DNA of 63,222 bases, counting the filler, from an uncultured bacterium (GTDB lineage: Bacteria; B130-G9), in NCBI GenBank assembly GCA_965372715.1. It is 3 parts of 3 records of this genome, joined end to end, with 100 filler letters (N's around TTAATTAATTAA, not from the genome) between each part and the next. Parts side by side here need not be neighbours in the genome. Positions count along the whole stretch, not along the records: positions 52,241 to 63,222 come from CBDVDH010000081.1; 2 more parts are not named here. One strand, 5' to 3'. Shown piece after piece: positions 1 to 63,222 of the stretch. The stretch's first letter is position 1; each line of letters starts with the position of its first letter. A program made the position numbers and the translations under genes. The notes beneath the pieces were generated by a model. That model worked only from the letters and a program-made list of their open reading frames with translations, was not told the origin of the DNA and ran no database searches.

Positions 1-101
1 CGTGTGGGGGGCTCGCCCCCCCTTTATCCCTTTCTTTTATAAATCATTCGGGGGGGCCACCCACCGCCCCTACGACGCGCGGACGATGGAACAATTGACC
101 T

Positions 102-659
102 TTGATTGATAAACCAACAAGCATCGGATTGATCGAACTGAATAGCATTGCGGTCGGCATTGAGGCAGGCGACGCGATGCTGAAGGCCGCGTTCGTGAAG
201 CTTCTGCGGGCGGCCACGATCTGTCCGGGCAAATACATCGTTCTGGTCTATGGGGATGTCGATGCCGTCCGCGCCTCGGTCAGGTCAGGCCGGGACTGCG
301 GCGGCGAGAACGTGATAGACCACCTGATCATCCCGAATATCCACCCCACCGTCATCCCGGCGATTGCGGCTGCGACCGAGATAGAGGTCGTGGACGCCGT
401 GGGCGTTATCGAGACGTTTTCGGCCGCGTCGTCGATAGTCGCGGCGGACCTCGCCGCGAAGGTCGCCGATGTTCAGCTGATTGAGGTTCGGCTCGCCAAC
501 GGTATAGGCGGCAAATCGTTCGTCGTCCTGACGGGTGAGGTAGCGGCTGTTCAAGCGTCTGTTGCGGCCGGCGCAGCTCACCCGAGGGAGCAGGGGCTGC
601 TCGTGAAGAGCGTCGTCATCCCCTCGCCCCACGAGGACCTCAAGGAAGCGCTGCTCTAG
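102..659 (+). CDS. Tandem-domain BMC shell protein (BMC-T, PduT-like)
   Basis: Two BMC repeats (IGLIELNSIAVGIEAGDAMLKAA; VGVIETFSAASSIVAADLAAK) and a TICPGKY motif matching the PduT Fe-S-binding Cys loop. Confidence 0.9.
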   Translation: MIDKPTSIGLIELNSIAVGIEAGDAMLKAAFVKLLRAATICPGKYIVLVYGDVDAVRASVRSGRDCGGENVIDHLIIPNIHPTVIPAIAAATEIEVVDAVGVIETFSAASSIVAADLAAKVADVQLIEVRLANGIGGKSFVVLTGEVAAVQASVAAGAAHPREQGLLVKSVVIPSPHEDLKEALL

Positions 660-690
660 CCCAAAGGCTAAAGCGTCAAGCCTGGGCGGT

Positions 691-789
691 TTTGTTGTGT
701 CCCAGTCCCCAATTGACGCCGCGCTGACCTGCGATAGGCATTTCGAGCGGGCCGGCCTTGAGGCGCTTCTCTTGCAGGACAACATGTAG
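691..789 (+). pseudogene. C-terminal remnant of a PIN/VapC toxin gene
   Basis: Manual translation FVVSQSPIDAALTCDRHFERAGLEALLLQDNM* resembles the VapC C-terminal ALTxDxHFxxAG motif; no start or N-terminal half. Confidence 0.5.
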
Positions 790-1078
790 CGGACGCTAAG
801 GACCTCCTTCCCCGCGTATCCTGAGTTGGGCTTTTCATGGCTGCCGCTTCCGCCACAGCGTGCGCGCGTTAAGAAGTCTTCTCGTCTCAAGGGAGACGGC
901 CGCCAGCCAAAGCCGCAACGCCCCATTTGCGGTGCCATGACGCCGATGCTATTTTGTCCAGAATAGGACGAGCGAAAAACAGCATGGAGCCTCGTTCTCA
1001 GAACAATGCGGAGCTGCGAAGGGCCGGTAGGCTCGGAAGTGGGCCTCACGCTAATATGCCATTATCTGCGAGGGCGGA

Positions 1079-1906
1079 ATGAGCATTTTGTGTAGATTGA
1101 ACCTCACGGCGAGAATCGGCCTTGTCGTGCTCACACTCTTCGTGCTTGCGGCGCTTTCTGCGCCTCTTATATCGCCGCTCGACCCAAATGAGCAGAACCT
1201 CAGCAGGAGGCTCGAGGGCCCTTCGGTTCAGAACCTGCTTGGGCGGGACGAGTTTGGTCGCGACATTCTCTCCAGAATCATTTACGGCTCGAGGGTCTCG
1301 CTTGCGGTGGGCATCCTCGTCATCTCGATCTCGCTGACAATAGGCGTCTCGATCGGGACTGTCGTTGGCTATCTGGGCGGATGGGTGGATGAACTGGCAA
1401 TGCGAGTGGTTGACATAGTCCTCGCCTTCCCGGGCATCCTCCTTGCTATCGCGCTGATGGCAGTCTTGGGCCAGAGCCTTTTCAATGTGGTCCTCGCGCT
1501 CTGCGTCACAGGCTGGGCGCCTTTCGCACGCCTCGCAAGGGGTGAGGCGCTCTCCGTGAGGGAACGGCAATTCGTCGTTGCCGCGGGGGCGCTTGGCGCC
1601 TCGACGCTGCGTGTCGTCGCACGCCACATCCTGCCCAACATCCTCTCGCCGATTCTGGTCAAGGCAACGCTCGGGATAGCCGGGGTGATCGTCGCGGAGG
1701 CCGCCCTGAGCTTCTTGGGGCTCGGCGTGCGGCCGCCAACGCCAAGTTGGGGGGCGATGCTGAATGCGGGAAGGGCTTTCATTCTAGTTACTCCGCACCT
1801 TGTGATATTCCCCGGAATAGCAATAATGCTGGTGGTGTTGAGCCTGAATTTCTTTGGGGACGGGCTGCAGGACCTGCTTGACCCCAGGCGCGAGACCCGT
1901 TTGTAG
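1079..1906 (+). CDS. Peptide/nickel ABC transporter permease (DppC/OppC family)
   Basis: LGRDEFGRDILSRIIYGSRVSL, EAA-loop region (AAGALGAS..RHILPN), EAALSFLGLG..PPTPSWGAML. Confidence 0.93.
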   Translation: MSILCRLNLTARIGLVVLTLFVLAALSAPLISPLDPNEQNLSRRLEGPSVQNLLGRDEFGRDILSRIIYGSRVSLAVGILVISISLTIGVSIGTVVGYLGGWVDELAMRVVDIVLAFPGILLAIALMAVLGQSLFNVVLALCVTGWAPFARLARGEALSVRERQFVVAAGALGASTLRVVARHILPNILSPILVKATLGIAGVIVAEAALSFLGLGVRPPTPSWGAMLNAGRAFILVTPHLVIFPGIAIMLVVLSLNFFGDGLQDLLDPRRETRL

Positions 1907-1928
1907 AGGGCCGGGAGACCATTTAATC

Positions 1929-2567
1929 TTGAGATCGCTACTCCAGAAGTTCCGTTCGGCCCTCGTCGCCTGCACGCTCGTCGTGTCGCTCTGGTTGCTC
2001 TTCTTTGCTCCGTCGCTGATTGGTGAGGAGACGAAGGAGGCGGACGCCGAATCTCATCTTGAGGGAGACGTAGATGAATCAGGCAAGGTCGATGAGAAGG
2101 ACAGGTTCCTGATGGAGAAGGCAATCGGCGCCAACTCATCCGACCCGGATTGGGACCCGCGATGCGACCTTGACGGCGACGGGCTAATCAGCTTCAAGGA
2201 CTTTCTGATCCTCCAGGTCAATATGGGCAAAGCGATGCCGGGCCTTTATTCAGAGCGCTCATCCTGCGGGTGTCCGGAACTCATCTTCGCGCCGAGGATA
2301 CCGATGCGCGAGTTGCCTTTGAATGGCGCCCACAGCGTCGAGATCAAACTGGAGTTTCGTGTCGGTCGGGACGGACACGTGATCTCGGTTAGATCAATTC
2401 TCTCTGACCTTGAGCCAGACGTGAGAAAGATGCTTTTGGTCTATGCGAGGGGATGGTATTTTGAGGCGGCGACGAATGCCTCAATCGATAACAGGGACTC
2501 TTATTCTATAATAACGATGAGATGTCAGGATCTTATTGGGCTGGATGAGGGACCGTTGCCCGAGTAA
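1929..2567 (+). CDS. Exported or membrane-anchored protein with a dockerin-type duplicated Ca-binding motif and a TonB-C-like C-terminal domain
   Basis: Hydrophobic N-terminus; GDVDESGKVDEKD..CDLDGDGLISFKDFLIL; C-terminal VEIKLEFRVGRDGHVISVRSI..ARGWYFEAA; TTG start at 1929 inferred. Confidence 0.6.
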   Translation: MRSLLQKFRSALVACTLVVSLWLLFFAPSLIGEETKEADAESHLEGDVDESGKVDEKDRFLMEKAIGANSSDPDWDPRCDLDGDGLISFKDFLILQVNMGKAMPGLYSERSSCGCPELIFAPRIPMRELPLNGAHSVEIKLEFRVGRDGHVISVRSILSDLEPDVRKMLLVYARGWYFEAATNASIDNRDSYSIITMRCQDLIGLDEGPLPE

Positions 2568-2590
2568 GGAATGAGAAAAGGAGCATAAAC

Positions 2591-3496
2591 ATGAATGCAG
2601 AACAGATACTGGACAGCCTCAAATCTGTGGATGAACTCCAGCACATCAAGAGCGGCAAGGTCCGGGAGATATTCCGTTTCACGGACAACGTTCTCGTGAT
2701 GGTCGCGACGGACCGGGTCTCGGCGTTTGACCTAGTGCTTCCTTGTGACATACCATCAAAAGGCAGGATGTTGACGAGTATCTCGAAGTTCTGGTTTCGG
2801 GAGACGGAGGACATCTGCGCAAATCATTTCGTCTCGACCAGACCGCAGGATTTCATTGACCTTGAGGACGAGGTCCTCGAGGTGCTCAAGGGTCGGACAA
2901 TGCTCGTCGAGCAGATGACGCCTATACTGTTCGAGTGCATAGTTCGCGGCTATCTCTGCGGTTCGGCCTTCAGAGAATACGAAAAAAGCGGCACGGTCAA
3001 TGGCGTTGCGGCGCCCGAGGGGCTGAAATTCGGGGACAAGATAACTCCCGGTCCTCTTTTCACGCCGACGACGAAGGCCCAGGTCGGCCACGATGAGCCA
3101 GTCGGCTTTGAGGCGATGCAGGCCGCGATTGGCGAGGATGACGCTGAGATGGTGCGCCGAATGTCGCTGGAGCTCTATGATTTCGGCCAAAGGACGGCGC
3201 GGCTGGCGGGCCTCATTCTTGCCGACACGAAGTTTGAGTTCGGGTACAACCGGCGGAAGGATGTCTGCGTCATGGACGAGCTGCTAACTCCGGATTCGTC
3301 GAGGTTCTGGCTGAAAGCTGACTATGCGGCGGGCAATAGAGGCGAGCCCTACGACAAGGAATACATCAGGGAGTATCTCAGCAAGAGCGGCTGGGACAGA
3401 AAGCCACCGGCCCCTGAACTGCCCAAAGACGTCGTCGCTGAGGCGGCCCGCCGCTACTCGCTCGTTCACGACAAGATCACCGGACTCAAGCTCTGA
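2591..3496 (+). CDS. purC: SAICAR synthetase
   Basis: GKVREIF, ATDRVSAFD, ECIVRGYL, LADTKFEFG, DELLTPDSSRFW motifs. Confidence 0.97.
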   Translation: MNAEQILDSLKSVDELQHIKSGKVREIFRFTDNVLVMVATDRVSAFDLVLPCDIPSKGRMLTSISKFWFRETEDICANHFVSTRPQDFIDLEDEVLEVLKGRTMLVEQMTPILFECIVRGYLCGSAFREYEKSGTVNGVAAPEGLKFGDKITPGPLFTPTTKAQVGHDEPVGFEAMQAAIGEDDAEMVRRMSLELYDFGQRTARLAGLILADTKFEFGYNRRKDVCVMDELLTPDSSRFWLKADYAAGNRGEPYDKEYIREYLSKSGWDRKPPAPELPKDVVAEAARRYSLVHDKITGLKL

Positions 3497-3518
3497 TGTG
3501 CGGGGAGGGTGGGCGATA

Positions 3519-3594
3519 TGTAGGGGCGGCTCACGAGCCGCCCTGTGTTCGCCGGCCGATATTAGAGGAGGGCGGCTCGTGAGCCGCCCCTACA
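3519..3594. repeat. Inverted pair of GTAG-type REP palindromes
   Basis: tgtaggggcggctcacgagccgccct (3519-3544) is the exact reverse complement of agggcggctcgtgagccgcccctaca (3569-3594). Confidence 0.85.
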
Positions 3595-4373
3595 GGTGCC
3601 TACTTGTCGATGAGAAGCTGCGCGAACGTGAGCTTTTGAGCTTTTCGTTCGAGTGGTTCGACGAGGTCTCATCCACGAACGACGTTGCGAGGGAGCTTGC
3701 CGAATCTGGCGCGGCGGAGGGCACAGTTGTGGTCTCCAAGAGCCAGACAGCGGGACGTGGGAGGCACTCGAGGCGCTGGTTCTCACCGGAGGGTGGGCTT
3801 TATTTCACGTTGATCCTGCGACCACAGGTCCCGGCGGCAGAAGCGCAGCTCCTTGCGATTGCGGGGGCACTTGCTGTGGCAGACGCGATTGAGCAGGCGA
3901 CCCTGAGCAGTCCGCAGCTCAAATGGCCAAACGACATTTACCTTTTGAGCAAGAAAGTCGGCGGCATTCTGGCCGAAACCCAAGTATCCGGTGAGTTCGT
4001 GAAGCTCGCGCTGCTGGGCATCGGTGTCAACGTTCAAAGGCCCGACACCCTTGTGCCAGGCTCCCTTCAGGGAGGCGCGGTTTGGCTGTCCGACATTGGG
4101 CGAACGGCGCCCGAAACGAGAGAGCTGCTTACCGCCGTTCTTGGCTCTTTCACAGCGTGGTATCAAAGGCTGCAATCTTCTGATTTCGCCACGATGAGGG
4201 ACGCATACAACCGAAGGGACCTCCTAATAGGGAAGGATTTGGAGGTTGAGACACGTGATGGGGTCGTCGTCGGGCGCTGCAAAGGCATTGACAGCCGAGG
4301 CGCCCTTTTGGTTTCGGACGTATCCGGCGCCACAATCGCTGTAACAGAGGGCGATGTATGCTCCTGGTCATAG
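3579..4373 (+). CDS. birA: Biotin--[acetyl-CoA-carboxylase] ligase, no N-terminal HTH
   Basis: SSTND, QTAGRGRHSRRW, LKWPNDI, KVGGIL, GIGVNV; start inferred (GTG 3579 behind GAGGAG, or TTG 3636). Confidence 0.92.
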   Translation: MSRPYRCLLVDEKLRERELLSFSFEWFDEVSSTNDVARELAESGAAEGTVVVSKSQTAGRGRHSRRWFSPEGGLYFTLILRPQVPAAEAQLLAIAGALAVADAIEQATLSSPQLKWPNDIYLLSKKVGGILAETQVSGEFVKLALLGIGVNVQRPDTLVPGSLQGGAVWLSDIGRTAPETRELLTAVLGSFTAWYQRLQSSDFATMRDAYNRRDLLIGKDLEVETRDGVVVGRCKGIDSRGALLVSDVSGATIAVTEGDVCSWS

Positions 4374-5128
4374 ACGTAGGCAACACGCAGACGGTCATTG
4401 GGTTGTTCGATGGCGAGAGACTGGCCCACAATTGGCGCGTGGCGACAGACATTCACAGGACCGCCGACGAGTATTCCCTTCTGCTAGGCTCCCTTATTTC
4501 GGGCGCAGAACTTGGTCACACGGATGTCCGGGACGTCGGCATCTGCTCCGTTGTTCCGCCGCTCTCGCACGTCTTCCTGCAATTGGCCAAAAACCTCTTC
4601 GGTGCGAAGGCCATGTTGGTCGGCCCTGGTGTTAAGACTGGCATGCCGATCCTATATGAGAATCCAGCCGAGGTCGGGTCGGACAGGATCGCCAACGCGT
4701 TGGCCGCATACCAGGAGGCCCAGGGCCCGGTTATCATCGTTGATTTCGGCACCGCTACGACGTTCTGCGCCGTGTCCGAGCGAGGCGAATACCTCGGCGG
4801 CAGCATCGTCCCGGGCATCGGGATAAGCGCCGACGCATTATTCGCCAGGACCGCAAGGCTACCTCGAGTAGAGATCAGAAAGCCACCTACAGTAATCGGC
4901 AAAACAACTGTCTCCAGCATTCAATCCGGCCTCTTTTTCGGCCACATCTGTATCGTTGAGGGCATGATTTCGCGGATAACGGCGGAGCTTCAGTTTGAGA
5001 CTCGGCCCCGGGTCTTCGGCACGGGTGGCCTGGCGGAGCTCTTCGCCAAAGAGACCGATCTGATTGACGTGGTCGATCCATATCTCACCTTGAAGGGCAT
5101 TCGGATAATCTATGACAAGAACAGGTAG
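4358..5128 (+). CDS. coaX: Type III pantothenate kinase
   Basis: IDVGNT, EVGSDR, VDFGTATTF, GGSIVPG, GTGG motifs; usual position after birA. Confidence 0.96.
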   Translation: MLLVIDVGNTQTVIGLFDGERLAHNWRVATDIHRTADEYSLLLGSLISGAELGHTDVRDVGICSVVPPLSHVFLQLAKNLFGAKAMLVGPGVKTGMPILYENPAEVGSDRIANALAAYQEAQGPVIIVDFGTATTFCAVSERGEYLGGSIVPGIGISADALFARTARLPRVEIRKPPTVIGKTTVSSIQSGLFFGHICIVEGMISRITAELQFETRPRVFGTGGLAELFAKETDLIDVVDPYLTLKGIRIIYDKNR

Positions 5129-5840
5129 GGGCCGTGACGAATACCTTCGAGGAATTGAGGAATACGTGGCCCAGATCAGGCTCTCGCCAATGCTGCTGTC
5201 GCCCAAAGAATGGACTGTGGCCGAGAAATGGAAGGTGGACCAAATCCCGCTCATGGTCGTCTTCCGAGGCATAGACGCGGCGATTCGAAGCGTTCTTTCG
5301 CGAAAGAACGACTACGGCAAGCTGCGAGTAACGCTTTCATACTGCGACAAGCCTGTGCGCGCAGCGTTCAGGTCATACTTGAAGGCGCAGAGCTTTTTCT
5401 CGGACGAGAGGAGGAGGCTGCATGAGGCGGACCTCTGCGGGATGCCCGCGGATGGCGACACATATTACGTGCTGAATCGGCTCGAGGCGCTGGCCGAAGA
5501 GCTCGACGCGCTCGCCGGGGACCCTATCTTTGCAGCCAGACGCCGCGACATCGGACAACTGGCCGAAAAGCTTCGGGAGCTCCTTGATGAGACGAAAAAG
5601 AGCAGGAGGGGCAAGTGGCTTGAGCGCGTGCAGACCCAGCTGCTCAAGTTCGACAAGGAGTTCCTGCAAATCGCTTTGGACTGCATCCCGCCGGACCGTA
5701 TCGAGCAACTGCGGGCGCGGGCGAGCCACGAGGCCAAGGCGGCGAAAGCGCCGGATGACCGCGCTTTGATAGATTATCTCACGGACAAAGCTGTTCGCGA
5801 GGAACTCAACCTCTTCGTCATCGGCTTGTTCGATCTCTGA
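5112..5840 (+). CDS. Conserved hypothetical helical protein
   Basis: 242-aa ORF overlapping the coaX end; N-terminal EEY..LLSPKEW..W..IPL.VV.RGID pattern. Confidence 0.7.
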   Translation: MTRTGRGRDEYLRGIEEYVAQIRLSPMLLSPKEWTVAEKWKVDQIPLMVVFRGIDAAIRSVLSRKNDYGKLRVTLSYCDKPVRAAFRSYLKAQSFFSDERRRLHEADLCGMPADGDTYYVLNRLEALAEELDALAGDPIFAARRRDIGQLAEKLRELLDETKKSRRGKWLERVQTQLLKFDKEFLQIALDCIPPDRIEQLRARASHEAKAAKAPDDRALIDYLTDKAVREELNLFVIGLFDL

Positions 5841-6572
5841 TCCACAGCAAGGAAGATCAGAGGAATCGGCGGCGGTGTACCAGGGCTCTATCTGCGACCA
5901 TGAAGCGAATAGGGAGCTTGTCGCCCAGGGCGCCCTGGTCTCGGCCGCACGAACACCAATCCGGCGCCGGTCCGGTATTGGACCGAAATCCATATCGGGC
6001 ACGGGCAAGGAATGCGTGTAAATGCCCAGGGCCGACACCTGAAACATCTCCCGCAGCGGCGTGAATTGACAAATAACCCACACTGAGGCGATCTCGCCGC
6101 CAGCAGCCGACACGCGCGCATTGGACGTGCTCGCGTCGCCATAAGTTGCGAGGTCCGTATCGGCCTACTGTGCCTCGACGACCGGTGGCTCGTTGTCCCA
6201 GGGAACGCAGACGCGGCCATTAGCAGCGCCAAAATGATTGTCACTGAACTCAGAATAGCCAGTTTGTGCTTCATGTTTACCTCCCAGAAAGCATCTTTCA
6301 GTTCTGATAAGTGTAATAGTATGTGACAAGAGGACTTTGGCAGATTGACTGCCCGATTTGGTCGGCCCCGCCTCCCTCATCTCAATTCGGTTGATATGAT
6401 TTCATCCCACGCTCGGTCATAGAGTCAAAATCGTCCTTGTCTTTTGAGGAGTTTGACAGGCCTGAGCCCCAACTGGTTTAACCGCTCTTGGCAGTAGGGG
6501 ACTTGGAACAGAAGTGCCCGAATGTTGTTGAACATGCGGATAGGCCTGAGACCCATAGCGTCACCCGGACGA

Positions 6573-6601
6573 TTGACAGACAGCAGCTTAGGTCATATAT
6601 T
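6573..6601 (+). promoter_or_regulatory. Sigma70-type promoter for the FmdB-dnaJ-grpE unit
   Basis: TTGACA (6573-6578), 17 nt spacer, TATATT (6596-6601). Confidence 0.65.
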
Positions 6602-6691
6602 GAGTTACGGGCGAGGTGCAGCTGGTCGGCTTCTGGATGGATATGCTGCTCAGCGATCTCGATAGACAGAGTTATTGCAGAAGGTAGTCCA

Positions 6692-7027
6692 ATGCCTGTT
6701 TATGAATACGAATGCAAGGAATGTAGGAACCGAGTCGAGGTCCTACAGGACATAGACGAGCAAGGGCCGAAGTGCTGCGAAAAATGCGGAGGTGAGCTCA
6801 AACGGCTGATGGGCGCTCCCGGGCTGATATTTAAGGGTTCGGGCTTCTACATCAATGACTACGCCCGCCGGGATAGGGCAGGGGATAGGTCAGCTGGTTC
6901 CCGGAAGAGCGAGGAGCGCGAGGAAGAGCCGAAGCGGTCAGATACGGCGACTGGCGACACGGCGGAGAAACCAGGGGAGTGCTCCCAGAAGGAGAACTCA
7001 GACGCCGCAGCAGGAACGGGAACATAG
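6692..7027 (+). CDS. FmdB-family zinc-ribbon regulatory protein
   Basis: MPVYEYECKEC..CEKCGG..FKGSGFYINDY plus an acidic low-complexity tail. Confidence 0.92.
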   Translation: MPVYEYECKECRNRVEVLQDIDEQGPKCCEKCGGELKRLMGAPGLIFKGSGFYINDYARRDRAGDRSAGSRKSEEREEEPKRSDTATGDTAEKPGECSQKENSDAAAGTGT

Positions 7028-7043
7028 GCGGTAGCGGGCCCTT

Positions 7044-8150
7044 ATGAGCAAGAGGTGTTATTACGAGGTTCTTGGCTTAGATAGAACCGCCTCGCCCGAC
7101 GAGCTCAAGAAGGCTTACCGGCAGCGTGCGCTGAAGTATCATCCGGATCGATGCCCCGACGATCCGGATGCGGAGGAGCGCTTCAAGGAGGCCTCTGAGG
7201 CATACGAGGTTCTCGGTAATCCGGACAAGCGCGACGTCTACAACAGATTCGGCCACGCCGGGCTACAGAATGCAGGATATCAGGGCTTCACTAGTGCCAG
7301 CGACATCTTCTCGAGCTTCAGCGACATCTTCGACGAGTTCTTTGGATTCGGTTTCGGGTCGGGGAGACGTTCTACGCCGAGCGGTGACGATGCAAGATAT
7401 GATCTCGACGTCTCTTTTGAGGAAGCGGTTTTCGGAAAGAGCGTAGAGATTGAGTTCACGAGGCTAATAGTCTGCCGAAGCTGCGGCGGCTCTGGCGCGA
7501 GGTCCGAGGCGGACATCGAGACCTGCGCTACTTGCCGCGGCCGAGGCACGGTGGTCTCTGGACTTGGATTTGTGCGGCTCAGTTCGACCTGTCCTCGGTG
7601 TCGCGGCCTCGGCAAGATGGTTAAGGTGAGATGTCCTGTCTGCAAGGGCAAGAAGCTCGTTAAGATGAAGGCAATGGTCCAAGTTGGCATCCCCGCCGGC
7701 GTTGAGAGCGGCAATTACATCACGCTGAAGGGCGAGGGCCACGAGACGCCAGGCGGGCATCCGGGCGACCTGCACGTTGTGTTCAACGTCCAAAAGCACG
7801 AATTCTTCACGAGACGCAATAGCGATATACTCTGCGAGGCGCCGATTTCGTTCACTCAGGCCGCGTTGGGGACCAGGATTGAGGTGCCGACGTTGAGAGC
7901 GTCCAAAAAGCTAGCCATAGCCCCGGGCACGCAGTCCGGGACTGTCCTGAGGATCGAGGGCGAAGGCGTCCCAGGAAAGGGCTTCTACTCCGGCGGGGAC
8001 ATGCTCGTGAAGATCATTGTCAAGACGCCGACGAGGCTAACCGCGGAACAGGAAGCGCTGCTCAGGGAATACGCCGGGTTATCCGGCGAGGAAATGCCGG
8101 AACGAAAAACAGGGGCCTTCCAGCGCCTCACCCATAAGATACTGATGTAG
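7044..8150 (+). CDS. dnaJ: Chaperone DnaJ
   Basis: J-domain with HPD, G/F-rich linker, four CxxCxG zinc repeats, C-terminal domain. Confidence 0.97.
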   Translation: MSKRCYYEVLGLDRTASPDELKKAYRQRALKYHPDRCPDDPDAEERFKEASEAYEVLGNPDKRDVYNRFGHAGLQNAGYQGFTSASDIFSSFSDIFDEFFGFGFGSGRRSTPSGDDARYDLDVSFEEAVFGKSVEIEFTRLIVCRSCGGSGARSEADIETCATCRGRGTVVSGLGFVRLSSTCPRCRGLGKMVKVRCPVCKGKKLVKMKAMVQVGIPAGVESGNYITLKGEGHETPGGHPGDLHVVFNVQKHEFFTRRNSDILCEAPISFTQAALGTRIEVPTLRASKKLAIAPGTQSGTVLRIEGEGVPGKGFYSGGDMLVKIIVKTPTRLTAEQEALLREYAGLSGEEMPERKTGAFQRLTHKILM

Positions 8151-8220
8151 GGGCGTTTCACGAAGCGCCAAGATAATTTCGCAGACGTTCAACTGATGTA
8201 GGGGCGTTTCACGAAGCGCC
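8141..8220 (+). repeat. 29-bp direct repeat of a REP-like hairpin
   Basis: actgatgtaggggcgtttcacgaagcgcc at 8141-8169 and 8192-8220. Confidence 0.9.
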
Positions 8221-8222
8221 CT

Positions 8223-8792
8223 ATGGCGGATAAGATGAAAGAAAAGCAAGTTCAGGACGCCTACGAAGATGCCGAAGGCTGCGGTGAGGGGTCAAGCTCT
8301 GGCAAGCCTCGGACGAGCATCTACAAGGATGAGCTTAAGAGGCTCAAGGAGAAGGCGGAAAAGGCGGACGAATACCTCGACGATGTGCGCCGCGCGAAGG
8401 CTGAGTTTGCCAACTTCAGGAAGCGCTGGGAGCGGGAGAAGCAGATGATAGTGCGATTTGCCGAGGAAGAGCTGGTCGGCGAGCTTCTCACCACGATCGA
8501 CAACTTCGAGCGCGCCATCGACGCGGCGAAAGAGGCAGGGCACGAGGGTCCGCTTCTCGAAGGGATCACGATGGTCTATGACCAGCTGATTGATGCCCTG
8601 ACGAGGCGCGGCCTCGAGCGGATAAAGAGCGTAGGCTGTGAATTTGACCCTAACTTCCACGAGGCGATCGCCCAGCAGATCACCGACGAGGTCCCAGACA
8701 ACCACGTATTAGACGAGGTCCAACCGGGGTATAAGTTCCGCGACAGGCTTCTGAGGCCTGCCAAAGTTCGGGTTGCGAAAACGGGTCATTGA
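8223..8792 (+). CDS. grpE: Nucleotide exchange factor GrpE
   Basis: AEFANFRKR, FDPNFHEA, GYKFRDRLLRPAKVRV. Confidence 0.97.
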   Translation: MADKMKEKQVQDAYEDAEGCGEGSSSGKPRTSIYKDELKRLKEKAEKADEYLDDVRRAKAEFANFRKRWEREKQMIVRFAEEELVGELLTTIDNFERAIDAAKEAGHEGPLLEGITMVYDQLIDALTRRGLERIKSVGCEFDPNFHEAIAQQITDEVPDNHVLDEVQPGYKFRDRLLRPAKVRVAKTGH

Positions 8793-8808
8793 GATAAAAG
8801 AGACTTGT

Positions 8809-8881
8809 GGGCCGTTAGCTCAGGCGGTAGAGCATCTGCCTTTTAAGCAGAGGGTCGTTGGTTCGAATCCAACACGGCTCA
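8809..8881 (+). tRNA. tRNA-Lys (anticodon TTT); CCA not encoded
   Basis: Acceptor stem GGGCCGT/ACGGCTC, D arm AGCTCAGGCGGTAGAGC, anticodon arm TCTGC-CTTTTAA-GCAGA, T loop GGTTCGAATCC. Confidence 0.97.
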
Positions 8882-9226
8882 CTTCTATTTAGCAGCCTTT
8901 CCGGCGATTCAGGCACCAAAACCCTCTCAATACGATTTTGCCTATATTGCCTGATTTTGACCGACCATACCATATACGAATGACACAATAACGGCACACG
9001 ATTCTTCCTTCAGAATTGGGAAATCGGATATACCACAATCAGGCTGTGGAAGCACTAAAGACGAGGGCAAACGGCCCAATAACGGCCCAGACCCCTCGCG
9101 CATACATCAGCTGCGCTCGACACAGACAGCCAAATAATTCATAGACGGCGTTCCTGGGTGTTTTCCCGATGGCGCTGGGATTTTTCTTTGGCCTGAGAGG
9201 TTGCGGGGGTCATTTGAGGACGACTT

Positions 9227-9804
9227 TCATGGCTTTCTATGAAAGAACTGATGGATAGCATAGGATAATGCCTGTTGGGAGAGGGCATCTAGTCTCAATC
9301 TCCTATTCACATCTGGAGTTAGAGCTTTCCGGTAAGCAGAGCTCTTTCCTAAGCTCTTATCCAGGTCGGAAATGAAAGCCAGGACAATCCCTATTGGGAG
9401 AGCGAATGCCTGATTGAAATCGGCCACAAGATAACCACCCCCGAAGAAGGCCTCATCAGGGGCCATTGGCAACAAGTGAAAGCCGTATGTAAAACCTTTC
9501 TCCAGCTCCCCGAGCATCTTGCGGTTGTTTTTCTTCTCGATTCTCTTTAAGGTAGGTGCTGGGCAGAGAACTACATTTTCGATTTTGCAGTATCTCCCCC
9601 TAATAGGGGATTCTCTGAGCTCCAAATCGCAGGAGTGGCTCATTATGACTGCAGCGTCGTGCAGCTTGATCTTTGTTGGTGGGCTTTGCCCTGCCCAAGT
9701 TCCAGGATCGCCAGTAGGAAGGGCATGAATCACAACTTCCGGACAGCCGGAATGATATCCCCTTGGCATAGCTTAAGGGGGTCCTGGACAATATCGAAAC
9801 CCAT
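9227..9804 (-). pseudogene. QGDII..SHSCDL-motif protein (possible PemK/MazF-like fold), frameshifted near 9750
   Basis: ATG 9804 gives MGFDIVQDPLKLCQGDII; the rest (GCPEVV..VIMSHSCDL..VVLCP..) continues in another frame (ORF 9227..9769). Confidence 0.6.
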
Positions 9805-9816
9805 GCGGTGTTGAAC

Positions 9817-10164
9817 CTAGAACACCCAATCTGGATCAATCTCGGGTGGCTGGGCTCTCTCTACACTTTCGATGAGCAAAGTGGTCTCGAATGTCCTAAC
9901 TGGATGCACACTGTGAATGATGTGATCTTCCGGTTCGATCAAGAAATCCGGCGCAGCTGAATCCTGATGCGGGGCCAAGGCGCTTTCGATCACATCTCCA
10001 TTATAGAGCATCTTCACATGGTCTCCTTTTAATGGAGCAATGCGGATTGTCACCTCTGTGGAATCATATCCCATGTAATCTCTGTACCCCATTTTCTCCC
10101 ACAGCCCCCGACCAATTACGTTATCGTCGGTCGTGTCACGTTCATGGCTAGTCGATAGATACAT
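9817..10164 (-). CDS. Hypothetical protein, middle gene of the islet cassette
   Basis: ATG overlaps the 3' end of the upstream gene; part of the ORF-track frame 9817..10206. Confidence 0.65.
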   Translation of the reverse strand: MYLSTSHERDTTDDNVIGRGLWEKMGYRDYMGYDSTEVTIRIAPLKGDHVKMLYNGDVIESALAPHQDSAAPDFLIEPEDHIIHSVHPVRTFETTLLIESVERAQPPEIDPDWVF

Positions 10165-10810
10165 CCGATTCCTCCATCTCGTGATCTTCCTTACATTCAA
10201 GGCCATATTGCTCTACAAGAAAACCTCTAGCGAATTCGAAGTGCTCCCAAACACTCCCCTCCCTAATAATGCCCCTACCTAATTCCTTCTGGCTACTATC
10301 AATCGGATAATGGAAATTGAAATGAAATCGCGCTGCTTCATGGTCCTGATCCATTGAGACCTTGAATTTGACTTTGTATCCATTGCCAGTAAGGCGCCTT
10401 AGTATCTCGCTGGACTCAATAGGCATCCCATCTGGGAAGCTGCTCTCGTCTGGAAACATGAATAGACGCAAAACATCTTCACAGGGGGAGTCCTCAACAA
10501 AGGCATGGTTCACACCGACAGCATGAATCGGCGTATATGGGAGTTCGCTCAGGAGTGTTTGGCCTAACTCCTCAATCTTCTCCAAACTCTCTTTGTCGCT
10601 TACATCGGCGATTATTGTCACCTTGTCTTGAGTAGCCACGATTGTTACGCCAATAGCGCTGAATCTAAAGGCCAATGTCGGGCCAACTAGGAGTTCCGCT
10701 TCGATCTTCCTCTCCTTGAAGATATACTTCCTAACCCACTCAGGATTCAAGATGAATGGATTCCAATTGCCTACAAGCACAATCGATGAAGCTCTGTCAG
10801 GGGTCTTCAT
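10148..10810 (-). CDS. Hypothetical protein resembling the TIGR04255 family
   Basis: SIVLVGNWNPFILNPEW..LPYTPIHAVGVN..FHFNFHY pattern. Confidence 0.65.
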   Translation of the reverse strand: MKTPDRASSIVLVGNWNPFILNPEWVRKYIFKERKIEAELLVGPTLAFRFSAIGVTIVATQDKVTIIADVSDKESLEKIEELGQTLLSELPYTPIHAVGVNHAFVEDSPCEDVLRLFMFPDESSFPDGMPIESSEILRRLTGNGYKVKFKVSMDQDHEAARFHFNFHYPIDSSQKELGRGIIREGSVWEHFEFARGFLVEQYGLECKEDHEMEESDVSID

Positions 10811-11154
10811 TCACTTTCCTCAACATGGCTATCAAGTTAATCACTGTCTGCATGGACTCAATGCTACCGAATCCATGTATGCTCTCGCTGAAGAACCTGC
10901 CTAAACATCTCTATCGACCCTAAACCTACACCTCTTTAGGGGACTACTTCAATGGTCTTTCGAAACACCTCGCGAAAGGTCGATTACAACCAACCTCCAC
11001 TATAACAATGGACAAGCGCACTGTGTTGCAGAGGCTCTCCGTCCATCTCCTCATGATCTTCCACTCTCAATCTCGCTTGATAGAACGAGCGGCGGGATTT
11101 CTACACTTCACGGCTGTCATCATCCTATTCCTTCGCGTATCTCAATGCTCTTGC

Positions 11155-11316
11155 TTAAAGCCCTTCTTCCTCGCGCTTGCAATCCTCAAACTCAAGCTCG
11201 GCCCAATCATAGATTGCGGCCTTTACGCCAATCGCGGGATCGTCCTTCTGTAACTCCCTCATCTTCTCGTAGATCTGTTCCAATGCATCTGCCTCATGGA
11301 GGCCTTCTACTTCCAT
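11155..11316 (-). CDS. Small acidic hypothetical protein, possibly truncated
   Basis: MEVEGLHEADALEQIYEKMREL.. lies just inside the distal att-like repeat. Confidence 0.35.
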   Translation of the reverse strand: MEVEGLHEADALEQIYEKMRELQKDDPAIGVKAAIYDWAELEFEDCKREEEGL

Positions 11317-11524
11317 CGTGCCTTCCGTGAGAAGACGTAACAGACGCCGTCGTGCACGGCTCACTCTTTTTGTCCGGCGCGCGTAGTCTGATCGCTGTTG
11401 ACAAGCGACCGGGGAATCAGAATACTCCTGCTTCAATTGTGAGCCGCAATCTAGACCGTTATCTGCCTGAGACTATGGGTTGAGAGCGGTTAGAATCCAA
11501 TAGGCATGTGTTTCGGAGGAACGA

Positions 11525-12478
11525 ATGGAACGAATCATGGTGATTGGCGCTGTCGGTCAGATCGGTTCCGAGCTGACCATGGCGCTCAGAGAGAAGTATG
11601 GGAGCGACAACGTAGTCGCGGTCGGGCGTAAGACCAAGCCGAGTGAAGAGCTGCTCAATTCAGGGCCTTTTGAGTTCAGCAACATCCTCAGCTATGATGA
11701 GATGAAGGCCCTTGTCGAGAAGTACAACACCGACACGATTTACCTAATGGCGGCGATCCTTTCGGCTACCGGCGAGAAGAACCCGATGCTGGCCTACCGG
11801 GTCAACAACGACGGCCTGATGAACGTCCTCGAGATAGGGCGCGAGCTCAAGCTCGAAAGGTTCCTTATCCCGAGCTCGATTGCCGCATTCGGTCCTGAGA
11901 CGCCTCGGGACAACACGCCCAACGACACAATCCTGAAGCCAAAAACGATGTATGGCATCTCGAAGGTTCACGGGGAGCTCCTGTGCGACTACTACTTCTA
12001 CAAGTACGGCCTCGACGTGCGCGGCCTGCGGTATCCCGGCATCATCAGCTACAAGACGCCTCCCGGCGGCGGGACCACGGACTATACGGTCGAGATGTAC
12101 CGCGCCGCGGCAGAGGGCAAGCCCTACACGTGCTTCGTCAAGGAAGACACCGTGCTCCCGATGATGTATATGCCCGACGCGCTCAAGTCGATCATTGATC
12201 TGGCCGAGGCGGACCTCGGCAGACTGAAGCACCACTCCGACTTCAACGTAACCGCGATGAGCTTTAGCGCCGGCGAGCTCGCAGACTCGATCAGACAGTA
12301 CAAGCCAGATTTCAAGGTTACCTATGAGCCGGACTTCAGGCAGGGCATTGCCGACACTTGGCCGATGTCGCTGGATGATTCCGTCGCCAGAGACGAGTGG
12401 GGCTGGAGCCCGGACTATGACCTCGACACGATGACGAAGGATATGCTCAAGAACCTTCCCAAGGTCCTGGGCCTATAA
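11525..12478 (+). CDS. SDR/NAD-epimerase-type L-threonine 3-dehydrogenase
   Basis: GAVGQIG Rossmann motif, AAILSATGE, SSIAAFGP, YGISK, PGGGTTDY. Confidence 0.88.
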   Translation: MERIMVIGAVGQIGSELTMALREKYGSDNVVAVGRKTKPSEELLNSGPFEFSNILSYDEMKALVEKYNTDTIYLMAAILSATGEKNPMLAYRVNNDGLMNVLEIGRELKLERFLIPSSIAAFGPETPRDNTPNDTILKPKTMYGISKVHGELLCDYYFYKYGLDVRGLRYPGIISYKTPPGGGTTDYTVEMYRAAAEGKPYTCFVKEDTVLPMMYMPDALKSIIDLAEADLGRLKHHSDFNVTAMSFSAGELADSIRQYKPDFKVTYEPDFRQGIADTWPMSLDDSVARDEWGWSPDYDLDTMTKDMLKNLPKVLGL

Positions 12479-12514
12479 CACATCGCATAGAGCACCAACG
12501 GGGTTTTCTTTCTT

Positions 12515-12639
12515 TGTAGGGTCGGCCTCATGGAGGCTGGGTCATAATTCGAATCTGGGATTGTGTAGGGTCGGCTCACGAGCCGCCCTCCTTTGATTTG
12601 AGGGGATGCCTTGAGGGCGGTTCGTGAGCCGCCCCTACA
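12515..12639. repeat. Half REP, MITE-like end and inverted REP pair
   Basis: tgtagggtcggcctca|tggaggctgggtcataattcgaatctgggattg followed by REPs at 12564-12589 and 12614-12639. Confidence 0.75.
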
Positions 12640-12654
12640 CGACGTTTCTGCCGC

Positions 12655-13128
12655 TCAGAACCCGTAGCGGTCGTGGAGCTCGCGCTTGATTTCTTTCTCC
12701 TTTTCCGCGAAGCGTTTTTCGTATTTGCGCTTTCCAGTCGCGATGGCTATCTCAACCTTTGCGCGGCCACGGGAGAAGTAAAGCCGTGTTGGGATCAACG
12801 TCCTACCGGTCTCAACGGTTTTCGCTCTGAGGCGCTTGATCTCCCTCTTGTGGAGCAGGAGCTTCCTTACGCGCCTGGGCTTATGGTTGCATCGCGCCGC
12901 CTGAGCATACTCCGTAATGTGGCAATTGTAGAGGAACACCTCGCCGTTCTTGATCCGCGCATAGGAATCAACGAGGCTGGCTTTGCCGTCCCGCAGAGAC
13001 TTGACCTCAGTGCCAACGAGCACCAGACCGGCCTCAATCCGTTCACCAAGCATATAGTCATGCTTCGCCTTTCGGTTTGTGCACACAATCTTCTCCGGGG
13101 TCTCATCTTTGTGGTTCATTTGCGACAC
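12655..13128 (-). CDS. smpB: SsrA-binding protein
   Basis: NRKAKHDY, EAGLVLVGTEVKSLR, RKLLLHKREI, GKRKYEKR. Confidence 0.97.
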   Translation of the reverse strand: MSQMNHKDETPEKIVCTNRKAKHDYMLGERIEAGLVLVGTEVKSLRDGKASLVDSYARIKNGEVFLYNCHITEYAQAARCNHKPRRVRKLLLHKREIKRLRAKTVETGRTLIPTRLYFSRGRAKVEIAIATGKRKYEKRFAEKEKEIKRELHDRYGF

Positions 13129-13172
13129 GATTGTCGGAATCGCCCCTCACACTCGTCGGACTTGGCAATAGA

Positions 13173-14234
13173 TCACTGCTCCGAGGGCTTCGATTGCTCC
13201 TCTGGCGGCGGGGCCATGGCCCGCGTCGTGCGATTTCGACCTTTTTCTTTGCTATTGTACATTGCCCTGTCCACGAGATGGATGAACTCCGTCTTCGAGA
13301 GATGTTCCGTATACTCGCACACGCCTATGCTCAACGTGGTTGCCAGTGTCTTCTTGGCCGACGCGAAATCCAGAAGCTCGACCATCTGCCTGATGCGCTC
13401 AGCTGCATCGAAAGCAGAATCAAGAGTCGTCTCAGGCAGAATCGCAACGAATTCGTCGCCACCGTATCGGCAAGCAATGTCAACGCCAACTCTCATGTTG
13501 GCGAGAATAATCGCTGCAACGCCAACCAGGACCTCGTCTCCCACTATGTGCCCGAACTTGTCGTTGAAGTATTTGAAATTATCCACGTCAACCATCATCA
13601 GCGACAGCCGCGTGTGGTAGCGCCTCGCCCGTGCCATCTCACGGTCAAGGTGGGCGTGGAAATAGCGATGGGTGTATAGCTTCGTGAGTCCATCGCGGTC
13701 GGCCTCGTCCCTAGTCACGGCGAGCAATTGCGCATTTCTGACGGCAATCGCGATATGGTCCGCAAAGAGCGAGAGAAGCGCTGTGTCGTCGTATGCCTCT
13801 TCGCGGTTGTCGGGGACTGATGTCATCGTTATAACGCCTACAAGCTTCCCTCCCGAGATCATCGGGAGTATCCGGCACGATTTGTCCCCATATTTGGGGT
13901 CAGACTTGCCGTTAAAATCTCCGTGTCGCTCGACATCATCGATTACTGTCGGCTCAAGGGATTCGCCCACCTTTCCGATTAGGCCCTCACCCAACTTGAA
14001 CTTGATCCTGGACCTTGTCTCCGGATCGATTGACATGTCATTGGATGCGGCCATGTAAAGGCAATTGCGTTGCTTGTCGAGCAAGAATACTGAAGTGATC
14101 GAGAGCCCCATTATGTTCGGCAGGTGAGTCACCGCATAATCGACAATATCGCCCTGGTCCATCGACATGTTAATGTGTTTGCTCAGCTCCGCGAGCTCGA
14201 TTAGCTTGTTGAGCATATAGGAACGTTCGGACAT
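13173..14234 (-). CDS. GAF-GGDEF diguanylate cyclase
   Basis: GAF domain followed by DGLTKLY, DVDNFKYFNDKFGH, RYGGDEF, KEKGRN. Confidence 0.95.
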   Translation of the reverse strand: MSERSYMLNKLIELAELSKHINMSMDQGDIVDYAVTHLPNIMGLSITSVFLLDKQRNCLYMAASNDMSIDPETRSRIKFKLGEGLIGKVGESLEPTVIDDVERHGDFNGKSDPKYGDKSCRILPMISGGKLVGVITMTSVPDNREEAYDDTALLSLFADHIAIAVRNAQLLAVTRDEADRDGLTKLYTHRYFHAHLDREMARARRYHTRLSLMMVDVDNFKYFNDKFGHIVGDEVLVGVAAIILANMRVGVDIACRYGGDEFVAILPETTLDSAFDAAERIRQMVELLDFASAKKTLATTLSIGVCEYTEHLSKTEFIHLVDRAMYNSKEKGRNRTTRAMAPPPEEQSKPSEQ

Positions 14235-14363
14235 CCTAAGCGTCAGGCCTCCTAAGACTGAAGATTATCATTTTGCGCAAACATCCTGCTGAACGTTACA
14301 TTATATCGGTCGCTGCTTCAAACGATTCATTTGGTCGGGTGATAGATTCGTAGAGGCGGTGTT

Positions 14364-14501
14364 TGGAGGCTGGGTCATAATTCGAATCTGGGATTGTGTA
14401 GTGGCGGGGCTTGTCTCCGCCCGTTCTAATTGATTGGCACATTGAGGATGCCGCATTTGATGAATTGACATAAGCGGGCGGGTCTGAGACAGCGTCACTA
14501 C
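14364..14501. repeat. MITE-like end and degenerate REP pair
   Basis: 38 bp (14364-14401) identical to 12531-12568; cgggcgggtctgagac shared with the 36851-37010 element. Confidence 0.7.
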
Positions 14502-14548
14502 AGGACCTCTTCGCCTATCCGAGAACTTGCTGAAGGAGACGAGCTGGA

Positions 14549-15253
14549 TTGGACGCGGTTGTTCTTTGCGCTGGCCGGGGCACTAGGATGCGGCCCCTTA
14601 CAGACTCAGTACCTAAGGGGTTGCTTCCGGTCTGTGGGAAGCCGCTCTTGGACTATCATATTGAGGGTCTGCTCGAGGCGCAGGCGAGCGGCGTCATATT
14701 CGTCGTCAATCACTTGCGGGAAATGATCATCGAGCACGTTTCCCAATCATTCCCAAGGGTTAGGGCAACGTTTCTGTGGCAAGAGAACGCTCTTGGGATA
14801 GCGGATGCGTTCATAAGGGCGGAAAAGCTGATTACGACGGACTTTGTGGCAGTTCATACTGACAACCTCTTTCTCCCTCATGTGTTTGGGTCCCTAATTG
14901 GCCGCCACGTTCCTGGCGCCGTAACGATGGCAACGGTCCCGTTCGAGGGAATGAGCCCGAGAAACAGGGCCTGGCAGGAGCCGATTACGGGCAGATTGAG
15001 TCTGGCGCACGGCGCAGCGCCTCCATGTCCTGATATTGACGTTCAGACAACAGGCTGCTGCATCCTTCCCGTCGAGATATTCGATCTGTTAGAGAGGGGC
15101 CGAACGGACAATCCCTCCTGCGACGTGTATGATGTGCTCTCCGCCAATCAGGACAACCTGAACTTAGTCGGCGTGCTCCACAAGGGCCTCTGGGCCAACA
15201 TCAATACGCCTGAGGACTTAAGTCAGATTGAATCGCAGCTTGGGCGGGCGTGA
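14549..15253 (+). CDS. Sugar-phosphate nucleotidyltransferase family protein
   Basis: LCAGRGTRMRPLT..PKGLLPV.GKPL; NINTPEDL. Confidence 0.88.
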   Translation: MDAVVLCAGRGTRMRPLTDSVPKGLLPVCGKPLLDYHIEGLLEAQASGVIFVVNHLREMIIEHVSQSFPRVRATFLWQENALGIADAFIRAEKLITTDFVAVHTDNLFLPHVFGSLIGRHVPGAVTMATVPFEGMSPRNRAWQEPITGRLSLAHGAAPPCPDIDVQTTGCCILPVEIFDLLERGRTDNPSCDVYDVLSANQDNLNLVGVLHKGLWANINTPEDLSQIESQLGRA

Positions 15254-15381
15254 TTGCCTGGCTTGGCTATCCTTCTCATTCCTGCTATCTTATTGCTGTC
15301 GTCTCTTTGAGCGCCAGTTTCACAAACCACGAGCCGACAACGGCAGAGTACCACATGATTGAGAAAGGGAAAGCTTGAGCG

Positions 15382-16836
15382 ATGTTTAGGATCATCCTCC
15401 TAGCAGTTTACGTCATCGTGATCCTGTTCATAGGCTACAGGTCGATGAAAGGGACCAAGACGTTTGGGGATTTCTTCCTCGCCAATCGAACCGTGGGTCC
15501 CTGGCTGACGGCCTTCACGTATGGAACCGCATACTTCAGCGCGGTGCTCATCATCGGTTTCGCTGGCAAGGTTGGCTGGGGCTTTGGCATGGCCTCGCTT
15601 TGGATAGCGCTGGGCAACACACTTGTCGGGACGTTCCTGGTCTGGAGACTTCTGGGCAAAAGGATCATGCAGGCATCACGGAAGCTAAACGTCCAAACGA
15701 TGCCCGAGTACCTTGAGGCGCGGTTCGATTCGAGGTTTCTGAAGGCCTATTCCGCAATCTGCATCTTCGTGTTCCTTATCCCGTATTCCGCGTCGGTCTA
15801 TATGGGTCTCAGCTATTTGTTCGAGATCAACTTCAACGTGCCGTACACCTACGTGCTCCTCGGAATGGCGATCCTGACTGCTCTATATCTGATAATGGGC
15901 GGCTACAAGGCGGTAACAGTGGTCGATATATTTCAGGGCATGATCATGGTCGCGGGCATCCTGATAATGATAGGGATGTTCACGGGCAAGGCCGGAGGAC
16001 TTTCAAACATCTTCAACAGGCTGAACGCGATCAACCCCGAGCTCACGTCGATTTGGGGGCCGCCAGGCTGGCTCGCCATAATGGCACTTATGTTCTTAAC
16101 ATCCGTTGCGCCGCTTGCGATGCCGCAGCTCGTCCAGAAGTTCTACGGCATCAAGGACGAGAGGTCGGTCAGAATCGGGACGATCGTGGCCACGCTCTTC
16201 GCTCTCGTAATAACCTTCGGCGCGTATTACTCTGGCGCTCTGACACGTGTGTTTATCTCTCCGGACAAATACCCGGCGCTGTTTGAACGTGGGAAAGCAA
16301 CTGTTGATAAGCTGATGCCTGTCATGATCAAGGACTTCGTGCCGGAAGTCCTGGCCGTCATCATACTGCTTCTCGTCTTCGCCGCCTCGATGTCAACGCT
16401 CGCAGCCCTCGTCCTTGTCTCGAGCTCTTCAATCGTAAAGGACTTGTACCAGGGGTTCATTAACAAGGAAGTGCACGAAAAGGACCTTGTGCTGCCGATG
16501 CGCTGCACGTGCCTCGTGGCGATCATCCTCTCGGTCATCGTGGCGCTCAAAAAACCCGTCATAATCGTAACGATGCTGTCAATATCGTGGGGCGCCGTCG
16601 CGTCAGTGTTCCTCGCGCCGTTTGTCTATGGCCTGCTCTGGAAAAGAACCACGAAACTGAGCGCCATTACTAGTTCATTCGCCGGCCTAGGGACGACGCT
16701 AATCTGGTATGCTCTCAGCGAGAGCGCCAGCATGATTCCGGTTATTGCCTCGGCAGGTATGATCTTGTCGCTTCTCGTTCTGCCCATTGTCGTCTGGATT
16801 CAGTCAAGCCTGAGAAAGACATCTGCCGCTTCCTAG
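15382..16836 (+). CDS. Sodium:solute symporter (SSS, PutP/PanF-like)
   Basis: Multi-TM protein; FFLANR.VGPW, GGYKAV..D.FQG, AASMST. Confidence 0.92.
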   Translation: MFRIILLAVYVIVILFIGYRSMKGTKTFGDFFLANRTVGPWLTAFTYGTAYFSAVLIIGFAGKVGWGFGMASLWIALGNTLVGTFLVWRLLGKRIMQASRKLNVQTMPEYLEARFDSRFLKAYSAICIFVFLIPYSASVYMGLSYLFEINFNVPYTYVLLGMAILTALYLIMGGYKAVTVVDIFQGMIMVAGILIMIGMFTGKAGGLSNIFNRLNAINPELTSIWGPPGWLAIMALMFLTSVAPLAMPQLVQKFYGIKDERSVRIGTIVATLFALVITFGAYYSGALTRVFISPDKYPALFERGKATVDKLMPVMIKDFVPEVLAVIILLLVFAASMSTLAALVLVSSSSIVKDLYQGFINKEVHEKDLVLPMRCTCLVAIILSVIVALKKPVIIVTMLSISWGAVASVFLAPFVYGLLWKRTTKLSAITSSFAGLGTTLIWYALSESASMIPVIASAGMILSLLVLPIVVWIQSSLRKTSAAS

Positions 16837-16854
16837 TCAGAAGTTGTTGAGCTC

Positions 16855-17799
16855 ATGAGACGGCTTTATATCGGCGTTGACGCGGGCTCGATAACGGCCA
16901 AGGCTGTCGCCATTGACGAGGCGGGGGCAGTTATCGTTCATGCATACCTTCGCAATTCAGGGGGTCCGATCGAGGCGATCTTGACCGCCGTCCGCGAGGT
17001 GGGACATCAGCTCAGCGGCAGTTCTCGAGTGCTGGGCGCGGGAACGACCGGAAGCGCACGAGAGCTCGCCGCGGCGCTCGTCGGGGCGGATGTCGTCAAG
17101 AACGAGATCACTGCCCACGCAATAGCGACGCTGAAGATAGTGCCCGAGGCGCGGACAATTATTGAGATTGGCGGGCAGGAGTCGAAGCTCATCATCCTTG
17201 AGGGCGGGGCTGTGGTGGATTTTCGGCTGAACACGATCTGCGCGGCCGGGACTGGCTCGTTTCTCGACCACCAGGCCGAGCGGATGGGCATCACCGTCTC
17301 GGAACTGGGCGAGCTAGCCGCAAACGCAACGTCCCGCGCGCGGATTTCGGGCCAATGCACGGTTTTCGCGGAGACTGACATGATCCAGAAGCAGCAGATG
17401 GGGCACAGCCGGGACGAGGTCTGCGCCGGCCTCTGCGACGCCTTGGCCGAGGGCTACCTGAGCAACGTCGCCAAGGGCAAATCGCTCGAGCAGCCGATGG
17501 TCTTTCAGGGCGGCGTCGCTGCCAACGCTGGGATGCGGCGGGCGTTCGAGAGAAAGCTCAAGACCGAGATCATCGTCCCGGACCACTTCGCTCTAATGGG
17601 CGCAATCGGCGTTGCCATGCTCGCAAAGCGCCTCAAAGACTGGGATGCCTCTCGTTTCAGAGGCTTCGACCTCACAGCCGACGTGAGAAGGGGCGATAGC
17701 TTCGTCTGTGACGGCTGCGAGAACCGCTGCGAGATAGTGAGGCTGCTCGCCGACGGGGAGCTATTGGCCTATCTTGGCAGCCGCTGCGGCAAGTGGTGA
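16855..17799 (+). CDS. 2-hydroxyacyl-CoA dehydratase activase (HgdC/BcrAD/BadFG ATPase)
   Basis: GVDAGSITAK, TTGS, NEITAH, EIGGQESK, CAAGTGSFL, CTVFAE, FQGGVA, C-terminal CxxCxxxC. Confidence 0.93.
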   Translation: MRRLYIGVDAGSITAKAVAIDEAGAVIVHAYLRNSGGPIEAILTAVREVGHQLSGSSRVLGAGTTGSARELAAALVGADVVKNEITAHAIATLKIVPEARTIIEIGGQESKLIILEGGAVVDFRLNTICAAGTGSFLDHQAERMGITVSELGELAANATSRARISGQCTVFAETDMIQKQQMGHSRDEVCAGLCDALAEGYLSNVAKGKSLEQPMVFQGGVAANAGMRRAFERKLKTEIIVPDHFALMGAIGVAMLAKRLKDWDASRFRGFDLTADVRRGDSFVCDGCENRCEIVRLLADGELLAYLGSRCGKW

Positions 17800-17855
17800 G
17801 CAACGGGTTGCCCCTGAATCAGAAACGACGCCGGCGGACATACAGCATCGCGCAG

Positions 17856-18215
17856 TTATCTCAGCGCTCTCAGGACCTCCTTGGCATGGAGAACAGCAGA
17901 ACCGGCGATCAACTCCAGACGTTTTACGTTATTGTCATAATCGCACTGCTTCCGCCACTCATGCATCATTCCAAGTTTCTTAGCGACGTCCATCATCCGT
18001 AGCCCCCTGAAGTACTCTCTTAGAAGCCCGTGGTCTTTACCACTCCCCTCCCCACAAAAATGCAGCTTGCTGATTGCGATGTTTCGCGCGTGGCAGAATG
18101 CGGCATAATATGCCCTACTCGTTGCTGAGCGGAGCGCCGCTTCCTGGCTATATGTGCCACCTTTGCCTGAAAGGTGCTCGGCTAAATCAAGGTATTCGCT
18201 CCAATCAAACGACAT
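17856..18215 (-). CDS. HEPN-domain protein
   Basis: MSFDWSEYL.LAE.L..RSATSRAYYAAF..H..L..WRKQCDY. Confidence 0.85.
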   Translation of the reverse strand: MSFDWSEYLDLAEHLSGKGGTYSQEAALRSATSRAYYAAFCHARNIAISKLHFCGEGSGKDHGLLREYFRGLRMMDVAKKLGMMHEWRKQCDYDNNVKRLELIAGSAVLHAKEVLRALR

Positions 18216-18220
18216 TCGAT

Positions 18221-18637
18221 TCAGAGCGGGTCCTGGAAATCGGTGGTTATCAGGAGCCAGCCAGAAGTGTCGCACAGTATATAGTCAAACTGCCTTGAGA
18301 CCTCGTCCAACACGTCAAGAATATCCTCGTCGTACTGCTGCTGCCGAACATAGAGGGTGAGATACTGGTCATCGCTCTCCGGATCTTCGAAGAGCTCTAA
18401 TGCAACTTGAGATGGTCGGGGAAACCGGTCAAGCACTTCCCTGCAAACGGGCTCAAGGAGATCGATCATGTCAGTGTGGCCAAGAACATAGCGCCTGACG
18501 TTCTGCCAGTTGGGCAGAACGATCCCACTGTCCGACAGCTCCGTCAACACCTTGTCGCATCGAGCCTTGGTGGCTTCAGTTTCCGCACATTCCCCTTCCG
18601 CGAGAAGAACGGGATTCTTATGCTTCACACTCATCAA
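18221..18637 (-). CDS. Hypothetical protein coupled to the HEPN gene (candidate antitoxin)
   Basis: Stop lies 5 nt before the HEPN start; acidic LELFEDPE..LTLYVRQ core. Confidence 0.7.
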   Translation of the reverse strand: MMSVKHKNPVLLAEGECAETEATKARCDKVLTELSDSGIVLPNWQNVRRYVLGHTDMIDLLEPVCREVLDRFPRPSQVALELFEDPESDDQYLTLYVRQQQYDEDILDVLDEVSRQFDYILCDTSGWLLITTDFQDPL

Positions 18638-18889
18638 TCGCTCCTATTCAAGCAGACTCGTGGCAGCTGCCTCATGGCACTTGAGGCAGCTCGGTTCAAG
18701 CACGGCTCCCTCGTCCAACTTGACTGACCATAAGTCAAAAGATCCCCCTGATACTCTTCAATGCGGCCAACAACACCACGACTGTTGGCCAGTTCACACA
18801 CCATACCTGAGCGGACAAACATGTGCCCGGCTTCGCGATTACCGTCCCCATGAGCGATGAGAACTTGGATTACTCGAATGTCTAAGCCG

Positions 18890-19156
18890 CTAGTCCCTCT
18901 TGACCTCATCGACGATGGCGATGATGGCGGCGTCGAGGGGGGTGTCCTTGCTGTGTTTGGCCATGCGGGCGGAGGAGCCCTGGACAACAATCACAAGCTC
19001 GCCGGCGCCGGCGCCGACTGTGTCCTTCGCGATCAGGATGCCGCCCTTGGGCTTCCCGTCCAGGTCAACCGGCTGCACCAGGAGCAGCTTTGAGCCGACG
19101 AGCTTCTCGTCCTTGCGCGTCGCGACAACGTTGCCGATAACCTTGGCGAGTATCAT
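18890..19156 (-). CDS. BMC vertex (pentamer) protein, EutN/CcmL family
   Basis: MILAKVIGNVVATRK..D.VGAG.GE.V..GSSAR..DAAIIAIVD. Confidence 0.95.
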   Translation of the reverse strand: MILAKVIGNVVATRKDEKLVGSKLLLVQPVDLDGKPKGGILIAKDTVGAGAGELVIVVQGSSARMAKHSKDTPLDAAIIAIVDEVKRD

Positions 19157-19205
19157 CTTCTCTCCTTCTCAATCATGTCAAGGATTGTGCAGCGACGGGC
19201 CACAG

Positions 19206-20339
19206 TCAAGCTGAAAGCACGTCCTCATAGACCTCGACGGTCTCTTTGGCACACCTCGCCCAACTGAACTGCCTGTGCCGCCTCTTCCCCGCCTCAATCA
19301 ACTTCCTGGCGAGGACGGGCGAGGTAAGAATCTGGCGCAGCGCCTCGGTCATCGCCTCAACGTCATGCGGGTCAAACAGAAGCCCAGCATCTCCCACAAC
19401 TTCAGGAATGGCGCCGGCATTCGAGGCGGCGATCGGCGTTGAACAGGCCATCGCGGTTACGAGCGGCAGACCGAAACCCTCATAGAGTGACGGCATGACG
19501 AATACGCTCGCGTCCTGCATCAGGCCCATGACTACGCTGTCGGGCAAAAAACCCGTAAAGACCACATCCCGCTCGACGCCCTTCGCCGCGAGCTGCCGCT
19601 GGATTCCACCGGTCAACCACCCCTTTCGTCCAACTATAACCAGTTTGCACTCAGGCTCGTATCTCTTCCGAAGCCAGGAGAACGCGGCCAGAAGCCTCTT
19701 AAGATTCTTTCTTGGCTCCATCGTCCCGATGAAGAGAATGTAATCGCCTTCCCATCCAAGCAGGTGCGAAAGACAGCGGGATTTCAGCCGAGGCGCAAGC
19801 CCGGCGGACTCGAATCCGCCCTCATGGGTCACCGCGACGTTCTCAGACTGGACAGAAAGGTGTCGGACAATGTCCGATCTGACAGCGTGAGAGACCGCGA
19901 TGACGCGGTCGGCGCTGCGAACCGAGCGCTGGGTGGCCCTGCCGAGATACAATCGCCTCAGCCCGGTGAGCGTTTCGGGATGAAGCTTGAACGCGACGTC
20001 GTGGACTGTCACGACGCTCTTTTGACGTAGGAAGGGGGGCGCCACGAAGGCGAGCGAGTGGAGTAGGTCAACCTTCGCCTTAGAGAGCAGACGAGGCAGA
20101 ACCAGCTGCTCGAATAGGATTCTCTGGACCTGCGTGGCTGTGGGGACGAACTTCAGCCGGACGTTCGGCGCCTCGCCCAGCTTGTCGCAGAGAGGATTGG
20201 CTCGGAAAGAGCTCGGCAGTAATATCAGGTATCGGAGTTCGGGATTGGCCCCTGGGACGAGCTCAATTATCCTCCGGGTGTAGTAGCCGGTACCGCTCCG
20301 ATTAAGAGCCTGGAGCGCGTTTATCGCTACGAGTGGCAT
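19206..20339 (-). CDS. Glycosyltransferase family 4
   Basis: VTVHDV, GTMEPRKN, PSLYEGFGLP. Confidence 0.93.
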   Translation of the reverse strand: MPLVAINALQALNRSGTGYYTRRIIELVPGANPELRYLILLPSSFRANPLCDKLGEAPNVRLKFVPTATQVQRILFEQLVLPRLLSKAKVDLLHSLAFVAPPFLRQKSVVTVHDVAFKLHPETLTGLRRLYLGRATQRSVRSADRVIAVSHAVRSDIVRHLSVQSENVAVTHEGGFESAGLAPRLKSRCLSHLLGWEGDYILFIGTMEPRKNLKRLLAAFSWLRKRYEPECKLVIVGRKGWLTGGIQRQLAAKGVERDVVFTGFLPDSVVMGLMQDASVFVMPSLYEGFGLPLVTAMACSTPIAASNAGAIPEVVGDAGLLFDPHDVEAMTEALRQILTSPVLARKLIEAGKRRHRQFSWARCAKETVEVYEDVLSA

Positions 20340-20507
20340 CGGTCAACTCGGCCCGGCAGCCAACGCGACCTAATGACCATTCAGGCCTTGCGTCGTGTTC
20401 CTCAGATACGGCGAGGCGATACGGAGTTGGCAGGCTGGAAAACCCAGCCTACGCTGGGTCTTATCCACGTTGGCGAGCCTCGTACGACGCACTGACGCGA
20501 CCCAGCA

Positions 20508-20918
20508 CTAGTAGCCGGTCCGCTTCTTGGCCGACATGTATTTGTCTTCCCAGTCGTAGTGCATTGGGATGCTGCACCAGCTGCCTTCTGTGGCGTAAAC
20601 AACTGTTATGTGGTTTATTCCGCCCAAAGTCCGGTATGTTATGCCGCCTTCGGCCATTGTCAGCCCTTGCTTCTCCCAATCGTTGGCCGCCGTGCGGATC
20701 TCGGCCACTATGGGACTGAAGTCAAGATTACGGTCCATGAGCCTCTTCTCATCGCATATCTTATCCACCGAGTGCTTAAACAAGAACATGATAACGAGGG
20801 GCTTCAAGACTGCATACGCGGAATAGAGCACAAAGATCAGGACTATTGTCCAGACAATCTTGCGGACAGTTGCTTTATCCTGGTATTTCTTCGACTGCGG
20901 CACTCCCATCGGTCTCAT
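20508..20918 (-). CDS. Single-TM hypothetical protein (DUF4845-like)
   Basis: N-terminal TM helix and a small soluble domain, downstream of pnp. Confidence 0.55.
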   Translation of the reverse strand: MRPMGVPQSKKYQDKATVRKIVWTIVLIFVLYSAYAVLKPLVIMFLFKHSVDKICDEKRLMDRNLDFSPIVAEIRTAANDWEKQGLTMAEGGITYRTLGGINHITVVYATEGSWCSIPMHYDWEDKYMSAKKRTGY

Positions 20919-20960
20919 GTTTATTCCCTCCTGCGTCTCACTTTACGCCGTTGACTCACG

Positions 20961-23213
20961 CTAACCACGATCCCTGTCCCTCCCACGGAAGCCACCGCCG
21001 CTGCTGCGATCGGGGCGCCTTTTATCATCTGCCCCGTCGCGCGACCGACGGCCATTGTATGGCCTGCGAGCCTCAGGTCGTCTTCGGCTCTCCTTTGGGA
21101 GGTCGGCCTTGCTCACGATCTCACCAGGTTCCCGACCGAATGCCGCTTTCCTGCTCAAACGCAAACGGCCCTTCTCGTCAGAAGGCAATACAATCACGGT
21201 GATCTCATCGCCCTCCTTCATGACGTCACTGACCTCGCCGATGCGTTCGTCAGCCATCTGAGAGATGTGCAGCAACCCCTCGACCCCGGGCAGAATCTCC
21301 ACAAACGCACCGTAAGCCTCGACCCGCTTCACCTTGCCTACATAGACCCTACCCTCCTCGGCCTCCGCGGTGAGGTCCTCAATGATCTTCAGCGCCTTGG
21401 CGACTGCCTCCTCGCTGGTCGAGGCAACCCTCACCTCGCCAGAATCATCCACGTCGATCTTGACGCCGGTCTGCTCAATAATCGACCGTATCATCTTTCC
21501 GCCCGGCCCAATCACGTCCCTGATCTTGTCTTTGTTGATCATAATCGTGGTGATTCTTGGGGCGTGAACAGAAAGCGTCTCCCTGCGCTCGGGCAGCGTC
21601 TCAAGCATCTTGTCCAGAATGTGAAGCCGCCCCTGTCTGGCCTGCTCAAGCGCAATCTTGAGGAGCTCTGCGCTGACGCTCCCGCCCTTCACATCGAGCT
21701 GAAGCGCGGTTACGCCGCCTCTGGTTCCCGTGACCTTGAAATCCATATCACCAAGATGGTCCTCAAGGCCCAGGATATCGGAGAGCACACAGTACCTATC
21801 GCCCTCCATAATCAATCCCATGGCGATCCCGCTGACAACATCCTTAATCGGCGCCCCGGCATCCATCATCGCAAGGGTCCCCCCGCAAACCGTGGCCATT
21901 GAGCTCGACCCGTTCGACTCGAGAATCTCGGACACTACGCGAAGCGTGTAAGGGAACTCGGTCTCATCTGGTAGAATTGGCGCCAGCGCCTTTGCTGCAA
22001 GCGCTCCATGCCCGACCTCGCGCCTGCCTGGTCCCCGAAGGAATGAGGCCTCGCCCACGCTGAACGGTGGGAAGTTGTAATGAAGAAGAAAGCGATTGTA
22101 GCTCTCGCCCTCGAGCGCATCGATCTTCTGCTCATCGACGGAGGTGCCAAGCGTCAGAACCACAAGGGCCTGAGTCTCTCCTCTCGTGAACACAGCCGAG
22201 CCGTGAGTCCGCGGCAAAATACCAACCTCGCAAGTAATCGGCCTAATCTCTTCAGGACGCCGGCCGTCCGCGCGAATGCCCTCGTCGAGGATCATTCTCC
22301 TGACGAACTTCTTCTCGAAGTCCTTGAATGCTGACCGAACAAGCAATTTCAGATCATCGTCTTCTTCCTCATACTTGATCAGAAGCTCGTCCCGAAGCTT
22401 CTTTACCGCCGCCTCGCGTTCAAGCTTGTCCTTGATCCTGATGCGCTTGCCGAGCTCATCTTTGACCGTCTCCTCGACCTCTGCTCGGAGCTCGTCAGGA
22501 ACCTGATAGGCGCTGTCGTCAAACTCGCGCTTAGTTTTGCCGGCCGCCTGCTGTAATTGAAGCTGGCATTCGATGATCGCCCCGATCGGCTCCTTGGCGA
22601 ACTCAAGAGCCGCCACAAGGACCGACTCGTCCAACATACGCGCAGCAGCTTCGACCATCACGATAGCGTCCCGTGTCCCCACGCAGACCAGATTGAGCTC
22701 GCTCTCGTCCATCTCAGGAATCATAGGGTTAACCACAAACTCACCATTCATCCGACCAATTCGAACCGCCCCAATCGGGCCATCGAACAGGATGTCGGAT
22801 ACTGTGAGGGCCGCCGATGCCGCATTAAGGGCTATCACGTCCGTGTCGCTCTCGATATCTGCCGATAACACGAACGCTATCACCTGAGTCTCAAAATAGT
22901 AGTTGTCCGGGAACAGGGGCCGAATCGACCTGTCGATGAGTCGCGATGTTAATACTTCCTTCTCGCGGGGCCGTCCCTCACGTTTATAGAAACCGCCCGG
23001 TATCTTCCCCGCCGCATACGTCTTCTCGATATAGTCAACGACCAGTGGGAGAAAATCTGCGCCCTCTCTGGGCTTCTTGTCGGATACCGCCGTCGAAATG
23101 ACCACCGATTCACCATACGTGGCTAATACCGCGCCATCCGCCTGTCTGGCATACTTGCCTGTCTCAAAAACTAATACTCTTCCACCTATTTCAACCTGTG
23201 TCTTATGGAACAT
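20961..23213 (-). CDS. pnp: Polyribonucleotide nucleotidyltransferase
   Basis: GKIPGGFYKREG, RTHGSAVFTRGETQ, ESNGSSSMA, GDMDFKV, KH and S1 domains. Confidence 0.98.
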   Translation of the reverse strand: MFHKTQVEIGGRVLVFETGKYARQADGAVLATYGESVVISTAVSDKKPREGADFLPLVVDYIEKTYAAGKIPGGFYKREGRPREKEVLTSRLIDRSIRPLFPDNYYFETQVIAFVLSADIESDTDVIALNAASAALTVSDILFDGPIGAVRIGRMNGEFVVNPMIPEMDESELNLVCVGTRDAIVMVEAAARMLDESVLVAALEFAKEPIGAIIECQLQLQQAAGKTKREFDDSAYQVPDELRAEVEETVKDELGKRIRIKDKLEREAAVKKLRDELLIKYEEEDDDLKLLVRSAFKDFEKKFVRRMILDEGIRADGRRPEEIRPITCEVGILPRTHGSAVFTRGETQALVVLTLGTSVDEQKIDALEGESYNRFLLHYNFPPFSVGEASFLRGPGRREVGHGALAAKALAPILPDETEFPYTLRVVSEILESNGSSSMATVCGGTLAMMDAGAPIKDVVSGIAMGLIMEGDRYCVLSDILGLEDHLGDMDFKVTGTRGGVTALQLDVKGGSVSAELLKIALEQARQGRLHILDKMLETLPERRETLSVHAPRITTIMINKDKIRDVIGPGGKMIRSIIEQTGVKIDVDDSGEVRVASTSEEAVAKALKIIEDLTAEAEEGRVYVGKVKRVEAYGAFVEILPGVEGLLHISQMADERIGEVSDVMKEGDEITVIVLPSDEKGRLRLSRKAAFGREPGEIVSKADLPKESRRRPEARRPYNGRRSRDGADDKRRPDRSSGGGFRGRDRDRG

Positions 23214-23261
23214 ATCCCTTCCCAATTTTGGGGCCTGGAAGCCCCGTGGAGCACCAAAAAT

Positions 23262-23531
23262 CTACTTGCGAAGACCGAGCCTCTCAATAAGGCCTCGATA
23301 CCTCACGACATCCTGAGCCTTCATGTAGTTGAGATGCCGCCGCCTAGCGCCGACCAGCTTCAAGAGCCCGCGCCTGGAGTGATGGTCTTTCTTGTGCTCC
23401 TCGAAGTGCCGAGTTAAGTCCTCTATTCGACGCGTGAGAATCGCTACCTGAACCTCCGGGGAACCGGTATCCCTATCATGAAGCCTAAACTCTCGAACTA
23501 CCGCTCGTTTTGCATCCCTGTCTAGAACCAT
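23262..23531 (-). CDS. rpsO: 30S ribosomal protein S15
   Basis: [29 protein letters not shown]; upstream of pnp. Confidence 0.98.
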
Positions 23532-23565
23532 GCCGTGTTGCTCTTACCTCTCTTACTTTTTTTAT

Positions 23566-24816
23566 TTACTCTTCCTCTTTTCTTTCACGGTTACTTTGGG
23601 TCAATGCTATACCTTTGTCAAGACGCTTTGAAATGAACCCCGGCATCGGCCTGCATCCGGGGCCGAGCTCAAGTGCTCTTGAAAACGCTGCGAGCATGCT
23701 CCTCGCCGTTGCGTCCCAGTTGTAAACCTCCTTCGCCCGGCGACGAGCCAAGAGCGAGAGACGGGCCCGGAGCCTGTCATCGCCAAGAAGACGAGATACT
23801 CCCTCGGCGATGGCGCCCGGATCGCCTGGCCTGACCACAATCCCAGCATCGCCGACCATCTTGCGAATCTCGCCCACGTCGCTCGCCACGATCGGCCTAC
23901 CCGCCGCCAGATACTCGACTATCTTGAGCGGACTCTTGCAGACTGTGCTCTCATTCCGCGCGAAGGTCGCAACCCCTATGTCCGCCGCGGCCAGAAACGT
24001 TGGAATCTGCTCATGAGGCACGTAATCTGTGAACGTGAGCCTGGAACCTAAGCCCAACGCCTCTGAAGCGGACCTCAGCATCGCAAGCCGCTCGCCGCCG
24101 CCAACAACCATAAAATACGCTCCCGGCCACTTCTTTGCGACAATCCCCACTGCGCGCAGGAACAGCTCGCCGTAGCTCGCGCCCTGTAATTGACCCATAT
24201 AGACGACCAGCGGGCCGTCGATAGCATACCGCTCCCTAATCTCAGCGCCGCGGTCCTCTGGGTCAAAACGTTCCAGCGCCGCGCCAACCGGGGCCTCAAA
24301 AATGCAGTCTTCACTTACGCCCAATGACCTTGCCTTGTCCTTCAGCGCCTGGCTCGAGACGCACAGCGTTGTCGTGAACCTGGGCAGGAGCCGCTCCAGA
24401 GCATAAACGCAGCCCCCGAACGTTGACGATGGCTGCCATTCCTGCACTATTGCGCTCTCGTTGTCATCCCAGTCATAGCAAACCGGTTTGCCCAAAATCC
24501 TCGCACAAAAAAGCGACGGCATCGAACAGTAAGGCAGGCACTTCTGGAACTCGACAACATCCACATCCCTTGCGAGGTGAACGAGCCGCCGAAGGTTTGC
24601 GTAATACTTAGAATGAAGCCCCACCGCCGCAACCGTCCGCACCCCACGAGGCGCCTCGACCCGCGTCCTGGGAAACCTGGGGGGATCGGCACGCACAGGC
24701 CAGTAGTAAAGCGTGACGTCGTGTCCCATACGCACGAACGCCTCAGCCAGCTCAACAGGCCGAGTAGTCCACGGCTCGTAATAGATGTCGTGCGGTATCA
24801 CCATCAGAATCTTCAT
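23566..24816 (-). CDS. Glycosyltransferase family 4
   Basis: GT-B fold; SPLKIVEYLAAGRPIVASDVG. Confidence 0.9.
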   Translation of the reverse strand: MKILMVIPHDIYYEPWTTRPVELAEAFVRMGHDVTLYYWPVRADPPRFPRTRVEAPRGVRTVAAVGLHSKYYANLRRLVHLARDVDVVEFQKCLPYCSMPSLFCARILGKPVCYDWDDNESAIVQEWQPSSTFGGCVYALERLLPRFTTTLCVSSQALKDKARSLGVSEDCIFEAPVGAALERFDPEDRGAEIRERYAIDGPLVVYMGQLQGASYGELFLRAVGIVAKKWPGAYFMVVGGGERLAMLRSASEALGLGSRLTFTDYVPHEQIPTFLAAADIGVATFARNESTVCKSPLKIVEYLAAGRPIVASDVGEIRKMVGDAGIVVRPGDPGAIAEGVSRLLGDDRLRARLSLLARRRAKEVYNWDATARSMLAAFSRALELGPGCRPMPGFISKRLDKGIALTQSNRERKEEE

Positions 24817-26183
24817 TTGAGCGATTCCAGGACCCGCTCGATCATCTGCTCGGCCATCTCAGCCCACGAACGCTTTCGGGCAACTTCAATGTAAGGTCCC
24901 GGGTTATGCTGCCCGCTGCTCTTGATCCGCAGCACCGTCTCGGCCCTCGTGATGAACTCGTTGGCATCGTCCGCGACCCAGACGAGACTCTCGTAGAAAC
25001 GGAGCACGTCCGGAATTCGCGCGGTGATAACCGGCTTGCCCGCCGCAAAATACTCCAGAAGCTTCACCGGGCTGATCTTCTTCGTCGCCTCGGTAATCTT
25101 GTACGGCATTATGCAGACGTCGAAATACGCTAGATACACCGGCAGCGACCGATACGGCTTCAACCCCAGATAGTGAACGTTCCGCAGGTCGCGGCGACCC
25201 GAGTAGCTCCGCTGAAAAGGCCCAAGCATAACGAATGTCCAACCTGGCCTGCGCCTCGCCACGTCCTCTAACAGCTCAGCGTCAATCCGCTCGTTGAGGC
25301 TCCCAAAATAACCGAACATAGGCCCCCTGACCTTCGGCAAATCGCGCGGACGGTGTGGCCTACGCATCACGACGGCGTTGAAGAGCTCGAAATCGACCCC
25401 GCAAGGGATGAACTCGACGTTCTTATGAAGGTCTTTCTTCCTCTCATAGAGCGCGTATGTCCCGGTCGAGACGAAAGACGCCGCCTGAAGCACCTTCGCC
25501 TCCCGCTCAGCCGCATCCCTCGGCGCCATCGAGAACTCCGTAAACTCGTCCATCACGTCGTAGATCACCGACCGGAAGGGCATGGCCTGCACGAGGCGCT
25601 CGTTGAACGGGAAGTTCAGCCACAGCACGGGCCTCGGCATACGCAGCTTCATCGCCGCCTCCTTCAGATAAGAGACCCAGAGCAGCCGATTGATCGCCCG
25701 TATCAGCCCGATCTTGTTCTCGCCAGGCAAGACGAGCGGCACGAAGACACAGAGATTGTCCGTGATATGCTTCATCCGACGTCCAAGCCAAAGCCCCACC
25801 TCGCCCACAATATGATGAACTGGCACTGGCGATACGTAGCACACCTTGTACTTGCTCGAAAGATGCGACGCAAAATGCTGCGGACGCTGCCAAACCTCGA
25901 ACCATTGAAGTATCGAGGCCAGTATGAACTGCGGCTCAGCCCCATCTTCCGGCTTGTGCCTCGCCCGAAAGAGCCTGAACCGCACCGCATAAATCGGGCA
26001 ACCAAACACAAAACGTAAGAGCGGCCTGACCGACAGGACGCACATCGCAACCACCCCACCAAGCCCCAGCCTCTGCCTTCCCATAACCTGCTGCAACTGC
26101 TTTATCTCCAACCCTCGTGATCCATCAGAAGTCGTTAGCCATCGGCCCGAAGTATCTTGTCCGGCGGCGCATCTGTCAACCAC
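24813..26183 (-). CDS. Glycosyltransferase (GT4-like); start uncertain
   Basis: WQRPQH, YDVMD, GYFGSL, SPVKLLEYFAAGKPVI. Confidence 0.85.
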   Translation of the reverse strand: MVDRCAAGQDTSGRWLTTSDGSRGLEIKQLQQVMGRQRLGLGGVVAMCVLSVRPLLRFVFGCPIYAVRFRLFRARHKPEDGAEPQFILASILQWFEVWQRPQHFASHLSSKYKVCYVSPVPVHHIVGEVGLWLGRRMKHITDNLCVFVPLVLPGENKIGLIRAINRLLWVSYLKEAAMKLRMPRPVLWLNFPFNERLVQAMPFRSVIYDVMDEFTEFSMAPRDAAEREAKVLQAASFVSTGTYALYERKKDLHKNVEFIPCGVDFELFNAVVMRRPHRPRDLPKVRGPMFGYFGSLNERIDAELLEDVARRRPGWTFVMLGPFQRSYSGRRDLRNVHYLGLKPYRSLPVYLAYFDVCIMPYKITEATKKISPVKLLEYFAAGKPVITARIPDVLRFYESLVWVADDANEFITRAETVLRIKSSGQHNPGPYIEVARKRSWAEMAEQMIERVLESLK

Positions 26184-26247
26184 GGTCCGGCCGAGGCCCG
26201 AAAAATCAGATTGACGCCGGCGGCTCTGGCCTTTTGGAGTGCGGCGG

Positions 26248-26347
26248 NNNNNNNNNNNNNNNNNNNNNNNNNNNNNNNNNNNNNNNNNNNNTTAATTAAT
26301 TAANNNNNNNNNNNNNNNNNNNNNNNNNNNNNNNNNNNNNNNNNNNN
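26248..26347. other. Artificial contig spacer
   Basis: 44 N + TTAATTAATTAA (stops in all six frames) + 44 N. Confidence 0.98.
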
Positions 26348-26447
26348 GGCGGTGCTTGCCCCGCCCTTCATACGTTCGGTCACATCAGAGAAGGGCGGGG
26401 CAAGCACCGCCCCTACGATCCCCGACGCCGAATTATGACCCGCCCTC
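26348..26447. repeat. Inverted REP pair and MITE-like end at the contig start
   Basis: ggcggtgcttgccccgcccttc..gaagggcggggcaagcaccgcccctac followed by ttatgacccgccctc. Confidence 0.75.
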
Positions 26448-27156
26448 ATAGGGCGCGCCCCGCGATAGACTGGGCGATGGAATCGAAGATCAGCCGTCCG
26501 TCGGTTGCTCCCAACAGTTCGTCCGAGGCGCGCTCTGGGTGGGGCATTAGTCCAAAGACATTGCGCCTGCGGTTGCATATCCCAGCGATGTTGAACGTCG
26601 CCCCGTTGGGATTGGACTGGGGCGTGCAGTTGCCTTCCACATCGCAATACTTGAGGACTATCTGGTTGTTCTCAAGGAGCGACTTCAATCCAGCATCATC
26701 GATGTAGTAGTTGCCCTCGAAATGGCTTATGGGCATCCGCAAGACCTGCTTGGGGCTGCAAGCCGCGGTGAAGGGTGTGTCTGCCTGCTTCACGAGCAGG
26801 TCAACGAAGCGGCAGATGAAGCGCAGATCGTGGTTTCGAAGCATCGCGCCCGGCAATGCGCCCATCTCCAAGAGAACCTGAAAGCCGTTGCATATCCCTA
26901 ATACAAGTCCGCCATCGTCAATGTATCGCTTCACAGCGGCGATGACAGGAGAATACGCCGCTATCGCGCCCGTTCGTAGGTAGTCGCCATACGCAAAGCC
27001 GCCAGGCAGAATCACGCAGCCAAAACCGTCCAGTTCGCCGTGCGGCGAATTATGCCAGACAAACTCCGCCTCGTAGCCCAATCCCTCGACCGCGGACCTC
27101 GTGTCGTGGTCGCAATTGGTCCCCGGAAACACAACTACCCCAAACCTGACTGTCAA
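26446..27156 (-). CDS. purQ: FGAM synthase glutaminase subunit
   Basis: FPGTNCD, PGGFAYGDYLR, GICNGFQ, GLMPHPER. Confidence 0.97.
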   Translation of the reverse strand: MTVRFGVVVFPGTNCDHDTRSAVEGLGYEAEFVWHNSPHGELDGFGCVILPGGFAYGDYLRTGAIAAYSPVIAAVKRYIDDGGLVLGICNGFQVLLEMGALPGAMLRNHDLRFICRFVDLLVKQADTPFTAACSPKQVLRMPISHFEGNYYIDDAGLKSLLENNQIVLKYCDVEGNCTPQSNPNGATFNIAGICNRRRNVFGLMPHPERASDELLGATDGRLIFDSIAQSIAGRAL

Positions 27157-27222
27157 CTGGAATCCCCTTCAGACGGAAATGGCCTCGGACATTCTTTGCA
27201 GGATTGCGACTGAGATAGTGTC

Positions 27223-27480
27223 CTAGCTCTTGTCCAAGAGCTCTATCTTGAAATCCTCGATCACGGGATTTGACAGCAATCGCTTCGACATCTGCGTAAG
27301 AAGCGTCATGAGTTCCTCGTCGTCAAGGCCCTTGTCATTCAGCTTGACGTCGAACGCCTTGCCCTGCCGAACGTCCTGAACGAGCCCATACCCAAGCCCG
27401 TGCAGCGCCTCGCTTATCGTCCGTCCCTGCGGGTCAAGAACGTCCTTCTTTAGCCAAACGACAACCCTTGCTCTGCGCAT
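27223..27480 (-). CDS. purS: FGAM synthase small subunit
   Basis: LKKDVLDPQG, VRQGK, LLSNPVIE. Confidence 0.95.
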   Translation of the reverse strand: MRRARVVVWLKKDVLDPQGRTISEALHGLGYGLVQDVRQGKAFDVKLNDKGLDDEELMTLLTQMSKRLLSNPVIEDFKIELLDKS

Positions 27481-27521
27481 ATCGCTCCCCAATCGAAGGT
27501 CCATCAATCTACAAAAACAAC

Positions 27522-27548
27522 ATTATATCCCGCGCCCTGTTCGGTCAA
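27522..27548 (-). promoter_or_regulatory. Probable promoter of purS-purQ
   Basis: Minus strand TTGACC, 15 nt spacer, TATAAT (spacer is short). Confidence 0.45.
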
Positions 27549-27551
27549 GCC

Positions 27552-27583
27552 ATTGTGGATTGTGGATTGCGGATTGCGGATTG
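27552..27583 (+). repeat. Heptamer tandem repeat (ATTGYGG) x4.5
   Basis: attgtgg attgtgg attgcgg attgcgg attg. Confidence 0.85.
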
Positions 27584-27659
27584 TTCAGGCTGATCTGGAA
27601 ATTCTCCCGGGGTGCACGTAACATATATTATTTGAGAGTCGATTGTAACGGGAGACACT

Positions 27660-28523
27660 GTGGCGAACCAGAAGAGCATTTGGGGCGATCAAGAGCTTTC
27701 GCCGACGTACAGCCTTGATGACCCCCGTACCGAGGTATATGTCGGGGACTGCCGCGGGGTGCTCGCTCAGCTGCCTGAAGAGAGCATTGATCTTATCTTC
27801 GCGGACCCGCCCTTCAACTGGAACGTCCGATACACCGACTGGGACGACAACATGCGTCGCGAGGATTACTTGGACTTCACGTATCAATGGCTCGACGCAT
27901 GCATCCGTGTCCTTGCGCCTCATGGCTCGCTCTGGGTCAACATCCCCGACGACTGGGCAGCCGAGGTCGTGCTGCACCTGAAGGCTCGCAAGCTCCAGAT
28001 GATCAACTGGTGCATCTGGCACTTCAGGTTCGGCCAGTGCCGCGATTCGAGCTTCATCGTGTCGAAAGCCCACGTGCTCTATTTCGCAAGGGACCGCAAG
28101 AAGCGAATCTGGAATCCGGATGCCATCTTGGAATCTTCTGACAGGGCGACGCTCTATAACGACGCGAGGACCCGCAGGACGCGTAGGCCCGGCCTTCGCG
28201 TGCCGCTAGACGTCTGGTATGGCCCCTACCTCGGCCGGATACAGGGCAACAATAAGGAGCGACGACCCGGCCATCGCAACCAGATCCCAGAGCTCTATAT
28301 GCGGCGAGTAATTTCGGCCTGCTCAAACGAGGGCGACCTGGTCCTCGACCCGTTCCTGGGCAGCGGCACAACCTGCACGGTGGCCCGAGCACTGAACCGC
28401 CGCTCTATCGGCATCGAGTATAGTGAACCAACAGCCAAATCCGCCTTCGACCGCATCAAGAACGGCGCCGTCAGAGTGGGCTCCGGCCGCGATCCCTTCG
28501 TTCAGCCCCCCCTCTCGCTGTAA
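27660..28523 (+). CDS. Orphan N6-adenine/N4-cytosine DNA methyltransferase (beta class)
   Basis: DPPF motif IV precedes DPFLGSGTT motif I; no neighbouring endonuclease. Confidence 0.92.
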   Translation: MANQKSIWGDQELSPTYSLDDPRTEVYVGDCRGVLAQLPEESIDLIFADPPFNWNVRYTDWDDNMRREDYLDFTYQWLDACIRVLAPHGSLWVNIPDDWAAEVVLHLKARKLQMINWCIWHFRFGQCRDSSFIVSKAHVLYFARDRKKRIWNPDAILESSDRATLYNDARTRRTRRPGLRVPLDVWYGPYLGRIQGNNKERRPGHRNQIPELYMRRVISACSNEGDLVLDPFLGSGTTCTVARALNRRSIGIEYSEPTAKSAFDRIKNGAVRVGSGRDPFVQPPLSL

Positions 28524-28643
28524 GCGATTTGCGGTTTCGCCTATTGCTAATGTAGAATGTCAATTCTATTGTCATATCCTGTTTTATGTTCCGCGCGAGT
28601 CGCGGGCGTGTAACATCACCGTCCCCAATAAGGAGGGAAAGAC

Positions 28644-29863
28644 ATGAGAGCAGCGGTTGTTTGTGTTGTTTTCGCAATGGTTTTGGCTGTCGGGCCGATG
28701 GCTCTGGCGGAGCCAACGGTCGCAATCTTCACCGACGCGGAGAGGTATGAGTCCGGGGATACAATTGAGGTGAGCCTTTCGGCGGAGAACGATGACGAGG
28801 CGATGTCGGTTGATGTGTATATAGGGATTATCCTGCCAAACGGGGACATCTGGTCCACGCAATATGATGGCTGGAGCCATTCCATCGAGCCTTGGATACC
28901 AGATGTCTTTGTTCCTGCTTGGTTCGAGCTGGAGCCTACGACATTCTGGACATTCGACCTGCCGTGCGAGGTGCCGCCGATAGAGGGGACAGGAGACTAC
29001 GCCTTCGCCGCACTCCTTACCTATCCCGGCGCACATTCACCTATGTGAGCATCGCAAGCCTCGCGCCGTTCAGCTACGGTTCAGCAGGCCCTTCGACGGA
29101 CATCACGATGGTGTCGATTTCCGCTGGCTCCTTTTTGATGGGTTCGCCCAGCAGCGAGTCGGGGCGGCGTTCGGACGAGGGTCCTCAGCGGACGGTGAAT
29201 ATCTCGGCGTTTCAGATGTCAGAGACTGAAGTAACTCAGAAGCAGTGGGAAGACGTGATGGGCTGGAACGATTGTTACTACAAGCGTGGGGACAACTATC
29301 CGGTTGAGGGTGTTACGTGGTTCGACTGTCTATCGTTCTGCAATAAGTTGTCCGAGGCGGACGGCCTCTCCAGAGCTTACACGATCACGAACATCTTCTA
29401 CAGCAGCGAGCACATCACATCGGGGGAAGTGACGTGTAACTTCGACGCGAACGGGTATCGGTTGCCTACGGAGGCGGAATGGGAATATGCCTGTCGTGCT
29501 GGGACGACGACGCGGTTCTATACGGGCGACTCGGATACTGATCTTGGTCGGGCGGGCTGGTATTATAGCAACTCTGGTTCAACGACGCAGACGGTTGGTG
29601 AGAAGGAGCGTAACGCATGGGGCCTTTACGACATGAGCGGCAATGTTTCGGAGTGGTGTTGGGACTGGTATTCATCGGGATACTATGGCAGTCAGCCGGA
29701 TCCGGACAGCGATCCTACGGGTGCCAGCAGTGGCTCCGACCGGGTCTATCGCGGCGGCAGCTGGTTTCTCGACGCCCGGCACTGCCGCTCGGCTCGCCGC
29801 CGCGGGATCTACCCGGGGTACCGGAGCAGCACCCACGGTTTTCGCGTGTCCAGGTCTCGTTAG
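28644..29863 (+). pseudogene. Secreted protein with N-terminal Ig-like domain and FGE/SUMF1 domain, frameshifted at about 29031
   Basis: Signal peptide and domain up to LLTYPG in one frame; TFTYVS..FLMGS..RLPTEAEWEYAC..GLYDMSGNV.EW..RGGSW..GFR in another; removing gc at 29031-29032 joins them. Confidence 0.8.
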
Positions 29864-29972
29864 CCACTTGCTCACTTTGCTACTTAGCTACTTGCGATAG
29901 TTTTGCGAAGGGTCAAGAGGGGCTTTAGCCCAAGAAAACCCTTCGCATGTGGAAGATGAGCAACGCGGGTCT

Positions 29973-29996
29973 GGCAGGCTGGAAAGCCTGCCCCAC
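29973..29996. repeat. REP-like hairpin, second subfamily
   Basis: ggcaggctggaaagcctgccccac; related copy ggcaggctggaaaacccagcctacg at 20429-20453. Confidence 0.55.
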
Positions 29997-30029
29997 GGTG
30001 GCGAAGTTGCAGATCTTGAACTGGACGGC

Positions 30030-31778
30030 TTAATTGAGCGGGGCGGCTTCCGGCACTGTTGGGCTTGAGACAAGCCAGGCGTAGAGCGCGCGGCAGGAGA
30101 TGGCGTTTGGCGACTGGCTGACCGCTCGCTCGGCCTCGTCGATCACAAGCGCTCGTGTATCTTCATGGGCGAGGTGGCCGATTAGATAGCCAAAACCAGG
30201 TGAGGCCGGATCGAGAAACTCATACTCGAATTGATCCCGCACGTCTCGAAACTTCTCGCTGCCGTCAACGTAAACCGCGCAGTTGTCGTCCCAAAACACC
30301 AAGTGCCAGCCGTTGTGGCGGTTCCACCAGTCGAGCAGCCTTTGGGCGCACGCAGACCCCGGTGCCTGGGATGCCGCTCGCGCCGACTGAGCCGAAAACT
30401 CACGGCGCCTCGAATCGAACCTGTAATCCAAGATCGCGTAGTCGATTCCATACTCATCGGCAATCTGCTCGAATGGCTCCTCTGCGAACTTCTGCCACAA
30501 AGCCTTGTGCACCACGTTTCGGCCATCGATGAACACCTTCCGCCCGGGATACGTGTTGAAAATGATGTAGCCGCCAAACCTGTGCGAGTTATACATACGG
30601 CCCGATATGTTGTGCTTCACGACGAAGTTGACTCCGCCGGCGGGGTAGGCGCCGAGGTTCACGCCGACGCCCGGCACGAATGCGCCGTGATTGAGGAGCG
30701 TTGCAGCCACGCAGATGCAAGCCAAAAGAGGTCCTGACGCCAGGGCGATCTTGGCGGCCCGCGAGCGAGATGCGCCGTCCTGGGACAAGAGCGGCCACTG
30801 GGAGATTATTCGTCCGATGGCCGGTGTCACGAGCAGAAAGAACATGGGGATGTATCGCCTCGCCAAGAGCGCAAGGGCCGTGGCCAGCAGGAGCTCGGCC
30901 GCGTCCGAGAGTCGGCATTTCCTGATGTTGGTGAGAAACACAACCCAAACCGCAACAAAGAGCGCCCAGAACAACTTGAACCGCAGGTCGGGCGATGTCC
31001 ACTCCATGACCGAGACCCCACCGCCTGCGCCGTGTTCGCGTAGCGCATTAGCGACAAAACCGAAGACGCCAGTCCCGTATGGGTTGACGAGCAACGCGCC
31101 GCTCGATATGAGCGCGGCAAGAAGCAACCATCGCACGCCTCGGTCATCACCCGGCTCCCGTCTTCTGCCAAGTCTGGATGATACAACGTCGCAGCCGAGC
31201 CTCAGCCATAGATAAACCGGGCCTATGATGGCGCCGGCCTGCATATTCACCCAGACGAGTGTCAGCAGGGACAGCAGGATTAGCCACTTTCGCCGACCAG
31301 CATAGAAAAGCTCGACGACAAGAATGACTGACGCAAGACCGAGGAAATTGACGACGTGCGGTCTCGTGATGAACCTGAAACGCGAGGCGCACGCCGCAAG
31401 CACTAGAAAGGAGGCAACTGCAATCAACGAGTCACGCTTGAGCTTGGCCCGAATGGCAGTCGCGCAGAAGACGAGCACGAAGGCGCCAGCGACCGCGACA
31501 GCCTTCAGAATTACCAGCAGCTCGAGCCCGAGGTGGCGCCTAACTAGTTCAGCCAGGACACAGAACAGCCATTCGTGCATGATCCAGGTCTCGCCGAACG
31601 ATGTGAAGGAAAACGGGTCGGAGGTCGGGACTGCGCCCGTGTCAAGTATCAGCTCGCCGGTCTTGAAGAGGAACCAGATGTCATAGCTAGTGATGCGGAA
31701 AAGCGCCAGCACGAAGACCGCTGCGGCAACAAACATGAGAGTGATCGCATACAAGCGCGGTCTCTCGCTGGAGATCAT
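30030..31778 (-). CDS. Polytopic membrane protein, probable GT-C-fold glycosyltransferase
   Basis: DIW..G..I..DPFSFT..HEWL, RPH, WVN.QAG; many TM segments; C-terminal FGGY..VFIDGR. Confidence 0.65.
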   Translation of the reverse strand: MISSERPRLYAITLMFVAAAVFVLALFRITSYDIWFLFKTGELILDTGAVPTSDPFSFTSFGETWIMHEWLFCVLAELVRRHLGLELLVILKAVAVAGAFVLVFCATAIRAKLKRDSLIAVASFLVLAACASRFRFITRPHVVNFLGLASVILVVELFYAGRRKWLILLSLLTLVWVNMQAGAIIGPVYLWLRLGCDVVSSRLGRRREPGDDRGVRWLLLAALISSGALLVNPYGTGVFGFVANALREHGAGGGVSVMEWTSPDLRFKLFWALFVAVWVVFLTNIRKCRLSDAAELLLATALALLARRYIPMFFLLVTPAIGRIISQWPLLSQDGASRSRAAKIALASGPLLACICVAATLLNHGAFVPGVGVNLGAYPAGGVNFVVKHNISGRMYNSHRFGGYIIFNTYPGRKVFIDGRNVVHKALWQKFAEEPFEQIADEYGIDYAILDYRFDSRRREFSAQSARAASQAPGSACAQRLLDWWNRHNGWHLVFWDDNCAVYVDGSEKFRDVRDQFEYEFLDPASPGFGYLIGHLAHEDTRALVIDEAERAVSQSPNAISCRALYAWLVSSPTVPEAAPLN

Positions 31779-32773
31779 CGCGACCCCTTTGAAAGCCTCA
31801 GCTGCTCGATGAACGCCTCAACCCGGAGCCGATTCTGCGCCGAAAGCGGGCCTGGATAGTTGCCCTCAATCGATAGGATCGGCACTGGCAGGCGTCTCCT
31901 GAGGATCAGGTCCTCGATCTGCCGGAAGCAGAACGCCTGCGCATAGTGGATGACCCCGTCGAGCCGCCTGATGCGTATCTGCTCCTCGATGTCGGCGATG
32001 CGTCCGAAGACGTCGTAGGGATACGTATAGCGAGCGTATTGCTCGATCAGATTCTCGGCCGGACTGAGCATCGCAAACTGCCTCTGCACCTCATTGAACA
32101 CAACGCTCGCCCCGTTTCTCTCAACGAAGTCGTAGATGTCGGGGTTTATTGGAGGCACGCCCACGAAACCAAGCTTGAGGCGCCAATCAAAGTCCTCCAG
32201 CGCCTCGCGTTCTGAGGCCTTCTCCAAGAGACCATCGAGATACGCGTCGAATTGGGTGGGATCACCGAACATGTCGCTCGAAGAGACCAGCGCGATGTGA
32301 TTCTCGGCCCCAGAGAACTTGCCGGCCTGCCAGGTGAGGTCATCGATGCTGCGCAGCTTCTCACGAGTGCTGCACAGGGAACTTCGCATCTCCTCCGCCT
32401 GGTCGAGGTCGGTAGCCAGACGCTGGCAGAAGACGCGTATCTGCTCAGCAAGGAGCCTCTTATCGCGGCCGTATGGATATGCGAACGGGATTATTCTCAC
32501 CCCGGTGAGTTCCAGCGTCTCCGCCAGCGCCTGCGTGTTGCTGCAATCGCCCTGCGTTACAGCCACTATCGTCTGGATGCCCTCTGACAGAACCGCCCCG
32601 TATATTCCTTTGACCCAACCGCAGACGGTGACCGGATAGCCATCTTTCTCCGCTCGCTCAATGAACCTGGCCCGCTCGGGATGCGTGATGAACAGGTTGT
32701 TGAGATCCACCGGCGTGTGGCCCGCCGCAAAGATCACCTCAACAGGAACCGTGGTCGTTATCCCGATTTTCAT
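31775..32773 (-). CDS. 2-hydroxyacyl-CoA dehydratase D-component family protein
   Basis: TTTVPVEVIFAAG, CGWVKG, GDCSN, DGVIHY.Q.FC.R, RVEAFIE. Confidence 0.85.
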   Translation of the reverse strand: MKIGITTTVPVEVIFAAGHTPVDLNNLFITHPERARFIERAEKDGYPVTVCGWVKGIYGAVLSEGIQTIVAVTQGDCSNTQALAETLELTGVRIIPFAYPYGRDKRLLAEQIRVFCQRLATDLDQAEEMRSSLCSTREKLRSIDDLTWQAGKFSGAENHIALVSSSDMFGDPTQFDAYLDGLLEKASEREALEDFDWRLKLGFVGVPPINPDIYDFVERNGASVVFNEVQRQFAMLSPAENLIEQYARYTYPYDVFGRIADIEEQIRIRRLDGVIHYAQAFCFRQIEDLILRRRLPVPILSIEGNYPGPLSAQNRLRVEAFIEQLRLSKGSR

Positions 32774-32813
32774 TGAATCGTTTCAGGCCGCGTTCCAATG
32801 GCTGAAATTGCCG

Positions 32814-32892
32814 TGTAGGGGTGCTAGTTGCTGCACCCTTGATATACGTGTTGATCACGCCAAAGGAGGGCGGGGCAAGCACCGCCCCTACA
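32814..32892. repeat. Degenerate REP pair
   Basis: tgtaggggtgc..agggcggggcaagcaccgcccctaca. Confidence 0.65.
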
Positions 32893-32954
32893 CATCCGCA
32901 CCAGCCATGACGCAGTCCCCTCACGACCGCGCCGAAAGAACCCGCCAGCTGTCA

Positions 32955-34412
32955 TCAGAATGCGGAGAAGTGAAACGGCTCGGAGTCGAGCGAGAACTCC
33001 TCACCCGTGACAGGGTCGATGAGGCGCGCGAATATCTCGTAGTTTCCCGGCGCCTCAGTGCCAGAGAATGTGTATTCGTAGATGAGGAACTCCTCGTCGA
33101 TTTCAGGCCCAATTGCGAACATCGAGCAGGGGTCGAGGACCGAGAAGACCTCCCCGTTGGGATGCTCAACCCAGACTTTTGCCTCGATAGCCACCTCCTC
33201 TCGGCCATTCGTAACGTGCGCCGAGACGCTCACCGTATCGTGCATTTTGAACGAATCATCATTGAGTGAAAGCTCGGCCGACACGCCGACAATTGCCTTG
33301 CCCTGCTCGCCCTGGATGTAAAGGAGCGCATTGCCGCCGTCGGCAGTCTCGTCCTCGCCCGCATAGACAATGTGCAGGTGCTCAGAGTCTGCCGTCATCG
33401 CTGTCATTCTCGAGGCAAGCGACCATTGCCCATATCTCTTGAGCGGGATGCTTTCTACGTGCCAGCCCAAATCATCACCAAAAAGATACCTGGTCTTGTC
33501 GGCTTGCGAATAGGACTGCACGTGGGCTATCTGCGTGGTGTACGACGCGCCGACTGCTATCTGAGCCCAAATCCCACCGTCCTCAAGGGGTTCGGCTTCC
33601 CAAAACGCCCCGGTCTTGGTAGCGCAGAACAGCTTGGAGAACAGCGGAGGCGTGCCATCCAAATAGGCGAGGCGCAGATTATCCTCGTCGTCGATCACGA
33701 GCGAATCCCACAGGCCGATCAAGCCGTACGCGGGCGACGCGACCAGCTCGTATTCCCACTCGTCAGCGCGGAGCGAGGCGCACATCAGGTCTCCTTCACG
33801 GTCGAGATATACAACGCTCGGCACAAAGGAAGAATCGACAACGATGCCGGTCACTTCATTCGCGTTCGTTTGGAGAACGTCACTCTCCCAGAAGAGTCCC
33901 ATTTTGCAGAGATACTGGATCGAGCCGTCGGCATAGCAGAAGACGATGTGGGCGTTGGCGTGGTCATCGACGAAGATGAGCGGCGCCCCATGAGGCATCT
34001 GTTTGCTCGGGCAGCTCGATATGTCCCAGAACCAGCCTTGAAAGACGGCCAGCTTGGGCGGCTCGGCGGGCAACGTTGAATAGACTATGAACGGCTCTCG
34101 ATTGCGGTTGACGGCTATGTCGGGATGCGAGCCAGAGAATGCGGTCAGCTCGGCGATAGTCTCCCGTTCCCAATGGCCCGACGCATTTGACGCATAGACG
34201 ATCTCCGGAGCCTCGAAGTCAGGGGCATAGAGGTAGCCGACGTGCAAGTTCTCATCATCGTCCATGACAACCGACGCATAATAGTCCCCGTCACGATGAT
34301 CGACTACTTCGGGAGAAGACCAATCACCACAGTGTCCCTCCCCGGCCGCAAGGACCAGGCCCAACGTGCCGAGAAAACACGCCGCGAGACCAAGTGCTTT
34401 CCAATCGCTCAT
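32955..34412 (-). CDS. Secreted beta-propeller-like protein with a C-terminal Ig-like domain
   Basis: Signal peptide; repeated D....HI.Y..W..E blades; C-terminal domain shared with the genes at 28644 and 34631. Confidence 0.75.
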   Translation of the reverse strand: MSDWKALGLAACFLGTLGLVLAAGEGHCGDWSSPEVVDHRDGDYYASVVMDDDENLHVGYLYAPDFEAPEIVYASNASGHWERETIAELTAFSGSHPDIAVNRNREPFIVYSTLPAEPPKLAVFQGWFWDISSCPSKQMPHGAPLIFVDDHANAHIVFCYADGSIQYLCKMGLFWESDVLQTNANEVTGIVVDSSFVPSVVYLDREGDLMCASLRADEWEYELVASPAYGLIGLWDSLVIDDEDNLRLAYLDGTPPLFSKLFCATKTGAFWEAEPLEDGGIWAQIAVGASYTTQIAHVQSYSQADKTRYLFGDDLGWHVESIPLKRYGQWSLASRMTAMTADSEHLHIVYAGEDETADGGNALLYIQGEQGKAIVGVSAELSLNDDSFKMHDTVSVSAHVTNGREEVAIEAKVWVEHPNGEVFSVLDPCSMFAIGPEIDEEFLIYEYTFSGTEAPGNYEIFARLIDPVTGEEFSLDSEPFHFSAF

Positions 34413-34630
34413 TTAAGTTCCTCCACGGAATCTACGACATGAGTATTGATTATATGTATGTATCACATCTGATCGAGATGTTATGTAAAACCAAGGCTCA
34501 AGACAAGAACGTCGCACGAGCGAACCGGCGCTCTCGCGGTCCCGTAATGAATCCACTCGATTCGGCCGCGGAGAGTCATTAGGTCGGACAGCTGGCGATT
34601 CTTGTCCTGACATTGCGTGAGGAGAGAGCC

Positions 34631-36835
34631 ATGAGAAGAACCCTGGGATGTGTGTGGGCAATAGCCCTCGCGGGTGTGCTCGTTTCGGTAGGACTCGCAT
34701 CTACCACGACTTATTACGTCAATAGCACAATCGGCGATGATCTAAACGACGGGTCCCGGAGCCGACCCTGGAAGACGATCACGCACGCTCTTGACAATAT
34801 CGGTGGCGCCGAGCCGAGCCGTCCGGCGAGACTTGAGATCACATCAGGCAACTACTCGGCGACAGCGAACGGCGAGGTTTTTCCTCTTGAGGTGAGGAAT
34901 TACGTCACAATGGTAGGCATGGGCCCCGAGTCCACTGTACTGGACGCTGGCGGCGCGGCGCCGCACGTGATCCTGCTTGATGGAGTGCTGTCGGTCACGA
35001 TAGAGGGGATGGCGCTTACGGGCGGTGCGGCGACGGGCACATGGCCGGACGCCAGTGGCGGCGGCATCTGCGCCATCAACTCCGAGCTCACAGTCCGAAA
35101 CTGCAAAATGTATAACAACAGCGCGACAGGCGTCGAGAAACACGGCGCCGGGGCTGGCATTTACCTATACGGTGAGAGCTCTCCGCTGATCGAGGACTGC
35201 GAGTTTGTCATAAACACGGCAAGCACGGGTGGCGCCGGTATTTGCAGTGAATACTACTGCACGCCGACGATTGAGAACTGCACGTTTGATCAGAACACCG
35301 GGGCGGCGATCTATGCGTGCAGGTGGTCGGACGTGGAGGTCAAGGATTGCTCCATAACGGAGAACACGGGCGGCATCGTCCTGGAAAACTTCTCAAGCAT
35401 GCTTGTTGATTCCTCGAATATCGCGAGAAACAGCGCTGATACTGGCGCCGCGGTCAACTGCCTCCACCATTGTCAGGTGACGCTGCAATCCTGCACCTTG
35501 TGGTCGAATGTCGCGACGGGCGACGGCGGAGCCATCTCGTGCGCGCGGGAAGGGACCTGCAACGTCATCGACTGCGAGATCTCTCTGAACACGTCCGGGC
35601 AGGACGGCGGCGGCATCTGCTCAGTTGGCTCGACCCTTGAGCTTCTGCGCTCTAACCTCTGGGCCAACTCAGCGAGGCGCGAAGGCGGCGGCGTATTCTG
35701 TGGGCAAGACTCGCAGGCCGCAATCGGCGAGACCGATATCGCTGGCAACGATGCTCCCTGGGGCGCTGGAGTAGCGTTCAGCGACAACGCGGACGGCAAT
35801 CTAACGTCCTGCAACTTCATGCAGAACGAGGCCTCCTCCGGCGGCGGCGCTCTCTTCTGCCGAGATTATTCATCTCCGGAGCTTCTGCACTGCGAGATGT
35901 CGGATAACTCTGTGGCCGGCACCGAGGCGATAGGCGGCGGAGCAATCTACTGCGAGTATTTCTGCGATCTGGACGTAGCCAACTGCCTGATCGTCAATAA
36001 CGATGCTGAAGGCGCTGGCGGGGGCATATTCCTCAAGGAATACTGCAACCCAACTCTCATTAACGTCACCATCTGGGACAACACCATGACTGGGAGCGCG
36101 GAGAGCATCTACTGCGATGGCTACTGCAAGCCCGAGCTCGAAAGCTGTATCGTCTGGGGCGGTGATGACGGAATGGCCGCGCTATATGAAAGCGAGGTCT
36201 TGGCGTCGTATTCCTGCCTCTTCGGCGGGCACACCGGGCCAGGAACAGGCAATGTCGATCAGGACCCTCGGTTCGCGAGCGCCACTGACTCGGGAGGCGA
36301 GTATTACCTCAGCGCTCAAGCAGCTAAACAGACGGAAGACAGCCCATGTATCGACGCCGGATTAGGACTGGTAGAGGAGGGGCGTGGTGGTCTTTCATTC
36401 CGCACCACTCGAACCGACAACGGCTTCGACAGGGACGAAATCGATATGGGCTATCACTACCCCACAAGGACGGCGAACATCAGCTGCTATCTCAACGCAT
36501 CGAATTATCGTGCTGGCGCCCTGCTCGATCTTTCCGTTCGCGTGGCAAATCCGGACAACGAGGCCAAGACCGCGGATGTTTACGTTGCTATCCTGATGCC
36601 CACGGGACATATCTTCTGCCTCGGCGATGCGGGGCTCGTGGCCGGATTGGCCGCCTGGAAAGCTAACTACGAGATGCCGGCTGGTTACCTCTTTGGCCCT
36701 GTGAGCGTACTGCAAGTGCAGGTCCCATACGGCTGTCCGGCCGGAACGTATCTGGCGGCCGGGGCGCTCTTTTTGCCCGGCAGCATGACTGAGATCAGCG
36801 AAATAAGCTTGGTCGATTTCGAGATATTGCAGTAG
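34631..36835 (+). CDS. Secreted right-handed beta-helix protein (DUF1565-like N-terminus) with a C-terminal Ig-like domain
   Basis: Signal peptide, GDDLNDGS..PWKTITHAL, repeated N.A..GGGI.C, SPCIDAG, DMGYHY. Confidence 0.88.
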   Translation: MRRTLGCVWAIALAGVLVSVGLASTTTYYVNSTIGDDLNDGSRSRPWKTITHALDNIGGAEPSRPARLEITSGNYSATANGEVFPLEVRNYVTMVGMGPESTVLDAGGAAPHVILLDGVLSVTIEGMALTGGAATGTWPDASGGGICAINSELTVRNCKMYNNSATGVEKHGAGAGIYLYGESSPLIEDCEFVINTASTGGAGICSEYYCTPTIENCTFDQNTGAAIYACRWSDVEVKDCSITENTGGIVLENFSSMLVDSSNIARNSADTGAAVNCLHHCQVTLQSCTLWSNVATGDGGAISCAREGTCNVIDCEISLNTSGQDGGGICSVGSTLELLRSNLWANSARREGGGVFCGQDSQAAIGETDIAGNDAPWGAGVAFSDNADGNLTSCNFMQNEASSGGGALFCRDYSSPELLHCEMSDNSVAGTEAIGGGAIYCEYFCDLDVANCLIVNNDAEGAGGGIFLKEYCNPTLINVTIWDNTMTGSAESIYCDGYCKPELESCIVWGGDDGMAALYESEVLASYSCLFGGHTGPGTGNVDQDPRFASATDSGGEYYLSAQAAKQTEDSPCIDAGLGLVEEGRGGLSFRTTRTDNGFDRDEIDMGYHYPTRTANISCYLNASNYRAGALLDLSVRVANPDNEAKTADVYVAILMPTGHIFCLGDAGLVAGLAAWKANYEMPAGYLFGPVSVLQVQVPYGCPAGTYLAAGALFLPGSMTEISEISLVDFEILQ

Positions 36836-36850
36836 CGGCACAAGCCCATT

Positions 36851-37010
36851 GAGCCTGTCCCATAAGTGCGCTTGTGTAGGGGCGTGGTCTCTGACCCGCC
36901 CGCCTACATGAATCCCTGCGGATACGAGGCATCTTATGCGACCATCAATTCGAACGGGCGGGTCTGAGACCGCCCCTACGCACCGTTCGGCCTATTATGA
37001 CCCAGCCTCC
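36851..37010. mobile_element. About 160-bp MITE-like element containing REP hairpins
   Basis: Imperfect terminal inverted repeats gagcctgtcccataa / ttatgacccagcctc; followed by half REP gtgagccgtcccccaaca. Confidence 0.6.
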
Positions 37011-37080
37011 GTGAGCCGTCCCCCAACAGCGTCCGCACTGACGCGGACAAGCTAGCTATCCCAGAGCCGAGGTGCGCCCT

Positions 37081-38577
37081 TTACTTAGATAGAGCTGGCA
37101 GCCCAACCGGTCTTGCTGACCTGGCCCGACAGGTAGCCCTATCGGCCTCAGCAAAATCGGTGATAGTTGTGTCCGTGAGGATGTGTGGCGTCAGGAACAT
37201 GACGAGCTCCTTCTTCGACGTCGTGCGCCTCGTCATGCGGAAGAGTCGGCCTATGTATGGGATGTCGCCGATAACGGGGATCTTATACACCATCTCCTGA
37301 GAATCGTCGAACATGAAGCCGCCGATGACGATTGTGCGGCCATCTCTGGTCCTTGCGTAGAGGTCCCCTTCTCTCCGGTTGGTCTGCGGCTGCCCACCCA
37401 CACTGCCTGTGACCGTCTCGATGTCTGGCTTGATCGACATCGTTACGTAGCCGTCGGGTGATATCTCCGGCCGTATCTCAATGCTTGTCCCGACCTCACG
37501 CCATGCAACAGTCGGTCTGTACTCTGTGTAGGCTATGCCAAGCGGGTTCACATCAGTAACCTTGACGTATTCGGTGTATGGGATGTTGTCGTAAATCTGG
37601 AACTTGGACGTCATCCGGTCCATTGCGACTAGTTTGGGACAGGAAATCATCTGCACGTCCCCCTGCTGAGCAAGGGCTGTCAACAGCATGCTCACGTGGT
37701 CATTTCCGAGGCCTGCATAGAGAATCTGACCTTCCATATAGCCTGTCAGGAACGTCATCGCATGACCCTTCAAGTCAGACCAACCCGACAAATCGATGTC
37801 AGGAAAACTCCAGTCGATCCCGAGCTCGTGCTGATCGTTGAGCTTCACCTCGAACAGCTCGACCTCAATCTCGACCTGGGGAGGCTTGACGTCGATCGCC
37901 CTTATATATTCCTCAACGTAATTCGAGACTGTCGGGTCGCAGTTTATCAAGGTAAGCGTCCGCGAGGGATCATCCGTCAAGACCAGACCCCGACCCGCGA
38001 TGATGGCCTCGACTTGCGACCTAACATCACACAGTGGCGCCTGATTTATCCTAAATAGCCTTATCGGCTCGCCCCTGTTGATGATCAGGAACTTGTTATC
38101 TATACGCCACGAATAGCCAAAAGTGCGAAGGACAACGTCGAATATCTCCTCGAGCGTTACGCTGGCGACGTCCAGGGTAATCACGCCCTCGAGGCGCCGC
38201 GGGATGATCACGTTCAAGCCCTTGCCCTTGACGAGCGTCTGCACAACGTCGTGAAGCTGCGCATCCTGAACCTTGATGTCGAACCGCTGCTGGAGAATAT
38301 ACGGCACAGGCGACTCAGGAGCGGCAGCCAATGCAAGCGCCTCTGAAACTTCGGCCAAATCGAGGTTCTCCAAAACGGTCACGTCCTCGAGCACCGAATC
38401 TTCCGGTTCGATAGTTTCCTCGACCACCGGGGCCGGTTCTACCTCAGCCTCGGTCTCGCTACCGGCAGGTCCCGGCGCGGGTGAACGCACCGTGGCGCAT
38501 CCTGCAAGCAGAGCAAGCGTTACCACAAGAGAAAGCACGGCGATTGAACTCGCCCCTTCTATCCATCCGTTCCTCAC
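37081..38577 (-). CDS. Outer-membrane secretin (PilQ/GspD family), lipoprotein
   Basis: Lipobox LLAGC; QVEIEV..LGIDW; GRTIVIGG..KIPVIGDIPYIGRLF..KELVMFLTPHI. Confidence 0.93.
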   Translation of the reverse strand: MRNGWIEGASSIAVLSLVVTLALLAGCATVRSPAPGPAGSETEAEVEPAPVVEETIEPEDSVLEDVTVLENLDLAEVSEALALAAAPESPVPYILQQRFDIKVQDAQLHDVVQTLVKGKGLNVIIPRRLEGVITLDVASVTLEEIFDVVLRTFGYSWRIDNKFLIINRGEPIRLFRINQAPLCDVRSQVEAIIAGRGLVLTDDPSRTLTLINCDPTVSNYVEEYIRAIDVKPPQVEIEVELFEVKLNDQHELGIDWSFPDIDLSGWSDLKGHAMTFLTGYMEGQILYAGLGNDHVSMLLTALAQQGDVQMISCPKLVAMDRMTSKFQIYDNIPYTEYVKVTDVNPLGIAYTEYRPTVAWREVGTSIEIRPEISPDGYVTMSIKPDIETVTGSVGGQPQTNRREGDLYARTRDGRTIVIGGFMFDDSQEMVYKIPVIGDIPYIGRLFRMTRRTTSKKELVMFLTPHILTDTTITDFAEADRATCRARSARPVGLPALSK

Positions 38578-38727
38578 ATCAGCCTCCCGTATAAAAAAGA
38601 ATCCTATATTCTATTGCGCCCCTGTCCTTGGGCGCTTCTTTTTACAATACTACGTAAGCCCCGAAGCCATCGAGGCATTTCAACCAGACAGCGCTTCTTA
38701 TCTTAACCAAACAGCAATCATGGGGGA

Positions 38728-39768
38728 TTATGACTTCTCAGATTCCTTTGCACCCCCATAGTGTGGACTCCACGTTGACCCACTCCCCAGCGGGATGTCG
38801 TAATCTAGATTGACCAGCAGATTGCGAATTGTTACGAAATCAGAACTTATCTTTACAATCCTGATGTGCTGTCTAGAAGCTTGAACTTCTGCGCGCCGTC
38901 CGCGTCGTGGGGTCCGCTGAACGTCAACGCCGTAACCTGCGCCGGCCTGGTCCTCCCCTACGTAAAACCAGGACAATGCAACGAGGGCATCAATCCCCGG
39001 CTCTTCCGTAACGCTCTTCTGAATGACGGTTAACTCGATTTCATCCCCATTCTCCACGACCCACTTCATCCAGCCGCCGGAGGCCCTGCGACAAGCAATG
39101 ACAGCGTTTGAACGATCCCCACCATACATTATCACAGGAACAGTTAGGTCCGGCCTAGCCCTAACGTATAAGATGTTCCTCTGTGCCTCTTGCGCGCTCG
39201 CCTCCTCCTTCTTACGAAGAGCGGCATTTACCGTAGTGATCTCCTCGAAGTCTTCGTGGCCCTTTGGGATGACGAGGTCCGTGACGTAGGGGTTATATCC
39301 TTCCTTCTTCAGCTCCAGCAGATACCGTCCCGGTGGGAAGCTGACCGGCATGAGATAGTCAGTACGGACGCCCACGGGGATCCCGTTGATGAGTATCTCG
39401 GCCCCGCTCGGCCGTGACCTTATGAAGACCTTGCCCAGGCCCTCATACTTGCGCTGGAAGGGGGACCTAGATGTGCCTCTTTGGGCCGCGGCAAGCTCGG
39501 CGATCCAGCCGGCTGCGGGGGCCCCCGCTTCTGCCATAGCAGCCCCGGAAACCTTCTCGGCGCCCGGCGCCGCAGGCGCCCGACCAACGCCACGAGCAGG
39601 AGCCTCGACATCCAGCTCCGGTGCAACCTCGGCTATATCAGCCAGCTCGGCCTCCTCGCTCGGCCCTCCCCGCGAAGACCTCTCCACGAGCGGCGGTATC
39701 AACCGCCACGCGAGGACCACGGCAGCCAAAATCAGAACCCCTATCATAACCCATTTATTCTTGAGCAA
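38728..39768 (-). CDS. PEGA-domain membrane-anchored protein in the PilP position
   Basis: N-terminal TM, RSPF motif, then IRSRPSGAEILING..PGRYLLELKKEGY. Confidence 0.7.
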   Translation of the reverse strand: MLKNKWVMIGVLILAAVVLAWRLIPPLVERSSRGGPSEEAELADIAEVAPELDVEAPARGVGRAPAAPGAEKVSGAAMAEAGAPAAGWIAELAAAQRGTSRSPFQRKYEGLGKVFIRSRPSGAEILINGIPVGVRTDYLMPVSFPPGRYLLELKKEGYNPYVTDLVIPKGHEDFEEITTVNAALRKKEEASAQEAQRNILYVRARPDLTVPVIMYGGDRSNAVIACRRASGGWMKWVVENGDEIELTVIQKSVTEEPGIDALVALSWFYVGEDQAGAGYGVDVQRTPRRGRRAEVQASRQHIRIVKISSDFVTIRNLLVNLDYDIPLGSGSTWSPHYGGAKESEKS

Positions 39769-39840
39769 TCTCTATACCTCCCAGACTATGAAACGCCATC
39801 GGCTCTGGATCAAAAGCCGCTTTCGGAGCAGGCTCAAACA

Positions 39841-40488
39841 TCAAAACTCCTCGCTCGGGGCTTCTGCGCCCGGCGAAGGAACCGCCTCAGCCAACTCCTT
39901 CAGCTGATATGTCTCAAGCTCCATTCTCACACGTATCCCCGGAATATCGAACTCGCCCAGCTTCTCATCTGGGGTCATTCGGCGAGCCTCCACCCACTTG
40001 ATATTCACAAGCCTATCAAGATAGCCCAGACCCTCAATGAACCCAACCAGGTCCTTGAACCTACAGTCAAGATCGTCGATCCGAATCGGTATAACATAAA
40101 AGGTAAGGTCGCTCCCCGGCAAAGTGTGGGGATAGCTCTCGAGCGGCCGCATCGGCAGTTGATTGATGCTGGCTCGCTGAGCGGTCGAGGCAAACTGCTC
40201 CAGAACAGTTGGGAGGTTGTAAGTATCAGGGACCTTAAGCATCAGGACCTTGGCCTCCTCCTTCATCCTCGCCAGGAGCAACTTCTTTTCCGGAAGGTGC
40301 GAAAGGTGTTCTTTTGCCCGCACTATCTTCGCCTGCTCTCGCTCTGTCCTTATATTCAGCTCGCCCGTCTCCTTGATGATCGGATTGAATAATACGAGAT
40401 ATACAACCACGAGCAAGACTACGGCGCTGCCAGCAACAATCCCAATCCTGGCGCCCGCCGGAAGCTCCCTAAACCGTCCTAATGCCAT
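39841..40488 (-). CDS. PilO/GspM-like alignment subunit
   Basis: TM, coiled coil, then F.DL..FI..L..LDRLVNI. Confidence 0.8.
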   Translation of the reverse strand: MALGRFRELPAGARIGIVAGSAVVLLVVVYLVLFNPIIKETGELNIRTEREQAKIVRAKEHLSHLPEKKLLLARMKEEAKVLMLKVPDTYNLPTVLEQFASTAQRASINQLPMRPLESYPHTLPGSDLTFYVIPIRIDDLDCRFKDLVGFIEGLGYLDRLVNIKWVEARRMTPDEKLGEFDIPGIRVRMELETYQLKELAEAVPSPGAEAPSEEF

Positions 40489-40514
40489 ATCAAACTACCC
40501 CGTTAATCCTCATG

Positions 40515-42296
40515 CTAGCCTCTCCTTCGGACCATATCCCAATATTCCTGCCCCTCCAGCTTGCAGAATATCTTGAACTTCTGCTTGTAAGTGCCGGCAA
40601 CTACATCAGAGTAGATCGTCGTCAGCGCCTCGGTAAGCAATCTGTCTGACTCTCGTGCGCCCCTGGTAGATGTCAGACTCGGCTCGCCTGCGACCCGTTC
40701 GACCGTATCCTTGCTTGGCTGCAAATACACGTCCTCAAACAACGGCGACTCTCGAAGCCTATCCAAAAACCTCGTGACTCTCTCCTGAAGGGCCACCTGC
40801 GAATCGTCGTAGGTATAGCCCTCGATGAGAGCCTCCCACTTGGCCTCGCTCTCCGCGCTCGGCCCCGAAACGCCCCCTCTGCGGCCGCGACGCGTCCTGG
40901 CCCCCTGGCCCACACGGTTGATCGTCAAACTCTCAAGGTGCATGTTCTCCGAGACAAGCGTTCCTACATTCGCGTAGATATCTGCCCAGAGCGGCTCATT
41001 CTTCGTTAGCTTCGCAAGAAGCTCAGAATAACTCTGGAACCTCGCTATCTGCGTGTTCACACCCTTGAGTTCCTCCAGGCCAGGTTTCAGCTCGTCATAC
41101 CTCGCCTTTTCGACCTCGTATCTCTTTCTGGCGTCATCCAGCCGTGTGTTCAAGATCATGTAGGCCATGGCCACAATCGCCAGAACGAAAACCACAAGCC
41201 CTGCATAAACAAACCGTTTGACGGCGACAAAGGCCTGCGCCTTTATCTCCGGTGGGACAAGGTTGATCCTAATCAGTTTGGGAGGATCAATGGCGAGCCC
41301 CGCACACGTCGCGAACCTGGGCGCAAGCGTCTCAAGCTCCGTCGCCTGGGCGCCTAGACTCTCAAGATTGACGCCCTCCAGCGGATTGAAGAACTTTATC
41401 TCGACATCCTCGAGCCCCTCCGCCAAGAACTCGTCAACTCGCGGAAGACGGGTGCCCTCGCCCGAAATATAAAGTTTCTTTACGATATTTCCCCTGAACT
41501 GCTGCTTGTAATACAGGAAAGAACGCTTCAGCTCTGTCGCCACACGCTGCAAGGCGGGGATTTCCTCGATCGAGCTCGGACCACCCGCTACCCCAGGCCC
41601 GAAATCCATCTCACCCTCTTCTTCGCCCTCCTCAAACGCCGCTTTCATGTCTTCGTAACCCGTGAAGATCTCCCTCTGAAAATAGAGCGTCTCGGTCCCG
41701 AAGATGAACATCGTGCATATATCAGCCCTGATGTCTATTAGCGCGATTGCCTCATCGCTTGACCAGAGCCCCGAACGGGACAGCGCGGCGTAAAGCCCGG
41801 TCGAAGACGTCGTGACCGCCGCAGGAAGGACACCAAAGGTCCTAAGAACGCCTATGTTCTCATAAACCAGGTCCCTGTTGACAGAAACGATCATAACCTG
41901 CTGCTTGTCCTGACCCCGCTCACGAACCATCCTCAAAAGCGAATAGTCGTAAATCAAGTCCTCTATCGGAACCGCAGCATCCTTGCGAACCTCGCGCTCG
42001 ACTACCCCGGCTACCTCTTTACGAGGCATCGGCGGGAACGAGAGTATTCGCGTCCGAACCTCCCGACCTGAGACCAGGCTCACTACGTTGTCGAACTTCT
42101 TCCTCGGCGGAAGACTCGCAATCGCCTCGGAAAGCGCCTCGGTTTGAGCTCTTAAGAGCTCCTCGGGCGAGGGCTTCTCCTTGAATTCCAGGTTCGAAAC
42201 CCCGAAGGCCTTAACAGCAAGCTCCTTGCCCGGCTCGATCTCGATTACCTTGACCGAGCTAGCATCAACGTCGATGCCGATTACAGTCTTTGCCAT
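40515..42296 (-). CDS. PilM-PilN fusion
   Basis: IGIDV..VKVIE actin-like PilM domain, internal INLVP (PilN N-terminal motif), TM and PilN-like periplasmic part in one ORF. Confidence 0.85.
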   Translation of the reverse strand: MAKTVIGIDVDASSVKVIEIEPGKELAVKAFGVSNLEFKEKPSPEELLRAQTEALSEAIASLPPRKKFDNVVSLVSGREVRTRILSFPPMPRKEVAGVVEREVRKDAAVPIEDLIYDYSLLRMVRERGQDKQQVMIVSVNRDLVYENIGVLRTFGVLPAAVTTSSTGLYAALSRSGLWSSDEAIALIDIRADICTMFIFGTETLYFQREIFTGYEDMKAAFEEGEEEGEMDFGPGVAGGPSSIEEIPALQRVATELKRSFLYYKQQFRGNIVKKLYISGEGTRLPRVDEFLAEGLEDVEIKFFNPLEGVNLESLGAQATELETLAPRFATCAGLAIDPPKLIRINLVPPEIKAQAFVAVKRFVYAGLVVFVLAIVAMAYMILNTRLDDARKRYEVEKARYDELKPGLEELKGVNTQIARFQSYSELLAKLTKNEPLWADIYANVGTLVSENMHLESLTINRVGQGARTRRGRRGGVSGPSAESEAKWEALIEGYTYDDSQVALQERVTRFLDRLRESPLFEDVYLQPSKDTVERVAGEPSLTSTRGARESDRLLTEALTTIYSDVVAGTYKQKFKIFCKLEGQEYWDMVRRRG

Positions 42297-42357
42297 GTCG
42301 TATGACCTCGGTTATTGCCCAAAGCCCTGGGCATCACTCAATCAATGTCTATCTAAA

Positions 42358-43110
42358 CTACTTGTATCCTTCAGTTCCAGCAACCGGAAACCAATAACTT
42401 CGCGCATAACCCGTCCCAGCTATTAGAAGGACTATGTCGTCCCTATTGCCAGGGTATAGCTCGTCCTCTGATTTCATCTTCGGCGTGGTGCTCGGGGGCA
42501 CGTTTGTATGTTTCTGGTCCCGCCCCTTGCTGGCGATAAACACACGCGCCGCTTGAACTGGGACAGCCAAATACCCAGAACCCTCCGCGCCCTCTGTGGG
42601 AATGTCCGTCGCAGGGTCCATGTAAACCACGTAGTAATCAGGATAGGAAACATACGCGTATTCCTGATCCCACGCATCGAAATAGAAACCCCTTTCATCA
42701 TCACTATCCGCTATGTACGGCCCGTTCCAACCCATACCAGCTGATGGATCGTAACCGGCCTCCGGCGCCGTGTACGCATAGGCCTTGCCGCTGCTGTCGC
42801 ACGGCAGCAAAAAGCCGCGATTCGTCTTCGTCGCCGCAAGCATCCTCAATCCGGAGAACGGCTCGCCGCTGCCATCAGTCACCCACGTCGGCGGCCACTT
42901 GTTCACGTGCTCGTAATAACGCGTTATCGCGGTGCGGATATTCGCCATCTCCTGCCGAGTGGCCGTCTCGTTCCCCTCGTCCAAGACGTTGAAAACAAGC
43001 GGCGTTATAATCCCAGCCAGAAGAGCTATAATCGCTATCACCACAACCATCTCGACTATGGTGAAGCCTTTTTTGCAGTTGTCTCGCAACATATCCCTAG
43101 ATCCGATCAT
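42358..43110 (-). CDS. Type IV pilin / GspG-like pseudopilin
   Basis: KKG|FTIVE class III signal; WNGPY, DAW...Y, S.G.D, DDI. Confidence 0.9.
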   Translation of the reverse strand: MIGSRDMLRDNCKKGFTIVEMVVVIAIIALLAGIITPLVFNVLDEGNETATRQEMANIRTAITRYYEHVNKWPPTWVTDGSGEPFSGLRMLAATKTNRGFLLPCDSSGKAYAYTAPEAGYDPSAGMGWNGPYIADSDDERGFYFDAWDQEYAYVSYPDYYVVYMDPATDIPTEGAEGSGYLAVPVQAARVFIASKGRDQKHTNVPPSTTPKMKSEDELYPGNRDDIVLLIAGTGYARSYWFPVAGTEGYK

Positions 43111-43174
43111 CGGTCAACACCTCGCCTTTCTCTGCAAAATGCAGCGGCGCCCGACAACTAAGCCAAATTATTGT

Positions 43175-44389
43175 CTATTTCTTGATAAACCCTATCATCG
43201 TATAAAGCGGCAAGAAGACCGACATGGCGACGGTACCGACTATCGCGCCCATCGAAACGATCATCAAAGGCTCTGCAATCGCGAAGATCCTTCTAATCGT
43301 ATAAGGGACTTCTTTGTCGTAGTAAACGCTGACCTTCTCAAGCGTCATGTCGAGCTCGCCAGTCTCGTCCCCAATCGCAACCATCCGCAGAACGAGCGAA
43401 GGAAACTCCCCGCTCTCCGCAAGCGCCTCGGGCATCGAGCCGCCAGCCCGGATCCTGTCGTGAGCATCCCGGATTACGTCACCCAAAATCACGTTGCCGA
43501 TGACCTGCTCAACGATCCTCAAGCACTCAGTGATCTCAACGCCCGCGCGATAGAGTGCGGACATCGTGTGCGAGAACCTGGAAAGCGCAACCTTCCTTAT
43601 CAACGACCCAAATAACGGAAGCTTCAGCTTCGTAGCGTCCCAGATTCTCCTGCCCGTCTTTGTCTTCTTGACTAGCGCCCGAATAACAAAGGACAAAACT
43701 ACGAGAAAAACAAGGCTATAAAACCCATAGTTGAGCATGAAATTGCTTATCCCGATGACGATGCGCGTCGGAAGTGGCAGCTTCATGTCGTATTTCCTGA
43801 AGATGGCCGCAAACCGCGGTATCGGAAACACAAAGAGAAAAACGATAACACCACTGATGACCGTCAGAACGACCGCAGGATACGCGAGCGCCTCGCGAAT
43901 CTGCCCTTTAAGCTCCTCTTGCCATTCCATGTATGGCACGAGCCTCTCGAGAACCTCGTCAACCCGGCCTGTCGTCTCGCCCGCGCGAACCATGCTGACG
44001 TAAAGCTGGCCGAAGACCGCCGGATGAACGCTCATCGCATCCGCGAGCATGGAGCCGTTCTCAACCTGCTTGGTGATGTCATGGATGACCCGCTTGAAAC
44101 CGGGCTTCTCCGTCTCACGCGCTAGGTCCTGAAGGCCCGTAAGAAGAGGAACCCCTGCCGAGAGAACAGTGCCAAGGTGGATCGTGAAAGTGATAAGCTC
44201 ACGGCGCTTGACCTTCGCGCTCCTAACCTTGCGCTTCTTGGCATCCCTGCCGCGCGCCTTCGATACTTTCGTTACTACGTAGCCGAGCTCGCCAAGCCGC
44301 TCAACGAGGACCCCGGAGTTCTCAGCCTCCAAAACCCCCTCGGTCTCGCGACCACTCGCGTCTCTAGCCTTATACGAAAATACAGGCAA
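43175..44389 (-). CDS. Inner-membrane platform protein (PilC/GspF)
   Basis: AGVPL, MVRAGETTG, ALAYP, LPLPT, IGDETGEL, EP. Confidence 0.95.
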   Translation of the reverse strand: MPVFSYKARDASGRETEGVLEAENSGVLVERLGELGYVVTKVSKARGRDAKKRKVRSAKVKRRELITFTIHLGTVLSAGVPLLTGLQDLARETEKPGFKRVIHDITKQVENGSMLADAMSVHPAVFGQLYVSMVRAGETTGRVDEVLERLVPYMEWQEELKGQIREALAYPAVVLTVISGVIVFLFVFPIPRFAAIFRKYDMKLPLPTRIVIGISNFMLNYGFYSLVFLVVLSFVIRALVKKTKTGRRIWDATKLKLPLFGSLIRKVALSRFSHTMSALYRAGVEITECLRIVEQVIGNVILGDVIRDAHDRIRAGGSMPEALAESGEFPSLVLRMVAIGDETGELDMTLEKVSVYYDKEVPYTIRRIFAIAEPLMIVSMGAIVGTVAMSVFLPLYTMIGFIKK

Positions 44390-44410
44390 AACTCCCTCGC
44401 TTCATTAGCC

Positions 44411-46183
44411 TTAGAGCTCTACCTCTGCCGAAAGCAGAGTGACCCTGCGAACCTCATCGACTGTTGTTATGCCTTGCATTACCTTGTTCATGCCGTCGGT
44501 GAACATCGAATCCATGCCGAACTTCCTTGCCGCACGCCTGATGTCCTCAATTGAGGCGTTCTTCTCCGCCATCATCTGGAGCCTCTTGTTCATCACGATG
44601 ACCTCGAAGATCGCTGTCCGACCCTTGTAACCCGTCTGATTGCAGTATGAACAGCCCTTGCCACGATAAAGCGCCAGAACCTGATCCTTCCGCTGGATCG
44701 CCTCTTTGTCCTGAACAACCGACTCGAGCGCATCAAGCCCCAAGGTGCCCTCGATCGACTCCCTGTGAAGCGCCAGAATCCTCGAGTCCTGCTCCGTGGG
44801 CTCATAGGACTCTCGGCAGTTGGGGCATATCAAACGCACCAGTCGCTGAGCCATGATGCCTAGTATCGATGACGAGACGAGAAACGGCTCAATACCCATG
44901 TCCATGAGCCTCGGCAGCGCGCCAGCAGCATCGTTCGTATGTAGAGTCGAAAGCACCAAGTGCCCTGTCAGAGCAGCCCTTACGGCAAGCTCCGCCGTCT
45001 CGCTATCCCTGATCTCTCCGACCAAAATGACGTCCGGGTCCTGCCTGAGCATCGAACGCAACCCCAACGAAAACGTAAAGCCCGCCTTAGGATTGATCTC
45101 GGACTGCTGGATAATCGGCAGCTGATACTCGACCGGGTCCTCAAGAGTGCAGACCTTTCTCTCCAAGGTGTTCACGTGTGAAATGGCGGAGTAAAGCGTC
45201 GTCGTCTTGCCGCTCCCCGTCGGCCCTGTAACGAGAATGATCCCATAGGGCATATCCAGAAGCGCCTCGAGCTCCTTCTTTTCCTTAACGGGGAAACCGA
45301 GCTTCGTTAGGTCAAGCTGCAACGTTGCACGGTCAAGCAATCTAAGAACGGCATTCTCACCCGTAACAGTCGGATATACCGAGACACGAATGTCAATCTT
45401 GCGCTTGCCAACGCTGAACTCAATCTTCCCGTCCTGAGGGATACGACGCTCTGCAATGTTAAGATCCGACATGATCTTGATTCTCGAGATTATCGGCTCT
45501 CTCAAATCCAACGGCACAGTCTTTCTCTGATGCAGAATGCCATCGATCCTGAACCGGACGCGCATGAGCTTCTCGTCAGGTTCAAAATGGATGTCCGTAG
45601 ATCGCTCGCGAACCGCCTGAACGATTATCCTGTCCACCAGCTTGATGATCGGAGCCTGTGAGGCGGCCTCCTCGATCTCTCCGAAGCCCGCTTCACCTCG
45701 CCTCTTCAAAGTCGCTTCGGCCATGCGCATGCCTTCATCGATGATCTCTTCCACATCCTCTTCGCTGCCGTAGAACTTATCGAGCGCCTTTTCGAGGTCC
45801 TGGTCGGTAACCGCAAGCGGCCGGATCTGTAAACCGGTTCGGCGCTCCAACCCGTCGATGACGTTCACGTCGTACGCATTGACCATCGCGACAGTCAGCG
45901 TGAAATCGTCCTTTGAAAGAGGTAATACGCTGTTTTCTTTGCAGAAATCGGACGATACCAATTTCAGAACATCTTCGCCGATCTCAGCCTCGGATAGATC
46001 AATCTCAGAACGACCACCCTCGCCCGAAAGCGCATCAACGAGGGCGTCCTCGGAAATGAATCCAAGGTCGAACAGTATCTGCCCGAGCAGCTCTCCGGTC
46101 CTTTTTTGCTCGCTTAACGCCAACTCGAGCTGCTGGTCGTCTATCAGGCCAAGTTCCCTTAGCTTTTCGCCTAGCAACGCCAT
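44411..46183 (-). CDS. Assembly ATPase (PilB/GspE)
   Basis: N-terminal LLGEKL..G..LGQIL (MshEN-like), GPTGSGKTT, LRQDPDVILVGEIRD, STLHTN, CxxC..CxxC. Confidence 0.96.
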   Translation of the reverse strand: MALLGEKLRELGLIDDQQLELALSEQKRTGELLGQILFDLGFISEDALVDALSGEGGRSEIDLSEAEIGEDVLKLVSSDFCKENSVLPLSKDDFTLTVAMVNAYDVNVIDGLERRTGLQIRPLAVTDQDLEKALDKFYGSEEDVEEIIDEGMRMAEATLKRRGEAGFGEIEEAASQAPIIKLVDRIIVQAVRERSTDIHFEPDEKLMRVRFRIDGILHQRKTVPLDLREPIISRIKIMSDLNIAERRIPQDGKIEFSVGKRKIDIRVSVYPTVTGENAVLRLLDRATLQLDLTKLGFPVKEKKELEALLDMPYGIILVTGPTGSGKTTTLYSAISHVNTLERKVCTLEDPVEYQLPIIQQSEINPKAGFTFSLGLRSMLRQDPDVILVGEIRDSETAELAVRAALTGHLVLSTLHTNDAAGALPRLMDMGIEPFLVSSSILGIMAQRLVRLICPNCRESYEPTEQDSRILALHRESIEGTLGLDALESVVQDKEAIQRKDQVLALYRGKGCSYCNQTGYKGRTAIFEVIVMNKRLQMMAEKNASIEDIRRAARKFGMDSMFTDGMNKVMQGITTVDEVRRVTLLSAEVEL

Positions 46184-46373
46184 CTCTTGAACACCTCTAT
46201 CTCAAGGTCCAACGCAAGATGCCCGCGGCACATCCGCCACCAGCATCTAAACTTGCTCTACACTACTAACGGAATATACGTGATAATTGCACCCGGCGCC
46301 TCCACTGCGCCCAAGCATCGCAGCCAAGAGGCGCCGGCTTTTCAATTCACTCTGATACAGTCTCTACACAGCT

Positions 46374-46988
46374 TTACTTGGTGCGATAACCAATGTCATC
46401 GTAATGGCATTCCGTTGCCCACATCGGTGTCTCAATGGTAAAGTTCGGACCCGCGCTCAAGCACCAAACGTGATTCCGCCCTCGTTCAGCTTTCGTCCCA
46501 TAGTCAAACGCCCCGACTGACACGAGATACTTGTAAGCCCAAGGATCGTCGGTCACGTAAGGCAGATAAGGTCCGTTCCAACCGTGTGACAATATGCTGC
46601 CGCCCTCGGTAGCCGCCTTCTTATATCTGTAGATATAAGTATTCTGGTCCGGATTCCCGTTTGTCACCAAATGGAAATACATGTCGTCGGCCTGGTTGCC
46701 CCATGAAGTCTGAGCCTCGCCTGCCATATTCGGCATGTCACCCATGTTTCCATAGATGTAGTCGTACTCCGGAGGGCCCTTCAACCGTGCGACATACGGC
46801 CAAGTTCCCGTGTCCTTGTGGAACAACAGCAGCGCTGTCGAAATGTTACGGCAGTCACCAAGTGCTCTGGTCTCGTTCGCCTCGTCGATATACTTAAAGA
46901 TCAACGGGGTTAGGATACCCGCCAGCAAGGCGATAATGGCAACAACCACAACAACCTCGATTAGGGTAAACCCTTTTCTGTTCATCAT
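46374..46988 (-). CDS. Type IV pilin / GspG-like pseudopilin
   Basis: RKG|FTLIE; WNGPYL..DPW..Y..SAGPN..DDI. Confidence 0.9.
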   Translation of the reverse strand: MMNRKGFTLIEVVVVVAIIALLAGILTPLIFKYIDEANETRALGDCRNISTALLLFHKDTGTWPYVARLKGPPEYDYIYGNMGDMPNMAGEAQTSWGNQADDMYFHLVTNGNPDQNTYIYRYKKAATEGGSILSHGWNGPYLPYVTDDPWAYKYLVSVGAFDYGTKAERGRNHVWCLSAGPNFTIETPMWATECHYDDIGYRTK

Positions 46989-47345
46989 TTCACCTCCCTC
47001 ACATCGAGATTTTGCACCACTCCGCCGCCATGCTTGGGATGACGCTAGGAGTGATGGTACCAATTGAAAATTGACTCTCTAGCATAATTATCTCGTCGTA
47101 ACAGGAAGCCTACAACACTTACTCGTCCAGAGTCAAGTCCTTTTTCTATGATCTTATGCCCCAATAAACATACCGAATGTAACCAAGAATGGCAATCCCC
47201 TGTAGATCGCAATATAGAGTGTGAATCGCAAACAGCTCCCGCTCGGTATTGCCCCGCGAGCAATAATGTGGCATCCCTATACTACATGCTACACGATCAC
47301 TTCCCGCTTAGCTTCACCACCGACAACCACTAAGGGAGCAAGAAA

Positions 47346-47948
47346 ATGAACAGCCAAAACGTGATTAGAAGAGAATACACAGCGGCCGAAAAGAGAACCC
47401 TGGTCATGATCATCGATCACCAAGAGAAACTGCTGCCTCACATCTTTCAGCACGAAACCATCCTCCAAAAGACGTGCCAACTGGTCAGATTCTGCAAAAT
47501 GCTTTCGCTTCCGACGATTGTCACCGAGCAGTATCCCCAAGGGCTTGGACCAACCGTGCCCCTGATCGCCGAGCTTTTCGACGCCAACGTCCCTATTCTC
47601 CGAAAGACATCTTTTTCGTGCATGCGCAATGACGACACTTCACGCGCCGTGAGAGAATCCGGCCGAGCTTGTGTGGTTGTGTCAGGAATAGAAACACACA
47701 TTTGCGTGGGCCAGACAGTATGCGATCTTTTGAGCGCCTCCTACTCCGTCTATGTCCTATCGGATTGTGTTGGTTCAAGGGCCCCGTTGGACCACGAAAT
47801 GGGCCTTCGAAAGATGCACGACGCGGGAGCTGTGATCTCGACCCTTGAGGCGTTCATGTATGAGGCGCTCGGCTCCTGCAAGCATCCGATGTTTAAGCGA
47901 TTCCATCAAGAAATCATGAAATCACAACCGTCGCGACCAGAACCATAG
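47346..47948 (+). CDS. Isochorismatase-family cysteine hydrolase
   Basis: IDHQEKL, TEQYPQGLG.T, K.SFSC, GIETHICV.QT. Confidence 0.92.
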   Translation: MNSQNVIRREYTAAEKRTLVMIIDHQEKLLPHIFQHETILQKTCQLVRFCKMLSLPTIVTEQYPQGLGPTVPLIAELFDANVPILRKTSFSCMRNDDTSRAVRESGRACVVVSGIETHICVGQTVCDLLSASYSVYVLSDCVGSRAPLDHEMGLRKMHDAGAVISTLEAFMYEALGSCKHPMFKRFHQEIMKSQPSRPEP

Positions 47949-47996
47949 TCAGCGCTGTCAGCCAGGCTTTCGGCCTTGCGCTTCACGACTCCTTCC

Positions 47997-50412
<2,416 letters not shown>

Positions 50413-50416
<4 letters not shown>

Positions 50417-51441
50417 GACCTCTCCTGGCAGACTTCCGAATCGTCGCCCAGAGACGCGAGCAGGTCGTCGGCAGAAACCGTCGCCGCGCCTATCTCGGTC
50501 ACGACAATCCCTGCCCCGTAGTTTGCCAGCCGGGCCGCACGCTCCATCGAGGCCCCCGCGCAGAGAGCCACAGTCAGCACGGCAATCACCGTGTCCCCCG
50601 CGCCTGTCACGTCGAACACCTCCCTTCCCACGGTATCGATGCTCACGGAGGCGCCCTCTTTGGACAATAGCAGCATCCCGTTCTCACCGCGCGTCACAAG
50701 GATGGCTTCCGACTGCGTGTCATCGAGAAGCTTGCGCCCGGCAGTTCTGAGATCGTCAAAGCTTCTTATGGTCTTGCCCCAGAACGTCGCCACCTCGTGG
50801 ATATTGGGAGTCATCACCGTCACATTATTGTAAAGGAGGAAGTGTTCGTCCTTCGGATCGACCGCGATTATCTTGCCGTTATCACGTGCAATTTCCAGGA
50901 TCTCCCTCGTTAACTCGGGACATATTACGCCCTTGCCATAATCCTCGATAATAACAGCATCGACGTCCGCTATGTTCTTCTCAGCGAATCTCAGAATCTT
51001 CGTCTTGAGGTCGCCCTGCACCTCCTCAGTGCTCTCCTCATCGTAGCGGACGATCTGCTGACCCCGGGCGATTACGCGCGTCTTTGTCGTCGTCGCCCGC
51101 TTCGGATCATGTATCAATCCCTCGACGGGTATGCCGCGGTCCGACAGCATCCCACGAAGCAAACTGGCTTTGTAGTCGTCGCCGACAAGTCCCAAGGGGA
51201 TTGCCGTTGCGCCCAGCGCCGCGATGTTATTGGCGACGTTGCAGGCCCCACCAAGCCGAAAACTGCGCTCCTTGATCAAGACAATCGGAACCGGCGCCTC
51301 CTGCGAGACCCGCGAGACCTCGCCCCACACATACTCATCGACCATCAAATCCCCGACGACCATGATGCTCTTGTCCTTGAAAGCATCGACAAGCCGCCGA
51401 TATTCCTTGAAATCCTCTCTGCTCAACCCAGACATCAGCAC
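50413..51441 (-). CDS. D-glycero-beta-D-manno-heptose-7-phosphate kinase (RfaE domain I)
   Basis: GDLMVDEY.WG.V.R.S.EAPVP, GGA.NVA, DYGKG, VFDVTGAGDT. Confidence 0.93.
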
Positions 51442-52062
51442 TTACCCCTCCTCTTGAGAAATCAATTCGAGACCCGTCTGCCCCGTCATCTCATCCGGCC
51501 GCGGAAGGCCATCCAAGTCCGAAAGACCAAAGTGATCGAGGAACTTGTCAGTCGTTGCCAGCAAGAGCGGCCTCCCGGGCGCTTTCTTTCGCCCCTTGAC
51601 CGTTACCAGACCGTGTTTAAGCAGACCCCGAACCACGCCAGCCGAATCAACGCCTCGAACGTAATCAATCTGAGAAATGGTCACCGGCTGTTGATAAGCG
51701 ATTATCGAGAGAACCTCAAGACTGGCCTTTGAGAGCGATACCTTGCGCCTTTTCGTAAAGAACTTCTCAATCCAGGACGCATATTGGGCCCGCGTGGTCA
51801 TCTTGAAGCCGCCGCCGATCTCCACTATCTGAAGCGAGCTCTGCGCCTTCTCGTATCCCTCCCAAAGCGACGAAAGAGCATTCCTTATCTCATCCTCAGG
51901 GACCTTCCGTCCAAACAGCCCCGAAAGCTGCTCGTGCGACACAGGATCGGTCGCCGCAAACAAGATCGCCTCAATCACCATGCACAGCGTATTGGCATCC
52001 AGCGAAGGCTCCGGTGATTGTCGCTGACCGCTACTCGTAGTCACTCTATCAGAATCCTTCAT
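51442..52062 (-). CDS. scpB: SMC-Scp complex subunit ScpB
   Basis: IEAILFA, LEVLSIIAYQQPVT, RGVDS, PGRP..TT.KFL..FGL. Confidence 0.95.
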   Translation of the reverse strand: MKDSDRVTTSSGQRQSPEPSLDANTLCMVIEAILFAATDPVSHEQLSGLFGRKVPEDEIRNALSSLWEGYEKAQSSLQIVEIGGGFKMTTRAQYASWIEKFFTKRRKVSLSKASLEVLSIIAYQQPVTISQIDYVRGVDSAGVVRGLLKHGLVTVKGRKKAPGRPLLLATTDKFLDHFGLSDLDGLPRPDEMTGQTGLELISQEEG

Positions 52063-52111
52063 CGACGCGCGGTCTCACGAGGCGGCGGCACGGTTGCGAA
52101 GGGGCCCCACG

Positions 52112-52137
52112 TAGGGGCGGTGCTTGCCCCGCCCTTC
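52112..52137 (+). repeat. REP copy at the contig end
   Basis: gtaggggcggtgcttgccccgccctt, the same unit found at the contig start (26348). Confidence 0.8.
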
Positions 52138-52140
52138 CTT

Positions 52141-52240
52141 NNNNNNNNNNNNNNNNNNNNNNNNNNNNNNNNNNNNNNNNNNNNTTAATTAATTAANNNN
52201 NNNNNNNNNNNNNNNNNNNNNNNNNNNNNNNNNNNNNNNN
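52141..52240. other. Artificial contig spacer
   Basis: 44 N + TTAATTAATTAA + 44 N. Confidence 0.98.
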
Positions 52241-52273
52241 AAGGGCGGTTAAAGAGTGGTGGTGACGGTGTCA

Positions 52274-52612
52274 TTATTTAACCTTCCGTGCTTCGATCCA
52301 TCCATCAATTAGGTCGGCGAGCGTCTCGCTGATGAGGTCCCCGCCAAATGTTAACGTAATATCCCCGGCATAATCGCCGCTACCGATCATGTCACCGCCC
52401 GCTGCATCCAATACGCGATTAGCGACGTGGTGGCAGTGCTCCGCGCGAGCCGCTACGCGCATCAAGTCCGTTCTCCGGTTGTGCTCGTCGCATATTGTGC
52501 GTGTAGCCGACTCGCGCCCCATAAGATACGCATAGGCTATCAGCCCTTGCGGGGTGTTTGGCTCGCAGTGCGTGCTCACGCAATCATTAACTAGTTGTTT
52601 TGCTGTCTTCAT
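52274..52612 (-). CDS. Phage hypothetical protein
   Basis: ORF with GGAGAG RBS-like sequence, divergent from the packaging operon. Confidence 0.6.
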   Translation of the reverse strand: MKTAKQLVNDCVSTHCEPNTPQGLIAYAYLMGRESATRTICDEHNRRTDLMRVAARAEHCHHVANRVLDAAGGDMIGSGDYAGDITLTFGGDLISETLADLIDGWIEARKVK

Positions 52613-53047
52613 TTTCTCTCTCCTTGGTTGGTTGTTCCGTCTCTCATGCAATCATATACAAGCAGACCCCATGCCAACCCGCAAACCCCCTACCACCGCA
52701 AACCCCGTAACTCACTGAATCTCAACACGTTACATCACAAATAAACTCACGAGATATCTACCGCTTGACAGATTCACCGCGTTTCCCTCGCATTGTTGCA
52801 ACACTGCAAACCCGGTTTTGAGAGGATGAGAAAGTTATTCCGATTCCTGTAGTTTCAAATTGCCCATATCTGGAATAAGATCATTTTAGTGACTGTCTAT
52901 TTTTTTTGTCAACCTCATTCGGGCCATTCAATGCGTGTTTTTATTAAGCAAAATGCGTATATGGCTTGTATACAACGGTTTGTAACAACAAAAAAAGTTT
53001 GGATTTCTCTTGACGAAGGGGGATATTTGGGGGTAGGAGGTTGGGTT

Positions 53048-53434
53048 ATGAGCAAACCTGTCAAGCACGAGCCGACACGGAAACCCTCCCCCGCCAAGAA
53101 ATTCCCGAAGAAGCGCAAAAAGAAACCGTCGCGCGAAAATGATGGGCGATGGAAAGCGGGACAGAGCGGCAATCCGAAAGGTCCGCCCAGACGCCCAGAA
53201 ATACAGCAATTACGCGAGGCGCTGGCAGAGGTTGCTAAGGCCAACGGGGGCAAGACGTTTTTGCGGCATTTTGTTGAGCAAAGCTACAAAGATACCAATA
53301 TCGCAATTGCGCTGGCCAAGAAAATCCTGCCCGACCTGATCTCTGCGGAACTGGATATGTTGCGGGATTTGCCGTCTGAAGAAGTTGTCCGGCGGATTCT
53401 GGAGGCGATTGACAAGCGCGGGGGTAAATCGTAA
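53048..53434 (+). CDS. Probable terminase small subunit (DUF5681-like)
   Basis: GRWKAGQSGNPKG motif, AGGAGG RBS, stop overlaps the TerL start. Confidence 0.75.
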   Translation: MSKPVKHEPTRKPSPAKKFPKKRKKKPSRENDGRWKAGQSGNPKGPPRRPEIQQLREALAEVAKANGGKTFLRHFVEQSYKDTNIAIALAKKILPDLISAELDMLRDLPSEEVVRRILEAIDKRGGKS

Positions 53435-54951
53435 TGGTTGCGCCTGTCTATGATCCCTATTCAGATTGCGCTCATCCTCGGATCATCGAGTTGGCGGGGA
53501 ATCGTGACCGATTAACCAAGCTGAGCCAGCCGGACCGGCTGGATGTGTTGGACTACGTGACCTCCCCAATGCGCAACTTTTTCCCAAATCGCGGGCAAAA
53601 AGAGATAATCCAGTCCACGGCCCAGAAAATCCTTGTTGCCGGAGCGAACAAGTCCGGCAAGACCGAGCTGGGCGGGCATGTATTTTGTTACCATATGACC
53701 GGTTGGTATCCCGACTGGTTCCCGGAGGCAAACAAGCTCAAGGGCAAGATCAGGGGTTGTATCGTTGTTCCCAATTTCAAAGAGGCGGCTGGGGCTGAGA
53801 TTGAGCCCTATCTTTTCAATATGATCCCCCAGTCGCTGATTGACCGGCGGCGTTGCCACAAAAACGAGGTGGGGGTCACAACCAAATGGCACCTCAAAAA
53901 CGGCAATACGTTCACGATTATGTCCTGCGAGCAGAAACCGATGGCGTTTGAGACGATCGTGGCGGACTTCGTCTGGGTCAATGAGCCGATCCCCAGGGAC
54001 AGATATATAGCCTTGGTCAAAGGATTTATGGTCACGCACGGCAAATTGATGATTACCGCGACGCTGCTTGAGCATGTATGGGTCTGGGATGAGTTCATTG
54101 ATTCCAACGATCCCGACAAGCGCTATTTCACGATGGACATTTCCGACAATCTTGAGGTTAACGGCGGAGTGCTCATCCAAAAGGACATTGACGATTTCGC
54201 TAGTGGGCTTGATATCGACGAGCGGGACGTGCGTCTGCACGGTCGCCCTCAGCATCTGGTGGGCATGATCTACAACCGGGTGGGCCTGTTCCAGCCGGAC
54301 ATTCACGTTCAGGATTTGAGCGGGCTCGACTTCAGGGATTCCAGCAAATACGCCCTGAGTGTTACCCTGGATCCTCACGACACCACGCCGCATGCGTTGG
54401 TCTGGAGAGCCGTGGACAAGACCGGCACCTGCTACTATTTCGATGAGGGATGGATTGACGGTGACTACGCCGATATGGCCGAGTACATCAAGGCTCACGA
54501 GATGGCCATGGGTCCAGTCATGCAGCGGACGATTGACCCCAATTTCGGTGTCAAGACCTACGGAAACTCCAAAAAGACCGTGATTCAGGAGCTGGAGGCG
54601 CACAAGTTGTATTTCGTTCCGGGCTTGGATGCGCTTGAGGAGGGCCATATCAAGGTCAAGTCCGGGCTCAAGTACGACCCGGACAAGAAATTGGGCATGG
54701 GCAATTACCCCCGCATCATCATCGGGCGCAACTGCACGCACATAATCAAGAGCCTCAGCCGGTATGCCCGGACCAAAGCGGGCAAAATCACTGAGGAATG
54801 GAAGCACTTTTGCGACTGCGTGCGCTACGACCAGATGAGCAACCCCAAATTTGTTGAGACCAAGCGGGCCGCCCCCAAACCTCAATACCATCAGCGACGT
54901 GCGCAGATGAGCCACGCGGGCAAAGAGCGTCGCCGGAGAATTCCTGCATGA
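53434..54951 (+). CDS. Terminase large subunit
   Basis: Q motif (PNRGQ), Walker A GANKSGKT, Walker B-like FVWVNEP, TAT coupling motif, nuclease LDPH..HFCDCVRY. Confidence 0.9.
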   Translation: MVAPVYDPYSDCAHPRIIELAGNRDRLTKLSQPDRLDVLDYVTSPMRNFFPNRGQKEIIQSTAQKILVAGANKSGKTELGGHVFCYHMTGWYPDWFPEANKLKGKIRGCIVVPNFKEAAGAEIEPYLFNMIPQSLIDRRRCHKNEVGVTTKWHLKNGNTFTIMSCEQKPMAFETIVADFVWVNEPIPRDRYIALVKGFMVTHGKLMITATLLEHVWVWDEFIDSNDPDKRYFTMDISDNLEVNGGVLIQKDIDDFASGLDIDERDVRLHGRPQHLVGMIYNRVGLFQPDIHVQDLSGLDFRDSSKYALSVTLDPHDTTPHALVWRAVDKTGTCYYFDEGWIDGDYADMAEYIKAHEMAMGPVMQRTIDPNFGVKTYGNSKKTVIQELEAHKLYFVPGLDALEEGHIKVKSGLKYDPDKKLGMGNYPRIIIGRNCTHIIKSLSRYARTKAGKITEEWKHFCDCVRYDQMSNPKFVETKRAAPKPQYHQRRAQMSHAGKERRRRIPA

Positions 54952-55376
54952 ACCAAGGGAGAGACGACATGAATGCAGCAGAGATGATATATTTCGTAAC
55001 GGCAACCGAGGGCGGTCTTTTCACGGGCGTTACATGCCCGCGATGCAGTCCGCGTGCAGTTGTGCGCCGGTTGCGCAAGGCGGCTAAGCCATGGATTGTT
55101 CTGTTTGAAGATGGGCAAATTTACGATGGGTTCCTAGGCCGCAAGGCCCGATGGACTAGGAGCGTTGACCGCGCAGGCACTCAAAACCGGTTTGTGCGCT
55201 TGCAAGCAATGACCCTAGAACGCGCGTCAGGCGTTGTTGTCGGTCCTGAGAACAGAAATCTCCTCATTGCGATACACGACAGAAAAGGGACGCGCGGTTG
55301 GCCCGCAAACATGTTCTTGCGCGAGTTGGCCCGCTGGCTCGACATCACAGAAGCAATATCCTATGAAAATCCTTAA
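54948..55376 (+). CDS. Phage hypothetical protein with CxxC
   Basis: Overlaps both the TerL stop and the portal start. Confidence 0.5.
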   Translation: MNQGRDDMNAAEMIYFVTATEGGLFTGVTCPRCSPRAVVRRLRKAAKPWIVLFEDGQIYDGFLGRKARWTRSVDRAGTQNRFVRLQAMTLERASGVVVGPENRNLLIAIHDRKGTRGWPANMFLRELARWLDITEAISYENP

Positions 55377-57108
55377 ACTCAATTTCCAGAACGAGGCCGA
55401 ACTGGTCACTTTCGTGTTGGAGAAATTCGACTCGGTCGAGAAGTGGCGGGTGGGCTACGAGTCGCGCTGGCAGCGGTACTATGAGACCTACCGGAGCTAC
55501 CAGGAGTTCCTGCCTGAGTTCTGGCACCGGTCGCAGCATTTCATTCCGTACCCGTTTGCCCTGCTTGAGGGGATTACGCCGGAGATAGTAGAGGCCACAA
55601 TCGGCGCAAACGACTTCTTTGCGGTTGACCCAGCGGACAATGTCAACGATGACGAGGGCATCAAAGAGCAGGCCCACATGATGCAAAACATGATGCTCTA
55701 CCAGTTCAACGAGCGCATGGACTTCTCCCGCAAGGCGGTTGACTGGATCAAGGGCACGCTGATATTCGGGACTGGAATCCTCAAGGACGGTTGGCGGGAA
55801 GAGATTGAGATGATCTCAACACGGACTTGGCGCGAGGCCGAGGGCGGGCGCGACTACGAGGACAAAGAGGCTAAGTCAATCAAGTCCAATCCGTATATGC
55901 GTCCGTTGAGTATTCTCGATTACTACCCTGACCCGTTCGGTCGTTTTGCGCTGGACCGGGAATTGGTGGATTACGATCAACTGGAGAAAGAGGAGAAAGA
56001 GGGCATGTGGGCGGTGGGCACGGTTAAAGCGCTGGCCAGCACGTCGTTACCGACTCAGGCACTGGCCGCGTGGCGTAAATCCAGTGACATCAAATTGGCC
56101 GAGGAGCCCGCGCAGAAGCTGATCGAGAACATGGTTGAGCTTGTCCACTATTGGGACAATGGCAAGACCATCACTATCGCCAACCGCAAAGTTGTGGCAC
56201 GGGGAATGCCTACTAATCCACTACCGCACAAGACGTTACCGTATTCGATACTGACGGACATGCCTGTTTTCGGCGAGCTGTACGGGATAGGTGAGATCGA
56301 GGCTATGGGCGATCTGCCGGAGATTTGCAATATGCTGCGTAATGCCGACATTGACGACGTGCTCAGTTCGATCAATCGCCAGTATGTCGCCAACCAGACA
56401 GACGCCTACGGTCTGAACCCTGATCTGATTATCAATGCGCCTGACAAGATTATCTGGTCCAACGATGTTAACAACGCGATCAAAGAAATCCCCCGACACC
56501 CGGCCACCGGCACGGCGCGAGAGGCGGCGGGGAAATTCCACGCGGACATGAAAGACGCTATCGGTCATTTTGACTATGCCCGAGGAGAGACCCCAGAGCG
56601 CAAAGAGACAGCAACCGCAATCATCAAGCTGCAACAGGCGGCGGCCAAGCGTAACATGCTCAAGATCAAGATGTTCAGGCAGACCGGGTTCAAGGACTTT
56701 CTTACGCACGTAATGCGCAATAACCAGTATTTCATTACCGAATCGCAGATAATCAAGATGTTCGGCGACAAGGGGGCCGAGTGGAAGCGCTACAATCCGT
56801 GGGAGATTAACGCCGCCATGGACATAGTAATCAAGGGGCCTACGGATTTAGTAGCGGACAAAGAGAAGTTCCTCGTTTTCTACGAGCACGCCATACAGGC
56901 GGAAGGCGTATGGAGTTTGTTGGAACTCAACAAGCGACTGGCTGAGGTATTCTCCATCACCGCCCCGGCGGAACTGCTCGCGCCTGAACAGCCTGCACCT
57001 GAACAGGGCGGCATGGGCGGGATGCCGGGCGCGATGGGTGGGGCTCCCGGTCCTCAAGGACAGGGCGGAGCGCCTACTCAGCAAATGCTGGCGATGGGGG
57101 GCATGTAA
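55363..57108 (+). CDS. Portal protein (P22-like)
   Basis: FGTGILK.GW, DYYPDP, GELYGIG..E, ETATA; about 580 aa with a Gly/Met-rich tail; follows TerL. Confidence 0.88.
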   Translation: MKILKLNFQNEAELVTFVLEKFDSVEKWRVGYESRWQRYYETYRSYQEFLPEFWHRSQHFIPYPFALLEGITPEIVEATIGANDFFAVDPADNVNDDEGIKEQAHMMQNMMLYQFNERMDFSRKAVDWIKGTLIFGTGILKDGWREEIEMISTRTWREAEGGRDYEDKEAKSIKSNPYMRPLSILDYYPDPFGRFALDRELVDYDQLEKEEKEGMWAVGTVKALASTSLPTQALAAWRKSSDIKLAEEPAQKLIENMVELVHYWDNGKTITIANRKVVARGMPTNPLPHKTLPYSILTDMPVFGELYGIGEIEAMGDLPEICNMLRNADIDDVLSSINRQYVANQTDAYGLNPDLIINAPDKIIWSNDVNNAIKEIPRHPATGTAREAAGKFHADMKDAIGHFDYARGETPERKETATAIIKLQQAAAKRNMLKIKMFRQTGFKDFLTHVMRNNQYFITESQIIKMFGDKGAEWKRYNPWEINAAMDIVIKGPTDLVADKEKFLVFYEHAIQAEGVWSLLELNKRLAEVFSITAPAELLAPEQPAPEQGGMGGMPGAMGGAPGPQGQGGAPTQQMLAMGGM

Positions 57109-57431
57109 TGTTCGGCGAAAAAGGCAAGCGAACGGCGGGTTTGGAAAAGACTTTGGCGGCGCTCGAAGCCCGGCGCGGGAGTAGCCAAACCGGAGCCTGG
57201 CAGAACACGCTCAGTCCATACATCAAGGACGTGGCGAAAAAGGCGCATGATGCATGGCACGCGACAGAGATTGACGGCCTGACAGACAGCGAGATCGTGC
57301 GCAACCTGATAGCCCAGCGGGCAACGGTCAAAGCGTTGCAGGGCATTATTGATTTCGTGGAAGGAAACGAACAGCGGATCAAACAGATTCGTGCGGATTT
57401 GGAGAAAATAGAGAAGGGCAGGAAGAAATGA
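57108..57431 (+). CDS. Phage hypothetical coiled-coil protein
   Basis: Start overlaps the portal stop (TAATG). Confidence 0.75.
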   Translation: MFGEKGKRTAGLEKTLAALEARRGSSQTGAWQNTLSPYIKDVAKKAHDAWHATEIDGLTDSEIVRNLIAQRATVKALQGIIDFVEGNEQRIKQIRADLEKIEKGRKK

Positions 57432-57718
57432 GCAGGAAGAAACCTACAGCACTTGGCGCGAAACTCGCAGGCGTGCTCATGCACGATTTAGTCAAACCGG
57501 GGAAGAAGAAGCTGTACGGGATAGGTGAGATCGGCGAATACAAACCGTCACTCAGTTTGACGCATAGGCGGATCCCTGAACTGAAGAACAGGAAGCCCGG
57601 CGATACGATAAAGATGATTGTGCAGGGGATTATCAACTCTGTTGATTTACATCAGGATCGGGACGGGGAGAATCGGGACCAGAGTTCAGTGGAAATTGAC
57701 AAGATCGGCGTAGCATAG
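57428..57718 (+). CDS. Phage hypothetical protein
   Basis: ATGA overlap with the preceding gene. Confidence 0.7.
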   Translation: MSRKKPTALGAKLAGVLMHDLVKPGKKKLYGIGEIGEYKPSLSLTHRRIPELKNRKPGDTIKMIVQGIINSVDLHQDRDGENRDQSSVEIDKIGVA

Positions 57719-57776
57719 TGCCGCGCTGAAACAGTAAACGAACCCGCCACGGTGCGGGTAAACAAGGAGAAAGACC

Positions 57777-58787
57777 ATGACCGAAGAACGTACACTAGAA
57801 GAGATTGAGGCCGAAACCAAGGCAGCGGAGATTGCTGCGGCGGAAGCTGTAGACGACGATCAGCTTATTGATCTTGGGCCGGACGATGAGGGTATTTTGG
57901 GCGCAGCGACTGCTCCTGAGCCGGAAGAGACCCAAACGGCGGAAGAGCTTGCAGCCGATGCAAAGGTGAAAGAGGAAGCCGCCGAGGCCGTAGAGGCCGC
58001 GAAGAAGGCGGAAGAGTCTCGCGAACAGGGAACGGAAGAGACTGATTGGGACTATCTGCAACGCTCGCGCCATTTCAGCGAACCGGAAGACCTCGCCAAA
58101 TCCTACCGCGAACAGGAGCGTCATCAGACGGTATCGGATCAGGAAAAGGCCAAATACCGTAAGACGCTTGAACAAGCGGGCTACACATTCGGTGAGGATG
58201 GCGAGCCTGTAGCGCCGGAAGTCACGGCGGAACCTGAACATAAACCAACCCTGCATCCGCTCACCGCTGAACAGCTTGCCGAGCAGGCGGAGGAGCGCAA
58301 GGCATATTTTGACGAACAATTTGAACAAGACCCCGTATCGGTCATCAGCTCGATTGTGCAAAACGCATTGAGCAAACAGATGGCCCCGCTAGAACAGCGG
58401 CAACATGAAGAGGATATGGGGAATCTAGTAGATACAGTAATCGGGGAAATGGATAAAGCCACCCCCGGCATGGGAAAGAAAATCGACGAACATGGTGACG
58501 CAGTTGTCAAAGCTCTGGCGGATATGCCCCAAGCATGGAAAGCATCCGACCCGAAGCGCGCAATAAAGCTCGCCATCCACGAAGCACTTGAGGGTTCTTC
58601 ACCCGTGAGCGCGGAGGTAAAGCCGGTAACTGACACCGCAGCAGTAGAGGCCGCGAAAAATGCGGCTGGTGGTGGTAATGGGAAACCTACCCCGTTCACA
58701 CGTCCAGACAATGAAGCGGACGAGGAGAAGAAAGTCCAGGAGGCGCTATTAGCAGAGAAACCCGAAGATGCATTTTGGAAACAATAA
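57777..58787 (+). CDS. Probable capsid scaffolding protein
   Basis: Highly acidic and helical, EDLAKSYRE motif, immediately before the capsid gene, AAGGAG RBS. Confidence 0.75.
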   Translation: MTEERTLEEIEAETKAAEIAAAEAVDDDQLIDLGPDDEGILGAATAPEPEETQTAEELAADAKVKEEAAEAVEAAKKAEESREQGTEETDWDYLQRSRHFSEPEDLAKSYREQERHQTVSDQEKAKYRKTLEQAGYTFGEDGEPVAPEVTAEPEHKPTLHPLTAEQLAEQAEERKAYFDEQFEQDPVSVISSIVQNALSKQMAPLEQRQHEEDMGNLVDTVIGEMDKATPGMGKKIDEHGDAVVKALADMPQAWKASDPKRAIKLAIHEALEGSSPVSAEVKPVTDTAAVEAAKNAAGGGNGKPTPFTRPDNEADEEKKVQEALLAEKPEDAFWKQ

Positions 58788-58808
58788 CACTAGAAAAAGG
58801 AAAAAATC

Positions 58809-59963
58809 ATGGCATTAACAATAATTAGCGGTACGAGGGGTACTGCAAACATCAACTCGAATCGCCGGAAGATCGACGTTAAAGACGTGATCTACCAGCT
58901 GGATCCGGATTCCGCGCCATTGCTGTCGCTGATGATGCGGTTGCGCAAGGAGAAAGCGACCAACGAGGAATTCAAGATGTTCACCGATGAACAGATTCCG
59001 CGCTGGATGCAAATTAACCACGGCGCTGGCTACAGTGACAGTGATACCGAGTTCGTGATTGACGACGATGACGAAGACAATCTGAAGATCGGCGACATGG
59101 TCAAGATTGCGCGAACCGGTGAAGTAATGATTGTGAGTGCTACCAACACCAGCACACACACATTCTCCACGGCTTCACGGTCTTGGGGTTCCACGGCAGC
59201 GGCTGCGATTGTTGATAACGACTGGATTGTCAATCTTGGCAATATCAGTGAGCAGGGCGGGACCAGTCCGGCGATCAGAAGTACGCAGATTGGTCAGGTC
59301 ACGAACTACTGTGAGATCATCAAGACGCCGTTTGAGGTCACGAATACGCAGGATGCCTCTGACCTGTATGGTGGGCCGGACATCGGGTACCTGACCAAGA
59401 AGGACTTGGTTGAGCACAAAATCGACATCGGCAGGAAGTTCCTTGCAGGTGAGAAGATCCGCAATACAGGCGGCTCACAGCCCAAGTGTTCAACGGGCGG
59501 CGTGCTGGAGTTCCTGGCCGATTACACGGATACCGACGCGGCGCTCACGGAGAAGGATTTTGACGAGTGGATGGAGACACCGTTCAAGTACGGTAACAAC
59601 ACTCGGAAGATCCTGTTCGCGTCCGGTATTATAATCCGGGCAATGAACTTCTGGGCGAAGAGCAAGTTGATCTTCACCAGTTCCGAGAAAACCTATGGGG
59701 TCAGCATTGCTACGTATGCGACACCGTTCGGCCCGCTGAAAGTCATTTATGACCGGATGCTTGTCAACGGGTATGCCGGATACGGCGTGTTGCTGGACAT
59801 GGACAATCTCGCGTATAAGTATCTGCGTGATACACGCTTGGAAAAGAACATCCAGGCGAATGATGCCGACACCATCAAGCATCAGTACCTGACCGAGGCC
59901 GGATTGAAGATCGTGCACCCGAAAACTCACAGAGTGCTCAAGGGAGTAACGTCCTTCTCATAA
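58809..59963 (+). CDS. Major capsid protein (HK97 fold, SU10/DUF5309-like)
   Basis: D..P...PLLS, EQG..P..NYCEI.K, TGG, EAGL..HPK.H pattern; 384 aa. Confidence 0.85.
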   Translation: MALTIISGTRGTANINSNRRKIDVKDVIYQLDPDSAPLLSLMMRLRKEKATNEEFKMFTDEQIPRWMQINHGAGYSDSDTEFVIDDDDEDNLKIGDMVKIARTGEVMIVSATNTSTHTFSTASRSWGSTAAAAIVDNDWIVNLGNISEQGGTSPAIRSTQIGQVTNYCEIIKTPFEVTNTQDASDLYGGPDIGYLTKKDLVEHKIDIGRKFLAGEKIRNTGGSQPKCSTGGVLEFLADYTDTDAALTEKDFDEWMETPFKYGNNTRKILFASGIIIRAMNFWAKSKLIFTSSEKTYGVSIATYATPFGPLKVIYDRMLVNGYAGYGVLLDMDNLAYKYLRDTRLEKNIQANDADTIKHQYLTEAGLKIVHPKTHRVLKGVTSFS

Positions 59964-59993
59964 TGGGCGGCTTCCGAAAAAGATAACGCTGCG

Positions 59994-60021
59994 GCTTCCC
60001 CTCTCTTCGGGGAGGGGAGGC
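59994..60021 (+). terminator. cUUCGg-capped stem-loop after the capsid gene (no U tract)
   Basis: gcttcccctctc-TTCG-gggaggggaggc. Confidence 0.5.
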
Positions 60022-60042
60022 GGCTCAACAGGAGATAAGACA

Positions 60043-60381
60043 ATGGCTAAGAAATCCAAAGAAGCAGAACCAGTCGAAGTCGAACAGGAAGAGGTCGATG
60101 TAGTCGAGGAGGCAGTCGAACAGGAAGAGGTCGAGGAAGAGCCCAAGAAACCCAAGAAACCCAAGGAGCCCAAAATGACGCGCTTCATCTCAAAGGGCAA
60201 GCACATCACGGTTATGCTCAGGCCCTCGCGCACATCTATTGTCGATGGCCAGCAAGTGCTGGTACACGATCGCATTCTTGCGAAGTTCGAGAATGGTGTG
60301 TTTGAGACGAACGACAAGTACGTCATCAAGCTGGCGAAGAAAAGCCCGTCATGCGGCGTTGATTACGTTTGCGCCGACTAG
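60043..60381 (+). CDS. Phage hypothetical protein with acidic and Lys-Pro repeat N-terminus
   Basis: AGGAG RBS; duplicated gtcgaacaggaagaggtcga; PKK repeats. Confidence 0.8.
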   Translation: MAKKSKEAEPVEVEQEEVDVVEEAVEQEEVEEEPKKPKKPKEPKMTRFISKGKHITVMLRPSRTSIVDGQQVLVHDRILAKFENGVFETNDKYVIKLAKKSPSCGVDYVCAD

Positions 60382-60411
60382 ACGGAAACAAAAGAAAGAT
60401 TGGGAAAGAAA

Positions 60412-61875
60412 ATGAAAAAACTAAGTGTATTTTTAGCGGTCTGTTTAGTGGCCGGGACTGCCTTTGCGCTACGGCAGAATGAATGGAACTCTACACATGA
60501 GTTGATTCAGGGCGTGAACGCGGGGGAAAGCGGCACGATTCTGAGTGGTGCGGGAACGGATACCGTACCTACATGGACCGCAAGCCCGCCGTTGACATCG
60601 GTTGAGCTTGAGAACGGCGAGATAATCGCCAACGCGGTAGATGGTACGGTAACAATTACGGCGGATGATGATGCAACGAATCTGATTACCGTTGTGCTTG
60701 GAAGCTCTGTTACTAATGTGGCGGATGACGACCTGATAAACGTCCTGTTGCGTGCATATAACGACGTTGGCGAGTTGGTCGATTATGGGCGGATCAGATG
60801 CGAGTTGACCGATGTTACTACCAACACCGAAGACCTGACATGGTATTTCGATGCGGTGGTAAACGGCACAATGACCGAGGTTCTGAATTTCGGTAGTGGC
60901 GGGTTGGACCTTGCTACCGTGCTTGCTGTGGCAGAAGGCGGCGTAGGTGTCGGAACGCTTACCGATGGCGGCGTGTTGTTGGGAAGTGGTACCGGTGCGG
61001 TAACGCCCATGGGAGTCCTTGCCGATGGTTCGATTGTTGTCGGAGACGGCGCAACCGATCCGGTGGCACTGGCTGCGTTCTCATCCAGTACCGGCGATCT
61101 GCTGGTTACCGCCGGAGGTTCCGGGGCCGGGACATTCACGGATCATGGCGTGTTGCTGGGTTCCGGTACGAGCGCATTCACACCGACAGCCGTAGGCTCA
61201 AGCGGGGAACTCCTTATCGGGAATTCCGGCGCTGATCCGGGTTGGCAGGCGATGAGCGGAGACGGCACGATCGACTCCAACGGCGTGTTCGCCATTGCAG
61301 GCGGCGTACTCGTCAATGCTGATGTTGCCTCCGGTGCGGCTATTGCGCGGAGCAAGTTGGCAGAGGATGCCTTGCAGGTTTATGGCATACCGCTTTACAC
61401 CGTGCGGGCGGCTGATCTGGCCGGACTTGCATTGACCGAGACGGCGGGCGATCACTTCTTGTCTTTCTCGGCCAATGTCATCCTTATCAAGGGCGAGGTA
61501 TCAAGTAATGAGACGGAAACGTCTGTCTCATATTTTGAGTTTATTCTCCCGCCTGAGTATGTGGATGCGGGGGACGTACATGTCCGCCTGAATGCCCAGT
61601 ATTCCGGGGACGGCACGAATAATGTTTCTACGATTGACGTAAGCGCATATGAGCAGACGGATGGCGCGGTTGGCGGCGATCTTTGCGCGACAGCCGCTAT
61701 CAATCTGACGAACTCATTTGCAAATTGCGACTTCACGATAACCGCCACCGGCCTGGTTGCGGGCGATGTGCTGAACGTCAAGGTGACAACGGCCATTATC
61801 GAAGCTAGCGATGGACCGGCGGCTATGGAGGCGCAAATCGACAAGGTTGCAGTTCTAACGGACATCAAAGGATAA
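60412..61875 (+). CDS. Fibre/decoration-like protein with a Sec signal peptide
   Basis: MKKLSVFLAVCLVAGTAFA|; two V..GG.G.GT.TD.GVLLGSGT repeats; beta-rich C-terminal domain. Confidence 0.8.
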   Translation: MKKLSVFLAVCLVAGTAFALRQNEWNSTHELIQGVNAGESGTILSGAGTDTVPTWTASPPLTSVELENGEIIANAVDGTVTITADDDATNLITVVLGSSVTNVADDDLINVLLRAYNDVGELVDYGRIRCELTDVTTNTEDLTWYFDAVVNGTMTEVLNFGSGGLDLATVLAVAEGGVGVGTLTDGGVLLGSGTGAVTPMGVLADGSIVVGDGATDPVALAAFSSSTGDLLVTAGGSGAGTFTDHGVLLGSGTSAFTPTAVGSSGELLIGNSGADPGWQAMSGDGTIDSNGVFAIAGGVLVNADVASGAAIARSKLAEDALQVYGIPLYTVRAADLAGLALTETAGDHFLSFSANVILIKGEVSSNETETSVSYFEFILPPEYVDAGDVHVRLNAQYSGDGTNNVSTIDVSAYEQTDGAVGGDLCATAAINLTNSFANCDFTITATGLVAGDVLNVKVTTAIIEASDGPAAMEAQIDKVAVLTDIKG

Positions 61876-61886
61876 CAATTCGCGAC

Positions 61887-61941
61887 GGAAGGGAACGGCG
61901 GGGCATTAAGAGGTCTCTCCATGTTCTGCACGTTCCCTTCC
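61887..61941 (+). other. Long intergenic hairpin
   Basis: ggaagggaacg-gcggggcat..atgttctgc-a-cgttcccttcc. Confidence 0.6.
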
Positions 61942-61961
61942 ACAGAAAGGAAGAATGACAG

Positions 61962-62366
61962 ATGAGAAAGACAATACTTTCAGGACTGGTTTATCTTGGC
62001 TTGGTGTTCGCCGTAGTGGCGGGTTCCACATGGATAACCGATGAGGACGGGGACATAGCCGAAGTCAGCACGGCGGGGGCGCTCCTCGTTGACGCGGACT
62101 CAGCAACCGTTCGAACCGACTGGAACGCTTACTCGTTGACCGGTGCCGTCACTGAGGCGAGCCAGGCGCTTGGCCAGAATGTGACAGACACAGTCATAGC
62201 CAACGACGGATCAGCGGTTCTGCTGGTCGGGTTCGGCGCGTCAGTTACAAATAAATCGTGGGAGTTGAAGACTGGCGAGACCTTCTCCACGGGTCTTCAA
62301 TACAGCAACCTGTACTACAAAACCAGTTCGGGAACGGCGGAATTCCGCGTGTTCACTAGCTGGTAG
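61962..62366 (+). CDS. Small beta-rich virion-like protein with a Sec signal peptide
   Basis: MRKTILSGLVYLGLVFAVVA|; IAND..LLVGF..LKTGE beta-strand pattern. Confidence 0.75.
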   Translation: MRKTILSGLVYLGLVFAVVAGSTWITDEDGDIAEVSTAGALLVDADSATVRTDWNAYSLTGAVTEASQALGQNVTDTVIANDGSAVLLVGFGASVTNKSWELKTGETFSTGLQYSNLYYKTSSGTAEFRVFTSW

Positions 62367-62378
62367 GAGGATAGAGTG

Positions 62379-63222
62379 ATGAGAAAATTTATGGGCGTAT
62401 GGATACTGACGGCGGTTGTCCTGTTGATCGCTGGCGCGGGCTGGGGCTCGTCGTTGAACCAGAGCGGGGATGACAAGTACGTGAACGTGGATGGCGATAC
62501 GATGAGCGCCGCGCTTCGTGCGCCTCTATTTGTAAACACATTCAATTCAGGCGGAGACAGTAATTACAACTTCGCCGCAGGTGGTACAGGCAATGTGTTC
62601 GTTGGTGCAGGACTTGCCAACACTATAGGCGGTGGTAGGCAGAACGTTATTTCCAACGAGACGGACAGCACTATCGGCGGTGGCAGAAAAAACTCAACGG
62701 CGGGTGGTTACTCAACGATTGCTGGCGGAGAAAACAATCTGATTCACAAATATACAGATGGCTCTACTATCGGCGGCGGCAGCGCAAATATAATCTATAG
62801 AAATGGTGAGTCTGCCACGATCATCGGCGGTGACGGGAATCACATTGGGGACGGAACCAATGATGCAGTTTACTCTACAATCCTCGGAGGTTCAGGAAAC
62901 AAGACGCTGGGCAACTATTCTCTGGCCGCTGGGTTTATGGCGTACGCGACAAATGCAGGCGCGTTTGTATGGGCGGATTCTCAGGGGGTTGTGCAAGGGA
63001 CACATGGAAATGATTCGTTTACGATACGGGCTTTGGGTGGGGCCTATTTCATGAACGACGTTTGGGCATCAAGCAACATATATTCAAGGGGTTCGATAGT
63101 CACCACAGGAACCCCCGTCTACGTGGAGTCCGATCCTATTTGGACAGCCGCAAGCAACAGCATCCAACAGCAAATCACAAGCAACGATGCTGACCTGACA
63201 AACACGGTGAGCAAGACGGGCG
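62379..63222 (+). CDS. Tail-fibre-like protein with a Sec signal peptide (runs off the window; absent from the ORF track)
   Basis: AGGAGG RBS; MRKFMGVWILTAVVLLIAGAGWG|..YVNVDGDTM, repeated STIGGG..N, AFVWADS..FTIRA.GG, ESDPIW; no stop before the window end. Confidence 0.82.
   Translation, partial: MRKFMGVWILTAVVLLIAGAGWGSSLNQSGDDKYVNVDGDTMSAALRAPLFVNTFNSGGDSNYNFAAGGTGNVFVGAGLANTIGGGRQNVISNETDSTIGGGRKNSTAGGYSTIAGGENNLIHKYTDGSTIGGGSANIIYRNGESATIIGGDGNHIGDGTNDAVYSTILGGSGNKTLGNYSLAAGFMAYATNAGAFVWADSQGVVQGTHGNDSFTIRALGGAYFMNDVWASSNIYSRGSIVTTGTPVYVESDPIWTAASNSIQQQITSNDADLTNTVSKTG

Follow-up and report, generated by a model that had tools for sequence, protein, structure and literature searches.

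Tailed-phage particles assemble in the cytoplasm. Among their decoration proteins and head fibres, such as lambda gpD, T4 Hoc/Soc and phi29 gp8.5, several bind finished capsids when added from outside, and the small lipoproteins T5 Llp and Cor, which are encoded near host-recognition genes, are exported to block the receptor and protect progeny from it. The closest precedent for tailed-phage structural proteins bearing an N-terminal leader is found in phages of Cellulophaga baltica, where phi18:3 gp085-087 (KC821620.1) and phiSM gp08 (KC821616.1) have signal-peptide-like N-termini and carry the GenBank note 'structural protein, annotation based on experimental MS/MS proteomics analysis', a method that can also pick up abundant sticky secreted proteins in virion preparations. 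A literature search found no publication describing leader-bearing tailed-phage fibres and no published text discussing the Cellulophaga phage leaders; the paper behind the MS/MS notes was outside that search. The first-pass annotation of the locus described here had proposed an undescribed system, which agrees with the published literature as searched but not entirely with GenBank, where the leader-bearing Cellulophaga phage proteins are already annotated as structural. A review of decoration proteins (PMC7602432) has, in the available part of its text, 0 mentions of 'signal peptide'. Among cellular proteins, the mosaic adhesive trimer (MAT) fibres of Bdellovibrio are described as cell-surface proteins with a signal peptide, a trimeric phage-like fibre, an exchangeable tip and often a Peptidase_S74 chaperone (PMC10769870).

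The window, the whole stretch of 63,222 nucleotides that was analysed, consists of three contigs with N runs between them; the genes of interest are located on the third (52241-63222). This contig, approximately 11 kb long with 12 ORFs, is a fragment of a tailed phage that is uncultured and has a capsid gene of the SU10 type. A DUF5681 ORF and the large terminase gene are followed by the portal gene (SU10_portal), a scaffold-like ORF, the major capsid protein gene (58809..59963, + strand), a 112-aa ORF (60043..60381, + strand), and then ORF A (60412..61875), ORF B (61962..62366) and ORF C (62379..63221), all on the + strand. The capsid protein was assigned to the SU10 type by its match to PF17236 (SU10_MCP, E 3e-48) and to phrog_1328 (major head protein). 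Its best match in the cultured-phage database was Roseobacter phage CRP-810 (34% identity), none of whose annotated products 3' of the capsid gene suggests a leader-bearing fibre, and a single-sequence scan of IMG/VR with the capsid protein gave no match. The 112-aa ORF has an acidic N-terminal half, showed no leader by hydrophobicity, and had no family match in Pfam or PHROG searches.

ORFs A, B and C each begin with a signal-peptide-like N-terminus, at the coordinates and with the residues given in the first-pass annotation. A crude heuristic for the n-h-c pattern was applied, consisting of a basic n-region, an uncharged hydrophobic core and small residues at -3/-1 within a total of 15-35 residues; it was passed by 3/3 of these ORFs and by 0/9 of the other ORFs on the contig. 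Within the first 40 residues, the highest-scoring Kyte-Doolittle window of 12 residues reached 2.64 for ORF A, 2.74 for ORF B and 2.92 for ORF C, compared to at most 1.46 for the other nine (0.69 for the capsid protein), and by both measures the portal, scaffold and capsid proteins are without leaders, as had been claimed. As background, the heuristic was also passed by 20 of the 625 crude ORFs (90 aa or longer) in 40 related viral loci, 10 of these 20 being ORF A homologues, and by only 1 of 1469 internal-Met pseudo-N-termini. Given these rates, three adjacent leaders are far beyond chance. The ORF A leader comprises residues 1-19 (60412..60468, + strand) with A-F-A before the likely cut, although the heuristic also allows a site a few residues earlier and the exact position is a prediction. 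The ORF B leader is predicted to comprise residues 1-20 with V-V-A before the cut, and that of ORF C approximately residues 1-20 or 1-23, with A-G-A at its predicted site. Where the hydrophobic core ends, signal peptidase II substrates carry a lipobox (consensus [LVI][ASTVI][GAS]C). This was absent from the core ends of all three leaders: those of ORFs B and C lack Cys, and the only similar stretch in ORF A, L-A-V-C at residues 8-11, has Val at -1 and places the Cys within the core. By this heuristic the leaders are Sec-type signal peptides, most likely cut by signal peptidase I, and the three products are probably exported across the inner membrane.

It could be argued that no export takes place, and that the hydrophobic N-termini are either start-codon artefacts or segments buried structurally in the particle, as the textbook account of cytoplasmic assembly in tailed phages would favour. 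We consider this very improbable. No Shine-Dalgarno-preceded in-frame start was found 3' of the hydrophobic segment in ORF A, B or C, so that true starts downstream of these segments, which would have undone the original interpretation, have no candidate; upstream in-frame stops are close (11, 2 and 5 codons before the starts of ORFs A, B and C, respectively), and alignments of homologues begin at residue 1. In the related loci L045, L057 and L065 a hydrophilic extension of 60-75 aa precedes a similar helix and small-residue site, and therefore a mis-called start cannot explain the helix in these variants. Furthermore, the basic n-region, the core and the small-residue site are kept while the core sequence drifts, which is the behaviour of signal peptides rather than of buried structural helices.

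A second alternative is that the helices are inserted but remain uncut, acting as signal anchors, possibly of the signal-arrest-release (SAR) type, that would keep the fibres tethered at the periplasmic side of the inner membrane; collapse of the membrane potential by the holin would free them, so that release is timed with lysis. Phages are described as using such helices in SAR endolysins (PMC7312051, PMC7143992), the hydrophobic cores are fairly rich in Gly, Ala, Ser and Thr, and the long cytoplasmic extension in L045, L057 and L065 resembles that of a type II membrane protein. However, small residues occupy -3/-1 after the helix in 3/3 of the window ORFs, in 25/28 of the leader-bearing ORF A matches and in 84/96 of the leader-bearing ORF C matches. 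In L002, L005, L006 and L007, moreover, the hydrophobic cores vary while the sequence just past the putative cut is nearly constant, and this sharp onset of conservation makes anchoring without cleavage improbable.

ORF A encodes a protein of 487 aa in which the leader is followed by an N-terminal module, two fibre repeats and a C-terminal beta-sandwich tip. The N-terminal module (residues 20-164; 60469..60903, + strand) recurs in P0041, a leader-bearing protein, and in P0044/L045, which has the long hydrophilic extension and membrane helix. The repeats, two units of approximately 58 aa (60904..61260, + strand), also occur in numerous tail-fibre-like proteins without a leader, among which some have Peptidase_S74 or collar domains; of the 120 matches listed, many align with residues 160-280, some of them bearing PF13884, PF07484 or PF26209. 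A PHROG search gave phrog_2012, a minor tail protein (E 0.0011). In the cultured-phage database only the repeat region found matches, in 5 Ralstonia phage records, and a single-sequence IMG/VR scan with ORF A gave none. The C-terminal domain (residues 295-487; 61294..61872, + strand) was modelled with AF2, with block-mean pLDDT mostly above 90 over model residues 71-244. Using family alignments A1 and A2 and Foldseek searches of the PDB and BFVD, it was found to resemble carbohydrate-binding module (CBM) folds and phage fibre tips, at a modest query-normalised TM of no more than 0.45, with the Bdellovibrio protein Bd1399 (8okh) among the best fold matches.

A trimer model of ORF A residues 165-487 scored 0.84 against 0.00 for the best control, with a partner pLDDT of 91; the score mark was reached by 21/30 solved pairs and 0/23 single chains, a calibration made with two copies rather than three, and similarity to trimeric fibres of solved structure may account for the result. 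Separate runs agreed in at least 94% of contacts, which span the fibre-repeat region. ORF A is thus modelled as an intertwined homotrimeric fibre with a CBM-like tip. Classical phage fibres with CBM-like tips, such as the short tail fibre CBD of cyanophage A-1(L) (8ke9) and gp20 of mycobacteriophage Douge (8zdp), likewise combine a trimeric fibre with a beta-sandwich tip, and leaderless fibre proteins carry repeat units of the ORF A type, but the classical fibres lack export signals and are assembled in the cytoplasm, unlike what is predicted for ORF A. Decoration proteins and head fibres resemble the ORF A family in that their genes adjoin the capsid gene; no Pfam, PHROG or PDB sequence match linked the ORF A family to known capsid decoration proteins, and the present searches gave no sequence or fold match to any of them.

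ORF C, which is interrupted by the contig end after 281 aa, so that the true tail genes lie beyond the sequence analysed, consists of a leader, beta-roll repeats of the YadA/UspA1-head type (UspA1 head 3pr7, E 3.9e-4) and then a different stalk segment. Its search returned 706 matches, and 96 of the 120 listed have a hydrophobic N-terminus. The leader-bearing relatives listed are 500-1800 aa long and many are located on contigs of 100 kb to 1.5 Mb, and are therefore probably cellular. ORF C shares its repeats with secreted proteins of the MAT-like or 'tail fiber domain-containing' kind and has their combination of leader and beta-roll. These relatives carry a conserved beta-rich N-domain motif directly after the leader that is absent from ORF C, and enter a Peptidase_S74 domain at the point after the repeats where ORF C departs from them. 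The MAT-like proteins are also products of cellular genes, whereas ORFs A-C are located in a phage late operon. ORF C found no match in the cultured-phage database, while ORF C-like genes were found in 9 IMG/VR viral loci, 8 of them with a hydrophobic N-terminus.

ORF B (134 aa) has, after its leader, a linker and a jelly-roll domain of approximately 80 aa, and would be a small exported protein. Of its few relatives, two, P0242 (73% identity) and P0243, are above the hydrophobicity cut-off, the leader of a third (P0245) looks similar but scores lower than the cut-off, and five distant relatives of 89-101 aa are the bare domain. Between ORF B and P0242 the leader diverges more than the mature part. 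The fold search was non-diagnostic (best Foldseek E 4e-4, TM 0.37-0.47), and the reduced family alignment, from which P0244, a 988-aa repetitive protein, was left out as a probable low-complexity match, recovered no relatives in IMG/VR or JGI metagenome contigs. Small exported proteins are also encoded 3' of fibre genes in other loci, but are not ORF B homologues (best hmmsearch E 0.22), so that a fibre plus an exported partner is not one conserved pair. On the evidence of fold matches, repeat homology, the trimer model and the UspA1-head match, the earlier description of the mature parts as fibre- or lectin-like is well founded.

Scans of IMG/VR with alignments, and with the single proteins P0044 and P0041, gave matches. 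The alignment-based scan found relatives of the ORF A tip domain in 40 viral loci. A tree of the tip domain separated one clade in which 13/13 rows are leaderless from another in which 24/29 rows have a leader; at least four changes are needed on this tree, and 0/500 shuffles gave a number that low. A relative of an ORF A domain, with a hydrophobic N-terminus, was found directly 3' of a Pfam-confirmed capsid gene in L002, L003, L004, L005, L006, L018 and L045, and one small gene separates the two in L017, as in the window. The capsid genes preceding a leader-bearing gene belong to three families (PF05065, PF25209 and PF17236), and leaderless relatives are also found in head modules. It had been suggested that homologues be examined for retention of both the leader and the post-capsid position, and in these loci the combination recurs. 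The fibre of L059 had no match in the cultured-phage database.

These distributions also bear on whether ORFs A-C belong to the phage, as opposed to being cellular surface-protein genes placed beside phage genes by mis-assembly, or recent morons irrelevant to the phage. The contig is short and comes from a binned assembly, its tetranucleotide correlation with the two cellular contigs is 0.71-0.73, compared to 0.97 between those two, and ORF C has its relatives chiefly on long contigs; the first-pass annotation had named host-like mature domains as a refuting outcome, and ORF C is in part host-like. On the other hand, ORFs A-C have the same GC content (0.52-0.56) as the rest of the contig and are tightly spaced on one strand, and ORF C-like genes do occur in viral loci. 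The tip domain, found in 40 viral loci, was confined in a collection of 185,579 genomes to 3 short contigs from MAGs, with the labels Planctomycetota, Phycisphaerae and Hyphomicrobium, and these gave no prophage context and no firm host. In the atlas, ORF B and the ORF A N-terminal module have clusters labelled viral as their neighbours, which serves as a lead only. A consensus scan, which may not fit the host, found one promoter-like site in 57700-63222 (within ORF C) against 3.5 expected, and no terminator-like site with a T run flanking ORFs A-C. By these measures the genes lack the promoter and terminator of their own and the deviant composition that mark morons and are not a typical foreign insert, and a cellular or incidental origin is, in our estimation, highly unlikely.

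In the explanation that we favour, ORFs A-C are late genes, co-oriented with the head genes of a phage with an SU10-type capsid. The host Sec pathway would carry their products over the inner membrane, and signal peptidase I would most likely remove the leaders. Once periplasmic, ORF A would form an intertwined trimeric fibre with a tip of sugar-binding type, and ORF C a beta-roll fibre, while the particle, built in the cytoplasm, would meet the exported proteins only at lysis. At that stage they would most likely attach to the particle, serving as accessory head or side fibres that recognise glycans. Since several decoration proteins can bind finished capsids externally, attachment after lysis would be feasible. 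The whole chain, from export to attachment, seems to us a possibility of somewhat less than even weight, attachment being its most conjectural step, and the two-compartment morphogenesis put forward in the first-pass annotation is a reasonable interpretation. More doubtful, but still worth proposing, is that tailed phages with capsids of at least three families, in hosts of several phyla, form a widespread class that sends glycan-binding accessory fibres through Sec and completes the particle at or after lysis; the post-capsid slot and, in some lineages, the long conserved hydrophilic extension of the leader would be parts of this system.

The exported proteins might instead never join the particle, acting as free or envelope-bound lectins and fibres that cover the receptor, both on the infected cell and on debris from it, and so save progeny, block superinfection, or bind surface polysaccharide. 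We regard this as rather unlikely, yet a serious contender. The leaders themselves, the lectin-like tip of ORF A, the leader-bearing and probably cellular relatives of ORF C, and the example of the MAT fibres (PMC10769870) all point in this direction. The N-terminal module of ORF A is found in L045 although the capsid protein there belongs to a different Pfam family, and thus fits poorly with a capsid-specific anchor. Against this alternative, the slot behind the capsid gene recurs and leaderless relatives are found in head modules, no lipobox, beta-barrel or other outer-membrane anchor was found in the sequenced parts, and transcription with the late head genes would be late for superinfection exclusion. 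T5 Llp and Cor differ in being small lipoproteins, whereas ORFs A-C are fibre- or lectin-like and without a lipobox. The MS/MS-based notes on the Cellulophaga phage proteins also favour attachment to the particle. In phi18:3 three leader-bearing proteins are encoded consecutively, like ORFs A-C, and phiSM gp08 is located in the head module, between the portal and capsid genes. However, these proteins do not resemble ORF A or ORF C in sequence, their host belongs to the Bacteroidota, and their leaders end before Gln, Asn or Val, as opposed to the A-x-A type site in the window.

Tailed-phage assembly is presented in teaching as purely cytoplasmic. Were fibres for host recognition or decoration to mature in the periplasm and be added to the particle at lysis, virion composition would depend on host secretion and envelope chemistry, lysates would hold fibre-less particles alongside free fibres, and a new handle for host-range engineering and phage display would be available. 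If the proteins act on the host envelope instead, they would represent a large unrecognised class of phage-encoded exported lectins. Both readings can be tested in the cultured Cellulophaga phages.

The second contig of the bin carries secretin and pilus genes, with weak matches to the Amuc_1101 and Amuc_1098 families. These genes suggest a diderm host, perhaps of the PVC group, and because the composition of the phage contig differs, the link between that host and the phage is weak. Between ORFs A and B a strong RNA hairpin without a U tract was predicted (61887..61941, + strand), with a folding energy of -36.7 kcal/mol (z -4.4) that was equalled by 0/200 shuffles.

Three contigs, separated by runs of N, make up the window. 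Contig 3 (52241-63222) is an 11-kb fragment carrying 12 ORFs, all on the plus strand. Its genes include a DUF5681 ORF and the large terminase; portal and major capsid protein, both of SU10 type (capsid: PF17236, E 3e-48), lie on either side of a scaffold-like ORF. The capsid gene is followed by a 112-aa ORF (60043-60381) with a very acidic N-terminal half and no Pfam or PHROG match, and then by the three neighbouring late genes considered here: ORF A at 60412-61875 (487 aa), ORF B at 61962-62366 (134 aa) and ORF C at 62379-63221 (>281 aa), the last of which is cut by the contig end. Taken at its longest, the portal ORF (55234-57108) has a TTG start at 55234 and overlaps with the ORF before it; an ATG at 55363 is a better fit and was taken as the start (55360 in family searches). 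Tetranucleotide use correlates at 0.97 between contigs 1 and 2 and at only 0.71-0.73 between contig 3 and either, so the place of the phage contig in this bin is weakly founded. Contig 2 carries a type IV pilus/type II secretion cluster at 37081-46183 (secretin, PilM-like protein, PilB/GspE ATPase), whose weak matches to two Akkermansia-named families (Amuc_1098, Amuc_1101) hint that the organism is a diderm from the PVC group.

The N-termini that led the first-pass annotation to propose signal peptides on ORFs A, B and C, and none on portal, scaffold and capsid, are present in the sequence, and the proposal was borne out on both counts. The best 12-residue Kyte-Doolittle window in the first 40 residues reaches 2.64 in ORF A, 2.74 in ORF B and 2.92 in ORF C, compared with 1.46 or less in the other nine ORFs of the contig. 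A crude n-h-c test (basic n-region, uncharged hydrophobic core, small residues at -3/-1) was passed by all three and by none of those nine. The same test was passed by 20 of 625 crude ORFs from 40 related viral loci, ten of the 20 being ORF A homologues, and by 1 of 1469 internal-Met pseudo-N-termini. It had been considered that the true starts might lie downstream of the hydrophobic segments, but no Shine-Dalgarno-preceded start lies 3' of the cores, and upstream stops are close. No lipobox occurs in ORF A, B or C. Export of the three proteins is well supported and we regard it as likely; judging from their N-termini, the leaders would be cleaved.

Among 120 ORF A matches, 28 have a hydrophobic N-terminus, 25 of which pass the full n-h-c test; in the remainder, similarity is confined to the repeats. 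The C-terminal tip domain of ORF A was detected in 40 IMG/VR viral loci. As to whether these homologues keep the leader, a hydrophobic N-terminus is present in 13 of the 17 closer loci (a further one is 5'-truncated) and in 1 of the 23 distant ones. In a tip-domain tree of 42 rows, one clade is leaderless throughout (13/13) and 24 of 29 members of the other carry a leader. This distribution needs at least four changes, and none of 500 shuffles was as low. Rows omitted from the tree (L008, L009, L012, L015, L020-L022, L025, L027, L030, L038, L040 and L041) were mostly near-copies of retained ones; L015 is 5'-truncated and L012 encodes P0013. All three closer relatives of ORF B have a leader (two above the cut-off, P0245 below it), and five distant relatives consist of the bare domain only. 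Relatives of ORF C have a hydrophobic N-terminus in 96 of the best 120 of 706 proteins and in 8 of 9 viral loci. Signal peptides typically drift, with a variable core and constant sequence after the cut. The leader of ORF B has drifted faster than the mature part relative to its relative P0242, and in loci L002, L005, L006 and L007 the core is variable while residues just past the putative cut are near-constant.

The post-capsid position also recurs. In seven viral loci the gene immediately 3' of a Pfam-confirmed capsid gene has a hydrophobic N-terminus; six are of the tip-domain family (L002, L003, L004, L005, L006 and L018) and one is of the family of the ORF A N-module (L045). In L017, as in the window, one small gene separates the two. 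Three Pfam families are represented among the capsid genes at this slot (PF05065, PF25209 and PF17236). L055, L061 and L065 have the same layout with capsid matches below the Pfam cut-off, and in L063 the third and fifth genes after a capsid gene of SU10 type are leader-bearing. Leaderless small forms are found in head modules too (L019, L029, L031). Two to five such genes, with hydrophobic N-termini, stand in a row in L058, L059, L061 and L062, the two of L063 being set apart. On the 48-kb viral contig L058, a stretch of six neighbouring ORFs of this kind (7657-13234) surrounds a 928-aa fibre-like gene, and several of their leaders end in A-Q. The post-capsid fibre genes of L045 (10001-11995), L057 (9107-10915) and L065 (8651-11026) begin with a hydrophilic extension of 60-75 aa that contains a common motif, ahead of a membrane helix and a small-residue site; because the extension precedes it, the helix is no start-codon artefact. 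The architecture would be the same, in a version with a long leader or with a type II anchor, and large secreted adhesins have extended leaders of similar layout. For ORFs A, B and C, which carry small residues at -3/-1, a non-cleaved or signal-arrest-release type anchor seems improbable.

ORF A is modular. Only P0041 and P0044 share its N-module (residues 20-164). Next come two fibre repeats, each about 58 aa long (165-283), also found in many tail-fibre-like proteins, some with Peptidase_S74 or collar domains. The C-terminal domain (295-487) was modelled by AlphaFold with 34 relatives as a beta-sandwich, block-mean pLDDT being mostly >90. Its best PDB matches are carbohydrate-binding modules, a MAM domain, Bdellovibrio Bd1399 and phage fibre tips (cyanophage A-1(L) short tail fibre, Douge gp20), with E-values of 1e-5 to 1e-3 and modest TM-scores; 260 BFVD matches at E <=1e-3 include minor tail and S74 fibre proteins. 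Modelling supports an intertwined trimer for residues 165-487. The three-copy model scored 0.84 against 0.00 for the best control. In a calibration on two copies, not three, 21 of 30 solved pairs attained that mark and none of 23 single chains did. Contacts agreed between runs at >=94% and partner pLDDT was 91; resemblance to solved fibres may account for the pass. ORF B has a confidently predicted jelly-roll domain of about 80 aa, for which the fold search gave no diagnostic match. ORF C has beta-roll repeats resembling trimeric-adhesin heads (UspA1 3pr7, E 3.9e-4), common to the 706 proteins, which are longer. Most of the best 120 of these end in Peptidase_S74, and many are encoded on contigs between 100 kb and 1.5 Mb long, so these relatives of ORF C are probably cellular. 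ORF C diverges after the repeats, where its relatives enter the S74 domain. Bdellovibrio MAT proteins, as described in PMC10769870, are cellular and surface-displayed, with a signal peptide, N-domain, trimeric fibre and variable tip. The main rival to attachment to the phage particle, an exported lectin or fibre working on host envelope or debris, is rather unlikely in our view.

ORFs A, B and C do not look like an autonomous moron, because their GC content (0.52-0.56) matches the contig, consensus scanning gave a single promoter-like site, located within ORF C, where 3.5 were expected, and around the genes it gave no T-run terminator. The 86-nt gap between ORFs A and B holds an RNA hairpin (61887-61941; -36.7 kcal/mol, z -4.4, 0/200 shuffles as stable) with no U tract, which could act by attenuation or by stabilising the mRNA, and so set how much of A is made relative to B and C. 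In Cellulophaga phage phi18:3 the consecutive gp085, gp086 and gp087 each have a leader-like N-terminus, as does phiSM gp08 (identical to phi3:1 gp8), and GenBank notes on these proteins read 'structural protein, annotation based on experimental MS/MS proteomics analysis'. We tentatively favour a full chain in which the exported proteins would join the phage particle at lysis, because of the capsid-adjacent slot, the leaderless head-module relatives, the fibre homology and the Cellulophaga notes. Its weak points are an N-module that does not track capsid family, the kinship of ORF C and the incomplete contig. A literature search found no paper on export signals of tailed-phage fibres or decoration proteins, and for a decoration-protein review (PMC7602432) it gave 0 occurrences of 'signal peptide'. 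In phi3:1, gp9 'pectate lyase' (KC821630.1, 2155-5439; 1094 aa) also has a leader-like N-terminus and is encoded between the portal and capsid genes, adjoining the leader-bearing structural protein gp8.
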